Shown: piece after piece, positions 1 to 64,000 of the stretch | Layout of the letters: each line of letters starts with the position of its first letter | Position numbering within the stretch: position 1 is the first letter of the stretch | Origin: a bacterium | GTDB lineage: Bacteria > JAMCPX01 | Assembly (NCBI GenBank): GCA_021792615.1 | Contig: JAJYUJ010000008.1 | Span: 11,900 to 75,899 of the forward strand | DNA length: 64,000 bases | Direction of reading: 5' to 3' | The notes under the pieces: generated by a model | What the model was told of the DNA's origin: nothing | Databases searched by the model: none | What the model saw: only the letters and a program-made list of their open reading frames with translations | Position numbers and translations under genes: made by a program

Positions 1-478
1 CCTATCTTTAATCTCCTCGAACCGTATTTTGGTACGGTATCGGTTGTCATGATTGCCCGTACGGCATCCATGAACCCCTGTCTTGAAAGATCGTTTTTCA
101 GGGCAGCTATCTGTGCTACGATTTTGGCTACCGGCAATCGTCTTCCTATGACACCGGTCGATGCGACGAGGACCTCGTCGGATTTCACGCTAAAGCCTTT
201 GGTGTATGCGTTTATGATCTCGTTAACATCCTTGATTCCGTCCTTGCCCGTAGCTGCGTTTGCTATACCGCTGTTTGCAAGTATAAGCCGCTTTTCTCCC
301 TTTTTGAGCTGGTTCATGGAAACAACGACCGGCGCAGCCTTAATTGCATTCGTCGTGAACATGCCTGCGGCCCTGGCAGGGACTTCCGAATAAATTATCG
401 CAAGGTCCTTCTTCCCGTCGGTCTTAATCCCGCTTACCGCGCCTGCATATAAAAAGCCTTTTGGTAGTGATAGTGCCA
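1..478 (-). CDS. argJ: Bifunctional glutamate N-acetyltransferase / amino-acid acetyltransferase ArgJ, N-terminal part; the gene runs off the window start
   Basis: Reverse-strand translation from the ATG at 478 gives MALSLPKGFLYAGAVSGIKTDGKKDLAIIYSEVPARAAGMFTTNAIKAAPV..., the canonical ArgJ N-terminus. It is absent from the ORF track because it is truncated by the window edge. Confidence 0.8.
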
Positions 479-481
479 TAG

Positions 482-940
482 TTAACCTTCCTTAAAAACT
501 ATACATGTATTTTTTAAATAAGGCATAACGTTTGCTATTCGCTCTTCCTCGCTCTGTTCCTGCTTCTTATCTACCCTTCCGTATCCTGCCCTTACACCTA
601 TTAGCATGGATGACGAAAATCTCATAGCGTTTTGTAGGATCTCGACAATATGCGTGCAGCCGGTTGCATGACCGAGTGTATCTGCAATTTTTTTATTTAT
701 ACCCCTTTCTACCTTAAAACCTATTATTTTACGTACATGTACAAGTGCATTGGGGCATCCGGAATAGGGGACCCGTACCATTTTTGCATCCGCATCAACG
801 ATCTCCCGTGTTGTAAGATCTATCTTTATCTCGGTGCTTATGCTGTGATGCAAATCAAGTAATGATGCGGCAACAACCACGGTATTTTTATCAACCGGAT
901 GTAATCGTATGTTGATATTCCTTTCGTAAACGTCATTCAT
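482..940 (-). CDS. Hypothetical conserved protein with a GCTH motif, co-oriented and abutting the DUF35/thiolase genes. The real start is probably the internal Met (MNDVYERN...).
   Basis: ORF 482..991. The in-frame Met at 940 avoids overlap with the upstream DUF35 gene. No confident family assignment; possibly DUF2889-like. Confidence 0.4.
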   Translation of the reverse strand: MNDVYERNINIRLHPVDKNTVVVAASLLDLHHSISTEIKIDLTTREIVDADAKMVRVPYSGCPNALVHVRKIIGFKVERGINKKIADTLGHATGCTHIVEILQNAMRFSSSMLIGVRAGYGRVDKKQEQSEEERIANVMPYLKNTCIVFKEG

Positions 941-941
941 T

Positions 942-1493
942 CTAAAGTTCCTCCTGTGCCGGAACAAACCAGAAATCTCCCATATCGCCATTCCTGTGTT
1001 CTTTAAATTGGATCGTGAGTTTCATACCGACCCTTGCTTTTTTTACGTCTTCCATAAATACGTTCTGCATGATCAGGGTATCGGCTCCCGCAACCTTGAC
1101 AAACGCACAAACATACGGGGTCTTTCCGAAAAAAACGGATGTTCCATAATAAACGATCGTATAGGTCGCGATCTCTGCGGTACCGCCCAGCTTCACCCAT
1201 TGGGTCGGCGTATAGCATTCGTTGCAGTTAATCCTCGGCGGCAGCCACACCTTTCCGCACTGCGTACATTTCGTCCCGTAAAGCTGCTTATTGTCCCGGA
1301 TCTCCCTGAAAAACCTGGAGATACCTCCATAGGTGTATTTGTACGTGATATCCATGATGTCCGGAATCTCGAGAGGTGCATCCAGAGAAGGATTGCCGTC
1401 AAGTTCATCCTTAAAGGCTTTTTCAATAAGTTCTTTGGGGACTTTAATCTTTTTTGATGCCTCTTCAAGCCACTGCGCTTTGTCCTGTATCAT
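942..1493 (-). CDS. DUF35 family Zn-ribbon/OB-fold protein, the thiolase-associated partner (BbsA/ChsH2-like)
   Basis: CxxC...CxxC ribbon (CTQCGKVW...CNEC) followed by an OB-fold region. It lies immediately downstream of an SCP-x type thiolase, which is the typical pairing. Confidence 0.75.
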   Translation of the reverse strand: MIQDKAQWLEEASKKIKVPKELIEKAFKDELDGNPSLDAPLEIPDIMDITYKYTYGGISRFFREIRDNKQLYGTKCTQCGKVWLPPRINCNECYTPTQWVKLGGTAEIATYTIVYYGTSVFFGKTPYVCAFVKVAGADTLIMQNVFMEDVKKARVGMKLTIQFKEHRNGDMGDFWFVPAQEEL

Positions 1494-1503
1494 AGGTCCT
1501 CCT

Positions 1504-2769
1504 TTATCTCTTTCTCCTTGCTGACTTCACCTTCGCCTTCACCCTCGCCCCCTTGACCCCTTTCCCCTTTATCTTATCCTGCCTTTCCACGATCATTGCC
1601 GCTGTCCATGCTGTTGCAGGACCTCCGATGCTCTGGACAAGACCGACCCGGGCATTTTTAACCTGTCTTTTCTCCGCCCTGCCCTGGACCTGCAGTGCCG
1701 CCTCCCCTGTCTGCATAACACCTGTTGCACCGACCGCGTGTCCGCAGCCTATCAGCCCGCCGCTCGGGCTTACCGGAAGATCCCCGGTCATCTCAACGAC
1801 GCCGTCCTCTATCAATTTTCCCCCGTCCCCGGGCTTACAAAAGTTGAATGCTTCATACGAAAGAATCTCGGCGCCGGTAAACGCATCGTGCAGTTCGGCA
1901 AAATCCAGTTCTTTTCGCGGGTTCTTTATGCCCGACATTTTATAGGCATCTCTGCCGGCGTAAAGACTCGAGGTAAAAATAGTAATGTCGTCCCGTTCTC
2001 CGGCGAATGCCTTATCCAGCGAAAGGCCGACGCCTGTTATCCATGCGGGATTGTCCGAAAGGGCTTTTGCCACCTTTTCCGATGCGAGGATGATGGCAGA
2101 CGCGCCCTCTGAATAAAGACAGTTGTCATAAAATTTAAACGGATAGGTGATCATCTTCGAATTGAGAACGTCGTCTACCGTCAGCAGCTTCGGGCTCTGG
2201 GCAATCGGGTTATTCATGGCGTTTTTATGGTTTTTTACGGAGACCATTGCCATCTGTTTTTCTGTCGGAGTACCGTACTTGTTTATGTGCGCAATCAACG
2301 GCAGTGCGTACGATGCAGCGGCAGTAAGCCCCATGGGATTTTCGAAGGTCATGTCGCCGGAAAACAGTATGGCCTTCAGTGTCTCCGGTGTTGAATGTCC
2401 GACGGTATAATTGTAATTGTCCGTTGCTTTCTCGACCCCGAGTACCATGACGATATCGTAAAGACCCGAGGCAATCCACGTCCACCCGACAAATACCGCC
2501 GCGCCGCCGGTTGCACCGCCCGTTGCAACCCTTACGGAAGGTTTCAGCCCCATGCCGATATAATTATGAATATACACGTCCGGCATGAACTGCCGTTCAA
2601 AGAACTCATTATAAATGCCGTAGACGACACCACCGACCTCTTTCTTATCAATGCCTGCGTCTTCAAGCGCGAGTTTGGCCGCATCGTATGCAAGTTCATA
2701 ATATGTTTTTTCCAGCCAGCGAGCCTTGAATGACGTGGTTCCTACTCCAACAATGCCGACCTTATTCAT
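1504..2769 (-). CDS. Thiolase-like protein (SCP-x / nonspecific lipid-transfer-type 3-ketoacyl-CoA thiolase)
   Basis: Thiolase fold motifs (GGxxAxAxGxxG region, C-terminal GHAVGATG). The likely start is MNKVGIVGVG, internal to the tracked ORF 1504..2802. Confidence 0.8.
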   Translation of the reverse strand: MNKVGIVGVGTTSFKARWLEKTYYELAYDAAKLALEDAGIDKKEVGGVVYGIYNEFFERQFMPDVYIHNYIGMGLKPSVRVATGGATGGAAVFVGWTWIASGLYDIVMVLGVEKATDNYNYTVGHSTPETLKAILFSGDMTFENPMGLTAAASYALPLIAHINKYGTPTEKQMAMVSVKNHKNAMNNPIAQSPKLLTVDDVLNSKMITYPFKFYDNCLYSEGASAIILASEKVAKALSDNPAWITGVGLSLDKAFAGERDDITIFTSSLYAGRDAYKMSGIKNPRKELDFAELHDAFTGAEILSYEAFNFCKPGDGGKLIEDGVVEMTGDLPVSPSGGLIGCGHAVGATGVMQTGEAALQVQGRAEKRQVKNARVGLVQSIGGPATAWTAAMIVERQDKIKGKGVKGARVKAKVKSARRKR

Positions 2770-3011
2770 AATAACTCCTTTACAGGGCATCTTTCTTATC
2801 ATATTTATTCTGTTTTATCCAGTTTTATTTTTTTATTTTTCGGACATTGGTTATCGACGGCAGGCTTGATTTCCACGGTTCTTTTATGGTTGTTGATTGC
2901 AATTTCCCCCCTGTGTGTTAGGGTTTCGGGAATATGCTGGATAGGGATAAAGAAAAACAAGCCGGTTATCCTGATTTTGCAATCTTTAAAATATAAGGAA
3001 GGGGATGGGAT

Positions 3012-4466
3012 ATGAAGAAACTTTTGACTCTGTCGGGAACACAGCTTGCGCAGATGATACGCACGAAAGAGGTTTCATCGCTTGAAATTGTAAACCTCCA
3101 TATCGAGCACATCCGGAAGGTAAATCCTTCCATCAATGCAGTTGTGCGTGACCGTTTTGATGCTGCAAGAGTGGAGGCGAAGGATGCCGACAAGCGCGTA
3201 GGGAATTCGGCGCCGGAGTCGCTCCCTCCTTTCCTCGGTGTTCCGTGCACCATAAAGGAGAGCTTCATGCTCACCGGTATGCCGAACACGTCGGGGCTTG
3301 TCGCACGGAAAAATGTTATTGCGGACCATGATGCAACCGCTGTTGAAAGATTGAAAAAATCAGGCGCAATACCTCTCGGTGTAACCAATGTCCCCGAGCT
3401 TTGCATGTGGATGGAAACGGACAACAGACTGTACGGCAGAACCAACAACCCCTATGACCGGGAACATATCGTCGGCGGCAGTTCAGGGGGAGAAGGGGCG
3501 ATCGTCGGGTCCGGAGGCTCGCCGTTCGGGCTCGGTGCCGACATAGGAGGCTCCATACGTATGCCTGCTTTTTTTAACGGCGTCTTTGGCCACAAAGCGA
3601 CAGGCGGGCTTGTACCGAATACCGGGCAGTACCCCATCGCAAGAAACAAGGCCCTCACGTATCTTACGACTGGTCCGATCGTACGCAGGGCTGAAGACCT
3701 GATGCCGCTCCTCAGGCTTATGGCCGGGCCCGACAACATAGACAAAGGGTGCACGGTTATGAAGATCGGTGCTCTGTCCGACGTTACGCTCAAAGGGTTA
3801 ACCGTAATCGATGTCGAAGATAACGGGAAAACGCGGGTCAGCAGTGACCTGAAGAAAGCACAGCGAAAAGCTGCGGACTTCCTCGGAAGCAGGGGTGCGA
3901 TCGTAAAAAGAACGAGGATTGCCGGTTTGAAAAAGTCTTTTGATATATGGGCATCCATGCTCTCGGCATCGGACCAGGAATCCTTCAGTGCAAGCCTTGG
4001 CAACGGGACTGCCATACATCCGCTGTTCGAGATGATAAAGTGGTCCATGCGCATCTCGGAACACACGCTCCCTTCGATTGTCCTCGCTATGACCGAACAA
4101 CTGTTCAAGTATATGCCAGCCCGCACAAAGAGGCTGGTGGAAGCAGGCGTAAGCCTGCGCGCGGAACTGGTGAATCTGATAGGTCAAAACGGCATTATGC
4201 TGTATCCGTCTTACTCCCGGCCTGCGCCGGAGCACAGAAAGCCGCTGCTAACACCGTTCGATTTTGCTTACACAGCGATACTCAACATGATGGAAATCCC
4301 GGTCACCCAGGTACCCCTCGGCCTCAATGAAGAAGGCCTGCCTCTCGGGGTGCAGGTCGCGTCAGTCCACGGCAACGATCATGTTACCATCGCCGTTGCG
4401 CTCGAGCTTGAAAAGGCTTTTGGAGGCTGGGTCCCTCCGGACATCGGCCTTTTGAAAAATGCATAA
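3012..4466 (+). CDS. Amidase signature family amidase (GatA-like)
   Basis: 484 aa with the GGSSGGEGA amidase signature, a conserved Ser-cisSer-Lys triad context, and GLVPNTGQYP. Confidence 0.85.
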   Translation: MKKLLTLSGTQLAQMIRTKEVSSLEIVNLHIEHIRKVNPSINAVVRDRFDAARVEAKDADKRVGNSAPESLPPFLGVPCTIKESFMLTGMPNTSGLVARKNVIADHDATAVERLKKSGAIPLGVTNVPELCMWMETDNRLYGRTNNPYDREHIVGGSSGGEGAIVGSGGSPFGLGADIGGSIRMPAFFNGVFGHKATGGLVPNTGQYPIARNKALTYLTTGPIVRRAEDLMPLLRLMAGPDNIDKGCTVMKIGALSDVTLKGLTVIDVEDNGKTRVSSDLKKAQRKAADFLGSRGAIVKRTRIAGLKKSFDIWASMLSASDQESFSASLGNGTAIHPLFEMIKWSMRISEHTLPSIVLAMTEQLFKYMPARTKRLVEAGVSLRAELVNLIGQNGIMLYPSYSRPAPEHRKPLLTPFDFAYTAILNMMEIPVTQVPLGLNEEGLPLGVQVASVHGNDHVTIAVALELEKAFGGWVPPDIGLLKNA

Positions 4467-4501
4467 ACGAACGATTCAACATCCCACGTACATTTTTTGG
4501 T

Positions 4502-4559
4502 CAACCCGAAAAAGACGATTAAAAAATAAGGAAACTCCCTTAGTGCATTTTTGGGTTAT
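4502..4559. repeat. Miniature copy of the TTAACCCGAAAAA...TTTTTCGGGTTAA terminal-inverted-repeat element family
   Basis: tcAACCCGAAAAAgacg ... gtgcATTTTTGGGTTatc: inverted termini that match the termini of the 230-bp elements at 7042, 41657, 45441 and 51204. Confidence 0.4.
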
Positions 4560-4661
4560 CCTGATTTCTTAACAATACGACATCGGTTCGTTCTTGTGCC
4601 TTCTCTGGATTTCTTGATCCATAGCGTTCTGCGTGGTATCCTTGGTTAAGGAGGTGTAGCG

Positions 4662-6179
4662 ATGGTTAAATTTTTAAGCATTGCTTTATCGATCCTGTCT
4701 TTGATAGTAGTTGTCCAGGGGTGTTCTGAAAACAAGTCATCGCCGCAGAGCGGTAACCCCTATCTTTCAAACAGTGCATGGCCTATTATTCACCACTCCA
4801 GTTCGCAGACCGCAAGCTCACCGTTCGCAGGTCCCGGAAGCCAGGCAGGCAGACCGCCCCGTGCTGATTTCATAACCTCCACGGTCCAGGGGACCGGTCC
4901 TGTTGTTTTTGACTCAAAAGGCAATGTACTTTTTGAGAAGGTCGCGATTTTGAACCAGGTACATATCTTCAGCAAGCTGGATCCGGTTACGCTGAATACT
5001 ATTACATCCTATACCGTCAATGTTTCAGCCTCGGATCCCTTGAACGGACTGTATTCTTTTGTTGATTACCATGACTGCTGGTGGAACGCGTACAATCAAA
5101 CCTTCTTAAGGTTGTGCTTTAACGGGAATTCCATAGTCCCGGATATGTCGATTAATCTTGCGGCGCTTTATCCCACGCAGATTACATCTCAGGATTCCAT
5201 CGTCAGTATGAATCCGCTGTATGCAAGCCCTGGTATGATGGACATAGCCTTTGTTACCGAAGGCCTTCAACCCGTACATCAGGGCGGGTATTTTACACAG
5301 ACCATTACCGGTGCGAAGGTCGGGGTAATGCGTATCAACAGCGACCGCAGTATAAGCCTCTTTATGCAGGATTTCCCCAATGAGGACATAACCAATAGCT
5401 TTGCCGTTTCTCCGGATGGCGGTATCTATGTCATAACGGACAAACATGCAGTAAAGCTCATGCTTCAGCAAACGTGCTCGTGCGGTGCGGATGCATTGAA
5501 GATAGTTTGGGAAGTACCCTATGAGACGGGCTTGCCCATCCAGCAGATAGCCTGTCCCAATGCTACCCCGGATTGGGAGTGCAGAATTAATGTTATGTTG
5601 AATGGCGGCAGATTGAGTCCGGATGGCTCCGGCACAACGCCGACCCTCATGGATCACGGCAAGTACATGGTATTTGCTGATGGAGAACTTCCTCTGAAGC
5701 TGGTCGCCTTACGAACTACGGATGGCAGCGCTCTTCCCATCGATAAGCCTGTTCCGTTTACCGAAACAACGGCACAGACAGAAAATATCTGCGCGTCTTT
5801 CGGCAATACGTTTGTCATAGAGAACAACTACAGCCCCGGGGTTGCCGCCTATGAAATCACGGGTCAACCCGGCCAGGAAACGGTCAGACAGCTTTGGGTC
5901 AATTACTCTGTCTTTGCTCCGAATGCTGTCCCTCTTATTGCGGGCGGCACGGACACGGTTTATGTGTACGAGATGCAGGGACCGAGTTTCTACCCGCTTA
6001 CGACAACAACGCAGCAATGGTTTGTAACGGCACTCGATCTCGGAACAGGTGCCGTTGTATGGAGAAAACCCATTGGCAGCAATATTCCGTATAACAGCAT
6101 TTACGCGCCGCTTTCCCTCGATAACAAGCAACAAATTTATATAGGTCTTTTCGGCGGCTTGCTGAGGATCCGTCAGTAG
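4662..6179 (+). CDS. Secreted lipoprotein of unknown function
   Basis: 505 aa. N-terminal signal with a lipobox-like VVVQGC. Ser/Thr/Asn-rich, with no recognisable catalytic motif. Confidence 0.6.
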   Translation: MVKFLSIALSILSLIVVVQGCSENKSSPQSGNPYLSNSAWPIIHHSSSQTASSPFAGPGSQAGRPPRADFITSTVQGTGPVVFDSKGNVLFEKVAILNQVHIFSKLDPVTLNTITSYTVNVSASDPLNGLYSFVDYHDCWWNAYNQTFLRLCFNGNSIVPDMSINLAALYPTQITSQDSIVSMNPLYASPGMMDIAFVTEGLQPVHQGGYFTQTITGAKVGVMRINSDRSISLFMQDFPNEDITNSFAVSPDGGIYVITDKHAVKLMLQQTCSCGADALKIVWEVPYETGLPIQQIACPNATPDWECRINVMLNGGRLSPDGSGTTPTLMDHGKYMVFADGELPLKLVALRTTDGSALPIDKPVPFTETTAQTENICASFGNTFVIENNYSPGVAAYEITGQPGQETVRQLWVNYSVFAPNAVPLIAGGTDTVYVYEMQGPSFYPLTTTTQQWFVTALDLGTGAVVWRKPIGSNIPYNSIYAPLSLDNKQQIYIGLFGGLLRIRQ

Positions 6180-6262
6180 GCAAGTAATTTTGCATGTACC
6201 CGGGACAGTGAACCCGAAACATGAGATGAAAGAATTGTTTAAAAGGAAAACAGGGAGGAACG

Positions 6263-7045
6263 ATGGGTATAGTTGAATACAAGAAAAAAGCCGCGCTCGG
6301 TATTATTACCATGAACAGGCCGGATGCCATGAACGCCATCAACGCTGAACTCGGCAATGCTTTATTAAAGTCACTTATCGATGCGGAATACGATAAAGAG
6401 GTAAGGGCCATCATGCTTACCGGGACAGGAAGGGCATTCTCAAGCGGAGGGGATGTAAAAGCGATGCTCGCCAGTGCAGAGCCAAAGGGAAAGTTTTTCA
6501 AGGAGCTCACCGTTTATTTGAACGGGATCATCAACACCATACTCATGATGCGGAAACCGGTCATAGCAGGCATGAACGGTGCGGCTGCGGGTGCCGGGGT
6601 AAGCCTCGCACTCGCCTGCGATCTCGTCACTGCCGCCCGTTCTTCACGGTTCAACCTTGCATACACCAAAATAGGTCTTACGCCTGACGGCGGTGCAACG
6701 GCCATGCTCGCACACCATGTCGGGCCGAAAAGGGCCATGGAATACATCATGTTAAACCCCGACATCACCGCAGAGAAGGCATTGGAGATCGGACTGGTCA
6801 ACAGGGTTTTTGATGATGCCACCTTTATGGAGCAGACGATATCGTTTGCACAGGCTCTTGCCGGCGGGCCTACCGTTGCGTTCGCATATACGAAACGTAC
6901 CATGAACCACGCATACCCGGGGCCGCTGGAACGGATACTCGAACTCGAGCGGGAAGGCATAGCTGCCTGCGGATCCACGGAGGACTTCAAAGAGGCGAGC
7001 GCAGCCTTTGCAGAAAAGCGTACCCCGGTATTCAAGGGCAGTTAA
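6263..7045 (+). CDS. Enoyl-CoA hydratase/isomerase (crotonase family)
   Basis: 260 aa with crotonase motifs (AFSSGGD, GxNGAAAGAG oxyanion-hole region). The TAA stop codon is contributed by the first bases of the downstream MITE-like element. Confidence 0.85.
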   Translation: MGIVEYKKKAALGIITMNRPDAMNAINAELGNALLKSLIDAEYDKEVRAIMLTGTGRAFSSGGDVKAMLASAEPKGKFFKELTVYLNGIINTILMMRKPVIAGMNGAAAGAGVSLALACDLVTAARSSRFNLAYTKIGLTPDGGATAMLAHHVGPKRAMEYIMLNPDITAEKALEIGLVNRVFDDATFMEQTISFAQALAGGPTVAFAYTKRTMNHAYPGPLERILELEREGIAACGSTEDFKEASAAFAEKRTPVFKGS

Positions 7046-7268
7046 CCCGAAAAATGCGTTTGAAAAATAAGAAAGTTTAGGTGATGAGCGATAATCCCGC
7101 GTCAAATAAAGGTATTCTTCGAAAATCCGATGAGGAAACCATACCGGGTAATTGCATATAAACATACAGAGAACTTAAATCTCGTTTCTATAAAGAAACG
7201 TTTAGATATCAGGTGGATCGCGGGATTGAGCGAACAAGTAAACTTTCTTATTGCATTTTTCGGGTTAA
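7042..7268. mobile_element. MITE-like non-autonomous element, copy B (227 bp, inverted relative to copy A), with about 17-bp perfect terminal inverted repeats that begin and end in TTAA
   Basis: Starts TTAACCCGAAAAATGCG and ends CGCATTTTTCGGGTTAA (complement). The internal sequence is homologous, as reverse complement, to 41657-41893. Confidence 0.75.
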
Positions 7269-7506
7269 CCCGGTGTTCTCTGCAAGAAAGGAAGATATCC
7301 GCCTTTTATTCCGAATACTACCAGTCCGCTGTTGACAAGCTGTTGAAAATGCCCCTGCATGTCATTGCATTGCGAGGAGTCCCGCCGGAGGCGGGACGAC
7401 GAAGCAATCTGTAACTTATTGACATATAAAAACCGGAATTGCCCGACCCATCTTTGCCGTGTGCCCGCGTTTGCAATGACCGTAATTCGAGTTTTTCAAC
7501 AGCCTG

Positions 7507-7534
7507 TTGATTCCTGACTATTCTGTGCTATACT
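7507..7534 (+). promoter_or_regulatory. Candidate sigma70-type promoter for mnmG
   Basis: TTGATT, 16 nt spacer, TATACT, about 45 nt upstream of the mnmG ATG. Followed by the palindrome GTTTCATGTGAAAC at the RBS. Confidence 0.3.
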
Positions 7535-7580
7535 TGTTTTTTATAAGCTTGAGACCGTAAAATGTTTCATGTGAAACACT

Positions 7581-9473
7581 ATGAAAACAATCAACTACGA
7601 TACTGTTTATGATATTATTGTTGTAGGCGCCGGGCATGCCGGCATAGAGGCTGCGCTTGCGGGCGCACGCATGGGGTGTAATGTTTTACTGCTGACCGGT
7701 AACCTGGACACCGTAGGCTATATGTCGTGTAACCCTGCCATAGGAGGTCTCGCCAAAGGACAGCTGGTCAAAGAGATCGATGCGCTCGGCGGGCAGATGG
7801 CAAAAACAACGGATTATGCAGGCATCCATTTCAGGCGTCTGAATACCAACAAAGGTCCTGCTGTCCGTGGCAACCGCGCACAGTGCGACAGGGTCATGTA
7901 CCGGACCTTTATGAAAAAGGTCATAGAACAACAGGATGGTATTGATCTGAAACAGGCGACGGTTACCGGCATCATTGCCCGGAATAAAACCGTTCAAGGG
8001 GTGGAAACATCCCTCGGACTTAACTTTTATGGTAAAACGGTAATTCTTACAACCGGCACGTTCCTCAACGGACTTATCCACATAGGTCTCACGCATTTCC
8101 CGGCAGGCAGGGCAGGGGAGCCGCCTTCGATAGGCTTATCCGACAGCCTGACAAGTCTTGGGTTTACCATAGGCAGGCTCAAAACAGGGACCACTCCCCG
8201 GCTTGACGCAAAAACCATCGATTTTTCCGTGCTGGAACCCCAGCACAGCGATATTCCTCCTATTCCCTTTTCTTTTTCCACAGAAAAGATCACAAACCCC
8301 CTTGTCGCATGCTACATGACGTACACGAATGAGCAGGCGCACAACTTTATCCTTTCCGGCCTTGACAGGTCTCCGCTCTATTCCGGGATCATCAAAGGGA
8401 CAGGTGCCCGGTATTGCCCGTCTATCGAAGATAAGGTAGTTAAATTCAAGGACAAACAGAGGCACCAGATATTTCTGGAGCCCGAGGGCTATCAGACAAA
8501 AGAGGTATACCCCAATGGACTTGCGACAAGCTTGCCCTACGATATACAATTAAAAATGCTCAGGGCAATAAAGGGACTCGAAAAGGTCGAAATCATGAGA
8601 CCCGGCTATGCCATAGAGTACGACTTTGTCGATCCGACCCAGCTCTACCCGACACTGGAAACAAAGCTTGTTCACGGCCTTTATCACGCAGGTCAGATAA
8701 ACGGTACTTCCGGGTATGAAGAGGCTGCTGCACAGGGGATCGTCGCAGGCATCAATGCGGCATTGCAGATTCAGCATAAAGAGCAGCTTATTATAACCCG
8801 GCAACAGGCCTACATCGGCGTGCTTATAGATGACCTTGTAACAAAAGGGACTCAGGAGCCGTACAGAATGTTTACATCAAGGGCCGAGCACAGACTTATT
8901 TTAAGAGAGGACAACGCCGATATGCGCCTCAGTGATATCGGCCGGTCAACAGGGCTCCTCGGTGAAAAGGACTATCGTCTTTTTGTTCAAAGGCGCGAGC
9001 AGTACAATGACATGCTGGGTAAACTCCAGTCCAAAAAGATAAAAGGTGAAACAGCCAAAAGTATTTTAATTCAAGCAGGTTACGCAGAGATCTCCGACAC
9101 AACGACCCCATATCAACTTCTTAAAAGGCCCAATATAACAATAAAACACCTGGAATCCATTGAACCATGGCTTTTACCTATAAACAGTGCTCTTAAAGAT
9201 GCCCTCGAGGTAGAAGTAAAATATGACGGCTATATCAAAAGGGAACTGGAGTTTATAAGCAGGCTTTCAAAGCTTGAGCATACCCGAATACCGGCTTCAT
9301 TCACCTTCAGCGGCATCCCGGGTTTATCTACGGAAATAAAAGAAAAGCTCAACAAGTTCAAACCAATTACCCTTGGGCAGGCATCGCGGATATCGGGTAT
9401 TACACCTGCGGCAATAGCAATACTCGATGTGTATATAAAAAGATTCAGAACTCAGCGGCCTCCGGAAGAATAA
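7581..9473 (+). CDS. mnmG: tRNA uridine-5-carboxymethylaminomethyl modification enzyme MnmG (GidA)
   Basis: 630 aa with the FAD-binding N-terminus [20 protein letters not shown] and full-length MnmG architecture. Confidence 0.95.
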
Positions 9474-9537
9474 CCCTTCACCTGACTCCTGCTCATACTA
9501 TAGACAAAATTTATTCTATGCTTATATACTATAGGAT

Positions 9538-11742
9538 ATGACGAAATATCAGGTAACCCAATGGTTTGAAACACATACGTTTCACAGCCAGGATTTCTCA
9601 AATCTCCAGTCTCTTTTACTGTTGAAACAAAAGAGGGGGCTGAAGATCAGCCTCTGCCTGCCGACACTGAATGAAGAGACAACCATAGGAAATATCATAA
9701 CAACATTAAAAACCGCACTCTACGATGATATCGGGCTGCTCGATGAGATCGTTGTGATCGACAGCGCTTCAAGCGACAAAACACGGGATATTGCACAAAC
9801 GCTCGGTGCAAAGGTTTACCTGCATAAGGATATCATGCCCTCGCTCGGCACCTATAAAGGCAAAGGCGAGGCACTGTTCAAAAGCCTGTACGTGCTCGAG
9901 GGCGATATCATCGTCTGGATAGATGCCGATATACGAAACATGGATCCGAGATTTGTCTATGGCCTTATAGGGCCGCTCCTGAGAAACGAGCACATCCTGT
10001 TTACCAAAGGGTTTTATGTCCGGCCCATTCTGTCCGGAAACGACCTGAAACCTGTTGGCGGCGGCAGGGTTACAGAGCTGCTTGCCCGGCCGCTTTTCAA
10101 TGCTTTTTACCCGGAGCTCGCCGGATTTATACAACCCCTCGCAGGCGAGTACGCCGGATTCAAGCACGTGTTCGGGCAAATCCCCTTCCCCACGGGATAT
10201 GGGGTGGAAACCGGTATGCTTATATCCTTGTTGAAACTTATCGGGATAGATGCAATGGCCCAGGTCGATCTGGAAATGCGAATACACAGAAACCAGAGAT
10301 TGACCGATCTGAGCAAAATGTCTTTCGGCATACTGCAAACCTTCATGAAAAGGCTACAGGAAGATAATAAGGTAGAACTCCATGAGAAACTGAACATGGA
10401 ATATTTTCAATCACTGTTGTCATCCGGCGTCAGTAAGATTGATAAATTGATGCTGGAAGAATACGAGCGCGCCCCCGTTGCATCACTGAAGCCTGTTGCA
10501 GAATCTCAACCTTTACCCCGCGTCAAGGTCTCGGCGGAGCAGGGCGATTTTGACATCATGATAGGTATTCCAAGTTTCAACAATGCAGATACCATTTCGC
10601 ATGTACTTGAAGCTGTGACCATCGGGGTTGAAAAATATTTTCCGTCGAGCCGCTGCATCATCATCAATTCCGACGGCGGGTCCAGTGACGGGACACCGGA
10701 TATCGTAAAAACATTCAAGCAAAGAAGTCCGAATATCGTCTACATGACCCATCCCCTGTTTACGGTCCATAAACTCTCTATCCCGTATACAGGCATTCCC
10801 GGGAAAGGCAGTGCCGTAAAACTCATACTGGAGAAAGCTGTGGAGTTCAAAGCAAAGGCATGTGTGCTTGTGGACGCTGACCTCCGCAGCATTTCCCCGG
10901 AGTGGCTGGAAAATCTGCTTGGTCCGGTTATTTATAATCAATACGATTTTGTCGCGCCCTATTATTCGCGGTATAAGTATGACGGTACGATAACGAACAT
11001 GATCGTTTATCCTCTTACAACCGCATTGTACGGTAAATCCCTCCGTCAACCGATAGGAGGGGATTTCTGCATATCTCAAAACCTATTTAAGCTGTATCTG
11101 GAGCAGCCTGTCTGGGCCACGGATATAGCACGGTTCGGCATTGATATATGGCTGTCGACGCTCGCCATTGCCGGAGGGCATCAGGTGTGCCAGTCTTATC
11201 TCGGCACCAAGATACATAAAGCCAAAGATCCCGCGCTGGATCTTGTAAATATGTTCATGCAGGTCGTCGGAACGACCTTCATGCTTATGGAGACATACGA
11301 CAAGGCTTGGGCTGGATTACATGATGTCGATCCAATACCTTTATACGGTTTTGTCTATGAGGCAGTACCCGAGCCGATCAGTGTTGATGTCGAAAGGATG
11401 CAGCGGCACTTCGACGAAGAATTGCCGGAGATTGACAATATACTGCGCATGATATTATCAAATGATGTATACGGGAACGTGATGGCGTTGATACATAAGA
11501 AAGAGTTCCCCGACGATCTCTGGGCAGCGGTCATCTACGAATTCGCCTACGCTTTTCATAAAAAAAAGATAGACAGGACATCATTGTTGAAAACCATGGT
11601 GCCGCTTTACCTCGGGAAGGTCGCATCTTTTGTATACAAGACCCTTTATTCGTCTGCAACGCAGGCCGAAGAATCCGTGGGGGACATCGTAAAGAGCTTT
11701 GTAAAACAAAAAAAGTATCTGGAGGATCTATGGAAAGGGTGA
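9538..11742 (+). CDS. Fusion of two GT2-family glycosyltransferase domains. The N-terminal half is glucosyl-3-phosphoglycerate synthase (GpgS)-like; the C-terminal half is a second GT-A domain with a roughly 150-aa extension.
   Basis: The N half (ISLCLPTLNEETTIG...VVIDSASSDKT...GKGEAL...DADIRNMDP...GGGRVTEL...PFPTGYGVE) aligns motif-for-motif with mycobacterial GpgS. The second half (GIPSFNNADTI...INSDGGSSDGT...VDADL) is another GT-A fold. Confidence 0.7.
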   Translation: MTKYQVTQWFETHTFHSQDFSNLQSLLLLKQKRGLKISLCLPTLNEETTIGNIITTLKTALYDDIGLLDEIVVIDSASSDKTRDIAQTLGAKVYLHKDIMPSLGTYKGKGEALFKSLYVLEGDIIVWIDADIRNMDPRFVYGLIGPLLRNEHILFTKGFYVRPILSGNDLKPVGGGRVTELLARPLFNAFYPELAGFIQPLAGEYAGFKHVFGQIPFPTGYGVETGMLISLLKLIGIDAMAQVDLEMRIHRNQRLTDLSKMSFGILQTFMKRLQEDNKVELHEKLNMEYFQSLLSSGVSKIDKLMLEEYERAPVASLKPVAESQPLPRVKVSAEQGDFDIMIGIPSFNNADTISHVLEAVTIGVEKYFPSSRCIIINSDGGSSDGTPDIVKTFKQRSPNIVYMTHPLFTVHKLSIPYTGIPGKGSAVKLILEKAVEFKAKACVLVDADLRSISPEWLENLLGPVIYNQYDFVAPYYSRYKYDGTITNMIVYPLTTALYGKSLRQPIGGDFCISQNLFKLYLEQPVWATDIARFGIDIWLSTLAIAGGHQVCQSYLGTKIHKAKDPALDLVNMFMQVVGTTFMLMETYDKAWAGLHDVDPIPLYGFVYEAVPEPISVDVERMQRHFDEELPEIDNILRMILSNDVYGNVMALIHKKEFPDDLWAAVIYEFAYAFHKKKIDRTSLLKTMVPLYLGKVASFVYKTLYSSATQAEESVGDIVKSFVKQKKYLEDLWKG

Positions 11743-11839
11743 CCAGCCGTCCATGTAAGCCGGGGTCATCCCGGTCATGCAAGGCCGTTGAGCGGATACG
11801 AACGGCTCTTGCAAAATATTTGTTTAAAGGAGGACTACA

Positions 11840-12529
11840 ATGGAGTTTTTGAACACAATCATCATACAACCTTTTGTTGCCTGGTATCACACCGTGGTGA
11901 GCTATATACCGAATATCCTGACCATGCTGCTTGTCATTATAATAGGATTTATGCTTGCATGGCTTTTCAGACGGATTGCACGGTTTTTATTCAAGTTGCT
12001 GAAGGTCAACGAACTCGGTGAAAAAACCGGTCTTGCCGTAATATTCAGCGATAATTCTCTCAGCGGCATCGGTGAAAGATTCATTTATTGGTTTATCGTG
12101 TTCATTTTCCTCATGCTCGGTCTGAGCGCTCTGAAACTTGCACCTATTGATCACTTGATAACGGTTTTTTTCCTCTACCTGCCGAAACTCATTGCCGCTA
12201 TTGTCATATTCATTTCCGGTTATTTGCTCGCGGATTTCCTGGACCGTATCATGGTGCTTGCTGCGGTCGGCTCTCATCTACCCCATGCAAAAGCAATCGG
12301 CAGGCTGACAAAACTCGCCGTCGTCATATTCTTTGTGTTCATTTCTCTTGACCTGCTTGAGATAGGGAAAAACGTAATCGTCGCTGCGTTCTCCATCATT
12401 TTTGGCGGTGTTGTGCTGGGGCTTGCAATAGCATTCGGATTTGGTGCGAAGGACATTGTAAGGGCATGGCTTGAAAAGCAGATAAAGGATTCGAACAACC
12501 ACAAGGACGACGGCATATCGCACCTGTGA
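11840..12529 (+). CDS. Multi-pass membrane protein with conserved-TM-helix repeats (MscS-N-terminal-like)
   Basis: 229 aa, very hydrophobic, with a repeated helix-Gly pattern and a short hydrophilic C-terminus. Confidence 0.5.
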   Translation: MEFLNTIIIQPFVAWYHTVVSYIPNILTMLLVIIIGFMLAWLFRRIARFLFKLLKVNELGEKTGLAVIFSDNSLSGIGERFIYWFIVFIFLMLGLSALKLAPIDHLITVFFLYLPKLIAAIVIFISGYLLADFLDRIMVLAAVGSHLPHAKAIGRLTKLAVVIFFVFISLDLLEIGKNVIVAAFSIIFGGVVLGLAIAFGFGAKDIVRAWLEKQIKDSNNHKDDGISHL

Positions 12530-12573
12530 GGAATAAACCGAATTAAGTAAAGATACATTTATTCCTGCTCAAA

Positions 12574-12650
12574 TGGTGTGCCTGGCGCGATTCGAACGCG
12601 CGACCCACAGCTTAGAAGGCTGTTGCTCTATCCACCTGAGCTACAGGCAC
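12574..12650 (-). tRNA. tRNA-Arg (anticodon TCT)
   Basis: The reverse complement reads GTGCCTGTAGCTCAGGTGGATAGAGCAACAGCCTTCTAAGCTGTGGGTCGCGCGTTCGAATCGCGCCAGGCACCA. This folds as a cloverleaf with a T-loop GTTCGAATC, anticodon loop CTTCTAA, and an encoded CCA. Confidence 0.85.
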
Positions 12651-12681
12651 ATCTTTCCGAAAGTAAATCATTCATACAACA

Positions 12682-12758
12682 TCGGGGCGAGCCGATTTGA
12701 ACGGCCGACCTCTTGCTCCCAAGGCAAGCGCTCTGGACCAGGCTGAGCTACGCCCCGC
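12682..12758 (-). tRNA. tRNA-Pro (anticodon TGG)
   Basis: The reverse complement reads GCGGGGCGTAGCTCAGCCTGGTCCAGAGCGCTTGCCTTGGGAGCAAGAGGTCGGCCGTTCAAATCGGCTCGCCCCGA. Cloverleaf with anticodon loop CTTGGGA. CCA is not encoded. Confidence 0.8.
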
Positions 12759-13040
12759 TAATAATAATACCTACCAACTTTCCTGGTTAATCTCAACCTT
12801 GCCTTGTCCGCCCGCCCGCTCACCTTCTCGCGGGCGTGAACAAACCTGAGGCTCTTTCTTCATCACCTCGTTCACCCCAAGGCAAGCGCTCTGGACCAGG
12901 CTGAGCTACGCCCCGCTAATACATTACCTATCAAATTCTCTCAGCCTTCACCATAATTGCCTTGTCCGCCCGCCTGCTCACCTTCTCGCAGGCGTGAACA
13001 ATCGTGAGGCTCTTTCTTCATCGCCTCGTTTATTGCATAT
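12716..13040. repeat. Tandem duplication, two units of about 160 bp. Each unit comprises the 5' half of tRNA-Pro plus about 120 bp of its upstream flank and carries an internal CGCCCGC...GCGGGCG hairpin.
   Basis: Unit 1 (about 12716-12875) and unit 2 (about 12876-13040) are around 85-90% identical by eye: ccaaggcaagcgctctggaccaggctgagctacgccccgctaata...ccttgccttgtccgcccgcc(c/t)gctcaccttctcgc(g/a)ggcgtgaacaa... Confidence 0.8.
12876..12917 (-). pseudogene. Truncated tRNA-Pro fragment (5' half through the anticodon loop), produced by the tandem duplication
   Basis: Over about 41 nt it is identical to 12718-12758 of the intact tRNA-Pro. It lacks the T-arm and acceptor 3' strand. Confidence 0.75.
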
Positions 13041-13196
13041 TAATAGTAACAACAATGACCGAGAAATGCAATACTGAAACCATACAATGATTATTTTCCT
13101 TTATTCAAGTACAACTCTACGTGCTATCCTGTACGGAGCTAGTTTAAGTACCGTTCTAAATAAATTATGTATTAAATTACATATAAGGAGAGTGCT

Positions 13197-13403
13197 ATGG
13201 CAAAGACAACCGTTGATATAGATGAGAATCTTTTAAAGGAAGCACGCAAAATCACCCATCTGAAAACGAAGAAGGCTATCATTGAAAGAGGCATCCGAGA
13301 ACTTCTGAGGATAAATTCTCAGGAGCTCTTGAAGCAGGAACTCGGATCTTTCGATATCGAACTTTCACTTGATGAACTAAACAAGAAAAGGAGGCAAATA
13401 TGA
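13197..13403 (+). CDS. VapB-type (DUF2191/PF09957-like) type II antitoxin-like protein, with no cognate toxin gene adjacent
   Basis: 68 aa, MAKTTVDIDENLLKEARKITHLKTKKAIIERGIRELLR, matching the TTxDIDxxLLxEA...TKKxxIExxLREL signature of VapB antitoxins. Confidence 0.55.
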   Translation: MAKTTVDIDENLLKEARKITHLKTKKAIIERGIRELLRINSQELLKQELGSFDIELSLDELNKKRRQI

Positions 13404-13632
13404 CCAGAAAAGGAACAACAGGCGTATGCCCAATCTGCGGGGGCACAAAAAAAGAGGTAAAACTACCTTTACAGCAGACATGGGTTCTGGCATCGTAGTA
13501 GTAAGGGACGTCCCTGCCACGATATGTTCCCAGTGCGGAGCAGATTGGATTAGAGACCCTGTTGCTGCAAAACTGGAGAAGATCGTTGAAGATACCCGAG
13601 AAAACATACTATTGTTGAAGCTACAACGCTGA
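13400..13632 (+). pseudogene. YgiT-type zinc-finger (MqsA N-domain-like) antitoxin-like gene, interrupted by a -1 frameshift in an A7 homopolymer
   Basis: Frame A reads MTRKGTTGVCPICGGTKKEV... then stops. Frame B continues GKTTFTADMGSGIVVVRDVPATICSQCGADWIRDPVAAKLEKIVEDTRENILL. Adding one A to acaaaaaaagagg restores a canonical 77-aa YgiT-type protein (CPxCGG...TTFTxDxGxGVVVxxxVPAxxCxQCGExW). Confidence 0.7.
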
Positions 13633-13840
13633 CCGTATAATGGCCGTTACAGAATTCGGAAAAAATCGAATGTTAAGTTCCCCGAGAATTCCCATAAGAA
13701 ATGTTATGTCAACTATTAATTTCGAATAAGTTAGAACTCTCCCAGAACCTCGTGATTGCCCCGTAATCACCCCATCACATCCGTGGCGCTGCCTTGCCCG
13801 TAGGTTATCCCTTATCAGATCCCATTATTTATTATGTTTC

Positions 13841-14473
13841 TTAATAATGATATAGAAGTGTAATATTTACTGACGTGGTACTTCCATCGCTACTAATCGG
13901 TAAGCTTACTGTTGTATTTGTTCCCCCTCCGGATACATTAATTTTATCATAAGCAAAGTAATGGTAGATTACTTCTGCGCCAAGAGACAGATAACTGGTT
14001 AAGTATCCTTCATACCCAATACCAAGATCGATTCCTATATTTGGATTTGCTGTATATGTCATTTTAGGATTTACATTAGATGTTTGCAATACGCGATTAA
14101 CATAGCCTCCACCGATTAAAAAGTATATGTTGTTTGTCTTATTCAAAGGAATTATAGGTTTTACATTCAAATACGGCAATTCCATAAAGCTCCACGAACC
14201 ATTTAAATTTTGAGGGGAGCTGAATCTGCCAATACCTTGATCATACCCTAACTCTAATGCCAGATAATCAATAAACTGATACCCACCTCTTATTGTCCAG
14301 CCAGGAGCCAGCGAATAACCATCTTCATTCGGGCCAGTTGGATTATCTATCCCAGCACCAACACCAACATATAGCCCATTATGATCGCCAGCAAATACAG
14401 AAGGTGTCATACAAAAACTTACTGTTAATAACGTAGCAACCATAATACTCGTAAACTGAACTATATTTTTCAT
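13841..14473 (-). CDS. Outer-membrane beta-barrel protein (OmpA-like transmembrane domain/porin family)
   Basis: 210 aa with a signal peptide, alternating amphipathic beta-strand pattern, Gly/Tyr-rich composition and a C-terminal aromatic residue (...LLYHY). Low GC. Confidence 0.7.
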   Translation of the reverse strand: MKNIVQFTSIMVATLLTVSFCMTPSVFAGDHNGLYVGVGAGIDNPTGPNEDGYSLAPGWTIRGGYQFIDYLALELGYDQGIGRFSSPQNLNGSWSFMELPYLNVKPIIPLNKTNNIYFLIGGGYVNRVLQTSNVNPKMTYTANPNIGIDLGIGYEGYLTSYLSLGAEVIYHYFAYDKINVSGGGTNTTVSLPISSDGSTTSVNITLLYHY

Positions 14474-14513
14474 AGAGTCTGCCTCCTTTTCTTGGTGCTC
14501 TTATTGATATTCT

Positions 14514-16091
14514 TTAATATATTGCATAAAGGTAACCATCTGTTGAGGCAATATAGATCGTTCCATCTGCTCCGATTGCAGGGGAAGACGAGTAAATTGC
14601 TCCACCTGTTTGATATGTCCACCTTGGAAAACCTGTCGATTTAAATGCAAAGAGCTTGCCATCAGTGGAGCCTACATAGATTGTTCCATCTGCACCGATT
14701 GCTGGAGAAGATTGTATGGGTACAAATGTTACATATATCCATTTTAAAGTTCCATCGGGATTGATTGCATAAAAAAGTCCGCTTGCTGTACCAAAATATA
14801 TTGTTCCATCAGGACCTATGGCAGGGGCAGTTAAAGTAGTTTCTGTAATATCGCTGTCATAATAGTTCCATTGCTCGTCTCCATTTGAATTAATTGATAA
14901 AAGAGAACTGTATTCTATTCCGCCACCATATACGCTGAAGTAAGTACAACCACTTGTTCCTATTGCTGGAGGAGATGCAAGCCCGAACAATTCACCACGT
15001 GGAGCACTGCGCCATTCAGGTGTTCCATCGGGATCAGTGGCACTTTCTATTCCAGCTAGTTGTGTACCGTAAAGTATTCCATTAGTGTCTATTGCTGGTG
15101 CAGTATATGGATATAAAGGAATATCAAAGGAATTCAAATACATTTTAAGAGTACCATTAGAATTTATTGCAAGCAGATCTCCAGATAGATCTCGAGATAT
15201 TACTACATATATAGTTCCATCGGTTCCTATAGTAGGAGAAGAAGGAATAGCGGGGTATACACCAGTCAATGAAGGATGAATCAGTGAATACAAAGCTCCA
15301 ATTTGATAAGTCCATTTCAGAGTGCCATCTTGATTCAGGGCATACAGCATTTCTCCACCGTTGTTAGTGGAATAACCACTTACATAGATGGTTCCATCTT
15401 CTCCTATTGCTGCAACTGGAAAGATAAAATTTTCGGCGGCATAACCGTTTTGAAGTCCTGTACCTCTAATGTTAGATGAAATGTTCCATCCTGTTGAATA
15501 TGTCCATTTTAACCCACCTGTTGAATTCAATGCATACAATATCCCGTTATCGGCACAGATGATGTAGATTGTTCCACTTGCATCTATGGTAGGAGAACCG
15601 CATGCAATACCAATCTGATGCTTCCATCTGAGTGTACCCGTTGTTGAGCTTGTATCAACGCCGCTCAATCCGGTTTGTTCTAAATTCTGCATGTACTTGG
15701 GCCAGGGAGCATTCGTCTGAAGTTTAATGGGTCCTGTAGAAGTTTGTGTATCCAACTTTGTGGTTTCTTTTGTAAATGGAGATGATGAACCAGCATAGGT
15801 AACTGTAACTGTTGCATTCCCTGCATCTCCATACGTATATGGCGATGAGATTGCCACGGTCATATTATGACTATCCGTAGCTATGCTAAACCCATTTGTT
15901 GCGCCCCAAGTGTAATAAAGATTTGCTCCTTGAGGTGCATCTACGTTCACTGATAAAAGGATAATCCCTCCGGGTGCTGGCACTCCAGATTCTGTTATGT
16001 ATCGGATAATCAGTGGTTGATGTTGTGTGTTTTGCTTACCACAATTTATGAGGGCAAGAATACCCACGATGCATATAAAAACTTTTGGCAT
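14514..16091 (-). CDS. Secreted PQQ-like beta-propeller repeat protein (BamB-like fold) with an N-terminal Ig-like region
   Basis: 525 aa with a signal peptide and repeated blades ending in SPAIGxDGTIYVGSxDGxLYA. Low GC. Confidence 0.75.
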   Translation of the reverse strand: MPKVFICIVGILALINCGKQNTQHQPLIIRYITESGVPAPGGIILLSVNVDAPQGANLYYTWGATNGFSIATDSHNMTVAISSPYTYGDAGNATVTVTYAGSSSPFTKETTKLDTQTSTGPIKLQTNAPWPKYMQNLEQTGLSGVDTSSTTGTLRWKHQIGIACGSPTIDASGTIYIICADNGILYALNSTGGLKWTYSTGWNISSNIRGTGLQNGYAAENFIFPVAAIGEDGTIYVSGYSTNNGGEMLYALNQDGTLKWTYQIGALYSLIHPSLTGVYPAIPSSPTIGTDGTIYVVISRDLSGDLLAINSNGTLKMYLNSFDIPLYPYTAPAIDTNGILYGTQLAGIESATDPDGTPEWRSAPRGELFGLASPPAIGTSGCTYFSVYGGGIEYSSLLSINSNGDEQWNYYDSDITETTLTAPAIGPDGTIYFGTASGLFYAINPDGTLKWIYVTFVPIQSSPAIGADGTIYVGSTDGKLFAFKSTGFPRWTYQTGGAIYSSSPAIGADGTIYIASTDGYLYAIY

Positions 16092-16113
16092 ATTTTTTTC
16101 TTCTCAAGAATGC

Positions 16114-18999
16114 TTAGTATATACCACTCGGGAAAATTAGATTTATGCATGAGTTGTTTTGGTTATTTTCTATGCTTGATAAGAATATTTCGTCAAGCTT
16201 AGAAGGAGCATACTTAAACTCTCCATAATGATAAAACGCAGGACCTCCTTTACTAGGTGAATGTGGGACAAGAATAGGCTGGGAAATGGTGCCCTTGTTG
16301 TCCGTAGGACATAATGATTGTGGAAGAGTTTGAGATGCCATATAACCATATTCTTTTAGTGGCCCTATGACTGCATTGCTTATCTTTATTGCATTGGCTT
16401 TCATATTACTTGCAATTAGTGGATTCAATATAGCTTGTGAAAAGAATCCTTCGCATGCGCTATATAAATCAGTAGGGAGAGTGGGATCTACCACTATTGC
16501 TGCGGAACCTACTGCTGCTGATATTGCGGTGCATAGACCGTCTATTTGTTCTTGAGGAATCTTAACGGCTTGAACGGCAGCGTCTACAGAATCTGTAGAA
16601 AAATCTAATATATTACTTGTTGTGATATACGGCTCTAATTTAAGCGTCAGCCATGGCACATCAATCTCGGGAGTCATATTCCAAACTGGTCCATCAGACC
16701 ATCCAGCTTTGCATTGGGGATATCCTTGGCTCCAATCAACGGAGTAACACGGATTTTTCCACCAAGTTTTAATATACATGCTGACATTTATTTGTCTTGC
16801 TATTAAAGATATAGTTATACTTCCGTTATTGTTTGTAGTAATAATGGGGGAGCTGGAATTATCTAATGTGGCGGAGTCGATGATTATATTACCCTTTATC
16901 TGTACTCCAGCCTTAAAAGTATTAGTGGGATCTGGTTTTGCATTATTAGCATTACCTATTGTTGGGATAGTAGTATAAGCTGCCTTCTCCAGTTCTGTAA
17001 ATGGAACAAACCCACCATTGTAATAAGTTTGGCAACCACTATTGATGGTCGTTCCATTGAAGGTATAAACAACCTTCGGATCCCCCTTGGGACAGAGATA
17101 ATAACCCGGAACGAATGTCGATGGCCTGCATGACGGATCCACTTTTATTGAACATTCATAATCAAGTGGATCAATTAAATCAGGTGCACAATTTGGATTT
17201 ACCCATGTAGCTGTTGTAAATTCTTGATTACAATAATAAGTCTGGTTATCTGTGGTAGTTTGACCATGGGTATAATCATAATAAAGCTGAAGTATAACAG
17301 CTATGGCGTTATTCAGATTATTATCATTGATTTTTTGTTCCGCTTGATATAGAGGATTACTTGGGGACAACTCATAGGTGCCATTATCTTCCGTTATATC
17401 CTTAACCATTGAAGGGCATATCTGTCCTCCAATACTGTAATTGCCATTATTACACAATGGTAACAGAGTACTTAGAAGAGTGTTCAATAAGGACATGGGA
17501 CCCATATTTCCTATAAGAAGTTGGCATGGTTGATCCATGATACAGTTTTTATCATTGCTGCAATCGGAATAATTTTCGCAAAGGAATGGTACTACCTTAT
17601 TTGTTGGCTGGTAGTTGACTGTAATGAAATCGGTTCCTCTGTTTGTTCCCGCTGTGTTATAACCCGTTGCCACCAGTGTTTGTATACCAGGTTTTGTAAA
17701 TGGCACTACGCCACTCGTCGAGAAATTTATACCAGATGTCCCTGTGCTTGTAGTAGCACTGGTTGCAAGTATATTATTAGAAGGAGAAGTAATTGTTACA
17801 CTTGCAATATCAGAAGTAGCATCACCATATAAGCTAAACGGTGCGGTTATCGTGGGTATGTTCACATTGTCGCTTTGAGGATTGTCTATACGAATAGGCG
17901 ATGTGTGAAATGTCGTTACCTGGTCAGCTATACTATAATTGCTGCTCTCCAATGGGTTGGCAGATAAATCCTGATTACCTGCGAGCCCAGTAGGCATATT
18001 ACATTTTACCGTGGGATAAGTAAGCTTATACACTGTATCAATATCAAACCCATTTGCAGACGCTATTGTATAGCTGAATGGTTCATATGCTGGCCATTGA
18101 TTGTCCACGGTTAAGAATGTTGAAAATGTAGTATTCCAATTACCAAGCATAACATTACTATATCCTGCGTATTGACTACCGTCGACAGGAGAAAAATTCC
18201 CGCTGCTATCTTTCTTTTCAAATGCAAATTCTACAGGAGAATATAAGGTGCGTGAGAAATTCGTTGTAAACGGATAGTGTGGTGGGACGTTCATATAATC
18301 TGCATCTGGTAATGGTGCTAGTCCCATAGAACCTCCATTACCAGCTAACCAGTTCAAGAACAAGAAGAAATCGACTATACCTCCGGCAACAAGTACTTGA
18401 GCTCCAGACACAGCTCCAAACTCATTACCGTATTCGTATGATTTTACAGTCACTGGTGCACCATACTGCTGAACCGCTTCGAAAGTGTAGATGGTATTTA
18501 CCAGGGCATTGGGATTGTTTTCCAAGGAAATACCAGATTGGGTTTGTAGACCTCCATTATAGTTTACAAAAAAGTCAGCTTGTTCATACCATGCAATCTG
18601 CTGAAGATTTATCCATAAAGTAAGTTCCGTTCCTGTCGAATCAAATGAGCTATGCGTAAAATTAAGCCCAGTGACTATCCCTGCGCTGGGAAGTATTTCG
18701 ATTCCATTCATAACGAATGTTCCGGGTGCATATGTAGCCGTATTTATGGGGGAAATAAAATCTATTATTAACGCAAGTTGATTTGTAGGCTGAATCAATC
18801 TACCGCATTGTGGATATAGATGAACATCTTTTATATAATTCGCCATAAAGGCGGTATTCGGGGGTAAAGTCGTTGGAGTACAAGAGCCACCTCCACTATT
18901 AAAACTACAACCACCTCCAAATGTATTATTACACTGGACAGACGACATAATGAGTATGAACAAAACACCTATTGATAAGAGTAGATATGATCCCTTCAT
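16114..18999 (-). CDS. Giant secreted Asn/Thr/Ser/Gly/Cys-rich protein of unknown function; putative surface or adhesin-like protein
   Basis: 961 aa with an N-terminal signal (MKGSYLLLSIGVLFILIMSSVQC). Many NxT/S sequons, paired Cys clusters (CENYSDCSNDKNC, CNQEFTTATWVNPNC) and no recognisable catalytic domain. Low GC; operonic with the neighbouring secreted proteins. Confidence 0.7.
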   Translation of the reverse strand: MKGSYLLLSIGVLFILIMSSVQCNNTFGGGCSFNSGGGSCTPTTLPPNTAFMANYIKDVHLYPQCGRLIQPTNQLALIIDFISPINTATYAPGTFVMNGIEILPSAGIVTGLNFTHSSFDSTGTELTLWINLQQIAWYEQADFFVNYNGGLQTQSGISLENNPNALVNTIYTFEAVQQYGAPVTVKSYEYGNEFGAVSGAQVLVAGGIVDFFLFLNWLAGNGGSMGLAPLPDADYMNVPPHYPFTTNFSRTLYSPVEFAFEKKDSSGNFSPVDGSQYAGYSNVMLGNWNTTFSTFLTVDNQWPAYEPFSYTIASANGFDIDTVYKLTYPTVKCNMPTGLAGNQDLSANPLESSNYSIADQVTTFHTSPIRIDNPQSDNVNIPTITAPFSLYGDATSDIASVTITSPSNNILATSATTSTGTSGINFSTSGVVPFTKPGIQTLVATGYNTAGTNRGTDFITVNYQPTNKVVPFLCENYSDCSNDKNCIMDQPCQLLIGNMGPMSLLNTLLSTLLPLCNNGNYSIGGQICPSMVKDITEDNGTYELSPSNPLYQAEQKINDNNLNNAIAVILQLYYDYTHGQTTTDNQTYYCNQEFTTATWVNPNCAPDLIDPLDYECSIKVDPSCRPSTFVPGYYLCPKGDPKVVYTFNGTTINSGCQTYYNGGFVPFTELEKAAYTTIPTIGNANNAKPDPTNTFKAGVQIKGNIIIDSATLDNSSSPIITTNNNGSITISLIARQINVSMYIKTWWKNPCYSVDWSQGYPQCKAGWSDGPVWNMTPEIDVPWLTLKLEPYITTSNILDFSTDSVDAAVQAVKIPQEQIDGLCTAISAAVGSAAIVVDPTLPTDLYSACEGFFSQAILNPLIASNMKANAIKISNAVIGPLKEYGYMASQTLPQSLCPTDNKGTISQPILVPHSPSKGGPAFYHYGEFKYAPSKLDEIFLSSIENNQNNSCINLIFPSGIY

Positions 19000-19010
19000 A
19001 AGTACCTCCC

Positions 19011-19886
19011 TTAGTATGTGTTTGGTATCAATTGCTTTATGTAGCCCATTGCGTTGTTAAGCATCTCATTCGTTATGTAAGATGGTGGATCCTGGTTGGA
19101 TAATGCAATCTTTGCCTTTGTCTGGGGCGTTGATTGCGTAAAGGATTCTATCTGAGAAAGCGATCTCGCAGATGCGAGCGCTGTCAGTGAATTATTGTTG
19201 GGATTGTTAATAATTGATTGTAGAACAGGTTCCAATGCTTTATTGTACGTGTTCCCGCTTGATTCTGCACAGGCAGCTTGGAGAAGATCGGGCTGACTTG
19301 AATCAAGACAATATTCAAATGTCTTTATAATCTTATGAAGATAATGACTGCTGCCCTCTTCATTATTATCATCTCCATCATTACATCTTTCGGAAGAATT
19401 ATCACGGTTATTTAAAACAATATAATGAGCTAATTGGCCAAGCGTAATCGCTGCCTCTATCCTCAAACTGAGTTCAAACTTGTAAGCGCTCGGGGTAGCT
19501 GAAGCGTTACACGCATTTGAGAACTTATTAAAAATGCTCGAATCATCATCTATCTTCTGCGTTACAATGGTACTTGTGCCTTTTATCGTCTCGTAAAGCT
19601 TGCCTTCATATGCAACATCCAACGCCTTCGAAACGACCTGCTGTGCATGGGTTTGTGGATGCTCTAAGATTTCTTCTGCCGCTCCATAACGCTCATGCTT
19701 TTTATCACTGTTCAATCGGTTAAGTAAATCTTGTTCTCTGTTGCTAAACCAGGAAATAAACGATTGGCACTGAGGTGAAATGGTGGTATTGTTTTGTCCT
19801 GATCGATCGTCGTCGCTGAATGCTGAATTTAATACAAATCCTAGGAACAAGGATATTACACTTAGAAACAAAAGAATTCTTTTCAT
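19011..19886 (-). CDS. Secreted/lipoprotein-like protein with HEAT/PBS-lyase-like repeats, unknown function
   Basis: 291 aa with a signal peptide. Helical repeats such as EAAITLGQLA. It is the first gene of the four-gene low-GC operon. Confidence 0.55.
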   Translation of the reverse strand: MKRILLFLSVISLFLGFVLNSAFSDDDRSGQNNTTISPQCQSFISWFSNREQDLLNRLNSDKKHERYGAAEEILEHPQTHAQQVVSKALDVAYEGKLYETIKGTSTIVTQKIDDDSSIFNKFSNACNASATPSAYKFELSLRIEAAITLGQLAHYIVLNNRDNSSERCNDGDDNNEEGSSHYLHKIIKTFEYCLDSSQPDLLQAACAESSGNTYNKALEPVLQSIINNPNNNSLTALASARSLSQIESFTQSTPQTKAKIALSNQDPPSYITNEMLNNAMGYIKQLIPNTY

Positions 19887-19904
19887 ACAAAGCCCTCCTT
19901 CTCA

Positions 19905-19938
19905 ACCGTCTATATTTGAAACCCTCTATCGGGTTTCA
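19905..19938. promoter_or_regulatory. Perfect 14-bp inverted repeat (TATATTTGAAACCC-tctatc-GGGTTTCAAATATA), 15-50 nt upstream of the island operon start codon; candidate operator or 5'UTR hairpin
   Basis: Read directly from the sequence. It sits between the putative promoter region and the RBS of the 19886 gene. Confidence 0.5.
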
Positions 19939-20322
19939 AATATACTAAAACAAATCTGCTTTTAAAGGTGAACTAAGTTGTTTCTACATTCGTGATTAAT
20001 CTTAGATAAATCAGAAATACTTATAGTTGTCAAGAGTCTAGTTTTCGATCAAAGCTGTAGTCGATAATGTAAAGTAGGTGCACGAAGATCCTCGAAGCCC
20101 AGCGGCTTCTCTACACCGTTCAAAAAACGTCCCTTTTTGGAACGCTTATTTTAAATCTCGGTTTCAGAGGGAAGCGTTTACCCTGTTTTGATACCCCTTT
20201 TTTGGACACCAAAAAGAGCTTATCAAGCATGCGGTCATCCGCGATAATAAACGAATGTATCTTGTCCAGGGGTTGTTGTAGAGAACGTACGAATAAGACA
20301 GAAGAAACCGATCGTTTATTGC

Positions 20323-20817
20323 TCAGGGCTGTTTCTTTGATTTGCCTGAAAACAGCAGGTCGATGGCGAGCAGGATTGCTCCGACGGTGATCGCACTGTC
20401 CGCTACGTTGAACGCAGGCCAGTGCGTGTTTTTTACAAACACATCTATAAAATCCACAACGTAACCGAGCCGTATCCGATCGATAACATTTCCAACCGCA
20501 CCGCCCATGATCATGGATAATGCGATCATGGACAATCCGGTCATGTCCTTCGAAAACAGATATACAAAAAACAGTACAATAAAAACGGCTACCGACAGCA
20601 CCGTAAGCATCGTTGTCCGGAATATACACTGGCCGTTGTTGAACATACCGAAAGCAACCCCCCGGTTATAGACACTGACGAGATCAAGGAAACCCGGGAC
20701 GATAACAACCTGCCGGGTAAGGTAATGGACCACAAGGTATTTTGACACCTGATCCAGCAGCACGATAACAGCGGCTATCAGAACGAGGGTCGTCAGCCTC
20801 TGCTTTAAGGGTATCAT
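20323..20817 (-). CDS. lspA: Lipoprotein signal peptidase II
   Basis: MIPLKQRLTTLVLIAAVIVLLDQVSKYLVV...NRGVAFGMF...FNVADSAI. The start overlaps the ileS stop. The tracked ORF 20323..20907 is N-terminally over-extended. Confidence 0.9.
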   Translation of the reverse strand: MIPLKQRLTTLVLIAAVIVLLDQVSKYLVVHYLTRQVVIVPGFLDLVSVYNRGVAFGMFNNGQCIFRTTMLTVLSVAVFIVLFFVYLFSKDMTGLSMIALSMIMGGAVGNVIDRIRLGYVVDFIDVFVKNTHWPAFNVADSAITVGAILLAIDLLFSGKSKKQP

Positions 20818-23612
20818 CAACGGACCGCCTCGACACATCGTGTGCACAGCGTCGGATGCTGCGCGTCCTGACCCACCGAATCCGAATAATTCCAGCACCG
20901 TTCGCATTTTTGCCCGTGCGCCTTTTGAATCTGCACGTTCAGGACATCTGTTCCCTGTTTTACTTCTACCTGGGAAACGATAAAAAGCTCGGTCAGGGTA
21001 TTTTTATATTTTTCCAGCAATGCCTTATCCTCTTTTCCGGCCTCAATGACAACCATCGTTTCCAGCGAAGAACCAATGGTCTTGTTTGCACGCTGTATCT
21101 CGATAGCCTTGTTGACCTCGTCCCGTATGAGTCTCAGCCTGCCGTAGTCCTGATATACCGTCGTGTCCGTTTCCGGGAATACCCGGTGCCGGGCACTATC
21201 CGTTAAAAATATACTTTCTGTCCCTTTGTCCGGCATATATCGCCATACTTCTTCCGCCGTAAACGACAAGACCGGCGCAAGCATGGTAACAAGTGAAACA
21301 AGAATATCATACAGCACGGTCTGTCCGGAGCGCCGTGCTGTTGAAGTAGCTTTTGAAACATACAATCTGTCCTTGAGAATATCCAGATAGAAAGAACTCA
21401 GATCGACGATACAGAAATCGAGGATTGCATGATAAACGATATGGAAATCATACTCACGATAAGCCCGGTCTATTCGTTTGACAAGCTCCGCGGTCTTATA
21501 CAGCATATAACGATCGACCGCCTGCATATCCGCATATGCCGTCCGTCCTTGCGCAGGATCGAAATCATACAGGTTCCCCAATATGAATTTTATGGTATTC
21601 CGGATCTTTCGGTACGCCTCTTTCAATCGTTCCAGGATTTCCTTTGAAACACTGACGTCGCCTCTGAAATCCTCTGCGGAAACCCACAATCTCAGTACAT
21701 CCGCGCCATACTTATCAATGACCTCCTGCGGTGCAACGACGTTGCCGAGCTGTTTGCTCATTTTTCTGCCCTTCTCGTCCACAACAAATCCATGGGTGAG
21801 TACGGCCCTGTACGGTACGCCGTGTCCCGCCGTCAGGGATGTAAGCAGTGTCGATTGGAACCATCCCCTATGTTGATCGCTGCCCTCGAGATAAAGGTCC
21901 GCAGGCCAGACAAGATTATCGGTATGTTTGAGCACCACCGCATGACTAACCCCGGAGTCGAACCACACGTCCAGAATATTTTCTTCCTTCTCAAAACTTT
22001 TTCCGCCGCACTTCGGGCATGCATAGTCCGCCGGTATGAAGTCTCCGGCATCTTTTTCGAACCACGCATCAGCTCCTTTATCTTTAAACAGTTGAGAAAC
22101 GCGCAAAGCAATATCCGGGTCCGCTACACTCTGCCCGCATCCCTTGCAGTAGAACACCGGGATCGGCACACCCCATACGCGCTGCCGGGATATACACCAA
22201 TCCGGTCTTGTTTCGAGCATGCCCTGAATCCTGTCTTTGCCCCATGAAGGTATCCACGCAACGCTATCTATTGCCTTCAACGCTTCTTTTCTCAGGTCGT
22301 GCTTTTCAACGGAGATAAACCATTGTTCCGTGGCCCTCGTTATAACGGGCTTTTTGCACCGCCAGCAGTGCGGATATGCATGAGGGTAGTCCTGCTGTTT
22401 TAACAGTGCACCATTTTCCTTGAGCTTTTCTATAATCTCTTTATTCGCATCGAATACGAACTTGCCGGCAAAAAACTCCACCTCGTTCATGAATTTGCCA
22501 TACCTGTCCACCGGTGAATAGACCTCAAGCCCGTACCGCTCTCCGGTCTTATAGTCATCTGCGCCGTGTCCCGGTGCAGTATGAACGCAACCCGTACCGA
22601 TATCCGTTGTAACGTAATCCCCGAGCGTAATAAGAGAGTCCCTGTTATAAAAGGGATGTGACGCAATAATGCCTTCAAGCGTTTCGCCCTTAAAAATCCC
22701 TTTTACCTGCCCTTCTTTCCACCCCGGCAATATTTCCTTAAGACTCGCCAACAGCGGTTGGGCAACAATATAAATATACTCTATTGGTTGTGACGGTACT
22801 CCCGGTACAAAAGAAACATCTGTTTTGACTTCGAAAGCAACGTACTCCAGTTCCGGGTGTACGGTAATGGCAAGGTTGGCTGGAAGTGTCCATGGTGTTG
22901 TCGTCCATATGACAAAATAAACATTTTTGCCCCTCAATGATGCCGGCAGCTTTCCTTTGTCGTCCTTGACCTTGAACCGGACATAGACAGAGGGAGAGAC
23001 ATGGTTTTCGTATTCGACTTCAGCCTCTGCAAGCGCGGTAGCGTCGTGAGCGCACCAGTAAACAGGCTTTTTGCCTTTATACACATAGCCGTTGCGCATG
23101 ATCTTCGACAGCTCTTCGACGATCGCCGCTTCATAGCCGTAATTCATGGTGAGGTAAGGCGCTTCCCACCTGCCGAGAACCCCGAGCCGCATAAACTCCT
23201 GCCGCTGTATATCGACAAACTGCTGTGCAAATTTTCTGCATTCCCGGCGTATCTCGAGTTTCGACATCCCCTGTTTTTTCTGTCCCAGAGACTTATCGAC
23301 ATTATGTTCAATGGGCAAACCATGACAATCCCAGCCGGGCACGTACTCCGCTTTGAAACCGTGCATTGCTTTTTCCTTGATGATAATATCTTTCAGAATC
23401 TTGTTGAGCGCATGGCCTATGTGTATGTGTCCATTCGCATACGGAGGTCCGTCATGAAGCATAAAGGTTGCACCGGAGCTGTTTTTCCTGATGATCTTTT
23501 CATAGATGGCATTCTCCTCCCAGAACTTGAGAATATCCGGCTCTTTTTTGGGAAGGTCCGCCTTCATCGGAAAATCGGTCTTCGGTAAATTCAACGTGTT
23601 CTTGTAATCCAT
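20817..23612 (-). CDS. ileS: Isoleucine--tRNA ligase
   Basis: 931 aa with HIGH (PYANGHIHIGH) and KMSKS (KMSKQLGN) motifs and a C-terminal Zn-binding CxxC...CxxC. Confidence 0.97.
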   Translation of the reverse strand: MDYKNTLNLPKTDFPMKADLPKKEPDILKFWEENAIYEKIIRKNSSGATFMLHDGPPYANGHIHIGHALNKILKDIIIKEKAMHGFKAEYVPGWDCHGLPIEHNVDKSLGQKKQGMSKLEIRRECRKFAQQFVDIQRQEFMRLGVLGRWEAPYLTMNYGYEAAIVEELSKIMRNGYVYKGKKPVYWCAHDATALAEAEVEYENHVSPSVYVRFKVKDDKGKLPASLRGKNVYFVIWTTTPWTLPANLAITVHPELEYVAFEVKTDVSFVPGVPSQPIEYIYIVAQPLLASLKEILPGWKEGQVKGIFKGETLEGIIASHPFYNRDSLITLGDYVTTDIGTGCVHTAPGHGADDYKTGERYGLEVYSPVDRYGKFMNEVEFFAGKFVFDANKEIIEKLKENGALLKQQDYPHAYPHCWRCKKPVITRATEQWFISVEKHDLRKEALKAIDSVAWIPSWGKDRIQGMLETRPDWCISRQRVWGVPIPVFYCKGCGQSVADPDIALRVSQLFKDKGADAWFEKDAGDFIPADYACPKCGGKSFEKEENILDVWFDSGVSHAVVLKHTDNLVWPADLYLEGSDQHRGWFQSTLLTSLTAGHGVPYRAVLTHGFVVDEKGRKMSKQLGNVVAPQEVIDKYGADVLRLWVSAEDFRGDVSVSKEILERLKEAYRKIRNTIKFILGNLYDFDPAQGRTAYADMQAVDRYMLYKTAELVKRIDRAYREYDFHIVYHAILDFCIVDLSSFYLDILKDRLYVSKATSTARRSGQTVLYDILVSLVTMLAPVLSFTAEEVWRYMPDKGTESIFLTDSARHRVFPETDTTVYQDYGRLRLIRDEVNKAIEIQRANKTIGSSLETMVVIEAGKEDKALLEKYKNTLTELFIVSQVEVKQGTDVLNVQIQKAHGQKCERCWNYSDSVGQDAQHPTLCTRCVEAVR

Positions 23613-23710
23613 AATAACTTAACACTTTAAATGAATAACGAACACTCTGTCAAGCACCTACGTGCCGGTTCGTGATTTGCCAACGTATGTTCCCGGTGAA
23701 TGTGCCGCTA

Positions 23711-24112
23711 TCAGTGAGGAATATTTGTCTTTTTTTTGTCAAACATGGGCGATGAGATCAAAAAATCCGCCGTTGCCCTGTTGCAGGCCATGGGGATGTT
23801 GTACAGCACGGCAAGCCTCAGCAGAGCTTTCACGTCGACGTCGTGCGGCTGCGGTGTCAGAGGGTCCCATAAAAAAATGAGTATATCTATCTTTCCTTCT
23901 GCGATCATGGCGCCCGTTTGCGCATCCCCGCCGTGAGGCCCGCTCAGTAAAAGGTTCACCTCGAGCCCCGTATGTCTTTTTATTTCCTGTCCGGTAGACC
24001 GGGTCGCATAAACGGTGTATTCTCTGAGTGTTCCTTCATTGTATTTTACCCATTCCACAAGGTCCAGCTTTTTAGAATCATGCGCAACAAGCGCAATGAC
24101 CTTATTGTTCAT
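23711..24112 (-). CDS. mgsA: Methylglyoxal synthase
   Basis: [15 protein letters not shown]...ATRSTG...GPHGGDAQ...FLWDPL. The tracked ORF is over-extended by 15 codons. Confidence 0.9.
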
Positions 24113-24187
24113 AGAAAAAGTCTCCTTTTTTTGTTTTGTCCCGTCCCTGTCCCGCAACCCGGGAATAAAGTAACGGTTCCATGGGTC

Positions 24188-25576
24188 TTACTTGCCTATG
24201 CAGAATTCTGCAAAGATCTTATCGAGTATATCCTGCGATGTCACTTCTCCGGTAAGCTCTTTCAGTCCGACAAGCGCGCTGTCGACTTCTTCGGCGACAA
24301 TTTCCGGGAATGCCTGTTGATCGATAAGATTGATGGCTGCATTTAAGGAAAGCTCTATATGTTCCAGTGCCTGCTTATGCCGGTACCTGTTTATGACCGG
24401 CGCATTCTCGATCGAGGGCGATAGAGCGGGTCCTGAAACGCCCTGTACGAGTGACTCGACGCCTTCGCGCGTTTTAGCCGATACCGGGAATACGGAATAA
24501 TCCTCAAATGCATTTTTTGCCTGTTCAATCTGGTCTGCGGATGCAATATCCACTTTGTTTATCGCGATAATGACATTGTCCTTGTGCTCTTGTGCGATCG
24601 AGAGTTCTTCGTCGTAACGAGACGCTGCCGCCGGATCAATAACAATGATGACGATATCCGATTTTTCTACCCTGCTGCGGGTCATCTCCATACCAAGCTT
24701 TTCGATAGGCTCTTCGCTGTTCCGGATCCCCGCAGTGTCGGTAAATACGAGTTTTACGCCTTTGTGGTTGATTACTTCTTCTATATAGTCCCTCGTCGTT
24801 CCCGGATGGGGTGTAACTATGGCCCTGTTTTCTCCGACGATTGCGTTAAAAAGGCTTGATTTGCCCGCGTTGGGCCTTCCAATCAATACAACGTGTATGC
24901 CTTCCCGTATAATTTTTGCATGGTCGTAACTTTTCAATACGTGTACGACCTCATCATGCGCAGCCTGCAGTATGAACTTCAGATCGAACAATTGCTTTGG
25001 GGAAGCTTCCTCCTCCGGAAAATCTATCAGCACTTCTAAGTTTGTTTTTACCTGAACGAGCTTTTTCTTTATCGAAGAAATAAACTCGGACAGTACGCCC
25101 GAAATCTGTTTTATTGCCTGCACTCTCGCAGCGTCTGTATCCGCCCGAACAAGATCCAAAACCGCTTCCGCCTGTAACAGATCCATCTTGCCATTCAAAA
25201 ATGCCCGTCTGGTAAATTCTCCCCTGTCTGCAAGCCTTGCCCCGGCCTTCAATACTCTCTGCAAAACGGAGTTGATGACATTCGAACCTCCGTGCGTGTA
25301 TATCTCCACCATTTCCTCCCCGGTGTAGGTTTTGCCGGCTTTCATAAAAGCGATCAATACCTGATCGAGAGAAGAGGTGTTTGCCCCATTCATAACAGAA
25401 CCCCGGTACAATCTGTGGCTCTGATATTTTTTTATGGGTTTTGAAGGTAAAAATATCTCCCGGAATATTTGGTATGCCTTGTTGCCGCTCAGCCGGACTA
25501 TGCCTATGGCGCCTTCACCCTGGGCCGTGCTTATGGCAGCAATGGTGTCGGTTGTTACGATTGTATTTTTTTTCAT
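24188..25576 (-). CDS. mnmE: tRNA modification GTPase MnmE (TrmE)
   Basis: 462 aa with G-domain motifs (GRPNAGKSSL, DTAG) and the C-terminal CIGK motif. Confidence 0.95.
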   Translation of the reverse strand: MKKNTIVTTDTIAAISTAQGEGAIGIVRLSGNKAYQIFREIFLPSKPIKKYQSHRLYRGSVMNGANTSSLDQVLIAFMKAGKTYTGEEMVEIYTHGGSNVINSVLQRVLKAGARLADRGEFTRRAFLNGKMDLLQAEAVLDLVRADTDAARVQAIKQISGVLSEFISSIKKKLVQVKTNLEVLIDFPEEEASPKQLFDLKFILQAAHDEVVHVLKSYDHAKIIREGIHVVLIGRPNAGKSSLFNAIVGENRAIVTPHPGTTRDYIEEVINHKGVKLVFTDTAGIRNSEEPIEKLGMEMTRSRVEKSDIVIIVIDPAAASRYDEELSIAQEHKDNVIIAINKVDIASADQIEQAKNAFEDYSVFPVSAKTREGVESLVQGVSGPALSPSIENAPVINRYRHKQALEHIELSLNAAINLIDQQAFPEIVAEEVDSALVGLKELTGEVTSQDILDKIFAEFCIGK

Positions 25577-26054
25577 AGTACTGTTTTATTCAGTTTAATC
25601 TTTTACCGCTTGTCACGGCAACGATTATAAAACCTATTCCTATTCTGTGCATATTCATGTACAAGTGTCAATCTGACAGAGAGTATCCACTCTCAAAAAC
25701 CTTCCCGGTTTGCCGCTCAATGTTTGCTATCATCAAAAGCTTGACAAGCAGGAATTATAGCATAATATGAAGTTGTGAAAAAGACTAAATTACTTTTATA
25801 TTTCAATAAGTTAGTCAATAACAACACTTTGTGGTCAGTTTTTTACACTATACCATATATTGTTTATATTTAATGGTTTTTTTTCGCATGAAAAGCAGGG
25901 GAAAAGCACAGAAAATGAATGGTAACTATTTGTATTATATATACTTTACAGGTTTTCCACAGGTGTTGAAAAACTTGTGTGTTTCTCATGCTGGTTTGCT
26001 TTTGATCTCAACAAGTTACACTACAAGTTATATGATAATTATAAGGGGGCCTCT
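25577..26054. other. AT-rich mnmE-dnaA intergenic region; candidate oriC / dnaA promoter region
   Basis: About 480 bp at around 30% GC. DnaA-box-like 9-mers: TTTTCCACA near 25953 and GTATCCACT near 25683. There are few perfect boxes. Confidence 0.4.
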
Positions 26055-27371
26055 ATGGAAGCGTGGGAAAAAATAAAAAAAGAATTGATTAATATTTATA
26101 AGGATACCAACGACGATCCGTGGATAACTATCTTAAATCCTTTAAGTTTTAATGATAACTCCCTTATACTTGGGGTACCTGATGATTTTTCATTAGACTG
26201 GATAAAAACTCACTATCACTCTGATATATTGAAATTGGCAAGGTCTATAATCGGCGACGGAACAAATGTCGAGTTGGTAATCGACCATAGAGAAGAAATC
26301 GATGTTGAAAGTCACGCTTTTTTACCTAATATAGGGTTTACCCATCTCAATAATTCAAAAGGCCTTTTAAAAAACTATACCTTTGATAATTATGTGGTAG
26401 GCGAATCAAATAAATTTGCAAGCGCTGCCGCGGTTGCCGTTTCTCAAAACCCGGGCAGGTCATATAATCCTCTTTTTATATACGGCGGTGTCGGACTCGG
26501 CAAAACACACGTTATCAATGCGATCGGCAACCTCATCGACGATGAACATAAAGGGTTGAATATCATTTATATGACCACGGAAAATTTCGTTAACGATCTT
26601 GTGAATCATCTGAGAGACAGGAAAATGGATATTTTCAGGGAGGTCTATAGAAATTGCGATGTGCTGCTTATCGATGATATTCAGTTTATTTCGAATAAGG
26701 AGCGATCCCAGGAAGAAATGTTTCATACATTCAATACGCTGTATGAAGAAAAGAAACAGATAGTATTTACGTCCGATAAACTCCCCAAAGAAATTCCCAA
26801 TATAGAGGAGCGGCTGAGAAGCAGGTTCGAGATGGGTCTTATCGCAGACATACAGGTACCCGACATAGAAACGAAGGTAGCTATTATAAAAAAGAAGGCA
26901 GAGAGTGACCGTATCGAGATCGATGATGAAATAGCTTTTTTCCTGGCATACAACACCCAATCGAACATACGGGAACTCGAAGGCTATCTTACCCGGTTGT
27001 CCGCGTATGCAATTTTGACAAAGACAAAGCTGAATATCCACGTTGCAAAAGAAGTTTTATCCGGTCTCATTAGAAAAAAGGATAAATGGCTTACCATAGA
27101 TGATATCCAGAAAGCAGTAGCCATGCATTTCAAAATAAAAGTTTCAGACCTTCTTTCTACGAAGAGAATGAAGTTTATAGCCCTCCCCAGGCAGGTGGCA
27201 ATGTTTTTGTCCCGCACGCTCACCAATGCTTCTTATCCTGAAATAGGACTCCAATTTGGGAACAAGGACCATTCAACCGTCATTCACTCCGTCAATAAAA
27301 TAACAGAGATGATAAAGGACAATCAAAGTATAAAAGATGCTGTTGAAAAAATCAAAAAAGGTTTAGGATAA
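26055..27371 (+). CDS. dnaA: Chromosomal replication initiator protein DnaA
   Basis: Walker A GGVGLGKTH, sensor LIDDIQF, and domain IV (RQVAMFLSRTLTNASYPEIGLQFGNKDHSTVIHS). Start at MEAWEK with the RBS AAGGGGG. Strikingly low GC, about 33-36%. Confidence 0.95.
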   Translation: MEAWEKIKKELINIYKDTNDDPWITILNPLSFNDNSLILGVPDDFSLDWIKTHYHSDILKLARSIIGDGTNVELVIDHREEIDVESHAFLPNIGFTHLNNSKGLLKNYTFDNYVVGESNKFASAAAVAVSQNPGRSYNPLFIYGGVGLGKTHVINAIGNLIDDEHKGLNIIYMTTENFVNDLVNHLRDRKMDIFREVYRNCDVLLIDDIQFISNKERSQEEMFHTFNTLYEEKKQIVFTSDKLPKEIPNIEERLRSRFEMGLIADIQVPDIETKVAIIKKKAESDRIEIDDEIAFFLAYNTQSNIRELEGYLTRLSAYAILTKTKLNIHVAKEVLSGLIRKKDKWLTIDDIQKAVAMHFKIKVSDLLSTKRMKFIALPRQVAMFLSRTLTNASYPEIGLQFGNKDHSTVIHSVNKITEMIKDNQSIKDAVEKIKKGLG

Positions 27372-27556
27372 GAGAGTGATAAAGTTGTTGAAAAAGTACA
27401 ATTTATTTTTTATAGTGTTTATCAACAGAATAAGAACAATAGATTAAACAGGAATTATGAATTGTTTATATAAAAAATTCAATAACATAAGATAATAATT
27501 ATTTTATAAACATGCTTTACTACTACTAAAAATATAAAGACTATTAGGAGAGAATA
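27372..27556. other. Extremely AT-rich dnaA-dnaN spacer; alternative oriC / DNA-unwinding-element candidate
   Basis: About 20% GC. Contains TTATCAACA, which is 8/9 of the DnaA box TTATCCACA, near 27418. Confidence 0.35.
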
Positions 27557-28651
27557 ATGGAATTTACAATAGATAAAAGAATTTTGCTGATAGAAGTAAG
27601 CAAGGTTATCGGTGCAACGGAGCGAAAAGCTACAATGCCTATTTTATCAAATATATTATTAAAAGCGGAGAAGGGGACTCTTAAGATAACGGGAACGGAT
27701 TTGGAAGTTACGATAATAAGCATCATCAACTGTAATATTGTATCGGAAGGACAGGTATCCATTCCTGCAAAGAAATTTTATGATTATATCAGAGAATTGC
27801 CGGACAGGGACATCAACATAAAAAAAGAAGACGGTTTTATAGAGATCAGTACGGAAAAGATTTCCGGCAGATTAAAGGTGTTACAGGCAGAGGATTTTCC
27901 ACATATAGACGAATACAAGGGAAGTTATACGAAGGTATCGTATGAACAATTATTAAAGATGATCGATAAAACAATCTATGCAACGTCAATCGATGAAGTA
28001 AAATATAGCTTGAATGGTGTTTATATAGAAAAGGCCCTCGATAGTCTGCGTTGTGTTGCGACGGACAGTCACCGTCTTGCTCTGTACGAGGATGAAAGTC
28101 TAAAATCTATAGAGGGTCTTACAAAAGGTATCATCGTTCCAAGAAAAGGTCTGTATGAAATAAAGAAAATCGGCACGGAAAATGAAATAAATATCGCGGT
28201 AGAAAAAAATAAAAATTTAATTGTGAATATAGGGAATACGATTATACAAATACGGTTACTGGATTATGATTTTCCGGATTATAAATCGGTTTTACCTTCC
28301 GAAACAACAATAAATATAAAAATAAAAAAAGATATTTTGGTGTCCGCGGTCAAAAGGGCACAATCGATATATCAGGAAAAAATATCGCGGGTTGTATTGG
28401 ACATACAGAAAGACACAATCATCGTCGAGAGCAACGAACCCGATATCGGTGAAGTAAAGGAAGAAATAGAGATCGACTATAAAGGTAATCCGCTGAAAAT
28501 AGGGTTTAATGGCAAATACCTGCTCGATTGTTTGAACTCTATGGACGGCGAATTCGTATCCATGGGTTTCAATAACGAACAAAGCGCAAGTACGTTTTTT
28601 GCGGACGACAATAAAAAGCATATGAACCTCATCATGCCGATGAGGATGTAA
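27557..28651 (+). CDS. dnaN: DNA polymerase III beta sliding clamp
   Basis: 364 aa with a three-domain clamp architecture, starting MEFTIDKRILL, and a C-terminal MPMRM. Low GC, like dnaA. Confidence 0.93.
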   Translation: MEFTIDKRILLIEVSKVIGATERKATMPILSNILLKAEKGTLKITGTDLEVTIISIINCNIVSEGQVSIPAKKFYDYIRELPDRDINIKKEDGFIEISTEKISGRLKVLQAEDFPHIDEYKGSYTKVSYEQLLKMIDKTIYATSIDEVKYSLNGVYIEKALDSLRCVATDSHRLALYEDESLKSIEGLTKGIIVPRKGLYEIKKIGTENEINIAVEKNKNLIVNIGNTIIQIRLLDYDFPDYKSVLPSETTINIKIKKDILVSAVKRAQSIYQEKISRVVLDIQKDTIIVESNEPDIGEVKEEIEIDYKGNPLKIGFNGKYLLDCLNSMDGEFVSMGFNNEQSASTFFADDNKKHMNLIMPMRM

Positions 28652-28663
28652 TCCCGGTCAGGG

Positions 28664-28698
28664 AACCGGCCAAAGGCCGGTAAGTCTTCTGACTTTTA
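28664..28698 (+). terminator. Candidate rho-independent terminator after dnaN
   Basis: CCGGCC-aaa-GGCCGG stem followed by taagTCTTCTGACTTTT. Confidence 0.4.
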
Positions 28699-28798
28699 CG
28701 TGGCTTTATACAAACCCTTTCAATAAGGAAATTTTTCGCAGTATGCCCGCCATACGAGGATGGGCTTATGAACGGGATAAAGGATAAGAGGTGAAACT

Positions 28799-29302
28799 AT
28801 GAAAAAAATGACCGAACAGAACTTGAGAGCGGCTTTTGCGGGAGAGTCTCAGGCTCACATGCGTTATTTGATTTTTTCCGAAAAAGCCGAAAAAGAAAAG
28901 AAAACAAATCTTGCACGCCTTTTTAAGGCTATCTCTTTTGCCGAACAGGTACATGCTACCAACCATTACCGGGCACTCGGGGAGATCCGGGACTCATCGA
29001 ATAATCTTCAGGAAGGCATAGACGGAGAAACGTACGAAGTGGAAGATATGTACCCTGCATATAAAGCAGTCGCCGAACTCCAGAAAGAACAATCCGCGGT
29101 CAGGACTACAAACTATGCGCTGGAAGCGGAAAAGATACACGAAGAAATGTATAAAACCGCAAAACAAACGGTTGATCAGGGAAAGGACATAGAAATCGGA
29201 GACATGTATATATGCGATATCTGCGGATACACGGTCGAAGGGGAAGCTCCTGCCGTCTGTCCGATCTGCGGCGCGAAAATAGAAAGGTTTAAAAAATTCT
29301 AA
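28799..29302 (+). CDS. rbr: Rubrerythrin (ferritin-like diiron domain plus a C-terminal rubredoxin-like CxxC...CxxC)
   Basis: 167 aa with EsQAhmRYlifsekA diiron-ligand helices and CDICGYTVEGEAPAVCPICGA. Confidence 0.9.
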   Translation: MKKMTEQNLRAAFAGESQAHMRYLIFSEKAEKEKKTNLARLFKAISFAEQVHATNHYRALGEIRDSSNNLQEGIDGETYEVEDMYPAYKAVAELQKEQSAVRTTNYALEAEKIHEEMYKTAKQTVDQGKDIEIGDMYICDICGYTVEGEAPAVCPICGAKIERFKKF

Positions 29303-29309
29303 AAAAGAA

Positions 29310-29341
29310 GGGGGCAGGTTTTCTCCCAGCCCCCTTTGGTT
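29310..29341. terminator. Bidirectional terminator hairpin between rubrerythrin (+) and the DUF2892 gene (-)
   Basis: GGGGGC-aggttttctccca-GCCCCC, flanked by an A-run upstream and TTTGGTT downstream. Confidence 0.5.
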
Positions 29342-29561
29342 ATTTCTTTTCTCCCTGCTGCGGTTGATCAGGCTTTTTTACCGTAGAGATCCCTGCAACC
29401 CGATACAGAGGACAGTAGTTTATACTCCCCGTCAGTATGGGAATAAAGCCTATGAGTCCCACCCATCTCCATGCAGAATGTACCCAAAAGATCATAGAGA
29501 TTAACAGCAACCCTATTATCCAGCGTATGATTTTATCTGTCGATCCGACATTTTTTTCCAT
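29340..29561 (-). CDS. DUF2892 (YgaP-like) small two-TM membrane protein
   Basis: MEKNVGSTDKIIRWIIGLLLISMIFWV...GFIPILTGSINYCPLYRVAGI, preceded by the RBS GGAGGTGTGT. The tracked ORF 29340..29753 is over-extended. Confidence 0.65.
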   Translation of the reverse strand: MEKNVGSTDKIIRWIIGLLLISMIFWVHSAWRWVGLIGFIPILTGSINYCPLYRVAGISTVKKPDQPQQGEKK

Positions 29562-29792
29562 ACACACCTCCTGAGGCATAACATATACCATATATAAAAA
29601 AATACAAGAACAAGGCCGCAGGATTTTACCCGGCATCGTCTTTAACTCCTCCCCTGCTCCGAATAAATCCATAAAACACCCGCAGGCATTTTCCGGTTCA
29701 TCCACAAATGCATTTGAAAAACAGGGAAGTTTGTATATAGTTGCAATGTGCAATAAAGAGAGTAAATATCATTCCAGAAAAGGAGATAAGAT

Positions 29793-30668
29793 ATGGAAGA
29801 GCACAATAAAGAGGCGGTCATCGGTATTATCGGCGGCAGCGGGCTTTATTCAATAGAAGGTTTAAAGGGTATACAAGAAAAAAGAATAACGACACCGTTT
29901 GGAGAGCCCTCGGACGCCTATATTATGGGAGAGCTCGACGGCACAACTGTGGTTTTTCTGCCCCGGCACGGCAGGGGACACCGCATTTCTCCATCGGAGA
30001 TCAATTTCAGGGCCAACATATTCGGAATGAAGATGCTGGGTGTTAACAGGCTCATATCCGTCAGCGCAGTCGGCAGTATGAAAGAGCAAATCAAACCCGG
30101 ACACATTGTTGTGCCGGATCAATTCATAGATTTGACAAAACGGAGAATATCGACTTTTTTTGGCAATGGCCTCGTGTCCCATGTTTCTATGGCAGACCCC
30201 GTATGTCCCGTTTTGTCCGAAAAACTCTCCACAACCGGAAAGGATCTGGGCATTCCGATGCACAAGGGAGGTACGTATATTTGTATCGAGGGCCCACAGT
30301 TTTCTTCAAGAGCAGAATCGCACCTTTACCGGCAATGGGGCGTGGACATCATAGGTATGACGAATATGCCCGAAGCGAAGCTCGCGCGGGAGGCGGAGAT
30401 TTGTTATGCAACGCTCGCCCTTGCTACGGATTATGATTGCTGGTATCAGGGTATGAAGGATGTCGGCGTTGAGGATGTTGTAAAAATCATGAGCGAAAAC
30501 GTGGTAAACGCAAAAAAAATAATAGGTGCGGTTGTTCCCCGTATCGAAAAAGAAAGGGAATGCTCCTGTGCACACGCCCTGAAAGACAGCTTCCTTACCG
30601 CTGCCGAAGCAATACCGCAACAAATCAAATCCGATTTAAAACCTATCATAGGGGGTTACCTGAAGTGA
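29793..30668 (+). CDS. mtnP: S-methyl-5'-thioadenosine phosphorylase (PNP family 2)
   Basis: 291 aa: GIIGGSGLY...[23 protein letters not shown]...[19 protein letters not shown]. Confidence 0.9.
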
Positions 30669-31111
30669 AGACAATTAAAATAGTGTTCCCGCTGATTTTA
30701 CTGCCGTTCTTTTTTTCCTGTGCCGCACAGAACAATGTTATCGACACCGGAAATACAATGCAGGAAAGATATGCAGCAATGAGACAGGAGGAGCAGTCTT
30801 TCAATGTAAATCTTATCCCGCCGGACAACGGCAGGGCGATATGGGAAGGAAAACAACTGGAAGATCCCTTCAACGTAAGGGTAAATCAGGGAAAGACCTA
30901 TCAAATAGAAATTGATACTGGTGACGGTAACGCATACAAGGGTACCGTTCAGGTCATCGGCGACGGTGGGACCGTCGGAATGCACCAGGGATTCGATGTG
31001 CGGCTGTCTGGTTATATCCGGGAGATGCTGAAACACACTAAGCAGGTATCCTACTATCTGAATTCGCCCGGCGGTAAACAGGAACTGCTGGTAACATTTT
31101 TTGCACCCTGA
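30665..31111 (+). CDS. Small lipoprotein, unknown function
   Basis: The GTG start overlaps the MTAP stop. Lipobox FFFSCAAQ. 148 aa. Confidence 0.5.
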
Positions 31112-31178
31112 CCCGATATCGTATTTTCTTGTCTACAGGGAATAGAGTCCAACGACAGCACATAAGTAAAAAGCCGAG

Positions 31179-32219
31179 ATGAATATTTTTTATAAAAAAA
31201 ACCCCCTGATCGATGTTGTGCTGCTGCCGTTGGTTGTGGTATCCCTTGTTTTCCGTTTCATAACGGACATACGAAGGTTCCTTTACCTGCAGGGTATCCT
31301 CAGCTCGTACCGGGCGAAAAGCCGCATCATATCCGTCGGCAACCTTACGGTCGGGGGCACGGGAAAGACGCCGATGGTCATCTACCTGAGCACGATCCTT
31401 ACCGGGAAAAGGCTTGCAGTTGTCTCAAGGGGCTACGGTTCCAAAGGCAGGGGAACCAGGATTGTTTCGGACGGTAAAAACATTCTCCTGGGTGCAGAGT
31501 TGTGTGGCGACGAACCGTACCTTATAGCGAAATCCATTCCCGGTGCGGTTGTTGCCGTTGGAGCGAAAAAAGCACAGGTCATCCGTTTTGTCGAGCAGCA
31601 GTATAGTCCGGACATTATTATACTGGATGACGGCTTTTCCCACCTTAAAGTGAAACGGGATCTGGACATCGTGCTGATTGACGGAGAGAAAGGTTTTGGG
31701 AATGGCCACCTCCTGCCTGCGGGCCCTCTCAGGGAACCTCCGGGAGCGATGCGCCGTGCAGACAGTATCGGGGTAAAAGGGGAAGGGCACACGGTTGAAA
31801 ATCAGATCAAAAAATACGCACCGCTTGATAAGGTCTTTCATTTTACGTACCGCTTCAAGGGGATAAAAACTATCCGCCAAGACGCGGAAGTGGATGCGGG
31901 TACCATGAAAAACAAAAAAGTGCTGGCGGTTGCGGGTATAGCATTCCCGGACAGCTTTTTCCGTACGCTTGAAGCGGCCGGCGTTCACCCTGCAAACTGT
32001 ATAGCCGGGCAGGACCACAGCACCTATGATAAAAATAAGCTCCGTATGCTTACGGAACGGTTCAGCCCGGATGCGGTAATAGTAACCGCAAAGGACGCGG
32101 TGAAGATTAAGGAAATAGAAAGGGACGAAGGAGTGCAGTGGTTGTACGCAGATATAGCAGTCTCAGAGGCCGGGGAAAATCTGAAAAACATACTCCGGAA
32201 GAAAGGTTTTCTGCCGTGA
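31179..32219 (+). CDS. lpxK: Tetraacyldisaccharide 4'-kinase
   Basis: 346 aa with the P-loop ISVGNLTVGGTGKTP. Confidence 0.9.
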   Translation: MNIFYKKNPLIDVVLLPLVVVSLVFRFITDIRRFLYLQGILSSYRAKSRIISVGNLTVGGTGKTPMVIYLSTILTGKRLAVVSRGYGSKGRGTRIVSDGKNILLGAELCGDEPYLIAKSIPGAVVAVGAKKAQVIRFVEQQYSPDIIILDDGFSHLKVKRDLDIVLIDGEKGFGNGHLLPAGPLREPPGAMRRADSIGVKGEGHTVENQIKKYAPLDKVFHFTYRFKGIKTIRQDAEVDAGTMKNKKVLAVAGIAFPDSFFRTLEAAGVHPANCIAGQDHSTYDKNKLRMLTERFSPDAVIVTAKDAVKIKEIERDEGVQWLYADIAVSEAGENLKNILRKKGFLP

Positions 32220-33106
32220 TCAAAAAAGTCAGGCATTTTTTGGAATATAAAGTCGTACGTGCGCTCATCCTTTTCTTGAATATGTTTTCAGAAAAACAAA
32301 TCGCATCGATTGCGGCGTTCTTCGGGTTTTTGTGGTACAGGATAGACGCCAGGCACCGCGCGATCGCAAAAACAAACATAGGATACGCATTCCCCTCGAT
32401 GTCCATGGAGAACAAGTCCAGGATTTTACAAGAAAGCTACAAGAACATCATAAAGACATTCATAACATTTCCCCGGATCGCGGATTTTCATGCGGAAAGC
32501 ATCAAAAAGACATTCGAATTTCAATGCGAAGAATACTACGAAGAGGCCCTCAAAAGAGGGAAGGGCGTGTTCCTGCTGACCGGCCATCTTTGCAACTGGG
32601 AATTTGCGGCAGCAGCGCACAGCATAAAGCACGGGGGTCTTGTGGCAGTTGCAAAAGACATCCACAACCCCTTCATCGACAGCTACATAAAGGCCCTGCG
32701 CAAAAGTGCGCTTATAGATGTCGTAAGGCCGCGCAATGCGGTTTTCAGACTCCTCCGGAGCCTGAAGCAGGGAAAAACAATTGCCATGCTCCTCGATCAA
32801 AACACCCTGCGCCATGAGGCGGTGTTCGTCAATTTCTTCGGCAGACCGGCGGCAACACAGTATGCAATGGCGTTGATGGCTTTAAAAACGGGCGCTGCCG
32901 TTGTTCCGGGGTTTATAAGCCCGGATCCCGTAAACGACAGGTACGTTATACGGTATGAAAAGCCAATCTATGCCGACGGTATCCAGGACAAGGAAAAAGC
33001 AGCGGAGAAGTTAACCCAGCAGTTTACAACGATCCTGGAGGACCAAATCAAAAGAGTTCCCGGACAATGGTTCTGGGTGCACAACAGGTTCAAAACCACA
33101 CTTTGA
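32216..33106 (+). CDS. lpxL: Lipid A biosynthesis late acyltransferase (LpxL/HtrB family, lysophospholipid acyltransferase superfamily)
   Basis: The GTG start overlaps the lpxK stop. Signal-anchor KKVRHFLEYKVVRALILFL..., then an HX4D-like NWEFAAAAHS region. The tracked ORF begins earlier, at 32138. Confidence 0.75.
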   Translation: MIKKVRHFLEYKVVRALILFLNMFSEKQIASIAAFFGFLWYRIDARHRAIAKTNIGYAFPSMSMENKSRILQESYKNIIKTFITFPRIADFHAESIKKTFEFQCEEYYEEALKRGKGVFLLTGHLCNWEFAAAAHSIKHGGLVAVAKDIHNPFIDSYIKALRKSALIDVVRPRNAVFRLLRSLKQGKTIAMLLDQNTLRHEAVFVNFFGRPAATQYAMALMALKTGAAVVPGFISPDPVNDRYVIRYEKPIYADGIQDKEKAAEKLTQQFTTILEDQIKRVPGQWFWVHNRFKTTL

Positions 33107-33151
33107 GGATATGAAGATAGCAGAAAAAGCATAAAGACCGCAGGCAGCAGC

Positions 33152-35395
33152 ATGAAAAAGAAAACAAAAAAAAAGGTGTACGTAATTTCCCTTGCAGCGG
33201 CAGGTATACTGGTTATTACCGCCTCGGTGTTTCTCTATTTTCTCTACGTGAAGATAACGGAGGTTTTTATTTCAAGAGGGTTTCCTTCGCCGTCCATCGT
33301 CTACGCTGCTCCCACATTCATACAAAACGGCATGGGTATGTCCATACAATCGCTGCAGGATAAATTGAATGCACTCGATTATCATGAGACAGACGCTGAG
33401 CCCGTGAAGCAGGGTAGTTATTCGGTGTCCGGAAATGCCGTGTATGTCTATACCAAAAAATTTGCTATGCCTGCCTATACCATAACGCCCGTGCAGGCCC
33501 GTATACCGGTATCCGGCGGCACGGTATCCGGTATGACCGATTTCAGCGGCACTGCGATAAGCAGCATCGAACTGGAACCCGAACAGCTTGCGGTATTTTT
33601 TGGTGATGATTTTAAAATGCGTATCCCGGTAGCGCTCCCCGCAATGCCGGATGACCTTCTCAATGCAGTCATTGTCACAGAGGATGCGCGGTTCTTTGAG
33701 CACGGGGCCATAGATATAAACGGCATAATCAGGGCCATGATTGCGGATATCGCGTCCATGAGCATACAGCAGGGAGGCAGTACCATAACGCAACAGCTTG
33801 TAAAAATACTTTTTCTCAGTAATCAACGCACCTTCAGAAGGAAGTTCATGGAAGCGATCATGGCGTTAATGATAGCACACCGTTTTACAAAGGCGCAGAT
33901 ACTCAATGCATACCTGAACGATGTTTATCTCGGACAGGATGGACACATCAGTATTGTCGGTATGGGGGCTGCAGCCAAATATTATTTTTCGAAGCCTGTA
34001 GCAAAGCTGACCCTCGCACAATGCGCCATGCTTGCAGGACTGATCGCATCACCGAACCGGTACTCGCCGATCTATGGCGGGGAAGAGGCCATGAAAAGAA
34101 GGAACTACGTCCTTTCCAGGATGATGTTGTACCATGTGATCACCAACAGCGAGTATCAGACCGCGCTCGGCGAGCCCATAACGGTAGAAGTGTCACCGGT
34201 ACATGTTAAAAAAGCTCCGTACTTTGTGGATTATATTGAAGGCCAGCTTTCAGAAAATTATTCAAAAGAACTCTTAACGACAGACGGCTTGAGAATTTTT
34301 ACAACGCTCGACCCGGATGTGCAGTCTATGGCTGAGAAAGCCATGGGTGAAGCACCGGCATCGCTTGAAGGTGCCATGGTTGTCATGCAGCCGCAAACAG
34401 GCTATGTGCTGGCCATGATAGGCGGCAGGGATTATAACAAAAGTCAGTTCAACCGGGCTGTTCTGTCGAGAAGGCAGATTGGCTCGTGCGTCAAACCTTT
34501 TATCTATATGCTTGCATTTGAAACGATGGCGAAAGACGGCTTTTCCCAAATTACAACCATTGATGATGCGCCGTTGAAGATGGAAACCGGTGCAGGAGAA
34601 TGGGAGCCGCAAAACTATGACAAGCGGTTTTTAGGGTATATGACCGCACGCTATGCCTTGCAGCACTCGATCAATGTACCCGCGGTAAAGGTCTCGATGG
34701 ATGTGGGTATCGAAAAGATTTCGGGATTGCTCGAACTGCTCGGACTGGACTCGGATATTCCGGCATTTCCGTCTATTGCCCTCGGCAGTACAGCGACATC
34801 ACCGCTGGATCTGAGCCGGGTATATACGATATTTTCCAACAACGGGTATGAACCCGTAACACCGGTAAGTATAAAGGCCGTCACGGATATGGATAATAAT
34901 ATTATCTATAAAACGGAACTGCAATTCAAACCTGTGGGCAGCGAACAGGCATGCTATGTCGTTACGAATGTGCTTCTTGGAAATGAGACAGAAGGCACGG
35001 GCAGGGGGTTGCGGCGGTTCGACATCCAGGGACAGTATTCCGGAAAAACCGGTACGACGAACGATTTCAGGGACACATGGTTTGCGGGATACACCCCGGA
35101 TGTCGTTGCTGTTGCCTGGTTGGGCTATGACAACGAGGCAAGGATCGGGGTGCCGGCTGCAGCAGTGGCTTTGCCGGTTGTCGGCAGATTTCTCGGCATG
35201 TATACGCACCGGTACGGAGGCAAAGACTTCCCCGTGCCACCGGGCATAAAATTCTCCTGCGTCGACCGTTCCACAGGCCTGAGCGGCAGGAATATAACGG
35301 ATTGTGTTCAGGCCGCGTTCATATCCGGGACAGAACCAAGCAGGGGTGCAATAAACAGCATCATGGACTGGTTCAAACATCTGTTCAGAAAATAA
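33152..35395 (+). CDS. mrcA: Class A penicillin-binding protein (PBP1A family; transglycosylase plus transpeptidase)
   Basis: 747 aa with an N-terminal TM anchor, GT51 motifs (EDARFFEHGAIDI, TITQQL) and transpeptidase motifs SCVKPF (SxxK), SxN and KTGT. Confidence 0.92.
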   Translation: MKKKTKKKVYVISLAAAGILVITASVFLYFLYVKITEVFISRGFPSPSIVYAAPTFIQNGMGMSIQSLQDKLNALDYHETDAEPVKQGSYSVSGNAVYVYTKKFAMPAYTITPVQARIPVSGGTVSGMTDFSGTAISSIELEPEQLAVFFGDDFKMRIPVALPAMPDDLLNAVIVTEDARFFEHGAIDINGIIRAMIADIASMSIQQGGSTITQQLVKILFLSNQRTFRRKFMEAIMALMIAHRFTKAQILNAYLNDVYLGQDGHISIVGMGAAAKYYFSKPVAKLTLAQCAMLAGLIASPNRYSPIYGGEEAMKRRNYVLSRMMLYHVITNSEYQTALGEPITVEVSPVHVKKAPYFVDYIEGQLSENYSKELLTTDGLRIFTTLDPDVQSMAEKAMGEAPASLEGAMVVMQPQTGYVLAMIGGRDYNKSQFNRAVLSRRQIGSCVKPFIYMLAFETMAKDGFSQITTIDDAPLKMETGAGEWEPQNYDKRFLGYMTARYALQHSINVPAVKVSMDVGIEKISGLLELLGLDSDIPAFPSIALGSTATSPLDLSRVYTIFSNNGYEPVTPVSIKAVTDMDNNIIYKTELQFKPVGSEQACYVVTNVLLGNETEGTGRGLRRFDIQGQYSGKTGTTNDFRDTWFAGYTPDVVAVAWLGYDNEARIGVPAAAVALPVVGRFLGMYTHRYGGKDFPVPPGIKFSCVDRSTGLSGRNITDCVQAAFISGTEPSRGAINSIMDWFKHLFRK

Positions 35396-35506
35396 ACCCC
35401 TGAGAAAATCAAGCTATACCCGGTTCCCGGTTTCCTTTCACTTGTCTATCACACGGTGTTCATCCCATATTGACAAATAAACAGAGAAAAGATATGAAAA
35501 CACATT

Positions 35507-36451
35507 ATGTCCGATTTTAATAACAGTTTACTTAAACTGTCCGAAAACATCGAAAAGGTGATTGTAGGGAAAAAGGACGTAATAGATCTGGCCGTTATAA
35601 CCCTCTTGTGTCGCGGGCACCTATTGATTGAAGATGTCCCGGGCCTGGGTAAAACGATGCTGGCAAGGGCCATCGCCGGTTCTCTGGCTCTTCATTTTAA
35701 AAGAATCCAATTTACTCCGGACCTGCTCCCGTCGGATATTACCGGTGTATCCATCTATAATCAGAAAACCGGTGAATTCGAATTCAGGTCCGGGCCGGTG
35801 TTTACAAATATCCTTCTTGCGGATGAGATTAACAGGACGACACCGAGGACCCAGTCCAGCTTGCTGGAATCCATGGAGGAGTCGCAGGTCACGATAGACG
35901 GTAAAACTTACCCGCTCCCTGAAACATTCATGGTCATTGCCACCCAGAACCCCATTGAGCTCCAGGGCACATATCCTTTACCAGAAGCGCAGCTCGATAG
36001 GTTTTTTATGAAGATAAAGGTCGGGTATCCTTCGATCGAGCAGGAAGTGAAAGTAATGGAAATGCAGGTGAAGGAACATCCGATTCATTCGATTTCATCG
36101 GTTCTTTCCAGCAACGAGTTGAAGACAATGCAGGATGCAGTAAAGGACGTTTATCTGGACAAATCCGTCAAGGAGTATATCGTCCAGATCGTCGATGCCA
36201 CTCGTGAGCATACGCACCTTAACCTCGGAGCAAGCCCGAGAGGATCTATTTATCTTATGAGGGCGTCTCAGGCGATGGCCCTGCTGCAGGGTGTAAGTTT
36301 TGTAGAGCCGTCAATCGTAAAACATATGGCCGTGCCGATCCTGTCACACCGGATTATGGTCAAACCACAGTCAAAGCTTGAAGGAATGACTCCGGAAAAG
36401 GTACTGGAAGATATACTGAGCAGTGTGCCTGTCCCCGTAAGACAATCCTGA
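35507..36451 (+). CDS. MoxR-like AAA+ ATPase
   Basis: 314 aa with Walker A GLGKT and Walker B LLADEINR. Confidence 0.9.
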   Translation: MSDFNNSLLKLSENIEKVIVGKKDVIDLAVITLLCRGHLLIEDVPGLGKTMLARAIAGSLALHFKRIQFTPDLLPSDITGVSIYNQKTGEFEFRSGPVFTNILLADEINRTTPRTQSSLLESMEESQVTIDGKTYPLPETFMVIATQNPIELQGTYPLPEAQLDRFFMKIKVGYPSIEQEVKVMEMQVKEHPIHSISSVLSSNELKTMQDAVKDVYLDKSVKEYIVQIVDATREHTHLNLGASPRGSIYLMRASQAMALLQGVSFVEPSIVKHMAVPILSHRIMVKPQSKLEGMTPEKVLEDILSSVPVPVRQS

Positions 36452-36452
36452 G

Positions 36453-37712
36453 ATGAGAAGATTCATAACGAAAAGGACGGCGTTGATTTTGATCGCTGTC
36501 GTCCTTTTCCTTATTGCGTGGAACAGGAACATTAACCTCCTGTACGGCATGTTCGCTATTCTTACTTCCCTGATTATACTGTCCCATCTCCTTCCCCGGT
36601 ATGCCATAAAAGGCCTGATCGTAACCAGGACACTTCAACCCGTTGCGTTTGAAGACGATGAGATAGAGGTAAAGATCTATGTCGAAAAGAATGCGTGGAC
36701 AAAAGGCTACATGATCGAAATAACGGATTCCATGCCTGCTGCCGGGCCATCGTTCCAGAAGCCCATGGTGTTCATCGCAAAACTGCCGGTGAAAAGGAAA
36801 CAGGAGTTTTCCTTTAAGACGGTTTGCTATAAGAGAGGAGTGTATTCCGTCGGCCCCATATCCGTAAGCTCGGCCTACCCGCTCGGCATCGTTTCTGTCA
36901 ATAAACCGGCAGACAACGCCAGGAAGACGCTGACCATTTACCCGAAATTGTTTTCCATAGCATCGTTTCCTCTTGTGGCCGGTACCACCATGCCCATGAG
37001 TGGTACGGAGGCTATGGCGAAGTCAGGCGGTAACGAAGATTTCTTTGGTACAAGAGAGTACAGGCAGGGTGACAGCCTTAAATTCATACATTGGCCATCC
37101 ACAGCCAGACACGGTCAATTGATCGTCAAAGAGTTTGAAATACGGGCATCTACCGAGGTCACGGTTCTTATGGATCTGCACAAAGACTCGTGTACGGGCA
37201 CAGGGAGGGAAACGACGCTGGAATACGCCGTTAAAATAGCCGGATCGGTTGCAAGGTTTGCGATCGAAAAAGGCCACCATGTCCAGTTCATCGGCTACGG
37301 GGAAAAAAAGCATGTCGTACCGTCTGCAAGGGGCATTGACCAGCTTGCGTTTATTCTGGACGTGCTTGCGAAAGTACAGGCCGACAGCACTGTACCGTAT
37401 CACCGGGCGATAACAATGTCCGCAGGGCTTCTCAGAGACGGAGGGACAGTGGTGCTGATGTTTTCCAGACTGGATTCCAATATCAGAGATTACGTTTACC
37501 CCATGGGCATTCTCAGGTCAAAGAGGATAAAGCCGGTTTGTGTTTTTTTAAACGACAAAAGCTTTCAAGGTGATGTGTCCGCGCCCGAGCATGACGAGAA
37601 ATCACCGGGGACCCGGTTTGTGCATGAGTTCATAAAGGAGTTTGCGAGCGAGTACCCGTCCGTCTATTTCGTATCGAAAGGGGACAACTTGCAGGACGTA
37701 TTCGCCGTATGA
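36453..37712 (+). CDS. DUF58 (vWA-like) protein, MoxR partner
   Basis: 419 aa. N-terminal TM segments followed by a DUF58 core ([20 protein letters not shown]). Confidence 0.8.
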
Positions 37713-39985
37713 ACAAGATAAAGTATTCCCCTGTTTACATAGGCATGTATTTTCTTCTGGTTTCAGCAATACTCGCCGTACAGAGCACGCGAAACGGTGC
37801 GGTGATGACTTTGGTGTATACCGCAGCCTGGGCAATCATATATGGGATAGGGCTCATCTGTGGGTGGCAATATAAGGAAAAGGGGACAAAAGCGTTTGTC
37901 ATAATAACGAACGTTCTCGCAGTATTTGCTCTGGTCGTGTTTTTAGCCAGCTTTGTATTTTCCGGTGTGGTTGATGGCTTGATCGCCTGTCTTCTGTGGC
38001 TCCAGGCAGGAAGGAACTTTACCATCTCCCTGCGGAGAGACATATTTTATACCTATTTTGTTTCCCTTATCCTGATCCTCTATGCATCGAGCATCAGCAA
38101 AGCGACGGTATTTGTTTTCTTTATTATTCTGTATGTCCTTGCAGGAATGTTTACTTTCATGGCCGAACATCTCGATGAAAGGATCTCTTATGCGAGCGGA
38201 GGAGACAGAGACACCTTGACGAAAGGTATGCATCTGCCGGTCAAGGGTGGGGTACTTTCCCTTATGACCCTTGCTATTGCCGCGGTCATATTCCTGATAG
38301 TTCCGATGTTTCCATCTCCGCACATCCAGTCGTTCCCGTCAGTTGGTGGATGGTCATACAGAAACGTGTGGCAGAAAAGAAGAAAAGGTGAAAAAAAAGA
38401 TACCGGCAGGGGCGAAAACGCATTTCTTGGATTGCAGGTTTTTAACGGTACAGTGCGGGCCGGAAAAGGAAAAACCACAAAATCCGTAGAGCACAAGCCT
38501 ACTTTCAAGGAAATGTATAACGGCTTTAAAAAGAAATTCGATATTACATCTCCAGGACGATGCATGCTTTCCAACAGAATCGTTTTCTACCTCCAGGCCG
38601 ATCGTCCCTTATATCTCCGGGGAAAAATATTTGATAGTTTCAACGGCCGCGTTTGGAAAAACAGCAGCAACGGGAGTGAGACCGTGTTAATCAACAAGGG
38701 TGTTTTTACCTTCGATATATTCACCTACGAAAAAGAAGCTGAAGAGGGAGGCGTGGGACAGGTATATACTATCGAAAGGAATATGCCCGATATTATATTT
38801 ACAGCATATAAACCGCTTAAACTGTGGTTCCCGGGAGATGCGGTGCAGAAGGAATATGACCTGTCGCTGCGTGCCTCCGGCTATCTGCACAGCGGGACCA
38901 TATATTCTGTGCTCTCGGAAATAAGAGACGTGGACGGCAGGCAGACCGGAGGGTGGGAGCCTTTGGACAGGGCCGACCTGCACCGTTACCTCCAGCTTCC
39001 GAAAAGACTGCCCGAAAAGATAAAAAAACTTGCATGGTCCGTTGCCGGAAGTGTGAAAAGTAATTATGAAAAAGCAGAGGTCGTGGAGCACTATCTCAAG
39101 ACCCATTATACCTATACGCTGGCAACCATTTTTGAGAAACCAAAAGGAGACCCTGTCTCCTATTTCCTTTTTCAACGAAAAGAAGGACACTCCGAGTATT
39201 TCGCATCTTCCATGGTTGTCCTGCTCAGGACGCTCCATGTTCCTGCCAGGCTGGTCACGGGATATTATGCCGCACATTACAATCCCATTACAGGCTATTA
39301 CGAGGTCAGGGAATTGGACGCCCATGCGTGGGTTGAGGCCTATGTCAACTATGCATGGATAACCTTTGATCCGACACCCGGTTTTCAGTGCCCTTTGCCT
39401 CACCATGCACACGGGTACCTCATTGCTTCAGCACTGATGCGATATTTAAAAAACCGTTTTCGGATCGCCGGTATGACCAACCGGGAAACCAGATGGGTAA
39501 AAGCTTTGCAAAAGACTCAAAACTCTTTTGACCGGGTCGCAATGTTCCTGAAGAAGGCATGGATGATTTTTAAAGAACATATATGGGTATGGCTGAAGTC
39601 CATAGGCATTATTGGCCTCATTGGCGGACTATTCGCGGCAGTTATTGCAGTTGTTATACATTTTATTTTACAACCAGCCTTTGATTTGTTGCGATTGAAA
39701 AGAATGAAAAACAAAGATCCGGAAAAATTTATTATACATTGTTATTGGGCGATGGAGAGATGTTTTAAGAGAAAGGGCGTTCCGAGACCTCGTTCCTGCA
39801 CACCCGGGGAATATGGGACTGACCTTACGGTTCGGTACCGGCACCTTGCCGGACAGATAAGAACGATTACCGGTTTGTTCCAGCTGGCTGTATACGGCGC
39901 CTATGCACTGAATACGGTGGACATAGAAAATGCATACCAGGCCTACAAGGAGATAGAGTTCGGCCGTCATACCGGCAGAAAATGA
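37709..39985 (+). CDS. Transglutaminase-like domain membrane protein (DUF3488-TGase-DUF4129 architecture)
   Basis: 758 aa with multiple N-terminal TM helices, a TGase core ([27 protein letters not shown]...DAHAWVEAY) and a C-terminal TM region. Confidence 0.85.
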
Positions 39986-40274
39986 GGTGAATCTCTTGGA
40001 CAATAATGGTTTTCCGGTTGGTGCTCATCATTGGAGAGATGAGGCGGGGAAGGGAGATAATAACGAGACGCAGAGAACATCTCACAACCTTCCTTTTTTG
40101 TGATATAATGCCCTTACAAGAGAAAGTAACCTAAATTCACTACGTGCACGATGAAGACGCCGAAGTTAAAAATATATTTCGTGAACAGGCCGCACCGGAG
40201 ACGGATGGCCGGGCAGAATGCCGGTAGGAGAAGTCCGCATCATGCCTTTTTATATTCTGTGAAAGGAGACCCTC

Positions 40275-41621
40275 ATGTGTGATACAATCGTTGCTACAGC
40301 AAAGGCAACCGCCGATGGAACTGTCATACTTGCAAAGAACAGCGACAGGGAAGCCAACGAAGCCCAGCTTTGGAAGTACATTGCCCGTCGATCGTATGCC
40401 GGGGACACACAACTCCAGTGCACCTACATTTCTATCCCTCAGGTAAAGGAAACCCATGAAATGTTTCTGTCAAAGCCGTTCTGGATGTGGGGAGGCGAGA
40501 TGGGTGCAAACGCCAAGGGTCTTGCCATTGGCAATGAAGCGGTTTTTACGAAAGAACCGTACGAAAAAACGGGACTGCTTGGCATGGATTTAATACGCCT
40601 TGCACTTGAGCGGTGCAGCAGCGCCTATGACGCGCTCATGTTAACAACGGAGCTTATCGAATGGTATGGGCAGGGCGGCAACGGCGGAATGGCTCATAAG
40701 CTTTATTATCACAATTCATTTATTTTTGCCGATACCAAAGAAGCCTACCTCCTTGAAACAGCGAATAAACATTGGACAGCCATGAAAGTCGACGGTGTCA
40801 GAAGCATTTCCAACGGCCTGACTATTGAAGAGGATTTTGACTCTTCTTCCAAAGGTATCCAGGACTATGCTCGTCAAAAAGGGTATCTGAAAAAAGGGCA
40901 GACGTTTAATTTCCGGAAGTGTTTTTCTGATACCTTGTACACCCGTTTTTCACGATGTTCGGACAGGCAAACCCGTACCACTGCCTGCGCCCTCCGAGAT
41001 AATACGTCCCTGACTCCAAAAAAAATGTTCGCCATTCTCCGGGATCACGGAAACAGCGATACGCCTCTGCCTCCGGACAAAACATCCATGGGTACCGTTT
41101 GTATGCATGCATCGTTCGGGCCGCTGCGCACGAGTCAATCGGTTGCCGCTTTTGTTGCACATCTGCGCGCGGATACGCCTGTTTTCTGGGCAACGGGTTC
41201 ATCGGCAACCTGTACCAGTGTCTTTATGCCGTTCTATCTTACCGGTAAGGAGATAGATTATTTTCCGGCCGAAGAAACCGGTACCTATTCACCGGCATCA
41301 TACTGGTGGATGCATGAAAAGATCCACCGCCAGGCAATTTTCAAATGGGACTTCTTTCAGAAATATATTGTTCCTGACAGGAAAGGATTGGAGGAAGAGT
41401 TCGCTGTAAAGGAACAGGAGATCTACAAGCAGAAGAACACTCCTCTGCAAAAGTATTTTGATTTTTCCCGGTCTTGCGTTGAAAAGGTCCTCGGTATTCA
41501 CGGGAAATGGGAAAAAGAATTGAAAGAAGCTCCGTATTCCAAAATAAAAACTACCTTCAAGCTTTTCTGGAATGCGCAAACGAAAAAAGCCCAACTGAAG
41601 GGCAACGGAGTTACCCCTTAA
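40275..41621 (+). CDS. C69-family dipeptidase-like Ntn hydrolase
   Basis: The N-terminal MCDTIVATAKATADGTVILAKNSDRE matches the C69 signature (Cys2 nucleophile, ...ADGS...ARNED). Confidence 0.7.
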   Translation: MCDTIVATAKATADGTVILAKNSDREANEAQLWKYIARRSYAGDTQLQCTYISIPQVKETHEMFLSKPFWMWGGEMGANAKGLAIGNEAVFTKEPYEKTGLLGMDLIRLALERCSSAYDALMLTTELIEWYGQGGNGGMAHKLYYHNSFIFADTKEAYLLETANKHWTAMKVDGVRSISNGLTIEEDFDSSSKGIQDYARQKGYLKKGQTFNFRKCFSDTLYTRFSRCSDRQTRTTACALRDNTSLTPKKMFAILRDHGNSDTPLPPDKTSMGTVCMHASFGPLRTSQSVAAFVAHLRADTPVFWATGSSATCTSVFMPFYLTGKEIDYFPAEETGTYSPASYWWMHEKIHRQAIFKWDFFQKYIVPDRKGLEEEFAVKEQEIYKQKNTPLQKYFDFSRSCVEKVLGIHGKWEKELKEAPYSKIKTTFKLFWNAQTKKAQLKGNGVTP

Positions 41622-41656
41622 CACTTTGTTTCGTCCTCCTTTTCTAAAGAAGGAGG

Positions 41657-41893
41657 CTTTGATAAATTAACCCGAAAAATGCAATAAGGGAATTTACATA
41701 TTCGCTCAATCCCGCGATCCACCTGATATCTATACATTTCCATAGAGAAACGAGATTTCAGTCCTCTGTATGTTTATATGCAATTACCCGGTATGGTTTC
41801 CTCATCGTATTTTCGAAGAATACTTTTATCTGACGCGGGATTATCGCTCATTGCATAAACCTCCTTATTTTGCAAATGCATTTTTCGGGTTAA
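41657..41893. mobile_element. MITE-like element, copy A (237 bp), with TTAACCCGAAAAATGCA terminal inverted repeats and TTAA at both termini
   Basis: Starts TTAACCCGAAAAATGCAATAAGG and ends TGCATTTTTCGGGTTAA. Homologous to 7042-7268 in the opposite orientation. Confidence 0.8.
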
Positions 41894-41971
41894 AAAACAA
41901 TGGTGTTGGACTTACCCGTCGAACCCCTTTTTATAGAAGGGCAGGACTTTTTGTGATAAAGACCATGGTGT

Positions 41972-42715
41972 ATGAAGATACTGGTGTGCGTAAAACAGGT
42001 GTCTGTGCCCGGGACGTATCCGGCCGCCGACAAGCCCCCCCCGGGGTTCCGGATCAACAGTTATGACGAGTATGCGCTTGAAGAAGCGCTGCTGTTGAAA
42101 GAGCGTATCGAAAAGACAACCGTGCATGCCGTTTCTGCGGGACCGGAAAGGGTTACCGCGGTTATCAAGCGGGCAATGGAAATGGGCGCAGACCAGGGCA
42201 TGCATATCCGGTATGAACAAGAAGAGCAGCTCACGCCGTATCAGGTTGCGACGCTGATTGCATCGTATGCGCGGGATCGACAGTACGATATTATTCTGAC
42301 CGGCGTCATGGCGGATGACGATATGCAGATGCAGACAGGGCAGATGATTGCCGGGATACTCGGTTATCCGTATGCATCGTCTGTAGTCAGCCATGAGATT
42401 CGGGAGGGCAGGACGATGTACGTTGAAAGGGAGTGCGATGCACGCCAGAGGCAGTGTCTTGAAATAGAAATGCCCTGTGTGCTTACCATTCAGTCAGGCA
42501 TCAACAGGCCGCGCTATCCATCGCTTTCGAATATCCTGAGGGCAAAACAGCAGAAGATTGAATCTATCAATGCCCTTGACCTGCCTGAGGCCAGGGAAAC
42601 AGAGGTAAGGCTCTTTTCGCCCGGGATAAAACCAAAGGGGACGATCCTGCAGGGTACCCGGAGGGAAAAGGCAGTACAACTGCTCGAAATTCTGCATGAG
42701 AAAGCCCTTCTTTAA
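41972..42715 (+). CDS. etfB: Electron transfer flavoprotein beta subunit
   Basis: MKILVCVKQV... 247 aa. Confidence 0.9.
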   Translation: MKILVCVKQVSVPGTYPAADKPPPGFRINSYDEYALEEALLLKERIEKTTVHAVSAGPERVTAVIKRAMEMGADQGMHIRYEQEEQLTPYQVATLIASYARDRQYDIILTGVMADDDMQMQTGQMIAGILGYPYASSVVSHEIREGRTMYVERECDARQRQCLEIEMPCVLTIQSGINRPRYPSLSNILRAKQQKIESINALDLPEARETEVRLFSPGIKPKGTILQGTRREKAVQLLEILHEKALL

Positions 42716-42729
42716 AGGAACGTGCATGC

Positions 42730-43722
42730 ATGAGAAATAAGATCGCAGTCATAGCCCAGCATGCAGACAACAGGATCGATCCTGTTACGTATGAAGCGGT
42801 ATCCTGTGCCCTGGAGTTATGTGCAGGAGAGACTTCATGCATTCAAATTATCGTTCCAGGCGACCGGGTAGAAAAGGTCGCGCAGGAAATATCCGGGGAA
42901 ACAGGTATTGACACCATAGCCCTGGAAAACGAACTCCTGAAAATCTACAACGCAGAGGCATACACATCAGCGCTTGTCACTTTTTTCAGGCAACGGGCAC
43001 CCGGATATATTCTTATACCGCATACATCCGTGGGTTACGATTTTGCACCGTTGCTTGCCATCAAACTCGAGGCATCCTGCATAACGGCAGTGAAGCAGGT
43101 AAACGGTTCGGATGGGACCACGGCATTTGTGCATGAGGTTTTTGACGGGAGGCTTTACGCCGAGGTTGTTTCAAAAACAAAAACCACGGTGATAACTATC
43201 CAGCCCGGTGCATGGGAACCCCTCGGCAGGCAACCGGGCAAAAGCGGCATTGTTGAGACAAGGAACGTAACGGTTAATCCGGGGAAAACCAGGACTATCG
43301 CATTCAGGCAATCAGATTATCAAGGGGCAGCTCTGGCAAACAGCGAGGTTATCGTATCCGCAGGAAGGGGCATCGGCAAAAAAGAAAACCTGTCATTGAT
43401 ATATGAAGTTGCAAAACTATTCCCGCGTTCCGCTCTGGGCTGTTCGAGGGCGGTGTGCGATGCCGGATGGCTTGAATACAGTCACCAGGTGGGCATAACC
43501 GGTTCGACGGTATCGCCGAAGCTCTATTTTGCAATCGGCATATCCGGAGCCGTTCAGCATATCACCGGCATAAAGGGTGCACAGGTGATTGTTGCGGTAA
43601 ACAGCGATCCCGCCGCGAGGTTTTTCACCATTGCGGACTATTGTATCGTGGAGGACCTGACGCAGTTCATACCCACCCTTGTCGAAGAATTCAAAAAAAA
43701 GTACGGCTCTTTCTCAAAATAA
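42730..43722 (+). CDS. etfA: Electron transfer flavoprotein alpha subunit
   Basis: 330 aa with a C-terminal FAD-binding region (SRAVCDAGW...QVGITGSTVSPKLYFAIGISGAVQH). Confidence 0.9.
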   Translation: MRNKIAVIAQHADNRIDPVTYEAVSCALELCAGETSCIQIIVPGDRVEKVAQEISGETGIDTIALENELLKIYNAEAYTSALVTFFRQRAPGYILIPHTSVGYDFAPLLAIKLEASCITAVKQVNGSDGTTAFVHEVFDGRLYAEVVSKTKTTVITIQPGAWEPLGRQPGKSGIVETRNVTVNPGKTRTIAFRQSDYQGAALANSEVIVSAGRGIGKKENLSLIYEVAKLFPRSALGCSRAVCDAGWLEYSHQVGITGSTVSPKLYFAIGISGAVQHITGIKGAQVIVAVNSDPAARFFTIADYCIVEDLTQFIPTLVEEFKKKYGSFSK

Positions 43723-43797
43723 TTTTGAAACGGGAGAAAACCCTTTTCTTACGATCGCAAATAGGGTAAGAGACACCATGAGGATAAACCAGGAGCT

Positions 43798-44571
43798 ATG
43801 AAAAAATCAAAACCAATAATGCATAAACTAGGCAGCGCGGCCGTGAAAACCGGTGTTATCGTAGGGAATACGATCGTAGAAAACTATAAAAAAATAGACC
43901 CTGATGTTATTCGCCATCTCTTGCAGGTTCCCCTGCTCAGCTATTCTCTTTTCGTGTCAAGACATGAAAAGATCGATCCCGGCAAGCCGGACGGACACCC
44001 TCCCCTTATATTTGTTCACGGACTCGGCGGGAACAGGGGAAACTTCCTTCTCATGTCCTGGTACCTCTGGCTGCTTGGCAGAAAACGCAGTTACAAGATC
44101 CACTTCGATGCAGGACAGTCTATACAAGATATGACCGCGGCACTTGCTCGTTTCATACGGGAAGTACTCAAGGTCACGGGGCAGCGGCAGGTCGAAATCG
44201 TTGCCCACAGCCTTGGCGGACTGGTTGCACGTATGGCAATCAAGAAATACAGGCTTTCGCATCATGTCAAGACCCTCATCACCCTGGGCAGCCCGCACCA
44301 TGGGACATACTCCGCACGCTACGCAAACACGGCGATAACGAGAGAGATCAGGCCCAACAGCAAACTCATAAAGGAGCTGGAGAAACAGCCCTGGCCAAAG
44401 GGCGTACGAGGCGTAACATTCTGGAGCAGGAGCGATCTCCTGGTCATACCGCCGGAGTCCGCTGCTATGGACGGTACAACGCAGGTCGAGGTTACACCGT
44501 TTACGCATTACAGTTACCTTATCGATCCGAAAAGCTGGGCTGCTGTTCAACGTGCCCTCGAGAACGGATAA
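43798..44571 (+). CDS. Alpha/beta hydrolase (lipase/esterase-like)
   Basis: LIFVHGLGG...VAHSLGG nucleophile-elbow motif. 257 aa. Confidence 0.7.
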   Translation: MKKSKPIMHKLGSAAVKTGVIVGNTIVENYKKIDPDVIRHLLQVPLLSYSLFVSRHEKIDPGKPDGHPPLIFVHGLGGNRGNFLLMSWYLWLLGRKRSYKIHFDAGQSIQDMTAALARFIREVLKVTGQRQVEIVAHSLGGLVARMAIKKYRLSHHVKTLITLGSPHHGTYSARYANTAITREIRPNSKLIKELEKQPWPKGVRGVTFWSRSDLLVIPPESAAMDGTTQVEVTPFTHYSYLIDPKSWAAVQRALENG

Positions 44572-44667
44572 ACTCCCGCGAGCACGTGTCCCGATGGACA
44601 GAAACCAGCACCATTCTTTTTAGACATCTTCCGGCATTTATGGTAATAACTCACGCAGGAGCAGACC

Positions 44668-45393
44668 GTGGATAAAGATTTCGAGATAGCTTTAATTGTA
44701 CCGTACGTATCCCAGAAGATGCAGATCGTGGAGGCATTTTTAAAAAATACGAAGAAGGAATACAAGCCGGCAGTACTGAAATCCTTCAATCTTTATTGCT
44801 GGTCGTCGAGCGATTCTCTCGGCATCATTTTGTCGTATGATTTTGTTACCTTTCTTCCGCGTTATTTCAACCCCATAAAATCGTTTTCGGCAAAAGTGGA
44901 GGCAAAAATTTACGAGCTCATGGCTTTCGGTGAGAATGAGAGAAAGGAATTCAAAAGTAAATTCATACTGACATCGGACCTTAAATTCATCGGCGACTTC
45001 GATATTTCATTTGCATTGAATAATATTCTCAGGAGAACGAGCACAACGATGGGCAGAAAATATCCGCGGTACAACGCAAGCATCAAAGTCACTTTCAAAT
45101 CGCAAGAGCAATTTATCCAGGAATATACGAAGGACATTTCCAAGGGCGGGATATTTGTTGCTACGGAAAAACTGCTCCCGTTAAATTCAAAGGTGGATTT
45201 GTTGTTGTCTCTTCCGGATTTTCCACGCGGGATCGGAATCATAGGCGAGGTCGTGCATGTTGTCGGCCCGGAACAAGGCAAACAGCCGGGTGGCAGCAGA
45301 ATTGCAGGCATGGGGATCCAGTTTATAGAATTCAAAGGTGATGGACAAAAGGCACTGGAGGGGTACTTTAAATCCCTGGACAAGGAACCATAG
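44668..45393 (+). CDS. PilZ domain protein (c-di-GMP receptor-like)
   Basis: The C-terminal half carries RxxxR...D/NxSxxG-like PilZ motifs (RKYPRYNASIKV...DISKGGIFVAT). GTG start. Confidence 0.6.
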   Translation: MDKDFEIALIVPYVSQKMQIVEAFLKNTKKEYKPAVLKSFNLYCWSSSDSLGIILSYDFVTFLPRYFNPIKSFSAKVEAKIYELMAFGENERKEFKSKFILTSDLKFIGDFDISFALNNILRRTSTTMGRKYPRYNASIKVTFKSQEQFIQEYTKDISKGGIFVATEKLLPLNSKVDLLLSLPDFPRGIGIIGEVVHVVGPEQGKQPGGSRIAGMGIQFIEFKGDGQKALEGYFKSLDKEP

Positions 45394-45440
45394 ATACCGC
45401 TTCCCCCATCGCATCGTCACAAACTCTTTGCTTGCAGCGG

Positions 45441-45676
45441 ATAACCCGAAAAATGCAATAAGGAAATTTACTTATTCCCGCGATCCACAACCCCCTCATT
45501 CCCCCTTGACAGGGAAAATCATTTCTTAGGGGGCTGAATTTTCTTCTTTTCATTTCCTCTCCTCTTAGGAGAGGATTAAGGTGAGGTCTATGGTCGTCTT
45601 CATGAGACCTCATCCGCACCCTTCCCTGCCGGGTGGGTACCCCATCGCTCATTGCATAAACTTCCTTATTTTTAAT
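45441..45676. mobile_element. MITE-like element, variant copy C (about 236 bp). It shares the ATAACCCGAAAAATGCAATAAGG end with copies A/B but has a distinct hairpin-rich interior.
   Basis: The 5' end is homologous to the A/B terminus. The interior has the CCTCTCC-tctta-GGAGAGG and GAGGTCT...AGACCTC hairpins and a CCCCCTTGACAGGG motif. The reverse complement matches 51204-51474. Confidence 0.7.
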
Positions 45677-45702
45677 ACACACGCTCCCGGGTCAACCCGT
45701 GC

Positions 45703-46854
45703 CTACTTAACCTGCCAGCGCTTTGAAACGAATGACAGTACAAACGGTGTAATCAGGGTCGTTACCACGACCATAAAGATAATGATCGCATATACCCGGC
45801 TGCTGATAACGCCCATGTTCAGCCCGATAAGGGCGACGATCATGCCGACCTCTCCCCGCGGTATCATGCCCAGCCCCACGAAGTTCATTACCCCGAACCC
45901 GTAGCGAAAAGCACCGAGTCCGCAGCCGATATATTTACCGGCTATGGCTATCATGGTGTAGACGGCGGCTATAAGAAGGATGCTGCTGCTGAAAAGCAGG
46001 TGCGGCTGGATCTTCATGCCAATCATGACAAAAAAGAATGGGACCAGAAACTCATAGATGGAGTCGAACATGTCCCCGAGGTGCCTGTCCTCGAGTTCGG
46101 CCATGAGCAATCCCGCAAAAAAAGCGCCGACAATACTTGCCATGCCAATATACGACGTCAAAAACGAGAGGCCGAGGAGCACGGTCATACTCAGGATGAA
46201 TTCGTTTTTCTCCAGCTTCATTTTTTCCAGCCGTGTCTTGAGCATTTTTATTGATCTGCTGCCGATAAGGAAAATACCTGCAAGAAACAAAACGACGATA
46301 AAGAATAAGGACAGAATTTTATAAACGTCGATGCTGCCGTTAGTCTCACCGGTTACGGCCGCAAGCACGAGTAAGCCCAGGATATCATCGGCAACAGCCG
46401 CGCCGAGTATGAGCTTTGCCGAAACAGTATGCCCGAGCTCCATATCTTTCAAAACCCGTGCGGTTATGCCTACCGATGTGGCGACCAGTGCCGTTGCGAC
46501 AAACAACGCCTCTATGCCCCTATGGCCGGTGAAGAGGATGAAGAAATAGCCGAGTACCATGGGTAGTGCGACACCGAGCGTTGCTACGATGGTCGCATCG
46601 ATGCCGATTTTCAGCATGTCTTTCAGCCGTGTGTGGAGGCCGACGACAAACAAGAGCATCATTGCCCCGAGCTCGGAAAATGCATCGAGCACCGGCGTTT
46701 CTTTGATAAGGTGCAGCCCGCCGGCGCCGAGAACGAGGCCCGCTGCGATCTCGCCGATCATCGGAGGTATATGGATTTTTTGGAAAATATAGTTGAAAAG
46801 TTTGGCGCTTACGAAAATAAGGAAGAGGTCGAAGAGGATGCCGGTGTGTTCCAT
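45703..46854 (-). CDS. Monovalent cation:proton antiporter (CPA family, Kef/NhaP-type membrane domain)
   Basis: 383 aa with about 11 TM helices. Its start codon overlaps the glmS stop (ATGA). Confidence 0.8.
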   Translation of the reverse strand: MEHTGILFDLFLIFVSAKLFNYIFQKIHIPPMIGEIAAGLVLGAGGLHLIKETPVLDAFSELGAMMLLFVVGLHTRLKDMLKIGIDATIVATLGVALPMVLGYFFILFTGHRGIEALFVATALVATSVGITARVLKDMELGHTVSAKLILGAAVADDILGLLVLAAVTGETNGSIDVYKILSLFFIVVLFLAGIFLIGSRSIKMLKTRLEKMKLEKNEFILSMTVLLGLSFLTSYIGMASIVGAFFAGLLMAELEDRHLGDMFDSIYEFLVPFFFVMIGMKIQPHLLFSSSILLIAAVYTMIAIAGKYIGCGLGAFRYGFGVMNFVGLGMIPRGEVGMIVALIGLNMGVISSRVYAIIIFMVVVTTLITPFVLSFVSKRWQVK

Positions 46855-48683
46855 TATTCCACGGTAACGCTTTTGGCCAGGTTCTTGGGCTGGTCAACAT
46901 CAGTGCCGTTGATTACCGCGATATGATATGCGAGCAACTGGAGGGGGACGATCGAAAGTATGGGGGTGAAGAGTTCGTCGATCTCGGGGAGCAAAAAGAA
47001 CGAATCCGAGAGGTTCTGGATCTCGTTGTTGCCTGCGTTCGTAAAACTGATGATCTTCCCGTCCCTTGCCTTTACCTCTTCCATGTTGTTTTTTATCTTT
47101 TCATAGACCTTGCCTTTAACGGCTATAAAAACGACGGGCATATCTTTATTGACCAGTGCTATGGGGCCATGTTTGATCTCTCCCGCAGGATAGCCCTCTG
47201 CATGGACGTAGGAAATCTCTTTGAGTTTGAGCGCGCCCTCCAGAGCCACAGGGTAGCTTATGCCCCTGCCGAGATAGAGGAAATCAGAGTAGCGTGCATA
47301 TTCCTTTGCAATGGAGACCAGCAGGTCTTCTTGTTTCAGGAGGGTGTCCAGCAGAGACGGAATGGTAACCAGGGTATCGATAGAGAGGGCGGCCTGTTGT
47401 TTCGAAATCCTGCCGAGGCCCCTGCCGATATGTATGGCAAGCAGATAGATCGTGATCAACTGTGCCGTGAACGCCTTTGTGGATGCAACGCTTATCTCGG
47501 GACCCGCATGGGTATAGAGGACGTGGTCCGATTCCCGTGCTATGGTACTGTCTATAACGTTGCAGATACTCAGAACATGACTTCCGTGTTTTTTTGCGAG
47601 ACGCAGGGCTGCAAGCGTGTCCGCGGTCTCGCCGGACTGGGATATGGCAATGGTTAATGTTTCGTTGCCCACAAGCGGCGTTTTATATCTGAATTCGGAT
47701 GCCACGTCGACATCGACGGGGATACCCGTCATCTCCTCGATGATATACTTGCCGGTCAGGCCCGCATGGTAGGATGTACCGCATGCCACAAAATTTATCC
47801 GTTTCAGCGCATGCATGATTTTCCCGTCGATCCCGGCCTCTTTGAGGTCTATCTCTTTTTTATCGAACAGCAGCCGGTCCCGCATGGTGTCCGTTATTGC
47901 CTGCGGCTGTTCGAAAATTTCTTTTTGCATAAAATGCTTGTATCCGCCTTTTTCCGCCATCGCCGGGCTGATATCGAACTGTTTTGGATTCACGGGCAGC
48001 GGGCTGCCGGTGAAATCAAAAAGCTTTACATCCTCAGCGGTGATAACGGCAATGGTCCCGTCGTTCATAAACAGCATTTTGTTGGTGTACGGCAGGATTG
48101 CAGGCATGTCCGAGGCGAATATATTCTCGCTGTTGCCAAACCCCAGCACCAGGGGGCTTGCCTCCCGTACGGCTATGAGCTTGTCCGGGTTCTTTGCGTA
48201 CAGGACACCGAGTGCAAAGGAGCCCCTCAATTGGTTAACCGAAGCAAGGACCGCTTGTTCGAACGGCTCTCCGGACTTGATATGGTCTTCTATAAGATGT
48301 GCTATGATCTCGGTATCGGTTTCCGACTTGAAGTGGTGCCCCCGGTCCTTCAGCATTGCTCTGAGTTCCGTATAGTTTTCTATAATGCCGTTATGGATGA
48401 CAACAACGTCTCCTGCCCTGTGGGGGTGGGCGTTTTCATCTGAGGGTTTACCGTGTGTTGCCCAGCGCGTATGACCGAGACCTGTTGTCCCGTTTATCGT
48501 TTCATGCCGGACGACCTCGATAAGATCTTTTATCTTCCCTTTTTTTCTCCGTACGATAAGCCCGTCATCCGTCAGGATAGCGACACCGGAAGAATCGTAT
48601 CCCCGGTACTCCAGCCTTTTCAGGCCGTCGAGGATAATGGGAAGTGCATGCCTCTTGCCTATGTACCCGACGATGCCGCACAT
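46854..48683 (-). CDS. glmS: Glutamine--fructose-6-phosphate aminotransferase
   Basis: N-terminal MCGIVGYIG (Cys2 glutaminase), then SIS domains, then C-terminal ...SVTVE. 609 aa. Confidence 0.97.
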   Translation of the reverse strand: MCGIVGYIGKRHALPIILDGLKRLEYRGYDSSGVAILTDDGLIVRRKKGKIKDLIEVVRHETINGTTGLGHTRWATHGKPSDENAHPHRAGDVVVIHNGIIENYTELRAMLKDRGHHFKSETDTEIIAHLIEDHIKSGEPFEQAVLASVNQLRGSFALGVLYAKNPDKLIAVREASPLVLGFGNSENIFASDMPAILPYTNKMLFMNDGTIAVITAEDVKLFDFTGSPLPVNPKQFDISPAMAEKGGYKHFMQKEIFEQPQAITDTMRDRLLFDKKEIDLKEAGIDGKIMHALKRINFVACGTSYHAGLTGKYIIEEMTGIPVDVDVASEFRYKTPLVGNETLTIAISQSGETADTLAALRLAKKHGSHVLSICNVIDSTIARESDHVLYTHAGPEISVASTKAFTAQLITIYLLAIHIGRGLGRISKQQAALSIDTLVTIPSLLDTLLKQEDLLVSIAKEYARYSDFLYLGRGISYPVALEGALKLKEISYVHAEGYPAGEIKHGPIALVNKDMPVVFIAVKGKVYEKIKNNMEEVKARDGKIISFTNAGNNEIQNLSDSFFLLPEIDELFTPILSIVPLQLLAYHIAVINGTDVDQPKNLAKSVTVE

Positions 48684-50074
48684 TATCTGCCGCCGAGCTT
48701 GCTTTTTCTCTTCATCGCATACCCCTCGATTGTCCTCTGCTCGGAACGCTCGATGCCGAGAGCTCCCGGGGGCACGTCCTTGGTAATGGCCGATGCGGCC
48801 CCGATTATGGCCCCCCTGCCGACGCGGACCGGAGCAACAAGGGCTGTATCGCTTCCGATAAATGCCTCGTCCTCAATCACGGTTGGGTTTTTCTTGAACC
48901 CGTCATAGTTGCAGGTAATCGTACCGGCGCCAACATTCACCCTGCTGCCTATGGTCGCATCGCCGATATACGAGAGATGGTTTACCTTCGAACCCTTGCC
49001 GATGGAGGATTTTTTGACTTCGACAAAGTTGCCGATGCGGACATTTTCATCGAGGACCGTCTCGGGCCGCAACCGGGCAAAGGGGCCTATTATCGCATCC
49101 TTGCCCACGATACTCTGCTCTATGACACTGTACGGCTTAATTTCTACCCCGTCGTTTATTTTGGAATCTTTTATAATCGTTCCGTTCCAGATAATGCACC
49201 GTTTCCCTATTTTTGTCCCGTTCATGAGAAAACTGTTCGGATAGACGATGCTGTCCTTACCGATGACGACATCCTGTTCGATGTAAGTGGTGCCGGGATC
49301 GAAGATCGTAACACCGCTCGCCATAAGTCTGTTCAACTTGCGCTGATTGAGTATGCTCTCGGAGTGCGCCAGTGCCTTCCTGTTGTTGACGCCAAGTACC
49401 TGGTCCGCATCGTCGGTATGGTAGTTCATTACCTTTTTTTTCATGGACTGCAGGATGCTGATGATATCGGTGAGATAGTATTCCCCGGTAACCTCGGAGG
49501 GCTTGACACGCTCCAAAGCCTTCAGGAGCAGCTTGCAGGACGCCAGGTAAATACCCGCGTTGATCTCTTTCACTTTTTTCACCTTATCGTCTGCGTCATT
49601 TTCTTCTACGATCTTGAATTTGCCCGCCTTTTTGATGACCCTCCCGTACCCTTCCGGATTGTCCAGCGTGGAGGTTATAAACCCGAGAGATGCTTTGGAT
49701 GCCTTGTAGTGTTCATAAAAATCCTTGATAAGCACATGTTTTATCAACGGCACATCGCCATTCAGAATCAGAACATCACCCTCGAGTTCAGAGAGCTCCT
49801 GAGATGCGGAACGAACCGCATCCGCGGTACCGAGCTGTTTGTCCTGGTGGACAAATATGGCGTCTTCATACCTCTTTGCAACATAGTCCATGATGATTTC
49901 TTTGCCGATGCCAACGACAACGATGACCTTGTCGGAAGGCAGATCGATCGCCCTCCTCAGGATGTACTCGATCATCGGCAGTCCGCCGATGGGATGAAAA
50001 ACCTTCGGAATATCGGATTTCATCCGTTTGCCTTCGCCCGCCGCAAGGATAATGGTATAAAGCTTTGTATCCAT
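48683..50074 (-). CDS. glmU: Bifunctional UDP-N-acetylglucosamine diphosphorylase / glucosamine-1-phosphate N-acetyltransferase
   Basis: 463 aa. N-terminal nucleotidyltransferase (LAAGEGKRM) and a C-terminal left-handed beta-helix of hexapeptide repeats. Confidence 0.95.
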   Translation of the reverse strand: MDTKLYTIILAAGEGKRMKSDIPKVFHPIGGLPMIEYILRRAIDLPSDKVIVVVGIGKEIIMDYVAKRYEDAIFVHQDKQLGTADAVRSASQELSELEGDVLILNGDVPLIKHVLIKDFYEHYKASKASLGFITSTLDNPEGYGRVIKKAGKFKIVEENDADDKVKKVKEINAGIYLASCKLLLKALERVKPSEVTGEYYLTDIISILQSMKKKVMNYHTDDADQVLGVNNRKALAHSESILNQRKLNRLMASGVTIFDPGTTYIEQDVVIGKDSIVYPNSFLMNGTKIGKRCIIWNGTIIKDSKINDGVEIKPYSVIEQSIVGKDAIIGPFARLRPETVLDENVRIGNFVEVKKSSIGKGSKVNHLSYIGDATIGSRVNVGAGTITCNYDGFKKNPTVIEDEAFIGSDTALVAPVRVGRGAIIGAASAITKDVPPGALGIERSEQRTIEGYAMKRKSKLGGR

Positions 50075-50089
50075 GGATATCCTCCCCTG

Positions 50090-50995
50090 TTATTTGATTA
50101 AGAATTTCAATATTGCCTTTTGCATGTGGAGTCTGTTCTCCGCCTGATCAAACACGACCGATTGCCTGCCGTCCAGTACTTCGGATGTTATCTCTTCTCC
50201 CCGGTGAGCGGGAAGGCAGTGCATAACGATTGCATCGCGGCCGGCGTGCTGCAGCAATGTGCCGTTGATCTGGAATCCCTCAAATGCCTTCAGCTTTTCC
50301 ATTCTTACGTTCTCCTGCCCCATGCTGACCCATACGTCGGTATAAACAACGTCCGCATTCCTGACCGCATCAACCGGAGTATTGCACAGCGTTATAGATT
50401 CCGGGCTCATTGCCATTGCCTTTTTCAACACCGCCTGCGGCGGCTTATGCGATTCCGGTGTTGCAATGTTCAGCTTGATGCCGAGTACGCCTGCAGCCTC
50501 AAGCCATGAGTTTAAAACATTGTTGCCGTCGCCGATATAGGCGTAGGTCAGTTTCTTATAATCACCCTTTTTTTCATACACGGTGAGAAGGTCACTGAGT
50601 ATCTGGCATGGATGGGAAAGATCGGAAAGCCCGTTGATGACAGGCACGGATGCCGCATCAGCAAGTTGGATGACATTGTCATGGGCAAAGGTGCGCAGCA
50701 TGATAGCGTCGACATACCGCGACATAGTGCGGGCAGTGTCCCGGATGGTTTCACCCCGCGAGAGCTGCAGGTCGTTGGAATTGAGGAACAGGGCAGTTCC
50801 GCCGAGCTGGTACATGCCCACTTCAAACGAGATCCTTGTCCTTGTCGAAGATTTTTCGAAGATCATGGCAAGGGTCTTTCCCTTTAACGGCGGCGAGCCT
50901 TTCTTTCCCTTTTTCAGCTTAACCGCTTCTTTTATCAGTCCGTCAATCTCTGCCTTTCTTAGGTCAAATATACTGATCAAATCTCGTTTCGACAT
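50090..50995 (-). CDS. argF: Ornithine carbamoyltransferase
   Basis: STRTR, HPCQ and HCLPA motifs. 301 aa. Confidence 0.93.
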   Translation of the reverse strand: MSKRDLISIFDLRKAEIDGLIKEAVKLKKGKKGSPPLKGKTLAMIFEKSSTRTRISFEVGMYQLGGTALFLNSNDLQLSRGETIRDTARTMSRYVDAIMLRTFAHDNVIQLADAASVPVINGLSDLSHPCQILSDLLTVYEKKGDYKKLTYAYIGDGNNVLNSWLEAAGVLGIKLNIATPESHKPPQAVLKKAMAMSPESITLCNTPVDAVRNADVVYTDVWVSMGQENVRMEKLKAFEGFQINGTLLQHAGRDAIVMHCLPAHRGEEITSEVLDGRQSVVFDQAENRLHMQKAILKFLIK

Positions 50996-51203
50996 ACCAT
51001 CCTCTTCTCTTTATTTTATCCCGTTGAAAAGTTGAGCCCTGCAGGCACAAACCATTTTGATAAATAAAACGCCTTATCAAAAGGGCATTATTATCACCGC
51101 ATCCTTTCTAACGGGATTTATCCGGATCACAGTACCATGCCTGACTGATTTTATCAAATGGATACGGAAAGTGCGTCTGAAAAATAAATGAGGAAACCCG
51201 CAT

Positions 51204-51474
51204 AATGCGTTTTAAAAATAAGGAAGTTTATGCAATGAGTGATGGGGTACCCACCCGGCCGGGAAGGGTGCGGATGAGGTCTCATGAAGACGACCATAGA
51301 CCTCACCTTAATCCTCTCCTAAGAGGAGAGGAAAAGAAAAGAAGAAAATTCAGCCCCCTAAGAAATGATTTTCCCTGTCAAGGGGATAAGTAAGGTCTCC
51401 CCCTGTCAAGGGGGAATGAGGGGGTTGTGGATCGCGGGAATAAGTAAATTTCCTTATTGCATTTTTCGGGTAAC
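51204..51474. mobile_element. MITE-like element, variant copy D (about 270 bp), inverted relative to copy C
   Basis: Ends ...TTATTGCATTTTTCGGGTAAC. The interior is near-identical to the reverse complement of 45441-45676, with an extra roughly 25-bp internal duplication (GGGATAAGTAAGGTCTCCCCCTGTCAA). Confidence 0.7.
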
Positions 51475-51527
51475 TGTAATGAGCGATGGGATGAAAGGAT
51501 CGCGGAATTGAGTGAAAAATGCTGCCG

Positions 51528-52733
51528 CTATTGCAGAGCCGAAGCAACAGCCTTTTCGAACAGTTCCAGGCCCTTTTTCAGCTCCTGCCGGGTAATGATA
51601 AGCGGCGGCAGAAACCTGACGATAGTACCGTTGGTCACATTGACGATAAGACCCGATTTCAGGCATGCATCAAAAACCTTTGCCGCATGGTCGGGATTAT
51701 AAAACTCCGTGCCCAGGGCAAGCCCTATGCCCCGGATGTCTTTTATGGTATCCGGATATTTTTTCTTTATCTCCCGCAGTTGTTTTAATGCGGCGGCGCC
51801 GAGGTCTTTGGCATTGCCGGACAGCCTGTGCTTCATTATATAATTTATCGAAGCTATCCCGGCCGCTGCGGCAAGGGGCGAACCCCCGAACGTTGTGCCG
51901 TGGGTACCATAATCGAAATATTTGGATACCGCTTTTGTTGCGAGCATTGCCCCCATGGGTACGCCCCCTGCAATGGATTTCGCAATGGTGACCATGTCCG
52001 GCTTTATTCCATAATTTTCGTAAGCGAACAGCCTGCCCGTCCTTCCAAGTCCCACCTGCACCTCGTCCATAATCAAAAGGATGTCCTTTTTCTTTGTCTG
52101 CTCCCGGACAAAACCCATATACTCCTTTGTTGCGGGATAAATGCCGCCTTCACCCTGAACGGGCTCAAGGATCACCGCGCACACGTCATCCCCCAGTGCT
52201 GCATGCATGTCGTCGATATCATTAAAGCCCACGTACCTGAAGCCCGGCACCATGGGCTCAAACCCAATCTGATATTTCTTTTGTCCCGTCGCGGAGAGTG
52301 TGCCGTACGTCCTGCCATGAAAAGAGTTGTTCGCACTGATCACGACATACCTGCCCCGGCCGTACTTTTTGTATGAATAGAGCCGTGAAAGTTTGAGTGC
52401 GCCCTCGTTTGCCTCTGCACCGCTGTTGCAGAAAAATACTTGATCCGCAAAAGAATTTTTTGTAATCAACCGGGCGAGTTCCGCCTGGGGAGCAGTGTAA
52501 AAATCATTTGTTACCAGGATAAGCTTTTTTGCCTGTGCCGAGATTGCCTTTATGACATCGGGGTTGGAGTAACCGGTGTTTGCAGCCCCCCGCGCACCGA
52601 GAAAGTCCATGTACCGTTTTCCGCTGTTGTCCCACAGGTATATCCCTTTGCCTTTCGTTATGACAAGGGGTATCCTCTTGTAGGTGTGCATGATAAAATC
52701 ATCAGCCATTTTTATGATATCATCTTTTCTCAT
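51528..52733 (-). CDS. argD: Acetylornithine aminotransferase (class III PLP aminotransferase)
   Basis: 401 aa with the PLP-Lys region (DEVQVGLGRTGRLFA) and ArgD-like length and context. Confidence 0.9.
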   Translation of the reverse strand: MRKDDIIKMADDFIMHTYKRIPLVITKGKGIYLWDNSGKRYMDFLGARGAANTGYSNPDVIKAISAQAKKLILVTNDFYTAPQAELARLITKNSFADQVFFCNSGAEANEGALKLSRLYSYKKYGRGRYVVISANNSFHGRTYGTLSATGQKKYQIGFEPMVPGFRYVGFNDIDDMHAALGDDVCAVILEPVQGEGGIYPATKEYMGFVREQTKKKDILLIMDEVQVGLGRTGRLFAYENYGIKPDMVTIAKSIAGGVPMGAMLATKAVSKYFDYGTHGTTFGGSPLAAAAGIASINYIMKHRLSGNAKDLGAAALKQLREIKKKYPDTIKDIRGIGLALGTEFYNPDHAAKVFDACLKSGLIVNVTNGTIVRFLPPLIITRQELKKGLELFEKAVASALQ

Positions 52734-52799
52734 TACTGCTATCCTCTTTTATTTTTAATCTTAAATTAGTAATATTTAATTTTTTATTTTTTCATATTC

Positions 52800-52845
52800 T
52801 CGAATATTGAATATTTAATTTTGAGTTTTGAATTTCTATTCGTTA
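52800..52845. promoter_or_regulatory. Candidate ARG-box-like operator(s) in the argB-argD spacer
   Basis: TTTGAATTTCTATTCG resembles the ARG box consensus TNTGAATWWWWATTCANW. An adjacent TTGAATATTTAATTTTGA half-match is present. The spacer is AT-rich. Confidence 0.25.
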
Positions 52846-53709
52846 CGTTATCTCCGTCCCTACACCTTCGGGCGTGAATATCTCCAGCAGTACGGCGTGC
52901 GGGATCCTTCCATCAATGATATGGCATTTTTTTACGCCATGCTTGAGTGCGTCCACGGCAAACCTCACCTTGGGGATCATGCCGCCCTTTATTACCCCGG
53001 AGCTTATGAGCCCTTCGACATCCTGCGATTTTATATCCGGCAGCAATTTGCCGCTCTTATCGAGAACACCGTCAACATCCGTGAGCATAATGAGTTTTTC
53101 GGCTTTCAGGGAAGAGGCGATCTTTGCAGCGGCAACATCCGCATTTACATTGAATGCGCGGCCGTCATCACCGACAGCGACCGGAGCTATAACCGGTATA
53201 AAGTGGTTCAACTCCAGTGTCCGTATGATCTTCGTATCGGCGCTCACGATATCCCCCGTCCTTCCCATGTCGAGTATATCACCGCTCTCCCTGCTCTTCA
53301 TCTCTACCATCTTGGCTATCAAAAGTTTGCCGTCTTTTCCGCTTATACCGACGGCCTTGCCGCCGAGGTGATTGATAAGGCCGACGATTTCCTTGTTGAT
53401 CTTTCCGACGAGGACCATCTCGACGACATCCATGGTCTTCTCGTCCGTTACGCGCAATCCGTCGATGAACTTGCTTTCCTTGCCCAGTTGTTTGAGCAGG
53501 TCGTCTATCTGAGGGCCTCCGCCGTGCACGACCACGGGCTTGAGACCGATGTACCACATCAGGATAATGTCGCGGGCGAAATTGTTTTTCAACTGTTCGT
53601 CGAGCATTGCATGGCCGCCGAATTTAAACACGAACGTCTTTCCGTAAAAGCTTTTTATGTACGGCAATGCCTCTATAAGAACGGATGCCTTTTGAATATT
53701 GTTTTCCAT
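52843..53709 (-). CDS. argB: Acetylglutamate kinase
   Basis: FVFKFGGHAM...VVVHGGGPQI... 288 aa. Confidence 0.93.
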   Translation of the reverse strand: MENNIQKASVLIEALPYIKSFYGKTFVFKFGGHAMLDEQLKNNFARDIILMWYIGLKPVVVHGGGPQIDDLLKQLGKESKFIDGLRVTDEKTMDVVEMVLVGKINKEIVGLINHLGGKAVGISGKDGKLLIAKMVEMKSRESGDILDMGRTGDIVSADTKIIRTLELNHFIPVIAPVAVGDDGRAFNVNADVAAAKIASSLKAEKLIMLTDVDGVLDKSGKLLPDIKSQDVEGLISSGVIKGGMIPKVRFAVDALKHGVKKCHIIDGRIPHAVLLEIFTPEGVGTEIT

Positions 53710-53711
53710 TT

Positions 53712-55130
53712 TTAAAGGATATACTTGCTCAGATCCTCGTTCTTCAAAATCGGATTGAGCTTTTCTCCGACGTACTTTTCATCGATTACAAACTTGCTGT
53801 CTTTGTATTTCGATGTGTCGAAGGATATGTCTTCCAGCAGCCTTTCCATTACCGTGTGCAGCCTTCTTGCCCCGATGTTTTCAAGCCGGTCGTTGCTGAT
53901 ACTCGCAATCTCCGCAATTTTTTCTATGGCGTCTTTTGTATAAACGAGTTCCACATTTTCCGTTTTCATCATCTCTATGTACTGCTTTGTCAGGGCATTG
54001 TCCGGCTCTGTCAGTATCCTGATGAAGTCCTCTTTTGTCAAAGGCTCGAGTTCTACCCGGATCGGAAACCTTCCCTGCAATTCCGGGATAAGGTCCGACG
54101 GTTTGCTGACGTGGAAGGCACCTGCGGCTATAAACAGCATGTGGTCTGTCCTTACCATTCCGTACTTAGTCATCACGGTTGTCCCTTCTATGAGCGGCAG
54201 AAGGTCTCTCTGGACACCCTCTCGCGACACATCGGGTCCGTAACCCGATTCTTTGCTTGCTATCTTGTCTATCTCGTCTACAAATACGATCCCGGATTCC
54301 TCTACCTTTTTAATGGCTGTCCGCACGACCTTGTCCATATCCACAAGCTTCTCGAGCTCCTGCTGGATGATGAGCTCCCGTGCCTCCATGATCTTTATCT
54401 TTTTCTTCTTTGTTTTCTTCGGCAGCATGGTTTCGAACATCTCCCGCAGGTTGAACTCCATCTCATCGCTGCCCATGCCGGAGAAAACCTCTATGACCGG
54501 CATCGGCATGTACTGGATGTCCATCTCCACATAGCGGTTGTCGAACTTGCCGTCCCTGAGCATCGCCCTGAACTTTTCCCGTGTGCTCTTGGCGTCTTCG
54601 ACGATCTCGAGCATTTTCTGCTCTGTTTCCGGAGGCTTGTTGTTCGCGGGTTTTTTCTTGATGGGCAGTAAAAGATCGAGAAGTCTCTCTTCCGTGAGCT
54701 CTTCGGCCTTCGGCAATAAGTTGTCTTCTTCCTCTTCCCTGACCATTTTAACGGATATCTCGACGATATCCCTTACAATCGATTCCACATCCCTGCCGAC
54801 ATAACCGACCTCGGTGTACTTTGAAGCCTCGACCTTGAGAAAAGGCGCCTGGGCAAGCTTTGCAAGCCTGCGTGCTATCTCTGTTTTGCCGATACCGGTC
54901 GGACCTATCATGATGATATTCTTGGGGGCTATTTCATCCCGAATTTCTTCCGGCACATGCTGCCTTCTCCATCTGTTGCGCAGTGCTATTGCAACCATTT
55001 TTTTGGCATCTTTCTGACCGACAATATATCTGTTCAACTCCTGGACTATTGCCACAGGCAGCAGGGTATCGCTCGGTTCAATCTGTTCAAGTTTGTCTGC
55101 CGCAACAACGGCATTCCTCGGTTTTCTCAT
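53712..55130 (-). CDS. hslU: ATP-dependent protease ATPase subunit HslU
   Basis: Walker [16 protein letters not shown] and the hslU I-domain. 472 aa. Confidence 0.93.
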
Positions 55131-55144
55131 CGTGTTTTACCTCT

Positions 55145-55672
55145 TTATAATTCTTCTATTGTAATAGTGCTGTTGGTGTAAATACATATCTCCGATGCAA
55201 TCTTCATTGCATTCTCGGCTATTTCCCTTGCCTCAAGATTGGAAAACCTTACCATTGCCCGCGCCGCAGACAAAGCGTAACTTCCTCCGGATCCTATTGC
55301 GACGAGGTTATCATCGGGTTCTATCACATCCCCTGTTCCGGAGAGTACCAGGGAAGTTGATTTATCCGCTGCAATCAGAAGGGCCTCAAGCCTTCTCAGG
55401 ATCTTATCCGTCCGCCAGTCTTTTGCAAGTTGTACGGCGGCCTTGAGGAGGTTCCCCCTGAACTCTTCGAGCTTTCCCTCGAATCTGTTGAAAAGGGTAA
55501 ACGCATCCGCTGTCGAGCCTGCAAAACCGACAAGGACGGTGTCGTTATAAAGCCTCCGTACCTTTTTTGCCGTGTGCTTCATTATGGTATCGCCCATGGT
55601 CACCTGTCCGTCACCTGCCAGGACGACCTTTCCCTTGTGCCGTACACCTATAATCGTTGTTCCGTGAAACAT
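55145..55672 (-). CDS. hslV: ATP-dependent protease subunit HslV
   Basis: [25 protein letters not shown] (Thr2 nucleophile after the Met). The tracked ORF is over-extended into the hairpin repeat. Confidence 0.92.
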
Positions 55673-55685
55673 GCCAACTCCTTTT

Positions 55686-56642
55686 TTAATTTCCCCCTGA
55701 TAAGGGGGACAAAGGGGGTTTCGACCCCTCACTTTTCATTCCCCGCTGCTTCCCCTTGTGTGCCCGCGGATGCGCATCATCGTAAACCTTCATGAGCCTG
55801 TCCATACTTGTGTGCGTGTAAATCTGTGTCGTCGAGATGCTCGAATGACCGAGCAGCTCCTGAATAAACCTTAAATCCGCACCTGCATCAAGCAGATGTG
55901 TTGCGAATGTATGCCGTAAAGAATGCGGGCTTATGTGTTTGTTGATGCCCGACTTCTGCATATATTTTTTTACAATCATACCAACGGCCCTTCGTGTAAG
56001 CCTTTTCCCGTATTTGTTTACAAACATAGCCCCTGTTTGTGCCTTGCCCTGTAAAAAAACCATTCTTTCCTTCAGATAATGCCCTACGACCTCAACAGCC
56101 TTTTTATTGACCGGAACAACACGCTCTTTTCTTCCCTTCCCGATAACCCGCACATAGCCTATATTAATATCAATATTCTCAATATCCAGTCCTACAAGTT
56201 CAGAAACACGCAATCCGCTTGCGTAAAACAGTTCCAGCATTGTCCTGTCCCGCAGGGATAAGAAGCTGTCGCCCTCCGGCAGTTCGATGAGGCCGAATAC
56301 CTCGTCAACATTCAGAAATCCAGGAAGCAGCTTGTCCTTCTTCGGTATTGCTATAAGTTCGGCAGGATTCATCCCGATATGATGTTCCCTCAGTAAAAAC
56401 TTGTAGAATGTTTTTAAAGCGGCAAGCTTCCTTCCCACAGAACTTTTCTTGTCCGTTTTCAGAAGCGAGGTTATGAAACTCCTTATCTCCGGCAAGCCTG
56501 CCGATTCAAGAGATTTCGCGGGATGTGTGGTCTTTAAAAATGCCGAAAATTGCCGCAGGTCAGAGAGGTAGGCATCAAGAGTATTGCCGGATGCGCCTTT
56601 CTCTACGTTGAGATAGGTACTGAAGGCATCAATATAATCCAT
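55686..56642 (-). CDS. xerC: Tyrosine recombinase XerC/XerD family
   Basis: R...HxxR...Y catalytic region [12 protein letters not shown]...[13 protein letters not shown]. The C-terminal roughly 20 codons read through a GC-hairpin repeat. Likely true start at MDYIDAF. Confidence 0.88.
55690..55735. repeat. GC-clamped hairpin repeat (CCCCCTGATAAGGGGG, then ACAAAGGGGGTTTCGACCCC) between xerC and hslV
   Basis: Same motif family as the tandem arrays at 63095-63195 and 63680-63750. Confidence 0.7.
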
Positions 56643-56759
56643 TGCATGGTAAAAGTAACACATTGCTTATGTATTTTCAATCGGAGGGGTATTCGGAGAA
56701 ACCCGTAACCCCTTTTTTACTTGATGATTTTTCTCAACTCGGTATACAGTGCATAAACA

Positions 56760-57860
56760 ATGTCTTTCGATACCAATACAAATGACGAACTTCTCTCCTG
56801 GATAGCGCTGAACCGGGTGGAAGGTGTCGGCAACATCTTCTATAAAAGGCTCATATCCGCATTCAGCAGCCCGCAGAAAGTGTTTTCGGCATCGTATGAC
56901 GAAATCAGGGAAATGGCGGGCATACCGGACGCGGTCGTCAACAGGATAAAGCACTTTGATGCGGTTGCTCCGGCAGAGGAAGAATTAAAAAGGATACAGC
57001 AGGAAGGCATAGATATAATAACCCTGTCTGACAAGCATTATCCCCCGCTTTTAAAACAGATAAACGACCCGCCGCCCTTTCTCTATGCCAAGGGACGGGT
57101 TGACATACTCACAGGATCCCCGTGCATTGCCATTGTCGGCACACGGTTTCCTTCTCCCTACGGAGAAGAGATTACCGCAGAGATCGCCCTGGCACTGGTC
57201 AAGCAAGGGGTTACTATCGTAAGCGGTATGGCAAAAGGTATAGATTCGGCGGCCCACAAAACAGCGCTGGAAAACCGGGGTACGACAATTGCCGTGTGGG
57301 GAACGGGGATAAACAGAGTTTATCCTGCCGAAAACCGGCAGCTTGCGCATGATATAGCGGACAAGGGCTTGATCCTGAGCGAATATCCTCTGGATACGCC
57401 TCCTCTGGACAAGAACTTCCCGGCACGCAACCGCATTATAAGCGGTCTGTCCCTTGCCGTAATTGTGACCGAGGCGTCTTTGAACAGCGGTACCATGATT
57501 ACGGTATCGCATGCGCTGGATCAGGGCAGGGATGTGTTTGCCGTTCCGGGACAGATCTATTCCATGATGAGCCAGGGCACGAACAGGCTCATCAAGCACG
57601 GGTGTGCCATGGTGGATTCAGTCGACAGTCTTGTGGCGGAGATCAAGGCGATCCTTCCATCGGAAAAAAAGAGCACGGCCGGTATGCCGGAATCGCACGC
57701 CGATGTCCTGTCCGTCCTGTCTTCCGATCCAATGGATCTTGATACCATCATTATACGATCGCAATTTGACACGGCCAAAGTAATGAGTATTCTTACTGAA
57801 ATGGAACTCAACGGAATTGTAAAACAATTACCGGGGAAAAGATTTATAAAAATGGAGTGA
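56760..57860 (+). CDS. dprA: DNA processing protein DprA (Smf)
   Basis: Rossmann-like core (IAIVGTRFPSPYGEE...SGMAKGIDSAAH) plus a C-terminal winged-helix domain. 366 aa. Confidence 0.9.
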   Translation: MSFDTNTNDELLSWIALNRVEGVGNIFYKRLISAFSSPQKVFSASYDEIREMAGIPDAVVNRIKHFDAVAPAEEELKRIQQEGIDIITLSDKHYPPLLKQINDPPPFLYAKGRVDILTGSPCIAIVGTRFPSPYGEEITAEIALALVKQGVTIVSGMAKGIDSAAHKTALENRGTTIAVWGTGINRVYPAENRQLAHDIADKGLILSEYPLDTPPLDKNFPARNRIISGLSLAVIVTEASLNSGTMITVSHALDQGRDVFAVPGQIYSMMSQGTNRLIKHGCAMVDSVDSLVAEIKAILPSEKKSTAGMPESHADVLSVLSSDPMDLDTIIIRSQFDTAKVMSILTEMELNGIVKQLPGKRFIKME

Positions 57861-60100
57861 ATATGCCGGCGAAAGCACAGAAAGAAAAATACCTGATTGT
57901 TGTAGAATCACCCGCTAAAACAAAGACCATAAAAAAGTTTCTGGACAGCGACTATGAAGTCGTCGCTTCCATGGGACATATCAAGGACCTGCCCAAGTCA
58001 AAGCTCGGCGTCGATACAAAAACATTTGCGGCCGAATATGAACTGCTGAAGACCAAGCTCAAGATCATAGCGGCAATAAAAAAGGCTGCAAAAAATGTGG
58101 GCACCGTGTACCTTGCTCCGGATCCGGACAGGGAGGGAGAGGCAATCGCCTGGCACATCGCGGATGAACTGAAAAAGCAAAACACAAAGCTCAGGATAGA
58201 GCGGGTGATGTTCAACGAGATCACCAAACAGGCTGTGCTCGAAGGCATTAAAAACCACGGGAAGCTCAACGAGAGGATGTACGATTCCTACCTCGCCCGG
58301 CGTATCCTCGACAGACTTGTCGGCTATCAGATAAGCCCTTTGCTCTGGGATAAGGTCCGCAGGGGGTTGAGTGCCGGCAGGGTCCAGTCCGTTGCAGTGC
58401 GGCTTATATGTGACCGCGAAAAAGAGCGGGAGGCGTTCGTTCCTCAGGAGTACTGGTCAATAGAAGGCTCGTTCATAACACCCGGTAAGGACGTTTTTGA
58501 GACAAAGCTCGCCGCTGTCGACGGCAAGGCCGTGGATATAAAAAACGGCGATACGGCACAAACCCTTGTACAAGAGATAAAAAAACAAAATTATAACGTT
58601 GCCGGTATAGAACAAAAGGAAAGGAAGTCCTACCCTGTGCCGCCGTTCATCACCAGCACGCTTCAGCAAGAATCCATAAAACGGCTCAGGTTTACGGCAG
58701 ACAGGACCATGAAGATAGCGCAGAAGCTGTATGAGGGCATCGAGCTCGGCAAGGAAGGCCACACCGCGCTGATAACCTACATGCGGACAGACTCGGTCAG
58801 GATAGCGGACGAGGCGTTGTCGAACGTCCGGGCATACATAAACACCGCATTCGGAAAAGACTATCTGCCCCAGTCTCCGAATGTGTATAAAAACAAAAAG
58901 TCAGCCCAGGATGCACACGAGGCCGTCAGGCCGACGCGGTTCGATCTGCCGCCGGACAAAGTAAAAAAATATCTTTCGGATCAGGAATATGCCCTGTACC
59001 GGTTGATCTGGGAACGGTTTGTGGCAAGCCAGATGACGCCTGCGGTGTTCAGACAGATGGTTGTGCAGATTAAGGGCGGCAGGTTTTTATTCAGGGCAAC
59101 GGGATCGACGCTCCTGTTCGACGGATATCTCAGGGTCTACGAAGAGCAGAGGGAGGAGTCGCTGCTGCCGGCACTGAACAATAACGATCCCCTGCAGTTA
59201 AAAGAGGTCGCACCGCACCAGCATTTTACGGAACCGCCTCCGCGGTATACCGAGGCATCCCTGGTAAAAGAACTCGAGGAAAAAGGCATCGGCAGGCCAT
59301 CCACGTATGCAACAATACTCTTTACCATCCAGCAAAGGGGGTATGTCGTCAAAGACGAGGGAAGGTTTAAGCCCACGGAGCTCGGAAATATTGTTACCGA
59401 GATGCTGATAAAGAATTTCCCGCAGATCATGGATATAGGGTTTACTGCGGATATGGAGGACAAGTTAGACAACGTGGAAGAGGGCAATACCAATTATATC
59501 GAACTGCTCAAGGCGTTCTACAAGACATTCGCACAACTGCTCGTGAAGGCCGGAAAACAGATGAAAAACATGAAGGCAACCGAAGAAAAAACGGACATCA
59601 AATGCGAAAAATGCGGATCGCCCATGGTCATAAAGTGGGGACGCAACGGCATGTTCCTCGCGTGTTCGAATTATCCGGAATGCAAAAATACGAAAAACTT
59701 CAAAAGGGATGAGAACGGCGCGATAACCGTGATCGAGAACGAGAAGTCGGATTTAAAATGCGAATTATGCGGCGGTTCCATGCTGATAAAGCGAACCAGG
59801 TCGGGTGCACGGTTCCTCGCGTGCGAGAACTACCCGAAATGCAAAAACACGAAGTCCTATGCCATAGATGTCAAATGTCCCGAGTGCGGCGGTGCTGTCG
59901 CAGAGCGCTCGACGAAAAAGGGAAGGCTTTTTTACGGATGCACCAATTATCCGAAGTGTCATTTTGTATCCTGGAATAAACCGGTAAACAAGGTGTGCCC
60001 GAAATGCGGATCGAAGTATCTTATAGAGAAGTACACCCAGAAAGACGGGGTTGTGATCGCATGTCCGAACAAGGACTGCGGGTATGTCGAAAAGAAGTAG
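57857..60100 (+). CDS. topA: DNA topoisomerase I
   Basis: 747 aa with a TOPRIM N-terminus (LIVVESPAKTKTI), active-site Tyr region (TYMRTDS) and four C-terminal CxxC...CxxC zinc ribbons. Confidence 0.96.
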   Translation: MNMPAKAQKEKYLIVVESPAKTKTIKKFLDSDYEVVASMGHIKDLPKSKLGVDTKTFAAEYELLKTKLKIIAAIKKAAKNVGTVYLAPDPDREGEAIAWHIADELKKQNTKLRIERVMFNEITKQAVLEGIKNHGKLNERMYDSYLARRILDRLVGYQISPLLWDKVRRGLSAGRVQSVAVRLICDREKEREAFVPQEYWSIEGSFITPGKDVFETKLAAVDGKAVDIKNGDTAQTLVQEIKKQNYNVAGIEQKERKSYPVPPFITSTLQQESIKRLRFTADRTMKIAQKLYEGIELGKEGHTALITYMRTDSVRIADEALSNVRAYINTAFGKDYLPQSPNVYKNKKSAQDAHEAVRPTRFDLPPDKVKKYLSDQEYALYRLIWERFVASQMTPAVFRQMVVQIKGGRFLFRATGSTLLFDGYLRVYEEQREESLLPALNNNDPLQLKEVAPHQHFTEPPPRYTEASLVKELEEKGIGRPSTYATILFTIQQRGYVVKDEGRFKPTELGNIVTEMLIKNFPQIMDIGFTADMEDKLDNVEEGNTNYIELLKAFYKTFAQLLVKAGKQMKNMKATEEKTDIKCEKCGSPMVIKWGRNGMFLACSNYPECKNTKNFKRDENGAITVIENEKSDLKCELCGGSMLIKRTRSGARFLACENYPKCKNTKSYAIDVKCPECGGAVAERSTKKGRLFYGCTNYPKCHFVSWNKPVNKVCPKCGSKYLIEKYTQKDGVVIACPNKDCGYVEKK

Positions 60101-60182
60101 AACCCAGCATTCCCCTTATCAAGCTAATCATTACCCGCATCTTTTACTGGACGGATCAGAAGTGAAGTTATGATTGAAATGT

Positions 60183-60352
60183 CCCCCCTCTTAAGATAAG
60201 AGGGGGCAAGGGGGCGTTATGAGATTTATACGCAAGACCCAACATTTAAAGGAACAAGGTGTAATAAGGAATGATTAAAACCGTAACTTCCTTAATCCCT
60301 CTTAACCTAAGAGGGATAACGCAGGAGAATCCCCTGCTTAATCTCAGAGGAT
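60183..60352. repeat. Cluster of three related GC-clamped hairpins (CCCCTCTTAAG-a-TAAGAGGGG; ATCCCTCTTA-acc-TAAGAGGGAT; an imperfect third) in the topA-mutS spacer
   Basis: Read directly. Related in style, though not in loop sequence, to the CCCCCTGATAAGGGGG family. Confidence 0.55.
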
Positions 60353-60370
60353 ACAATCTAACGGATAACC

Positions 60371-62962
60371 ATGACTAAACCCCCGACTCCTTTAGTCCAG
60401 CAGTACCTTGAAATAAAATCCAGATATAAGGATGCGATCCTTTTTTACCGGCTCGGTGATTTTTACGAGATGTTTTTCGAGGACGCGGTTACCGCAGCAC
60501 CCGTCCTTGACCTGACCCTTACATCACGGCACAAGGACGTCGAAGACCCGGTACCCATGTGCGGCGTGCCGTATCATGCTGCAGCGCCGTACATAAAAAA
60601 GCTTTTGGATGCGGGATTCAAGGTTGCAATATGTGAGCAGCTCGAGGACCCTGCAAAGGCAAAGGGTATCGTAAAACGGGATGTCATACGGGTAGCAACA
60701 CCGGGACTTATCTATGATCCGGACATGCTTGAATCCAATCAAACTAACTATATTGCGGTACTTGAAGACTCGCCTGAAGGCTCCGGTGTCGCATTCTTCG
60801 AGCCGTCCACATCCGAACTTCTCTTAATGTCAACAGCGGATCCCGAGCAGATATTCTCGGAGATAAAAAAACTGATGCCGAAAGAGATAATCTATAAAGA
60901 CAAGCACCTGCCGATCCGGATTATCAACCTGTTCGGCGCGGAGGTCCCTTTTATTCTTACCCCGGTGACCGGGCAGCATTTTGCATGGGACACTCTGCAG
61001 GAAAGGGTCCTTGATATATGGGGCGGCCAGCTCACCGGTGCAGGTATTACGGACAACAGCATACTGTTATCCGTTACAGCCGCGTTGTTCCGGTATCTGG
61101 AAGACACCAAAACCCCTATCAGCAATATTACCATAAAGAGGGTGCTGCCCTCTCTCTACCTCTATATGGACAGTGCAACCATTCGTAACCTCGAGCTGTT
61201 CAATTCCATTATAGACGGTTCGGAGAAGATAAGCCTCGTCGGAGTCATGGATAAAACTATAACGCCCATGGGTGCACGCATGCTGCGTCATTATCTCCGG
61301 TTCCCGAGCGTATCCTCGCAGGAGGTTATAGCACGGCATGCTGTCGTGGAATATTTTTTCAACGAGCCGGTTGCACGCGCGGAGTTGAGGAACAGGTTGA
61401 AAGATGTAGGCGATATAGAAAGAATTGTTACCAAGGCGCACAACATGACCCTGACCCCGCAATCCCTGCAAAGGTTTGCCCTGTCCCTCGATGCCATGAA
61501 AGACGTCAAACAAATGATACGTAAAGACATACCCCTGCTTGCCGGGCTGTATGAATCCATGGACGAGCTGATGGATGTCCGGGCCTCGATCGCAGCTACA
61601 ATCGATCTGTCCGACGAGCAAAACGAACACGGCTGGTTTGTTCGTGCGGGTATCAATGCCCGGCTCGATGAGATAAAGCTGCTGGTGAAAGACACCAGGG
61701 GCTGGCTCAGGCGTTTCGAACAGGAAGAGCGCACGAGGACTGGCATCGGATCGCTCAAGGTAGGATACACAAGTGTTTTCGGATATTATATAGAGGTCAC
61801 CAGGCCGAACCTCCGTCTTGTGCCCGAGGATTATATACGGAAGCAGACCGTTGCAAACGGAGAACGGTTTATTACGCCAAAACTCAAGGAAATGGAGGTC
61901 AGACTGCTGAGTTCCGAAGAGCAGATAAAGGGTATCGAGGGCGGTTACCTGAGTACATTGAACGAAACGGTCTCAAAAAATGCATCTCGCATACTCATGT
62001 CTGCGTCCGCAATAGCCGCGGTCGATGTGCTGTCGGATTTTGCGGAGATCTCGGTAAGGAACAAATATGTCAAGCCCCTTGTCGATGACGGCGATGTCGT
62101 GGAATTAAAGGATGCCAGACACCCGGTCATAGAGCAGTACCTGAAGGGAGCTGCCTTCATACCCAACGACATTACATTAAACAGCACGGACAGGCAGATC
62201 GTCATCATCACAGGTCCGAACATGTCGGGTAAATCCACCATCATTCGGCAATCAGCCTTGATTGCGCTCATGGCACAGATGGGCTGCTTTGTGCCTGCAA
62301 CCTCTGCGCGGCTCGGTATTATCGACCGGATCTTCGCACGGGTAGGGGCATCGGATCATCTTGCTAAAGGACAGAGTACCTTTATGGTCGAGATGACCGA
62401 AACCGCAAATATCCTCAGCAGTGCTACAGGCAGGAGCCTGATTATCCTTGACGAGATAGGCAGGGGTACGAGCACGTACGACGGCATCAGCATTGCATGG
62501 GCGGTGCTCGATTACCTGGCGAACACCATAGGTGCAAAAACCCTGTTTGCAACGCATTACCATGAGCTGATCGAGTTCGGTCAGAGCCACCCCAAGGCCA
62601 TAAACCAGTCCATACCGGTCAAGCAGTGGCAGGGCAGGCTTATCTTTGTACGCAAGCTTATCGATGGAGGTTCAAGCGAGAGCTTCGGCATCGAGGTCGC
62701 TAAGATGGCAGGCCTGCCAAAGGACGTTATAGCCCTTGCACAGAGACTGCTCAAGAAACTGCAGGACGGCGAGATAGACAGCCTCGGCAGGCCTCGGCTT
62801 GCAGAGGGCGCGCAGTCGCACGCAGTGCAGTACGCGTTGTTCAAGCCTGATGATGCGAAGCTGTTCGAGATGCTCAAAACGGCAAATCCGGACCACATGA
62901 CGCCCCTTGAGGCGCTCCAGTTTCTGATGAAGGTAAAGGAGGCTATGGATGATAAGAAATAG
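60371..62962 (+). CDS. mutS: DNA mismatch repair protein MutS
   Basis: 863 aa with the N-terminal mismatch-binding region (GDFYEMF) and Walker A GPNMSGKST. Confidence 0.96.
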   Translation: MTKPPTPLVQQYLEIKSRYKDAILFYRLGDFYEMFFEDAVTAAPVLDLTLTSRHKDVEDPVPMCGVPYHAAAPYIKKLLDAGFKVAICEQLEDPAKAKGIVKRDVIRVATPGLIYDPDMLESNQTNYIAVLEDSPEGSGVAFFEPSTSELLLMSTADPEQIFSEIKKLMPKEIIYKDKHLPIRIINLFGAEVPFILTPVTGQHFAWDTLQERVLDIWGGQLTGAGITDNSILLSVTAALFRYLEDTKTPISNITIKRVLPSLYLYMDSATIRNLELFNSIIDGSEKISLVGVMDKTITPMGARMLRHYLRFPSVSSQEVIARHAVVEYFFNEPVARAELRNRLKDVGDIERIVTKAHNMTLTPQSLQRFALSLDAMKDVKQMIRKDIPLLAGLYESMDELMDVRASIAATIDLSDEQNEHGWFVRAGINARLDEIKLLVKDTRGWLRRFEQEERTRTGIGSLKVGYTSVFGYYIEVTRPNLRLVPEDYIRKQTVANGERFITPKLKEMEVRLLSSEEQIKGIEGGYLSTLNETVSKNASRILMSASAIAAVDVLSDFAEISVRNKYVKPLVDDGDVVELKDARHPVIEQYLKGAAFIPNDITLNSTDRQIVIITGPNMSGKSTIIRQSALIALMAQMGCFVPATSARLGIIDRIFARVGASDHLAKGQSTFMVEMTETANILSSATGRSLIILDEIGRGTSTYDGISIAWAVLDYLANTIGAKTLFATHYHELIEFGQSHPKAINQSIPVKQWQGRLIFVRKLIDGGSSESFGIEVAKMAGLPKDVIALAQRLLKKLQDGEIDSLGRPRLAEGAQSHAVQYALFKPDDAKLFEMLKTANPDHMTPLEALQFLMKVKEAMDDKK

Positions 62963-63094
62963 GATAAAATACGGTCATTGCGGGGAGCGATTTTGCGACG
63001 AAGCAATCTGCACGCACAAGGATTGCTTCACTATCGTTCGCAATGACGGGTATGCTGGTGTCATTGCGAGGAAGGAAAGACGAACCAATCTCTT

Positions 63095-63195
63095 TCCGCA
63101 TTTCCCCCTGATAAGGGGGCATCTCCCGTATCTCCCCCTGATAAGGGGGCATCTCCCGTATCTCCCCCTGATAAGGGGGATAAAGGGGGTTTAAA
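63095..63195. repeat. Tandem array of three 30-bp units (CATCTCCCGTATCT + hairpin CCCCCTGATAAGGGGG), ending ATAAAGGGGGTTT
   Basis: Hairpins at 63104-63119, 63134-63149 and 63164-63179, with an exact 30-bp period. The whole unit repeats with no unique spacers. Confidence 0.85.
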
Positions 63196-63198
63196 AAG

Positions 63199-63750
63199 AT
63201 GAAACCACAATTTATTCCTTATAATAAAGAATTAATTAAAAATGCTAAGGAAAACAGGAAAAATCCAACTGTAGCAGAGAAAAAACTGTGGCGTGATGTA
63301 CTTAGTAACAAGCAATTTACCTTGCATAAATTTACAAGACAAAAGCCTTTGGATAATTTCATAGTTGACTTTTACTGTTCCGAGCTTCTGTTAGTTATTG
63401 AAGTTGATGGCGACACGCATGCCAATCAGGAAGAATACGACAAACAACGCAGCAGAATTTTATTAGAAAAATACAATATCCAAGTCATAAGATACTACAA
63501 CAGTGAAGTATTAAAAAATATTGAAGGCATACGCACAGATTTACTTGAGAAAACAAAACAAAGAAAACAACAAATCAAACCAACCCCCCAGCCCCCCTTG
63601 TCAGGGGGGATAAGAAGGCTATCCTCAGACAAAGAAAAAAGCCTGGTTAAGGAGACTCCTCCGGGACAAGGGGCATCCCTTTCATCTCCCCCTGATAAGG
63701 GGGCATCTCCCGTATCTCCCCCTGATAAGGGGGATAAAGGGGGTTTATGA
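63199..63750 (+). CDS. DUF559 endonuclease-domain protein (Vsr-like PD-(D/E)xK fold). The C-terminal roughly 55 codons read through the downstream hairpin array.
   Basis: Core motifs TxxExxLWxxL...FxxQxxxxxxxVDFxxxxxxLxIExDGxxH...D..R...L...G. About 33% GC. The true protein probably ends near 63590. Confidence 0.75.
   Translation: MKPQFIPYNKELIKNAKENRKNPTVAEKKLWRDVLSNKQFTLHKFTRQKPLDNFIVDFYCSELLLVIEVDGDTHANQEEYDKQRSRILLEKYNIQVIRYYNSEVLKNIEGIRTDLLEKTKQRKQQIKPTPQPPLSGGIRRLSSDKEKSLVKETPPGQGASLSSPPDKGASPVSPPDKGDKGGL
63590..63750. repeat. Second hairpin array (CCCCCCTTGTCAGGGGGG, then two 30-bp units, then ATAAAGGGGGTTT), a direct repeat of the array upstream of the DUF559 gene
   Basis: 63718-63748 is identical to 63165-63195. 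Confidence 0.8.
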
Positions 63751-63770
63751 GAGAGGTTAAATGAAACTTT

Positions 63771-64000
63771 GTAAATCCCCCTACATTATCTATGCTGTGG
63801 TAATGCTTGTCCTGATTGCGGCAAGCAGGCTGGCCTTGTCCAGGCCGTACCTCGGCGTTATCGCTGCCGTAGTCTTCCTTTATATACCCATCGCCTTATT
63901 GTTTGTAAAAAAACAGGTTCCCGGGGTCTATGGCATAAGTAAAAAGGGTTTTGGGAAGTCCATAGCCAGGTCATTGCTCGCCGCCATCATACTATTCCCG
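63771..64000 (+). CDS. Membrane protein, N-terminal fragment (possibly CPBP/CAAX-protease-like); continues beyond the window end
   Basis: MKLCKSPYIIYAVVMLVLIAASRLALS..., two predicted TM helices. Truncated by the window. Confidence 0.35.

Follow-up and report, generated by a model that had tools for sequence, protein, structure and literature searches.

Introduction

Members of the IS1380 family of bacterial insertion sequences, such as IS1380, IS1247, ISEcp1 and ISPme1, duplicate 4–5 bp of their target. To our knowledge, it is not established whether they move by cut-and-paste or by copying out. IS1247 has a length of 1672 bp, inverted repeats of 16/13 and a direct repeat of 5 bp (PMC3281130), and ISEcp1 and ISPme1 use imperfect surrogate ends (PMC9330008). 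IS1380 transposases are treated in the literature as a distant prokaryotic outgroup or relative of piggyBac, the canonical features of which are TTAA and CCC/GGG (PMC10140906). In the literature searched, TTAA targeting is a trait of the eukaryotic piggyBac elements and is nowhere described for IS1380. That literature contained no report of an IS1380 element with strict TTAA targeting or abundant MITE derivatives, and nothing specific on bacterial TTAA MITEs.

The classical MITEs of bacteria (Correia, Nezha, Chunjie, ERIC and RUP) are intergenic elements of 100–300 bp with terminal inverted repeats (TIRs) and long hairpins. They occur in many copies, have shortened and size-variant forms, and show insertion/empty-site polymorphism between relatives (PMC3184786, PMC10969869). 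The repeat family described here has all of these properties in common with them. It differs from them in its target duplication (Chunjie, for example, has 9-bp direct repeats) and in its parent family, and the sequence TTAA is absent from the text of both reviews. By every structural criterion the family consists of MITEs: the family is new, but elements of this kind are well known, and no new mechanism is involved. It is very probably a non-autonomous transposable element family that is moved in trans by an IS1380-family transposase.

Results and discussion

Copies within the window

The 64-kb stretch of DNA analyzed here (the window) had been said in a first-pass annotation to carry a MITE-like repeat family. 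The family is real, and comprises two 227-bp copies, two longer derivatives, a 58-bp mini copy and fragments (Table 1). The 17-nt terminus TTAACCCGAAAAATGCA was matched six times in the window with three or fewer mismatches, against 0.30 matches expected, and none of 100 shuffles reached six. A repeat finder run on the window also bore out the proposal that the copies are inverted relative to one another within each of two types. It returned inverted arms of 227 nt (7042–7268 and 41667–41893, 90% complementary) for type 1, and of 180 nt (45502–45681 and 51206–51385, 97%) and 85 nt (45444–45528 and 51387–51471, 93%) for type 2. The limits first proposed for the copy at 7042 were exact, but the copy at the center of this study starts at 41667 and not at 41657, and the type-2 copies reach to about 45692 and begin from about 51193.

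Table 1. Copies, ends and fragments of the repeat family in the window, with the neighboring genes.
Feature	Position	Strand	Left neighbor	Right neighbor	Remarks
Matches to TTAACCCGAAAAATGCA	7042; 7252–7268; 41667; 41877–41893; 45441; 51458–51474	+; −; +; −; +; −			
Type-1 copy (flagged)	41667–41893	−	peptidase C69	ETF-beta	element proper 41671–41889, 219 bp
TTAA flanks of flagged copy	41667–41670 and 41890–41893				
A end of flagged copy	41667–41683	+			TTAA + 13-nt TIR CCCGAAAAATGCA, 0 mismatches
B end of flagged copy	41877–41893	−			TTAA + 13-nt TIR, 0 mismatches
Type-1 copy 2	7042–7268	+	enoyl-CoA hydratase (6263–7045)	MnmG	227 bp including both TTAA; 90% identical to flagged copy, inverted
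Type-2 derivative	45441–45692	−	PilZ	Na+/H+ exchanger	convergent genes; A end intact; outer B repeat degenerate; core unrelated to type 1
Type-2 derivative	51193–51474	+	argF	argD	argD-argF spacer
Mini copy, 58 bp, decayed	4502–4559	+	amidase	unknown ORF	two ends only; flanks TCAA and TTAT, unmatched
B-end remnant AAATGCATTTGAAAAACAGGGAAGTTTGT	29697–29740	+			probable; without outer repeat; E = 0.006, weak
Fragment ATGAGCGATGGG...GGATCGCGGAATTGAGTGAA	51478–51522	+			inner motifs only; abuts 51193 copy; same arrangement in L001
Second B-like fragment	51165–51187				

The canonical copy is 219 bp long, has ends of the form CCCGAAAAATGC(A/G)...(T/C)GCATTTTTCGGG, is bounded on either side by a duplicated TTAA and codes for no transposase. 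In the flagged copy the 13-nt repeat CCCGAAAAATGCA is perfect and is followed by subterminal AATAAGG/CCTTATT motifs; the end on the 41893 side, termed B, carries a Shine-Dalgarno-like site and an ATG. Across the aligned copies the A end reads GGATCGCGGGAATAAGTAAATTTCCTTATTGCATTTTTCGGGTTAA and the B end TTAACCCGAAAAATGCGTTTGAAAAATAAGGAAGTTTATGCAATGAGCGAT. The perfect TIRs of about 17 bp that had been noted for type 1 were found in the 41667 copy (17/17, counting TTAA), but not in the 7042 copy (16/17), and in both the TTAA is the duplicated target and not part of the TIR.

Alignment of the copies showed that type 1 and type 2 have only their ends in common and that their cores are unrelated. 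The type-2 core is made up of several small hairpin modules, one of which (CCCCCTGTCAAGGGGG) is a member of a separate repeat family that also occurs at 55689 and at 63100–63747. The B subterminal module of the 45441 copy (AAAAATAAGGAAGTTTATGCAATGAGCGAT) is common to type 1, and the outer B repeat is degenerate in both type-2 copies. The cores of the 45441 and 51193 copies are 93–97% identical to each other, and that of the 51193 copy has, in addition, a duplication of 28 nt. The type-2 copies are derivatives that kept the subterminal modules, exchanged the core for different small hairpin repeats and have probably lost their mobility. The use of surrogate ends, as in other IS1380-type systems, might explain why one outer repeat is poor in these copies, which is speculation by analogy. 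The mini copy reported at 4502–4559 is genuine, though decayed, and has intact 60-bp counterparts flanked by TTAA on both sides elsewhere (e.g., L023).

Gene neighborhood

The 47 ORFs that tile the window were scanned against Pfam. As had been proposed, all copies are intergenic, and the five copies lie in five different pairs of unrelated housekeeping genes. The enoyl-CoA hydratase gene ends on a TAA stop codon that is provided by the left TTAA of the 7042 copy. The presence of dnaA-dnaN, mnmE and mnmG identifies the window as the origin region of the chromosome.

No transposase was found among the 47 ORFs, in agreement with the first-pass annotation, and the sole recombinase in the window is a XerC/D-like tyrosine recombinase that adjoins hslVU. 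An IS1380-family transposase was found neither in the window nor in the 9 kb beyond it. A scan of the window against Rfam returned two tRNAs only, and the element itself had no Rfam match.

Empty sites and target-site duplication

Comparison with empty sites in relatives had been suggested as a check on mobility. Orthologous loci were fetched via ETF-alpha homologues, with protein identities of 94, 89, 85 and 70%. One of these loci (L046) aligned to window positions 40214–41670 and 41890–43942 with 94.6% identity, and the two alignments overlapped by TTAA only. Where the window has TTAA-[219 bp]-TTAA, this relative reads ...GATAAA-TTAA-AAAAC...; that is, CTTTGATAAA-TTAA-AAAACAATGG in the relative corresponds to CTTTGATAAA-TTAA-[CCCG...CGGG]-TTAA-AAAACAATGG in the window. 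The difference is exactly 223 bp, comprising the 219-bp element and one TTAA. The copy is also missing from the more distant L042, and insertion in the lineage of the window is therefore a more parsimonious reading than precise excision that restored a single TTAA in the relative. Similarly, L042 and L043 have no type-2 copy between PilZ and the Na+/H+ exchanger, where their spacer measures 23 nt against 309 nt in the window.

Among 22 complete pairs of ends from the window family, 13 were flanked by TTAA on both sides and three by matching non-palindromic sequences (TTGA/TTGA in L015, TCAA/TCAA in L005 and TTAC/TTAC in L022). These flanks are direct repeats, and not the reverse complements that a TIR would give; the four bases are therefore a 4-bp target-site duplication. 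As TTAA is palindromic, duplication of just the 2 bp TA within T-TA-A would leave identical flanks, and only TTAC/TTAC discriminates between the two. The element is mobile, and very probably duplicates 4 bp of its target, with a strong preference for TTAA. A duplication of this length fits the range of the IS1380 family.

Copies in other genomes

When a single genome from each species was searched with a 19-mer taken from the A end, 28 loci were returned. Most were in MAGs named only as uncultivated 'bacterium', chiefly WY2.bin9 (10 loci) and DBS2-1.bin173 (7 loci), with one or two matches each in DBS2-1.bin76, clean1809, FK_Sedi_A_Bin.102, KM4348-15 and a Pseudomonadota MAG. Five other matches (two in Sphingobacterium, two in Ureibacillus and one in a Clostridia MAG) cover only the terminal stretch that holds the search word, and are probably due to chance. 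Further copies, in other contexts, were present in JGI samples 3300047584 and 3300047581 and in GCA_049971705.1. A scan of viral contigs for the terminus gave five matches, none with family sequence past the 16-mer.

A fixed gene context and a lack of empty-site polymorphism had been named beforehand as observations that would speak against mobility, and neither of them was borne out. More than 20 sites were found in related MAGs, every one in a different context, and one extra site lies 7 kb beyond the window; contexts thus vary both in the window and in its relatives. WY2.bin9 contains a locus (L001) that is 94% identical to window positions 51102–55694 and has a type-2 copy at the same argD-argF position, and the window organism is therefore closely related to WY2.bin9. 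The window is also 100% identical to stretches of contig DAIDZJ010000008.1 (GCA_027455045.1) and of several ENA/Logan assemblies.

Complete copies were recovered from the loci with profiles of both ends. The canonical size in related MAGs is likewise 225–227 bp including both TTAA, and the elements range from 52 to 219 bp, and up to 464 bp with nested inserts. Mini copies of 60, 76 and 112 bp were found in L023, L006 and L005, respectively. Copies of 321–325 bp hold a nested 94-bp element, CCCCGTTAGAAA...TTTCTAACGGGG, and are restored to 225–227 bp when that element and one TAAA are removed. In the 471-bp copy of L015 a further element lies inside the nested 94-bp element, and the 316-bp copy of L011 carries that further element directly. 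In L020 and L017 a copy abuts an older end, the TTAA being common to both. Unpaired ends in L013, L003 and L027 were considered as candidate IS ends and rejected, as they are shortened solo ends that lie beside ordinary genes. Mini copies, solo ends and nested insertions of this kind are usual products of the decay of MITEs.

Age and activity

Within the group formed by WY2.bin9 and the window, copies are 86–97% identical to one another; they are 73–78% identical to those of the subfamily found in the DBS2 MAGs. The family was therefore active at about the time when lineages that are about 95% identical diverged, or later. One event can be dated: the 41667 copy was inserted after divergence from the 94.6%-identical lineage, which upholds part of the earlier proposal of recent activity. 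Ongoing activity is not demonstrable from copies that are 86–97% identical, and assemblies 97.6–100% identical to the window carried the same insertion wherever they spanned the insertion site. No presence/absence polymorphism was seen among these assemblies; many contigs from the same population break inside copies. Because of this copy identity and the lack of polymorphism in near-identical assemblies, the family may be extinct in the lineage of the window.

Full-length IS1380-family elements with the same ends

JGI metagenome contigs were scanned with TTAACCCGAAAAATGC, which gave at least 120 loci. Among the matches listed, about 40 loci had TTAA-CCCGAAAAATGC...GCATTTTTCGGG-TTAA pairs 52–545 bp apart. 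TTAA was present on both sides in 43 of all 62 pairs, a count in which one TTAA of each metagenome pair is fixed by the search pattern and the other is free. The end profiles of the window family matched only L065 and L142 among the listed metagenome loci. The matches listed included 36 further TTAA-flanked short elements, which fall into 15 further clusters with unrelated interiors, or 16 clusters with the window family.

Full-length elements with the same ends, which had been suggested as the place to look for an autonomous partner, do exist in other metagenomes (L121 and L188, for example), although neither the window nor the 9 kb that follow it contained one. The element in L121 (positions 208–1830) is 1,623 bp long and reads TTAA-CCCGAAAACTGCAG...[459-aa ORF]...ATGCATTTTTCGGG-TTAA, the right end being given also as ...TAAATGCATTTTTCGGG-TTAA. 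Its 459-aa ORF matched the NCBIfam model NF033539 ('IS1380 family transposase') with 203.8 bits, above the curated cutoff of 180. The only Pfam matches were PF13701 (91.9 bits) and PF01609. The IS701 model scored 20.8 bits, both IS1634 and IS701 were far under their own cutoffs, and there was no IS630 or IS5 match. A second transposase, 35% identical to the first, lies about 110 nt behind an end of the same kind in L144 (given as TTAACCCGAAAAATGCG or TTAACCCGAAAAATGCGG).

More than 2,000 homologues of the transposase were found in public data, most of them 460–462 aa long. Those with a named source are called IS1380 family transposases and come from Proteobacteria, Dehalococcoidia, Deltaproteobacteria and Dissulfurispiraceae MAGs. 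A cluster look-up meant to link the transposases with the samples of the window yielded no accessions. Two homologues that are 78–80% identical lie in elements of 1,619–1,620 bp, which are flanked by TTAA on both sides at three more fully bounded sites; their ends are CCCAAAAACTGCATTTACC and CCCGAATAATGCATTTGCC, with ...GCATTTTTCGGG on the opposite side. Ends of these elements that were seen on one side only show other flank combinations. There are thus four distinct, fully bounded IS insertions with TTAA/TTAA flanks, with transposases of 459–462 aa in elements of about 1.62 kb. Two further candidates for long elements, in L163 and L077, were rejected, because the DNA between their paired termini carries ordinary genes or lacks a credible transposase.

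An AlphaFold model of the transposase had a pLDDT of 72 and a pTM of 0.73. The first match of the model in Foldseek was the Tn5 transposase (E = 2e-4, TM 0.41), and none of the 50 matches listed was a piggyBac protein. The PDB gave no match to the transposase in either a sequence or a profile search. Nothing in these analyses tied the transposase to piggyBac.

The termini in seven loci (L121, L144, L181, L182, L184, L186 and L188) share 16–22 nt of identity, TTAA included, with the MITE. Over 16–17 nt, the A end of the 41667 copy and the right ends of the L121 and L188 ISs are identical. In pairwise comparison, the 41667 copy matches the right end of the L121 IS over 17–20 nt (100%) and, with its B end, the left end of the L188 IS over 22 nt (95%). 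No similarity between the MITE and the ISs was found by blastn-short past the terminal 24 nt. As the likeness is confined to the terminal 16–22 nt, descent from these ISs by internal deletion is not supported. Judged from the sequences, the MITE shares with the ISs their predicted transposase-recognition ends and not their body. The ISs with MITE termini come from other organisms, in metagenomes.

The likeness to the IS1380 family thus lies in a transposase that is found with the termini of the MITE and passes the NCBI IS1380 equivalog model, and in 1.62-kb elements that have one ORF and ends starting with CC; the difference is that the window element has only the terminal 16–22 nt in common with those ISs. 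The first-pass comparison of the TTAA target with IS/piggyBac-like systems was apt, given that the full-length elements with these ends encode IS1380-family transposases. With the piggyBac superfamily the family shares the TTAA duplication, short TIRs of the form CCC...GGG and an empty site with one intact TTAA. It differs in that the transposases match PF13701/NF033539, the piggyBac Pfam domain not being among the matches, and in that it occurs in a bacterial host and the element is shorter than piggyBac by a third. It resembles piggyBac in its choice of target and is not a member of that superfamily.

In the mechanism that we infer, an IS1380-family DDE transposase acting in trans would recognize the terminal 16–22 bp and join the ends to cuts staggered by 4 nt at a TTAA site, and gap repair would then yield the TTAA duplication.

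A transposase of another family that uses TTAA-type sites could in principle move the same MITE, either one of the IS630 family, like that of ISHsp2, or one of the IS5/IS701 type, which would act at YTAR. The IS630-family element ISHsp2 of Halomonas is reported to produce 4-bp direct repeats of 5'-TTAA-3' (PMC3606827), and the YTAR targeted by IS5 includes TTAA (PMC5009759). A TA duplication within TTAA would look identical to the one observed, and the genome of the window has no partner transposase in the part covered. ISHsp2, however, encodes an IS630/Tc1-mariner transposase, and none such was found with the termini of the window family. All full-length elements with these termini carry IS1380-family transposases, of two lineages that are 35% identical. 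Among the matches listed (125 loci with the terminus) there was no IS630-family element, and the adjoining transposases were all of IS1380 type. In addition, TTAA predominates overwhelmingly at the flanks, where CTAG, CTAA and TTAG do not occur at all, unlike a YTAR preference, and the TTAC/TTAC pair of L022 fits a duplication of 4 bp. Mobilization by such a transposase is accordingly improbable, and an IS1380-family transposase is by far the better candidate.

Small ORF and fold

At the B end of the element a Shine-Dalgarno-like AAGGAGG is followed, 8 nt on, by an ATG, and both are conserved. In the subfamily of the window the frame ends after 25 codons (MSDNPAS(N/D)K(G/S)ILRK...). A 2-nt difference in the DBS2-type subfamily gives a frame of 50 codons that ends just inside the A end, and in other copies indels, nested insertions or deletion disrupt the frame. 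When 5.8 billion proteins were searched with a profile of the 50-aa pseudo-ORF, 19 proteins of 33–84 aa were matched, and all the sequences retrieved are translated MITE copies. The profile matched no long protein, and the idea that the ORF is a relic of the N- and C-termini of a transposase was rejected. As a single strand, the element folds at -34.8 kcal/mol (z = -4.3 against shuffles) into a long hairpin with its TIRs paired. Effects of this hairpin on the transcripts of neighboring genes may therefore be possible.

The element might instead be a conserved functional intergenic module, such as a gene for a small protein of 25–50 aa starting with MSD or MSE, a structured RNA or a regulatory palindrome. 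The conserved ribosome-binding motif and start codon, and the better fold than that of shuffled sequences, speak for such a module, as does the fact that the 50-aa ORF is unbroken in several diverged copies, among them that of L172, whose TIRs have decayed. Against it, pairwise pN/pS among four intact 50-codon copies from different MAGs was 0.38–1.64, with no excess of third-position changes, and the ORF is broken, or only 25 codons long, in other copies. The fold is merely the pairing of the TIRs, nothing in Rfam matches, the contexts are unrelated, and close relatives have no element at the orthologous sites. A functional module is hence very unlikely, and we conclude that the small ORF is incidental, though weak or lineage-specific constraint may be possible.

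Least credible of all is that the copies arose by segmental duplication, inter-repeat recombination or misassembly and not by transposition: short-read assemblies do break or jump at repeats, several contigs end within a copy, one (L033) runs into unrelated sequence past the 7042 copy, and the type-2 copies, with cores 93–97% identical and differing outer B repeats, suggest gene conversion, but across many independent samples and assemblies the boundaries fall at TTAA to the exact base, the flanks have no homology, and the empty site keeps exactly one TTAA. Transposition of MITEs by an IS1380-family transposase is the favored explanation of the observations.

Implications

The family breaks short-read assemblies, and it occupies regions in which housekeeping genes have their promoters and terminators, such as the argD-argF spacer, and in one case a stop codon. 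Its insertions can serve as markers to tell apart lineages that are about 95% identical.

The terminus TTAA-CCCGAAAAATGC is common to an IS1380-family clade from many environments, to at least 15 further unrelated MITE families and to the family of the window, and TTAA flanks the elements of all three groups. As a by-product of this work, there appears to be a widespread group of IS1380-family ISs, together with many MITE families, all of which target TTAA. We raise as a tentative possibility that the 1.62-kb IS1380-family elements with CCC...GGG ends and these MITE families make up a widespread and strictly TTAA-specific bacterial clade. If so, a prokaryotic relative would already have had the hallmarks of piggyBac (TTAA and CCC/GGG ends), perhaps together with seamless excision, and in uncultivated bacteria the MITEs would act as natural reporters of such activity. 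If the TTAA specificity is real and general, it would offer a simple bacterial system in which to study the origin of TTAA selection within the IS1380/piggyBac lineage.

Additional MITE-like families and repeats

A second MITE-like family, with GCTGTTGAAAA...TTTTTCAACAGCCTG ends and GTCATTGC...GCAATGAC inner arms, is represented directly after the type-1 copy (the 227-bp MITE) at 7042, in the same spacer. It was also found nested within the MITE copies of two related loci (L015 and L011), and in the metagenome contig L142. A 94-bp element (CCCCGTTAGAAA...TTTCTAACGGGG) represents a third MITE-like family; it interrupts type-1 copies at one shared TAAA, and excising it together with one TAAA restores the 227-bp element. 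As the 94-bp sequence has CC...GG ends and is accompanied by a 4-bp A/T-rich duplication, there is a hint that it may be another derivative of the IS1380 type, the insertion-sequence family that shares the MITE termini.

A short repeat that forms a G/C hairpin, (A/T)TCTCCCCCTGATAAGGGGG(A/C)(A/T)AAAGGGGGTTT, is distinct from the window MITE family and was found at several intergenic positions as well as within the core of the type-2 MITE, the longer derivative.

In some metagenome contigs, several TTAA-CCCGAAAAATGC-type ends lie in close proximity. Those of L160 are regularly spaced, at 102 bp, a pattern suggestive of TTAA-CCCGAAAAATGC MITEs in tandem arrays or hotspots. Runs of GTTTAAAC-like units (CCGTTTAAACCGTTTGAACCG...) were observed beside solo A ends (single MITE ends that lack a partner) in two more distant relatives, L027 and L044; the PilZ-exchanger spacer of L044 is likewise filled by such units.

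Positions of repeats, variable segments and landmark genes
Feature	Sequence	Positions
Second MITE-like family	window	~7327-7506
94-bp MITE-like element	L028, L022, L021, L015, L012	
94-bp MITE-like element	L175	19862-19955 (7 kb past window end)
G/C hairpin repeat	window	51395-51427, 55689-55721, 63100-63192, 63714-63746
Clustered TTAA-CCCGAAAAATGC-type ends	L160	7108-7312
Clustered TTAA-CCCGAAAAATGC-type ends	L167	4683-10847
GTTTAAAC-like unit runs	L027	4740-4800
GTTTAAAC-like unit runs	L044	7040-7075, 8740-8790
DUF559 ORF	window	63199-63750
590-bp variable segment	window	63120-63709
Direct repeats (91 nt, 88% identical)	window	63103-63193, 63657-63747
Contig diverging after 7042 copy	L033 (ERZ27237313 k141_199064)	2302-3471
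158-bp tandem duplication	window	12718-12872, 12876-13030
dnaA and dnaN	window	25977-28651

Structural variation and genomic setting

Contig L033 matches the window exactly until the 7042 copy ends, beyond which it runs on into unrelated sequence. This switch is either an assembly jump via the repeat or a genuine rearrangement between copies.

A 158-bp tandem duplication takes in 46 nt of the 3' portion of tRNA-Pro (100% identical) and adjoins the intact tRNA-Pro and tRNA-Arg genes. The presence of dnaA and dnaN, with mnmE and mnmG close by, identifies the window as covering the chromosomal replication-origin region.

A 590-bp segment that carries an ORF for a DUF559 (Vsr-like) endonuclease is missing from L175 and L176, two assemblies that match the window at 100% identity apart from this gap. 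The direct repeats that flank it are built from TCCCCCTGATAAGGGGG units, and the difference arose either by insertion of a cassette or by deletion between these repeats. The segment is a presence/absence polymorphism inside one population.

What the first reader, a model, noticed from the sequence alone, without database searches (positions are those of the whole stretch)
63095..63750. Low-GC DUF559 endonuclease cassette flanked by direct tandem GC-hairpin arrays, immediately downstream of mutS
The DUF559 gene is about 33% GC, the lowest in the window. It is bracketed by two arrays of a 30-bp unit (CATCTCCCGTATCT + CCCCCTGATAAGGGGG) that share an identical 31-bp terminal segment (…CCCCCTGATAAGGGGGATAAAGGGGGTTTA), so they are direct repeats. 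That is the signature of a small selfish insertion, a Vsr-like or homing-type nuclease that landed in or spread with a hairpin repeat. The repeats extend both the DUF559 ORF and a spurious ORF at the mutS 3' end. Placement next to mutS is worth noting because Vsr-family nucleases are functionally linked to mismatch repair.
Basis: partly seen in the sequence, partly recalled or inferred. Interest (0 to 1): 0.6.

Follow-up and report, generated by a model that had tools for sequence, protein, structure and literature searches.

The report
Hairpin-bounded DUF559 nuclease mobile cassette
A small nuclease gene next to mutS is bracketed by copies of a hairpin repeat, is present or absent among near-identical strains, and belongs to a widespread and apparently undescribed family of selfish nuclease-plus-hairpin elements that can even sit in frame inside essential genes.

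Summary
A 183-codon ORF at 63199-63750 has a DUF559 domain (Pfam E=2.5e-28, 31.7% GC) and lies between two arrays of a 30-nt hairpin unit. The arrays end in a 64-nt identical direct repeat, not 31 nt.

Strains with 0 mismatches over 12.7 kb upstream lack exactly 614 bp here and keep one hairpin unit. Empty and filled alleles occur on two MutS allele backgrounds.

The hairpin belongs to the element. In 80 homologous loci from more than 12 phyla, the motif CCCCC-TGAYAA-GGGGG-N3-5-GGGGG-TT ("L") usually starts 26 nt before the conserved IPY codons. Its inverted copy ("R") follows the gene. Hairpin stem variants track protein clades (65/68 nearest neighbours). More distant DUF559 genes have no such hairpins (0/16).

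The motif is mostly ORF-less: 105 solo copies in a metagenome sample against 2 followed by the gene. Solo copies often form R-L doublets that fold as one long hairpin.

The same element sits in frame inside MiaA, MiaB, RecG, RecJ, LeuRS, a Mur ligase and methyltransferases, with hairpin-encoded linkers.

The protein is under purifying selection (dN/dS about 0.2). After 3HRL, its nearest fold is the I-Bth0305I homing endonuclease domain.

Adjacency to mutS is incidental (0/80 other loci). The mechanism is inferred: break-and-repair at the repeats, homing-like.

The parts
62974..63095 (+). An unrelated second palindromic repeat family (GTCATTGCG...CGCAATGAC; one full copy plus a partial copy) between the mutS stop and the hairpin array. 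It is not part of the element, but it is a site of further deletions in sister alleles.
   Evidence: (D19). Alleles L215 and L216 have deletions between its copies.
63104..63193 (+). Left array: three L-type hairpin units (63104-63119, 63134-63149, 63164-63179) separated by CATCTCCCGTATCT. The last unit is followed by ATAAA-GGGGG-TTTA, a second G-run that resembles a Shine-Dalgarno sequence and ends 9 nt before the ATG.
   Evidence: (D1, D2). Unit number varies among strains: 3, 2 or 1.
63199..63750 (+). DUF559 ORF of 183 aa. The nuclease domain is 63232-63552 (aa 12-118). The C-terminal 63 codons are read through the repeats.
   Evidence: Pfam PF04480 E=2.5e-28. PDB 3HRL E=3.6e-15. AF2 model pLDDT 82, with Foldseek hits to 3HRL and I-Bth0305I. 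dN/dS 0.17-0.20.
63584..63609 (+). R motif: an inverted copy of L (C-run, AG, CCCCCCTTGTCAGGGGGG). It forms the right inverted-repeat end of the conserved L-ORF-R unit.
   Evidence: I3-I7, 94% complementary to the L hairpins. The same position and orientation are seen in homologues from many phyla.
63610..63687 (+). Spacer plus a degenerate hairpin unit (63657-63673, TCCTCCGGGACAAGGGG). This tail is conserved with the L085 and L216 copies.
   Evidence: (D1).
63688..63747 (+). Right array: two L-type hairpin units (63688-63703, 63718-63733) and the terminal ATAAAGGGGGTTTA. 63684-63747 is a 64-nt perfect direct repeat of 63130-63193.
63120..63733 (.). The 614-bp segment that is absent from empty alleles. 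Its boundaries can be slid anywhere within the shared repeat. Removing it reproduces the L001/L002 allele exactly except for one base.
63748..63748 (+). T here, G in empty alleles L001/L002. It is the only substitution in the 12.7 kb upstream plus 277 nt downstream that were compared. The T creates the TGA stop of the DUF559 ORF.
55693..55721 (+). Solo L motif (CCCCCTGATAAGGGGGACAAAGGGGGTTT) between hslV and xerC, with no DUF559.
51283..51428 (+). ORF-less doublet: an R-like hairpin (TCCTCTCCTAAGAGGAGAGGA), a spacer, and a 2-unit L array ending CCCCCTGTCAAGGGGGAATGAGGGGGTT. It lies in the argF/argD intergenic region.
60183..60315 (+). Variant L (CCCCCCTCTTAAGATAAGAGGGGG-CAA-GGGGG) and an inverted R-like partner 78 nt downstream, just upstream of mutS. 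It may be an ORF-less L...R derivative.
   Evidence: I1, D7, D8.

Best explanation
The feature is one copy of a widespread selfish element made of two partners.

1. A small Vsr-like (DUF559) nuclease gene.
2. Its cognate 28-30-nt DNA motif, 'L': a 5-6-bp G:C hairpin with loop TGAYAA, followed by a second G-run and TT.

The conserved unit is L-ORF-R, where R is the inverted copy of L. The same motif is scattered through host genomes as ORF-less solo copies, arrays and R-L doublets.

At this locus the unit is followed by a 78-nt tail and more L units. The cassette therefore lies between direct repeats of L, 64 nt of which are identical.

Shown:
- The cassette is gained or lost precisely at these repeats among near-identical strains, leaving a single L unit.
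- The number of 30-nt units varies between strains.
- Protein clade and hairpin variant co-evolve.
- The protein is under purifying selection.
- L-ORF-R can sit in frame inside host genes, with the hairpins translated as Pro/Gly-rich linkers.

Inferred:
- The nuclease recognises the L/R hairpin, as duplex DNA or as an extruded hairpin or cruciform, and nicks or cuts there.
- Repair that uses another motif copy linked to the ORF copies the cassette into a solo motif. This is a homing-like gain that needs only about 30-60 bp of repeat homology.
- Single-strand annealing or slippage between the flanking L repeats deletes the cassette (the empty alleles) or changes the number of units.
- The same activity probably spreads the ORF-less copies, much as RAYT transposases are thought to spread REPINs.

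Adjacency to mutS is incidental.
For: Local anatomy:
- Hairpin arrays, the inverted copy and the 64-nt direct repeat.

Empty and filled alleles:
- L001/L002 have 0 mismatches over 12,749 nt upstream. They differ by a clean 614-bp deletion and one adjacent SNP.
- A second MutS allele background also has both an empty (L213) and filled (L214, L215) forms. The empty allele keeps the variant loop (TGATAG) of the leftmost unit of its filled sister.
- Left-array unit counts of 3, 2 and 1 occur among filled alleles.

Family level:
- 60/80 loci from more than 12 phyla have L within 150 nt upstream of the gene. The modal start is exactly 26 nt before the IPY codons.
- 37/80 have R within 170 nt downstream. 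The background in the flanks is 0.17 per kb.
- Hairpin stem variants (C5-6/G5-6 versus CCTCCCC/GGGGAGG) follow protein clades: 65/68 nearest neighbours share the variant. Nitrospirota and Deltaproteobacteria appear in both clades.
- Sixteen more distant DUF559 genes in viral contigs have no L or R.

Dispersal:
- Of 128 L motifs sampled from metagenomes, 2 are followed by DUF559 and 105 are solo copies with room for a gene.
- 38/114 are preceded by an R-type hairpin. An example R-L doublet folds as one hairpin (dG -21 kcal/mol, z = -3.0).

Flanking direct copies:
- They are locus-specific: 63% identity within a locus against 37% between loci, and the own partner is the best match in 15/21 loci.

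Insertions into genes:
- One methyltransferase carries the element while 94%-identical homologues do not.
- MiaA carries it (DNA confirmed in L233), while 119 of the 120 best-matching MiaA homologues lack it.
- It is nested inside MiaB, RecG, RecJ, LeuRS, AlaRS, a Mur ligase, a RumA-like methyltransferase and HsdS, splitting their Pfam domains.

Protein:
- dN/dS 0.17-0.20.
- Closest folds are 3HRL and the I-Bth0305I homing endonuclease catalytic domain.
- ORF GC is below flank GC in 77/79 loci.
- Cassette history is decoupled from its flanks. Against L216 the DUF559 is 98.9% identical and the flanks 95-96%. Against L085 it is 80%, with mutS at 97% and Rce1-like at 71%.
Against: - No nuclease activity, cleavage site or transfer event has been observed. 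The link between the enzyme and the hairpin rests on co-localisation and co-evolution only.
- At this locus the direction of change is most simply loss, not gain. DUF559 is old here, as L085 shows. Deletion between hairpin-forming direct repeats could happen by replication slippage without any nuclease.
- I found only one copy in the 74 kb of this genome that I could read, and no near-identical paralogues in the databases. Recent intragenomic spread is therefore not shown.
- ORF-less copies are mostly R-L doublets. This is not the L...R order expected from a simple internal deletion of L-ORF-R, so their origin is unexplained.
- No short target-site duplication was seen in the one close filled/empty gene pair.
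- In Gallionella the gene is syntenic and lacks R. That looks like vertical inheritance or domestication.
Confidence: 0.6

Rival explanations
1. A REPIN/RAYT-like partnership in which the DUF559 gene itself is essentially immobile and vertically inherited, that is, domesticated. The nuclease acts in trans only to disperse or maintain the ORF-less R-L doublets. The local presence/absence polymorphism is ordinary deletion between repeats.
For: - The gene is single-copy in the sequence I could read.
- It occupies the same site in the diverged relative L085.
- Gallionella copies are syntenic.
- Solo copies outnumber copies followed by the gene by about 50:1 and form hairpin doublets like REPINs.
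- The gene is flanked by doublets on both sides in L024, L074 and L082.
Against: - The protein tree cuts across host phyla. For example, Firestonebacteria is nearest to this deltaproteobacterial copy, and Firmicutes groups with Brocadia.
- ORF GC is below host GC in 77/79 loci.
- L-ORF-R occurs as a derived insertion inside many unrelated genes.
- Poribacteria carry tandem multi-copy clusters (L025).
Confidence: 0.2
2. The hairpins are cis-regulatory RNA elements of the gene: a 5' stem-loop that competes with the Shine-Dalgarno-like second G-run, and a 3' stabiliser. Solo copies are merely scars of deleted genes.
For: - In the window the second G-run ends 9 nt before the ATG, and the C-run could pair with either G-run.
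- Hairpins in the 5' UTR that sequester the ribosome-binding site are documented for free-standing Vsr-like and other homing endonuclease genes (PMC2677866).
- Deletion does leave a solo L at this locus.
Against: - In 56/65 loci the reading frame runs open through the hairpin. Only 20/65 have a start codon between the hairpin and the conserved N-terminus.
- R is an inverted DNA copy of the whole L motif, G-run included. That is a DNA-level symmetry.
- Nested copies have no UTR at all.
- Solo copies are typically R-L doublets, and arrays occur far from any gene.
- No terminator-like tails were found, and nothing reached an Rfam gathering score.
Confidence: 0.07
3. Host REP-like hairpins are unrelated to DUF559. 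The gene simply landed in, or is retained at, a recombination-prone repeat cluster.
For: The motif occurs elsewhere in the window without DUF559. 98% of sampled motifs are ORF-less.
Against: - The same motif sits at a fixed 26-nt distance from the coding sequence in hosts from more than 12 phyla.
- Stem variants co-vary with protein clade.
- The motif is absent around more distant DUF559 genes.
- 2/107 motifs followed by the gene, and 8/120 loci with the gene nearby, is far more than I would expect for a gene family this sparse. That background rate is my estimate, not a measurement.
Confidence: 0.05
4. A Vsr-type repair nuclease that works with MutS (very-short-patch or mismatch repair), placed next to mutS for functional reasons.
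For: It has a Vsr-like fold and lies immediately downstream of mutS.
Against: - 0/80 homologous loci elsewhere are next to mutS.
- The gene is dispensable in strains with identical MutS.
- There is no adjacent cytosine methyltransferase.
- Vsr itself is only a weak structural match (E = 0.26 to 1).
- The nearest solved relatives are 3HRL and a homing endonuclease.
Confidence: 0.03
5. L and R are the inverted repeats of a programmed inversion switch that flips the nuclease gene on and off.
For: 'DUF559 domain-containing protein' is enriched 14-fold among predicted programmed-inversion targets (PMC9881135). The gene is bounded by inverted repeats.
Against: - All seven independently assembled filled alleles at this locus have the same orientation.
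- No invertase is encoded nearby.
- Nested in-frame copies could not tolerate inversion.
Confidence: 0.03

Closest known systems
Vsr-like ('EDxHD') homing endonucleases: I-Bth0305I in a recA group I intron, and free-standing genes in 'fractured' genes (PMC3239194, PMC2677866)
   Same: - The catalytic fold is the same. The I-Bth0305I catalytic domain (3R3P) is the second-best structural match (Foldseek prob 1.0, TM 0.61/0.73).
- It is a selfish nuclease gene found as a derived insertion in conserved DNA- and RNA-metabolism genes.
- Hairpins lie upstream of the ORF.
- GC is lower than the host's.
   Different: - There is no intron or intein context and no NUMOD/HTH DNA-binding extension. The protein is about 120 aa of catalytic domain only.
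- It is bounded by inverted copies of a specific hairpin motif that also exists as many ORF-less copies.
- It is translated in frame with the host gene without splicing.
- Its target appears to be a dispersed repeat rather than a unique gene sequence.
- Cleavage activity is untested.
REP / REPIN - RAYT systems (repetitive extragenic palindromes and their Y1 HUH transposases; PMC3479197, PMC8266576, PMC5581495)
   Same: - A single small nuclease-type gene is flanked by inverted copies of a palindromic repeat.
- The same repeat is dispersed through intergenic regions.
- It often occurs as inverted doublets that fold into one long hairpin.
- Enzyme and repeat co-vary.
   Different: - The enzyme is a PD-(D/E)XK Vsr-like nuclease, not a Y1/HUH transposase.
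- The motif lacks the GTAG/CGTC tags.
- The gene is horizontally mobile across phyla and can be nested inside coding sequences.
Inteins carrying homing endonucleases
   Same: It is an in-frame insertion of an endonuclease-encoding segment into loops of conserved housekeeping proteins (aminoacyl-tRNA synthetases, helicases, RecJ, tRNA-modification enzymes). Close homologues are uninterrupted.
   Different: No Hint or splicing domain was detected. The insert presumably stays in the mature protein, connected by hairpin-encoded Pro/Gly linkers. The element also lives in intergenic DNA with its own start codon, as it does here.
Rickettsia palindromic elements (RPEs) and other MITEs that insert in frame into genes (from my own knowledge: Ogata et al. 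2000)
   Same: These are palindromic repeats whose reading frames stay open, so they are tolerated inside protein-coding genes. ORF-less copies are dispersed through the genome.
   Different: RPEs have no known cognate enzyme. Here a full-length, nuclease-encoding version exists and co-evolves with the repeat.
IS/MITE pairs with terminal inverted repeats; integron cassettes with attC hairpins
   Same: - It has inverted-repeat ends.
- There are autonomous and non-autonomous copies.
- It shows cassette-like gain and loss at a structured repeat, leaving one repeat copy.
   Different: - There is no DDE, serine or tyrosine recombinase, and no integron integrase nearby. The xerC at 55.7 kb belongs to the ordinary xerC-hslVU cluster.
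- There is no short target-site duplication. Instead there are long, locus-specific direct repeats.

Membership tests
DUF559 / Vsr-like PD-(D/E)XK nuclease (Pfam PF04480) | Sequence match to the family profile above the curated cut-off | tested here: met
   98.5 bits against a cut-off of 20.6, E=2.5e-28, aa 12-118. NCBIfam PRK09767 scores 67 bits, below its equivalog cut-off of 218, so it is not an orthologue of that family.
DUF559 / Vsr-like PD-(D/E)XK nuclease (Pfam PF04480) | Vsr-like alpha/beta nuclease fold | tested here: met
   AF2 model pLDDT 82, pTM 0.77. Foldseek: 3HRL E=2.8e-7; 3R3P (I-Bth0305I) E=1.9e-3, prob 1.0; Vsr 1VSR/1CW0 weaker.
DUF559 / Vsr-like PD-(D/E)XK nuclease (Pfam PF04480) | Conserved acidic and His active-site residues | tested here: inconclusive
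   D53, E64, D66, H70 and D77 (numbering of alignment A1) are invariant in 12 diverse members. I did not superpose them on the Vsr or I-Bth0305I active sites.
Homing endonuclease gene (free-standing or nested) | Alleles with and without the gene exist at the same site in close relatives | tested here: met
   Window, L088, L089, L090, L214, L215 and L216 are filled. L001, L002 and L213 are empty. A methyltransferase and MiaA exist with and without the insert.
Homing endonuclease gene (free-standing or nested) | The enzyme cleaves the empty allele, and the gene is copied in by repair | not testable with these tools
   This needs biochemistry and genetic crosses.
Homing endonuclease gene (free-standing or nested) | Evolutionary history of the gene decoupled from its flanks (co-conversion or transfer) | tested here: inconclusive
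   Against L216 the DUF559 is 98.9% identical and the flanks 95-96%. Against L085 it is 80%, with mutS at 97% and Rce1-like at 71%. This is suggestive, but the samples are small.
REP/REPIN-RAYT | The enzyme is a Y1 (HUH) transposase | tested here: not met
   Pfam finds only DUF559 and a sub-threshold match to the related restriction-endonuclease-like MTES_1575, with no Y1_Tnp.
REP/REPIN-RAYT | The gene is flanked by inverted copies of a palindromic repeat that is also dispersed, often as hairpin-forming doublets | tested here: met
REP/REPIN-RAYT | Single-copy, vertically inherited enzyme gene | tested here: inconclusive
   It is single-copy in the 74 kb I could read and syntenic in L085 and in Gallionella. 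But the protein tree conflicts with host phyla, and multi-copy clusters exist (L025).
IS element / MITE | Terminal inverted repeats | tested here: met
   L and R are inverted copies of about 28 nt.
IS element / MITE | A recognised transposase (DDE, HUH, serine or tyrosine) | tested here: not met
   The only ORF is DUF559.
IS element / MITE | Short target-site duplication | tested here: not met
   None is evident in the L021/L091 pair. The flanks instead carry long, locus-specific direct repeats of the motif.
Intein | Hint/splicing domain flanking the endonuclease | tested here: not met
   No intein, Hint or LAGLIDADG families at E<=1e-5 in 10 nested proteins.
Integron gene cassette | attC-type site plus an IntI integrase and attI platform | tested here: not met
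   No integrase is adjacent. Gene calls around the locus list only xerC, 7 kb away within the xerC-hslVU cluster.
Vsr very-short-patch repair system | Genetic linkage to a cytosine-5 methyltransferase, or a conserved link to mismatch repair genes | tested here: not met
   The neighbours are mutS and an Rce1-like protease. mutS adjacency is 0/80 elsewhere.
Known structured RNA (Rfam 15) | Match at the gathering threshold | tested here: not met
   Only two tRNAs in the window. The best sub-threshold hits are RAGATH-34 at 28 bits (gathering 60.7) and whalefall-1 at 18 bits (gathering 37).

The most novel reading that the evidence does not exclude
This DUF559 subfamily is the cognate enzyme of a pan-bacterial family of palindromic hairpin repeats. 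It would be a second, RAYT-independent repeat-plus-nuclease replicator.

Its autonomous form (L-ORF-R) would be built to be translationally transparent. The hairpin ends encode Pro/Gly linkers and keep one frame open. The element can then home into intergenic repeats, or sit permanently in frame inside essential genes such as aminoacyl-tRNA synthetases, RecG, RecJ, MiaA and MiaB. It would act as a non-splicing analogue of an intein, expressed by its host gene.
Probability: 0.35. Interest if true: 0.88.

Novelty: new variant of a known kind. Interest (0 to 1): 0.78.

Why it matters
- DUF559 is a very large family with no assigned role. A profile of this subfamily found 14,611 clusters (50% identity) at E<=1e-10. 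This result gives one subfamily a concrete and testable role with a defined DNA partner.
- It would explain a class of G/C-run hairpin repeats that recur across many phyla. These repeats generate spurious or extended ORFs with peptides such as PPDKGGKGG and PPLSGG, which is useful for annotation.
- It adds a PD-(D/E)XK nuclease to the short list of enzymes that partner with dispersed palindromic repeats. So far these are mainly the RAYT HUH transposases.
- The in-frame nested copies inside essential genes, with no splicing domain, would be a new way for a homing-type element to hide in a host gene.
- The small size, about 120 aa with a roughly 28-nt site, makes the enzyme easy to test and possibly useful.
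- At this locus the cassette also marks a recombination boundary: mutS is 97% identical to L085 and the downstream gene only 71%.

Tried and rejected
- Rfam at gathering and E-value thresholds: nothing reached a gathering score.
- Promoter and terminator scans: no more hits than in shuffled sequence, and the hairpins lack T-tails.
- PHROGs and PADLOC: only marginal hits, to an HNH phrog and to mREase_II. There is no support for a phage or defence assignment.
- Viral contigs: only 16 distant relatives (34-47% identity), none with the hairpins. Phages are not an obvious vector.
- Plasmids: 2 distant hits in Picosynechococcus.
- Literature:
  - No paper contains the motif strings.
  - The titles and abstracts of the 25 papers that mention DUF559, and of the 7 that mention COG2852, do not point to a repeat association. 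I searched the text of only three of them.
  - The searches on REPIN/RAYT and on Vsr-like hairpins found no equivalent.
- mutS functional link: rejected.
- Assembly artefact: rejected. The filled allele was assembled independently in at least 7 records and the empty allele in 3.
- My first ungapped comparison of flanking repeats was mis-registered by one base and gave no signal. Re-anchoring on the loop fixed it.
- Target-site duplication:
  - The methyltransferase filled/empty pair showed none. The linker there is too variable to place the junction to the base.
  - The closest uninterrupted MiaA is only 65% identical, too far for a DNA-level junction.
- Origin of R-L doublets from L-ORF-R: I considered a circular intermediate, tandem junctions, and staggered cuts at a cruciform base. 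None could be tested.
Full report
OBSERVATION

The ORF 63199..63750 (+) encodes 183 aa. Residues 12-118 match Pfam DUF559 (E=2.5e-28). The ORF lies 236 nt after the stop of a complete mutS (60371..62962, all five MutS domains).

Tandem Repeats Finder reports period-30 arrays at 63096-63179 and 63668-63732. The 16-nt hairpin CCCCCTGATAAGGGGG occurs five times around the gene. With up to 3 mismatches the window has 15 matches, against 0.42 expected from shuffles.

The perfect direct repeat is 64 nt (63130-63193 = 63684-63747), not 31 nt.

The domain part is 31.7% GC against 47.1% for the window. It is the third-lowest 375-nt stretch. The two lower ones flank dnaA.

EMPTY AND FILLED ALLELES

An exact-protein look-up of MutS returned contigs from other assemblies.

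- In L001 (GCA_027455045.1) and L002, mutS is followed by one hairpin unit plus ATAAAGGGGGTTTA and then the downstream Rce1-like gene. DUF559 is absent.
- Against the window these contigs have 0 mismatches in 12,749 nt upstream. They have one mismatch in 277 nt downstream, at 63748, immediately after the repeat. That T creates the ORF's TGA stop.
- Deleting window 63120-63733 (614 nt) reproduces their sequence exactly.

A second MutS allele, 99.2% identical at the DNA level, also exists in both states. L213 is empty; L214 and L215 are filled. The empty allele keeps the variant loop TGATAG that marks the leftmost unit of its filled sister.

Filled alleles carry 3, 2 or 1 left units (window and L089; L090 and L214; L216).

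A more distant relative, L085, has a 67%-identical DUF559 (80% at the DNA level) at the same site with the same layout. Its mutS is 97% identical at the DNA level and its Rce1-like gene only 71%.

I conclude three things.
- The gene is old at this site.
- The empty alleles are most simply independent precise losses between the direct repeats.
- The cassette sits at a boundary of genetic exchange.

The cassette's history is partly decoupled from its flanks. Against L216 the DUF559 is 98.9% identical while the flanks are 95-96%.

THE HAIRPIN BELONGS TO THE GENE FAMILY

Protein homologues at 50-67% identity come from many phyla. Their called ORFs often start with PPDKGGKGG and end with PP.SPLSGG. 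These peptides are translations of the hairpin and of its reverse complement.

In 80 genome loci:
- 60 have the forward hairpin core within 150 nt upstream. The modal position is exactly 26 nt before the conserved (Y/F)IPY codons.
- The upstream consensus is CCCCCCTGAYAAGGGGGG-CAA-GGGGGG-TT ('L').
- 37 have the inverted copy within 170 nt downstream, with consensus CCCCC-TAAAT-CCCCCTTATCAGGGGG ('R'). This is the reverse complement of the whole L motif.
- The background in the flanks is 0.17 per kb.

A second stem variant (CCTCCCC...GGGGAGG, with a matching change in the extra G-run) is confined to one protein clade. 65 of 68 nearest neighbours share the variant. Nitrospirota and Deltaproteobacteria are present in both clades.

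Sixteen more distant DUF559 genes in viral contigs (34-47% identity) have no such motif anywhere.

This co-variation and the negative control show that gene and hairpin form one evolving unit.

DISPERSED ORF-LESS COPIES

I scanned metagenome contigs for the L motif in the form seen in this host.
- Only 2 are followed by DUF559.
- 105 are solo copies with room for a gene.
- Of 114 motifs with enough flanking sequence, 38 are preceded 25-35 nt upstream by an R-type hairpin, usually of the other stem variant.
- An example R-L doublet, about 76 nt long, folds as one long hairpin (dG -21 kcal/mol, z = -3.0).

Around the genes the common layout is R-L-ORF-R-L. There are 64 R-to-L pairs within 200 nt, against 4 short L-to-R pairs.

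Where an L copy lies on both sides of the ORF, the two copies resemble each other beyond the conserved core. Identity at variable positions is 63% within a locus and 37% between loci. The own partner is the best match in 15 of 21 loci. This fits duplication of local sequence or gene conversion.

Poribacteria show tandem full and partial elements (L025).

IN-FRAME INSERTIONS IN GENES

In several phyla L-ORF-R sits in frame in a linker of an N6/N4 DNA methyltransferase of about 870 aa.
- Homologues 94% identical are uninterrupted and have no hairpin there.
- 75 of 88 uninterrupted homologues have a 7-aa linker.
- 13 have 3 to 11 extra residues that may be footprints.
- One has a 44-nt collapsed hairpin at that spot.

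An exhaustive profile search found 171 clusters (50% identity) at E<=1e-30 and 14,611 at E<=1e-10. About one in six of the best 150 are long proteins.

Pfam shows the DUF559 domain nested inside MiaA, MiaB, RecG (twice), RecJ, LeuRS, AlaRS, a Mur ligase, a RumA-like methyltransferase and HsdS. Host domains are split and no intein domain is present.

For MiaA the DNA shows perfect L and R ends inside the coding sequence. 119 of the 120 best-matching MiaA homologues lack the insert, which falls in a variable loop.

This fits the finding that in 56 of 65 loci the frame is open through L, and only 20 have a start codon after it. The element can be translated as part of a host protein.

The window copy is an intergenic version with its own ATG. 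It is not in frame with mutS.

THE PROTEIN

- dN/dS is 0.17-0.20 against the L085 and L087 copies.
- The closest solved sequence is 3HRL.
- An AlphaFold model (pLDDT 82) matches 3HRL and then the catalytic domain of the homing endonuclease I-Bth0305I. E. coli Vsr is a much weaker match.
- ORF GC is below flank GC in 77 of 79 loci, by 7.5 points on average. This is also true at L085, L087, L216 and L233.

MECHANISM

Shown:
- Precise gain or loss at direct L repeats.
- Variation in unit number.
- Co-evolution of enzyme and hairpin.
- Dispersed ORF-less copies.
- Derived in-frame insertions.

Inferred:
- The nuclease recognises L/R and breaks DNA there.
- Repair from a motif copy linked to the ORF copies the cassette in, which is homing into a dispersed repeat.
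- Annealing or slippage between flanking repeats removes it or resizes the arrays.
- The same activity may spread the doublets.

I give this 0.6 overall. I am far more confident that this is a selfish nuclease-repeat unit than I am in the break-repair details.

The main rival (0.2) is a RAYT-like domesticated gene that only services the repeats. Regulatory-RNA, chance-association, MutS-partner and inversion-switch readings are each weak, for the reasons given under rival explanations.

COMPARISON AND NOVELTY

The fold and lifestyle resemble the Vsr-like (EDxHD) homing endonucleases (PMC2677866, PMC3239194). The repeat architecture resembles REPIN-RAYT. The nested copies resemble inteins without splicing, and Rickettsia palindromic elements.

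It fails defining tests for RAYT (no Y1 transposase), IS elements (no transposase, no short target duplication), inteins (no Hint domain), integron cassettes (no integrase) and Vsr repair (no methyltransferase or conserved mutS link).

Full-text searches found no description of this pairing. The only trace is that DUF559 genes are enriched among predicted inversion targets (PMC9881135), presumably because of the L/R inverted repeats.

I rate it a new variant of a known kind.

LIMITS

- Everything is computational.
- The origin of R-L doublets and the exact insertion chemistry remain open.

Noticed in passing
window 62974-63095: A second, unrelated palindromic repeat (GTCATTGCGRGGAGCGA...TCGTTCGCAATGAC, one full and one partial copy) lies between mutS and the hairpin array. 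Sister alleles L215 and L216 carry deletions between its copies. It gives the 'VIARKER...' type of spurious peptide.
   Followed up: partly
window 60183-60315: Just upstream of mutS there is a variant L motif (longer stem CCCCCCTCTTA/TAAGAGGGGG plus CAAGGGGG) and an inverted partner 78 nt downstream, with no ORF between them. It may be an ORF-less L...R derivative, so mutS is flanked on both sides by this repeat superfamily.
   Followed up: partly
window 51283-51428 and 55693-55721: ORF-less copies of the motif sit in the argF/argD and hslV/xerC intergenic regions. The first is an R-like hairpin plus a 2-unit L array. The second is a solo L that overlaps the 3' end of the xerC ORF.
   Followed up: partly
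window 24188-28651: The gene order is mnmE(-), dnaA(+), dnaN(+). The two lowest-GC stretches of the window (about 26-29% GC) lie at the mnmE-dnaA and dnaA-dnaN boundaries. This is probably the replication origin, about 36 kb from the cassette.
   Followed up: partly
window 12577-13030 and 13841-19886: Two tRNA genes are followed by a 158-nt tandem duplication that includes part of a tRNA. Next to them is a lower-GC block encoding an OmpA-like beta-barrel, a PQQ/beta-propeller protein and two large ORFs (960 and 290 aa) with no Pfam match. This could be an island inserted at a tRNA gene.
   Followed up: partly
L085 versus window (mutS / DUF559 / Rce1-like): DNA identity steps down sharply: 97% in mutS, 80% in DUF559 and 71% in the downstream Rce1-like gene. 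The repeat and cassette therefore mark a boundary of genetic exchange between lineages.
   Followed up: partly
L025:3650-5450 (Poribacteria chromosome OY764061.1): Four DUF559 copies lie within 8 kb. There are tandem 101-nt units made of a leader, L and the first 15 codons of the ORF, and repeated 3' ORF ends plus R. This indicates frequent partial duplication at the hairpins.
   Followed up: partly
P0183 (protein): A different, hairpin-less DUF559 lineage is inserted at another position in the same methyltransferase family, before '...QKERDFIELILRAY'. This gene family seems to be a repeated target of DUF559 genes.
   Followed up: no
P0274 (1214 aa): A large type IIG-like methyltransferase/endonuclease carries two separate DUF559 inserts. 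Each is surrounded by tandem peptide repeats (ERGLGDHAL x5; LPSPREGVGEGSGVRAE x3; ASPLPEAKEPGTRL x3), which are presumably translated repeat arrays.
   Followed up: no
L001:13720-14193 and 18379-18639 (downstream of the window end): Downstream of the Rce1-like gene are a 23S_rRNA_IVP family gene, a small 86-aa GIY-YIG ORF and a PIN/PhdYeFM toxin-antitoxin pair. These are further small mobile or selfish-type genes in the neighbourhood.
   Followed up: no
L233:2880-2892 (3' end of miaA, protein P0314): The MiaA that carries the nested element also ends in ...SPDKGEKIL. This looks like another translated L-type hairpin at the gene's 3' end.
   Followed up: no
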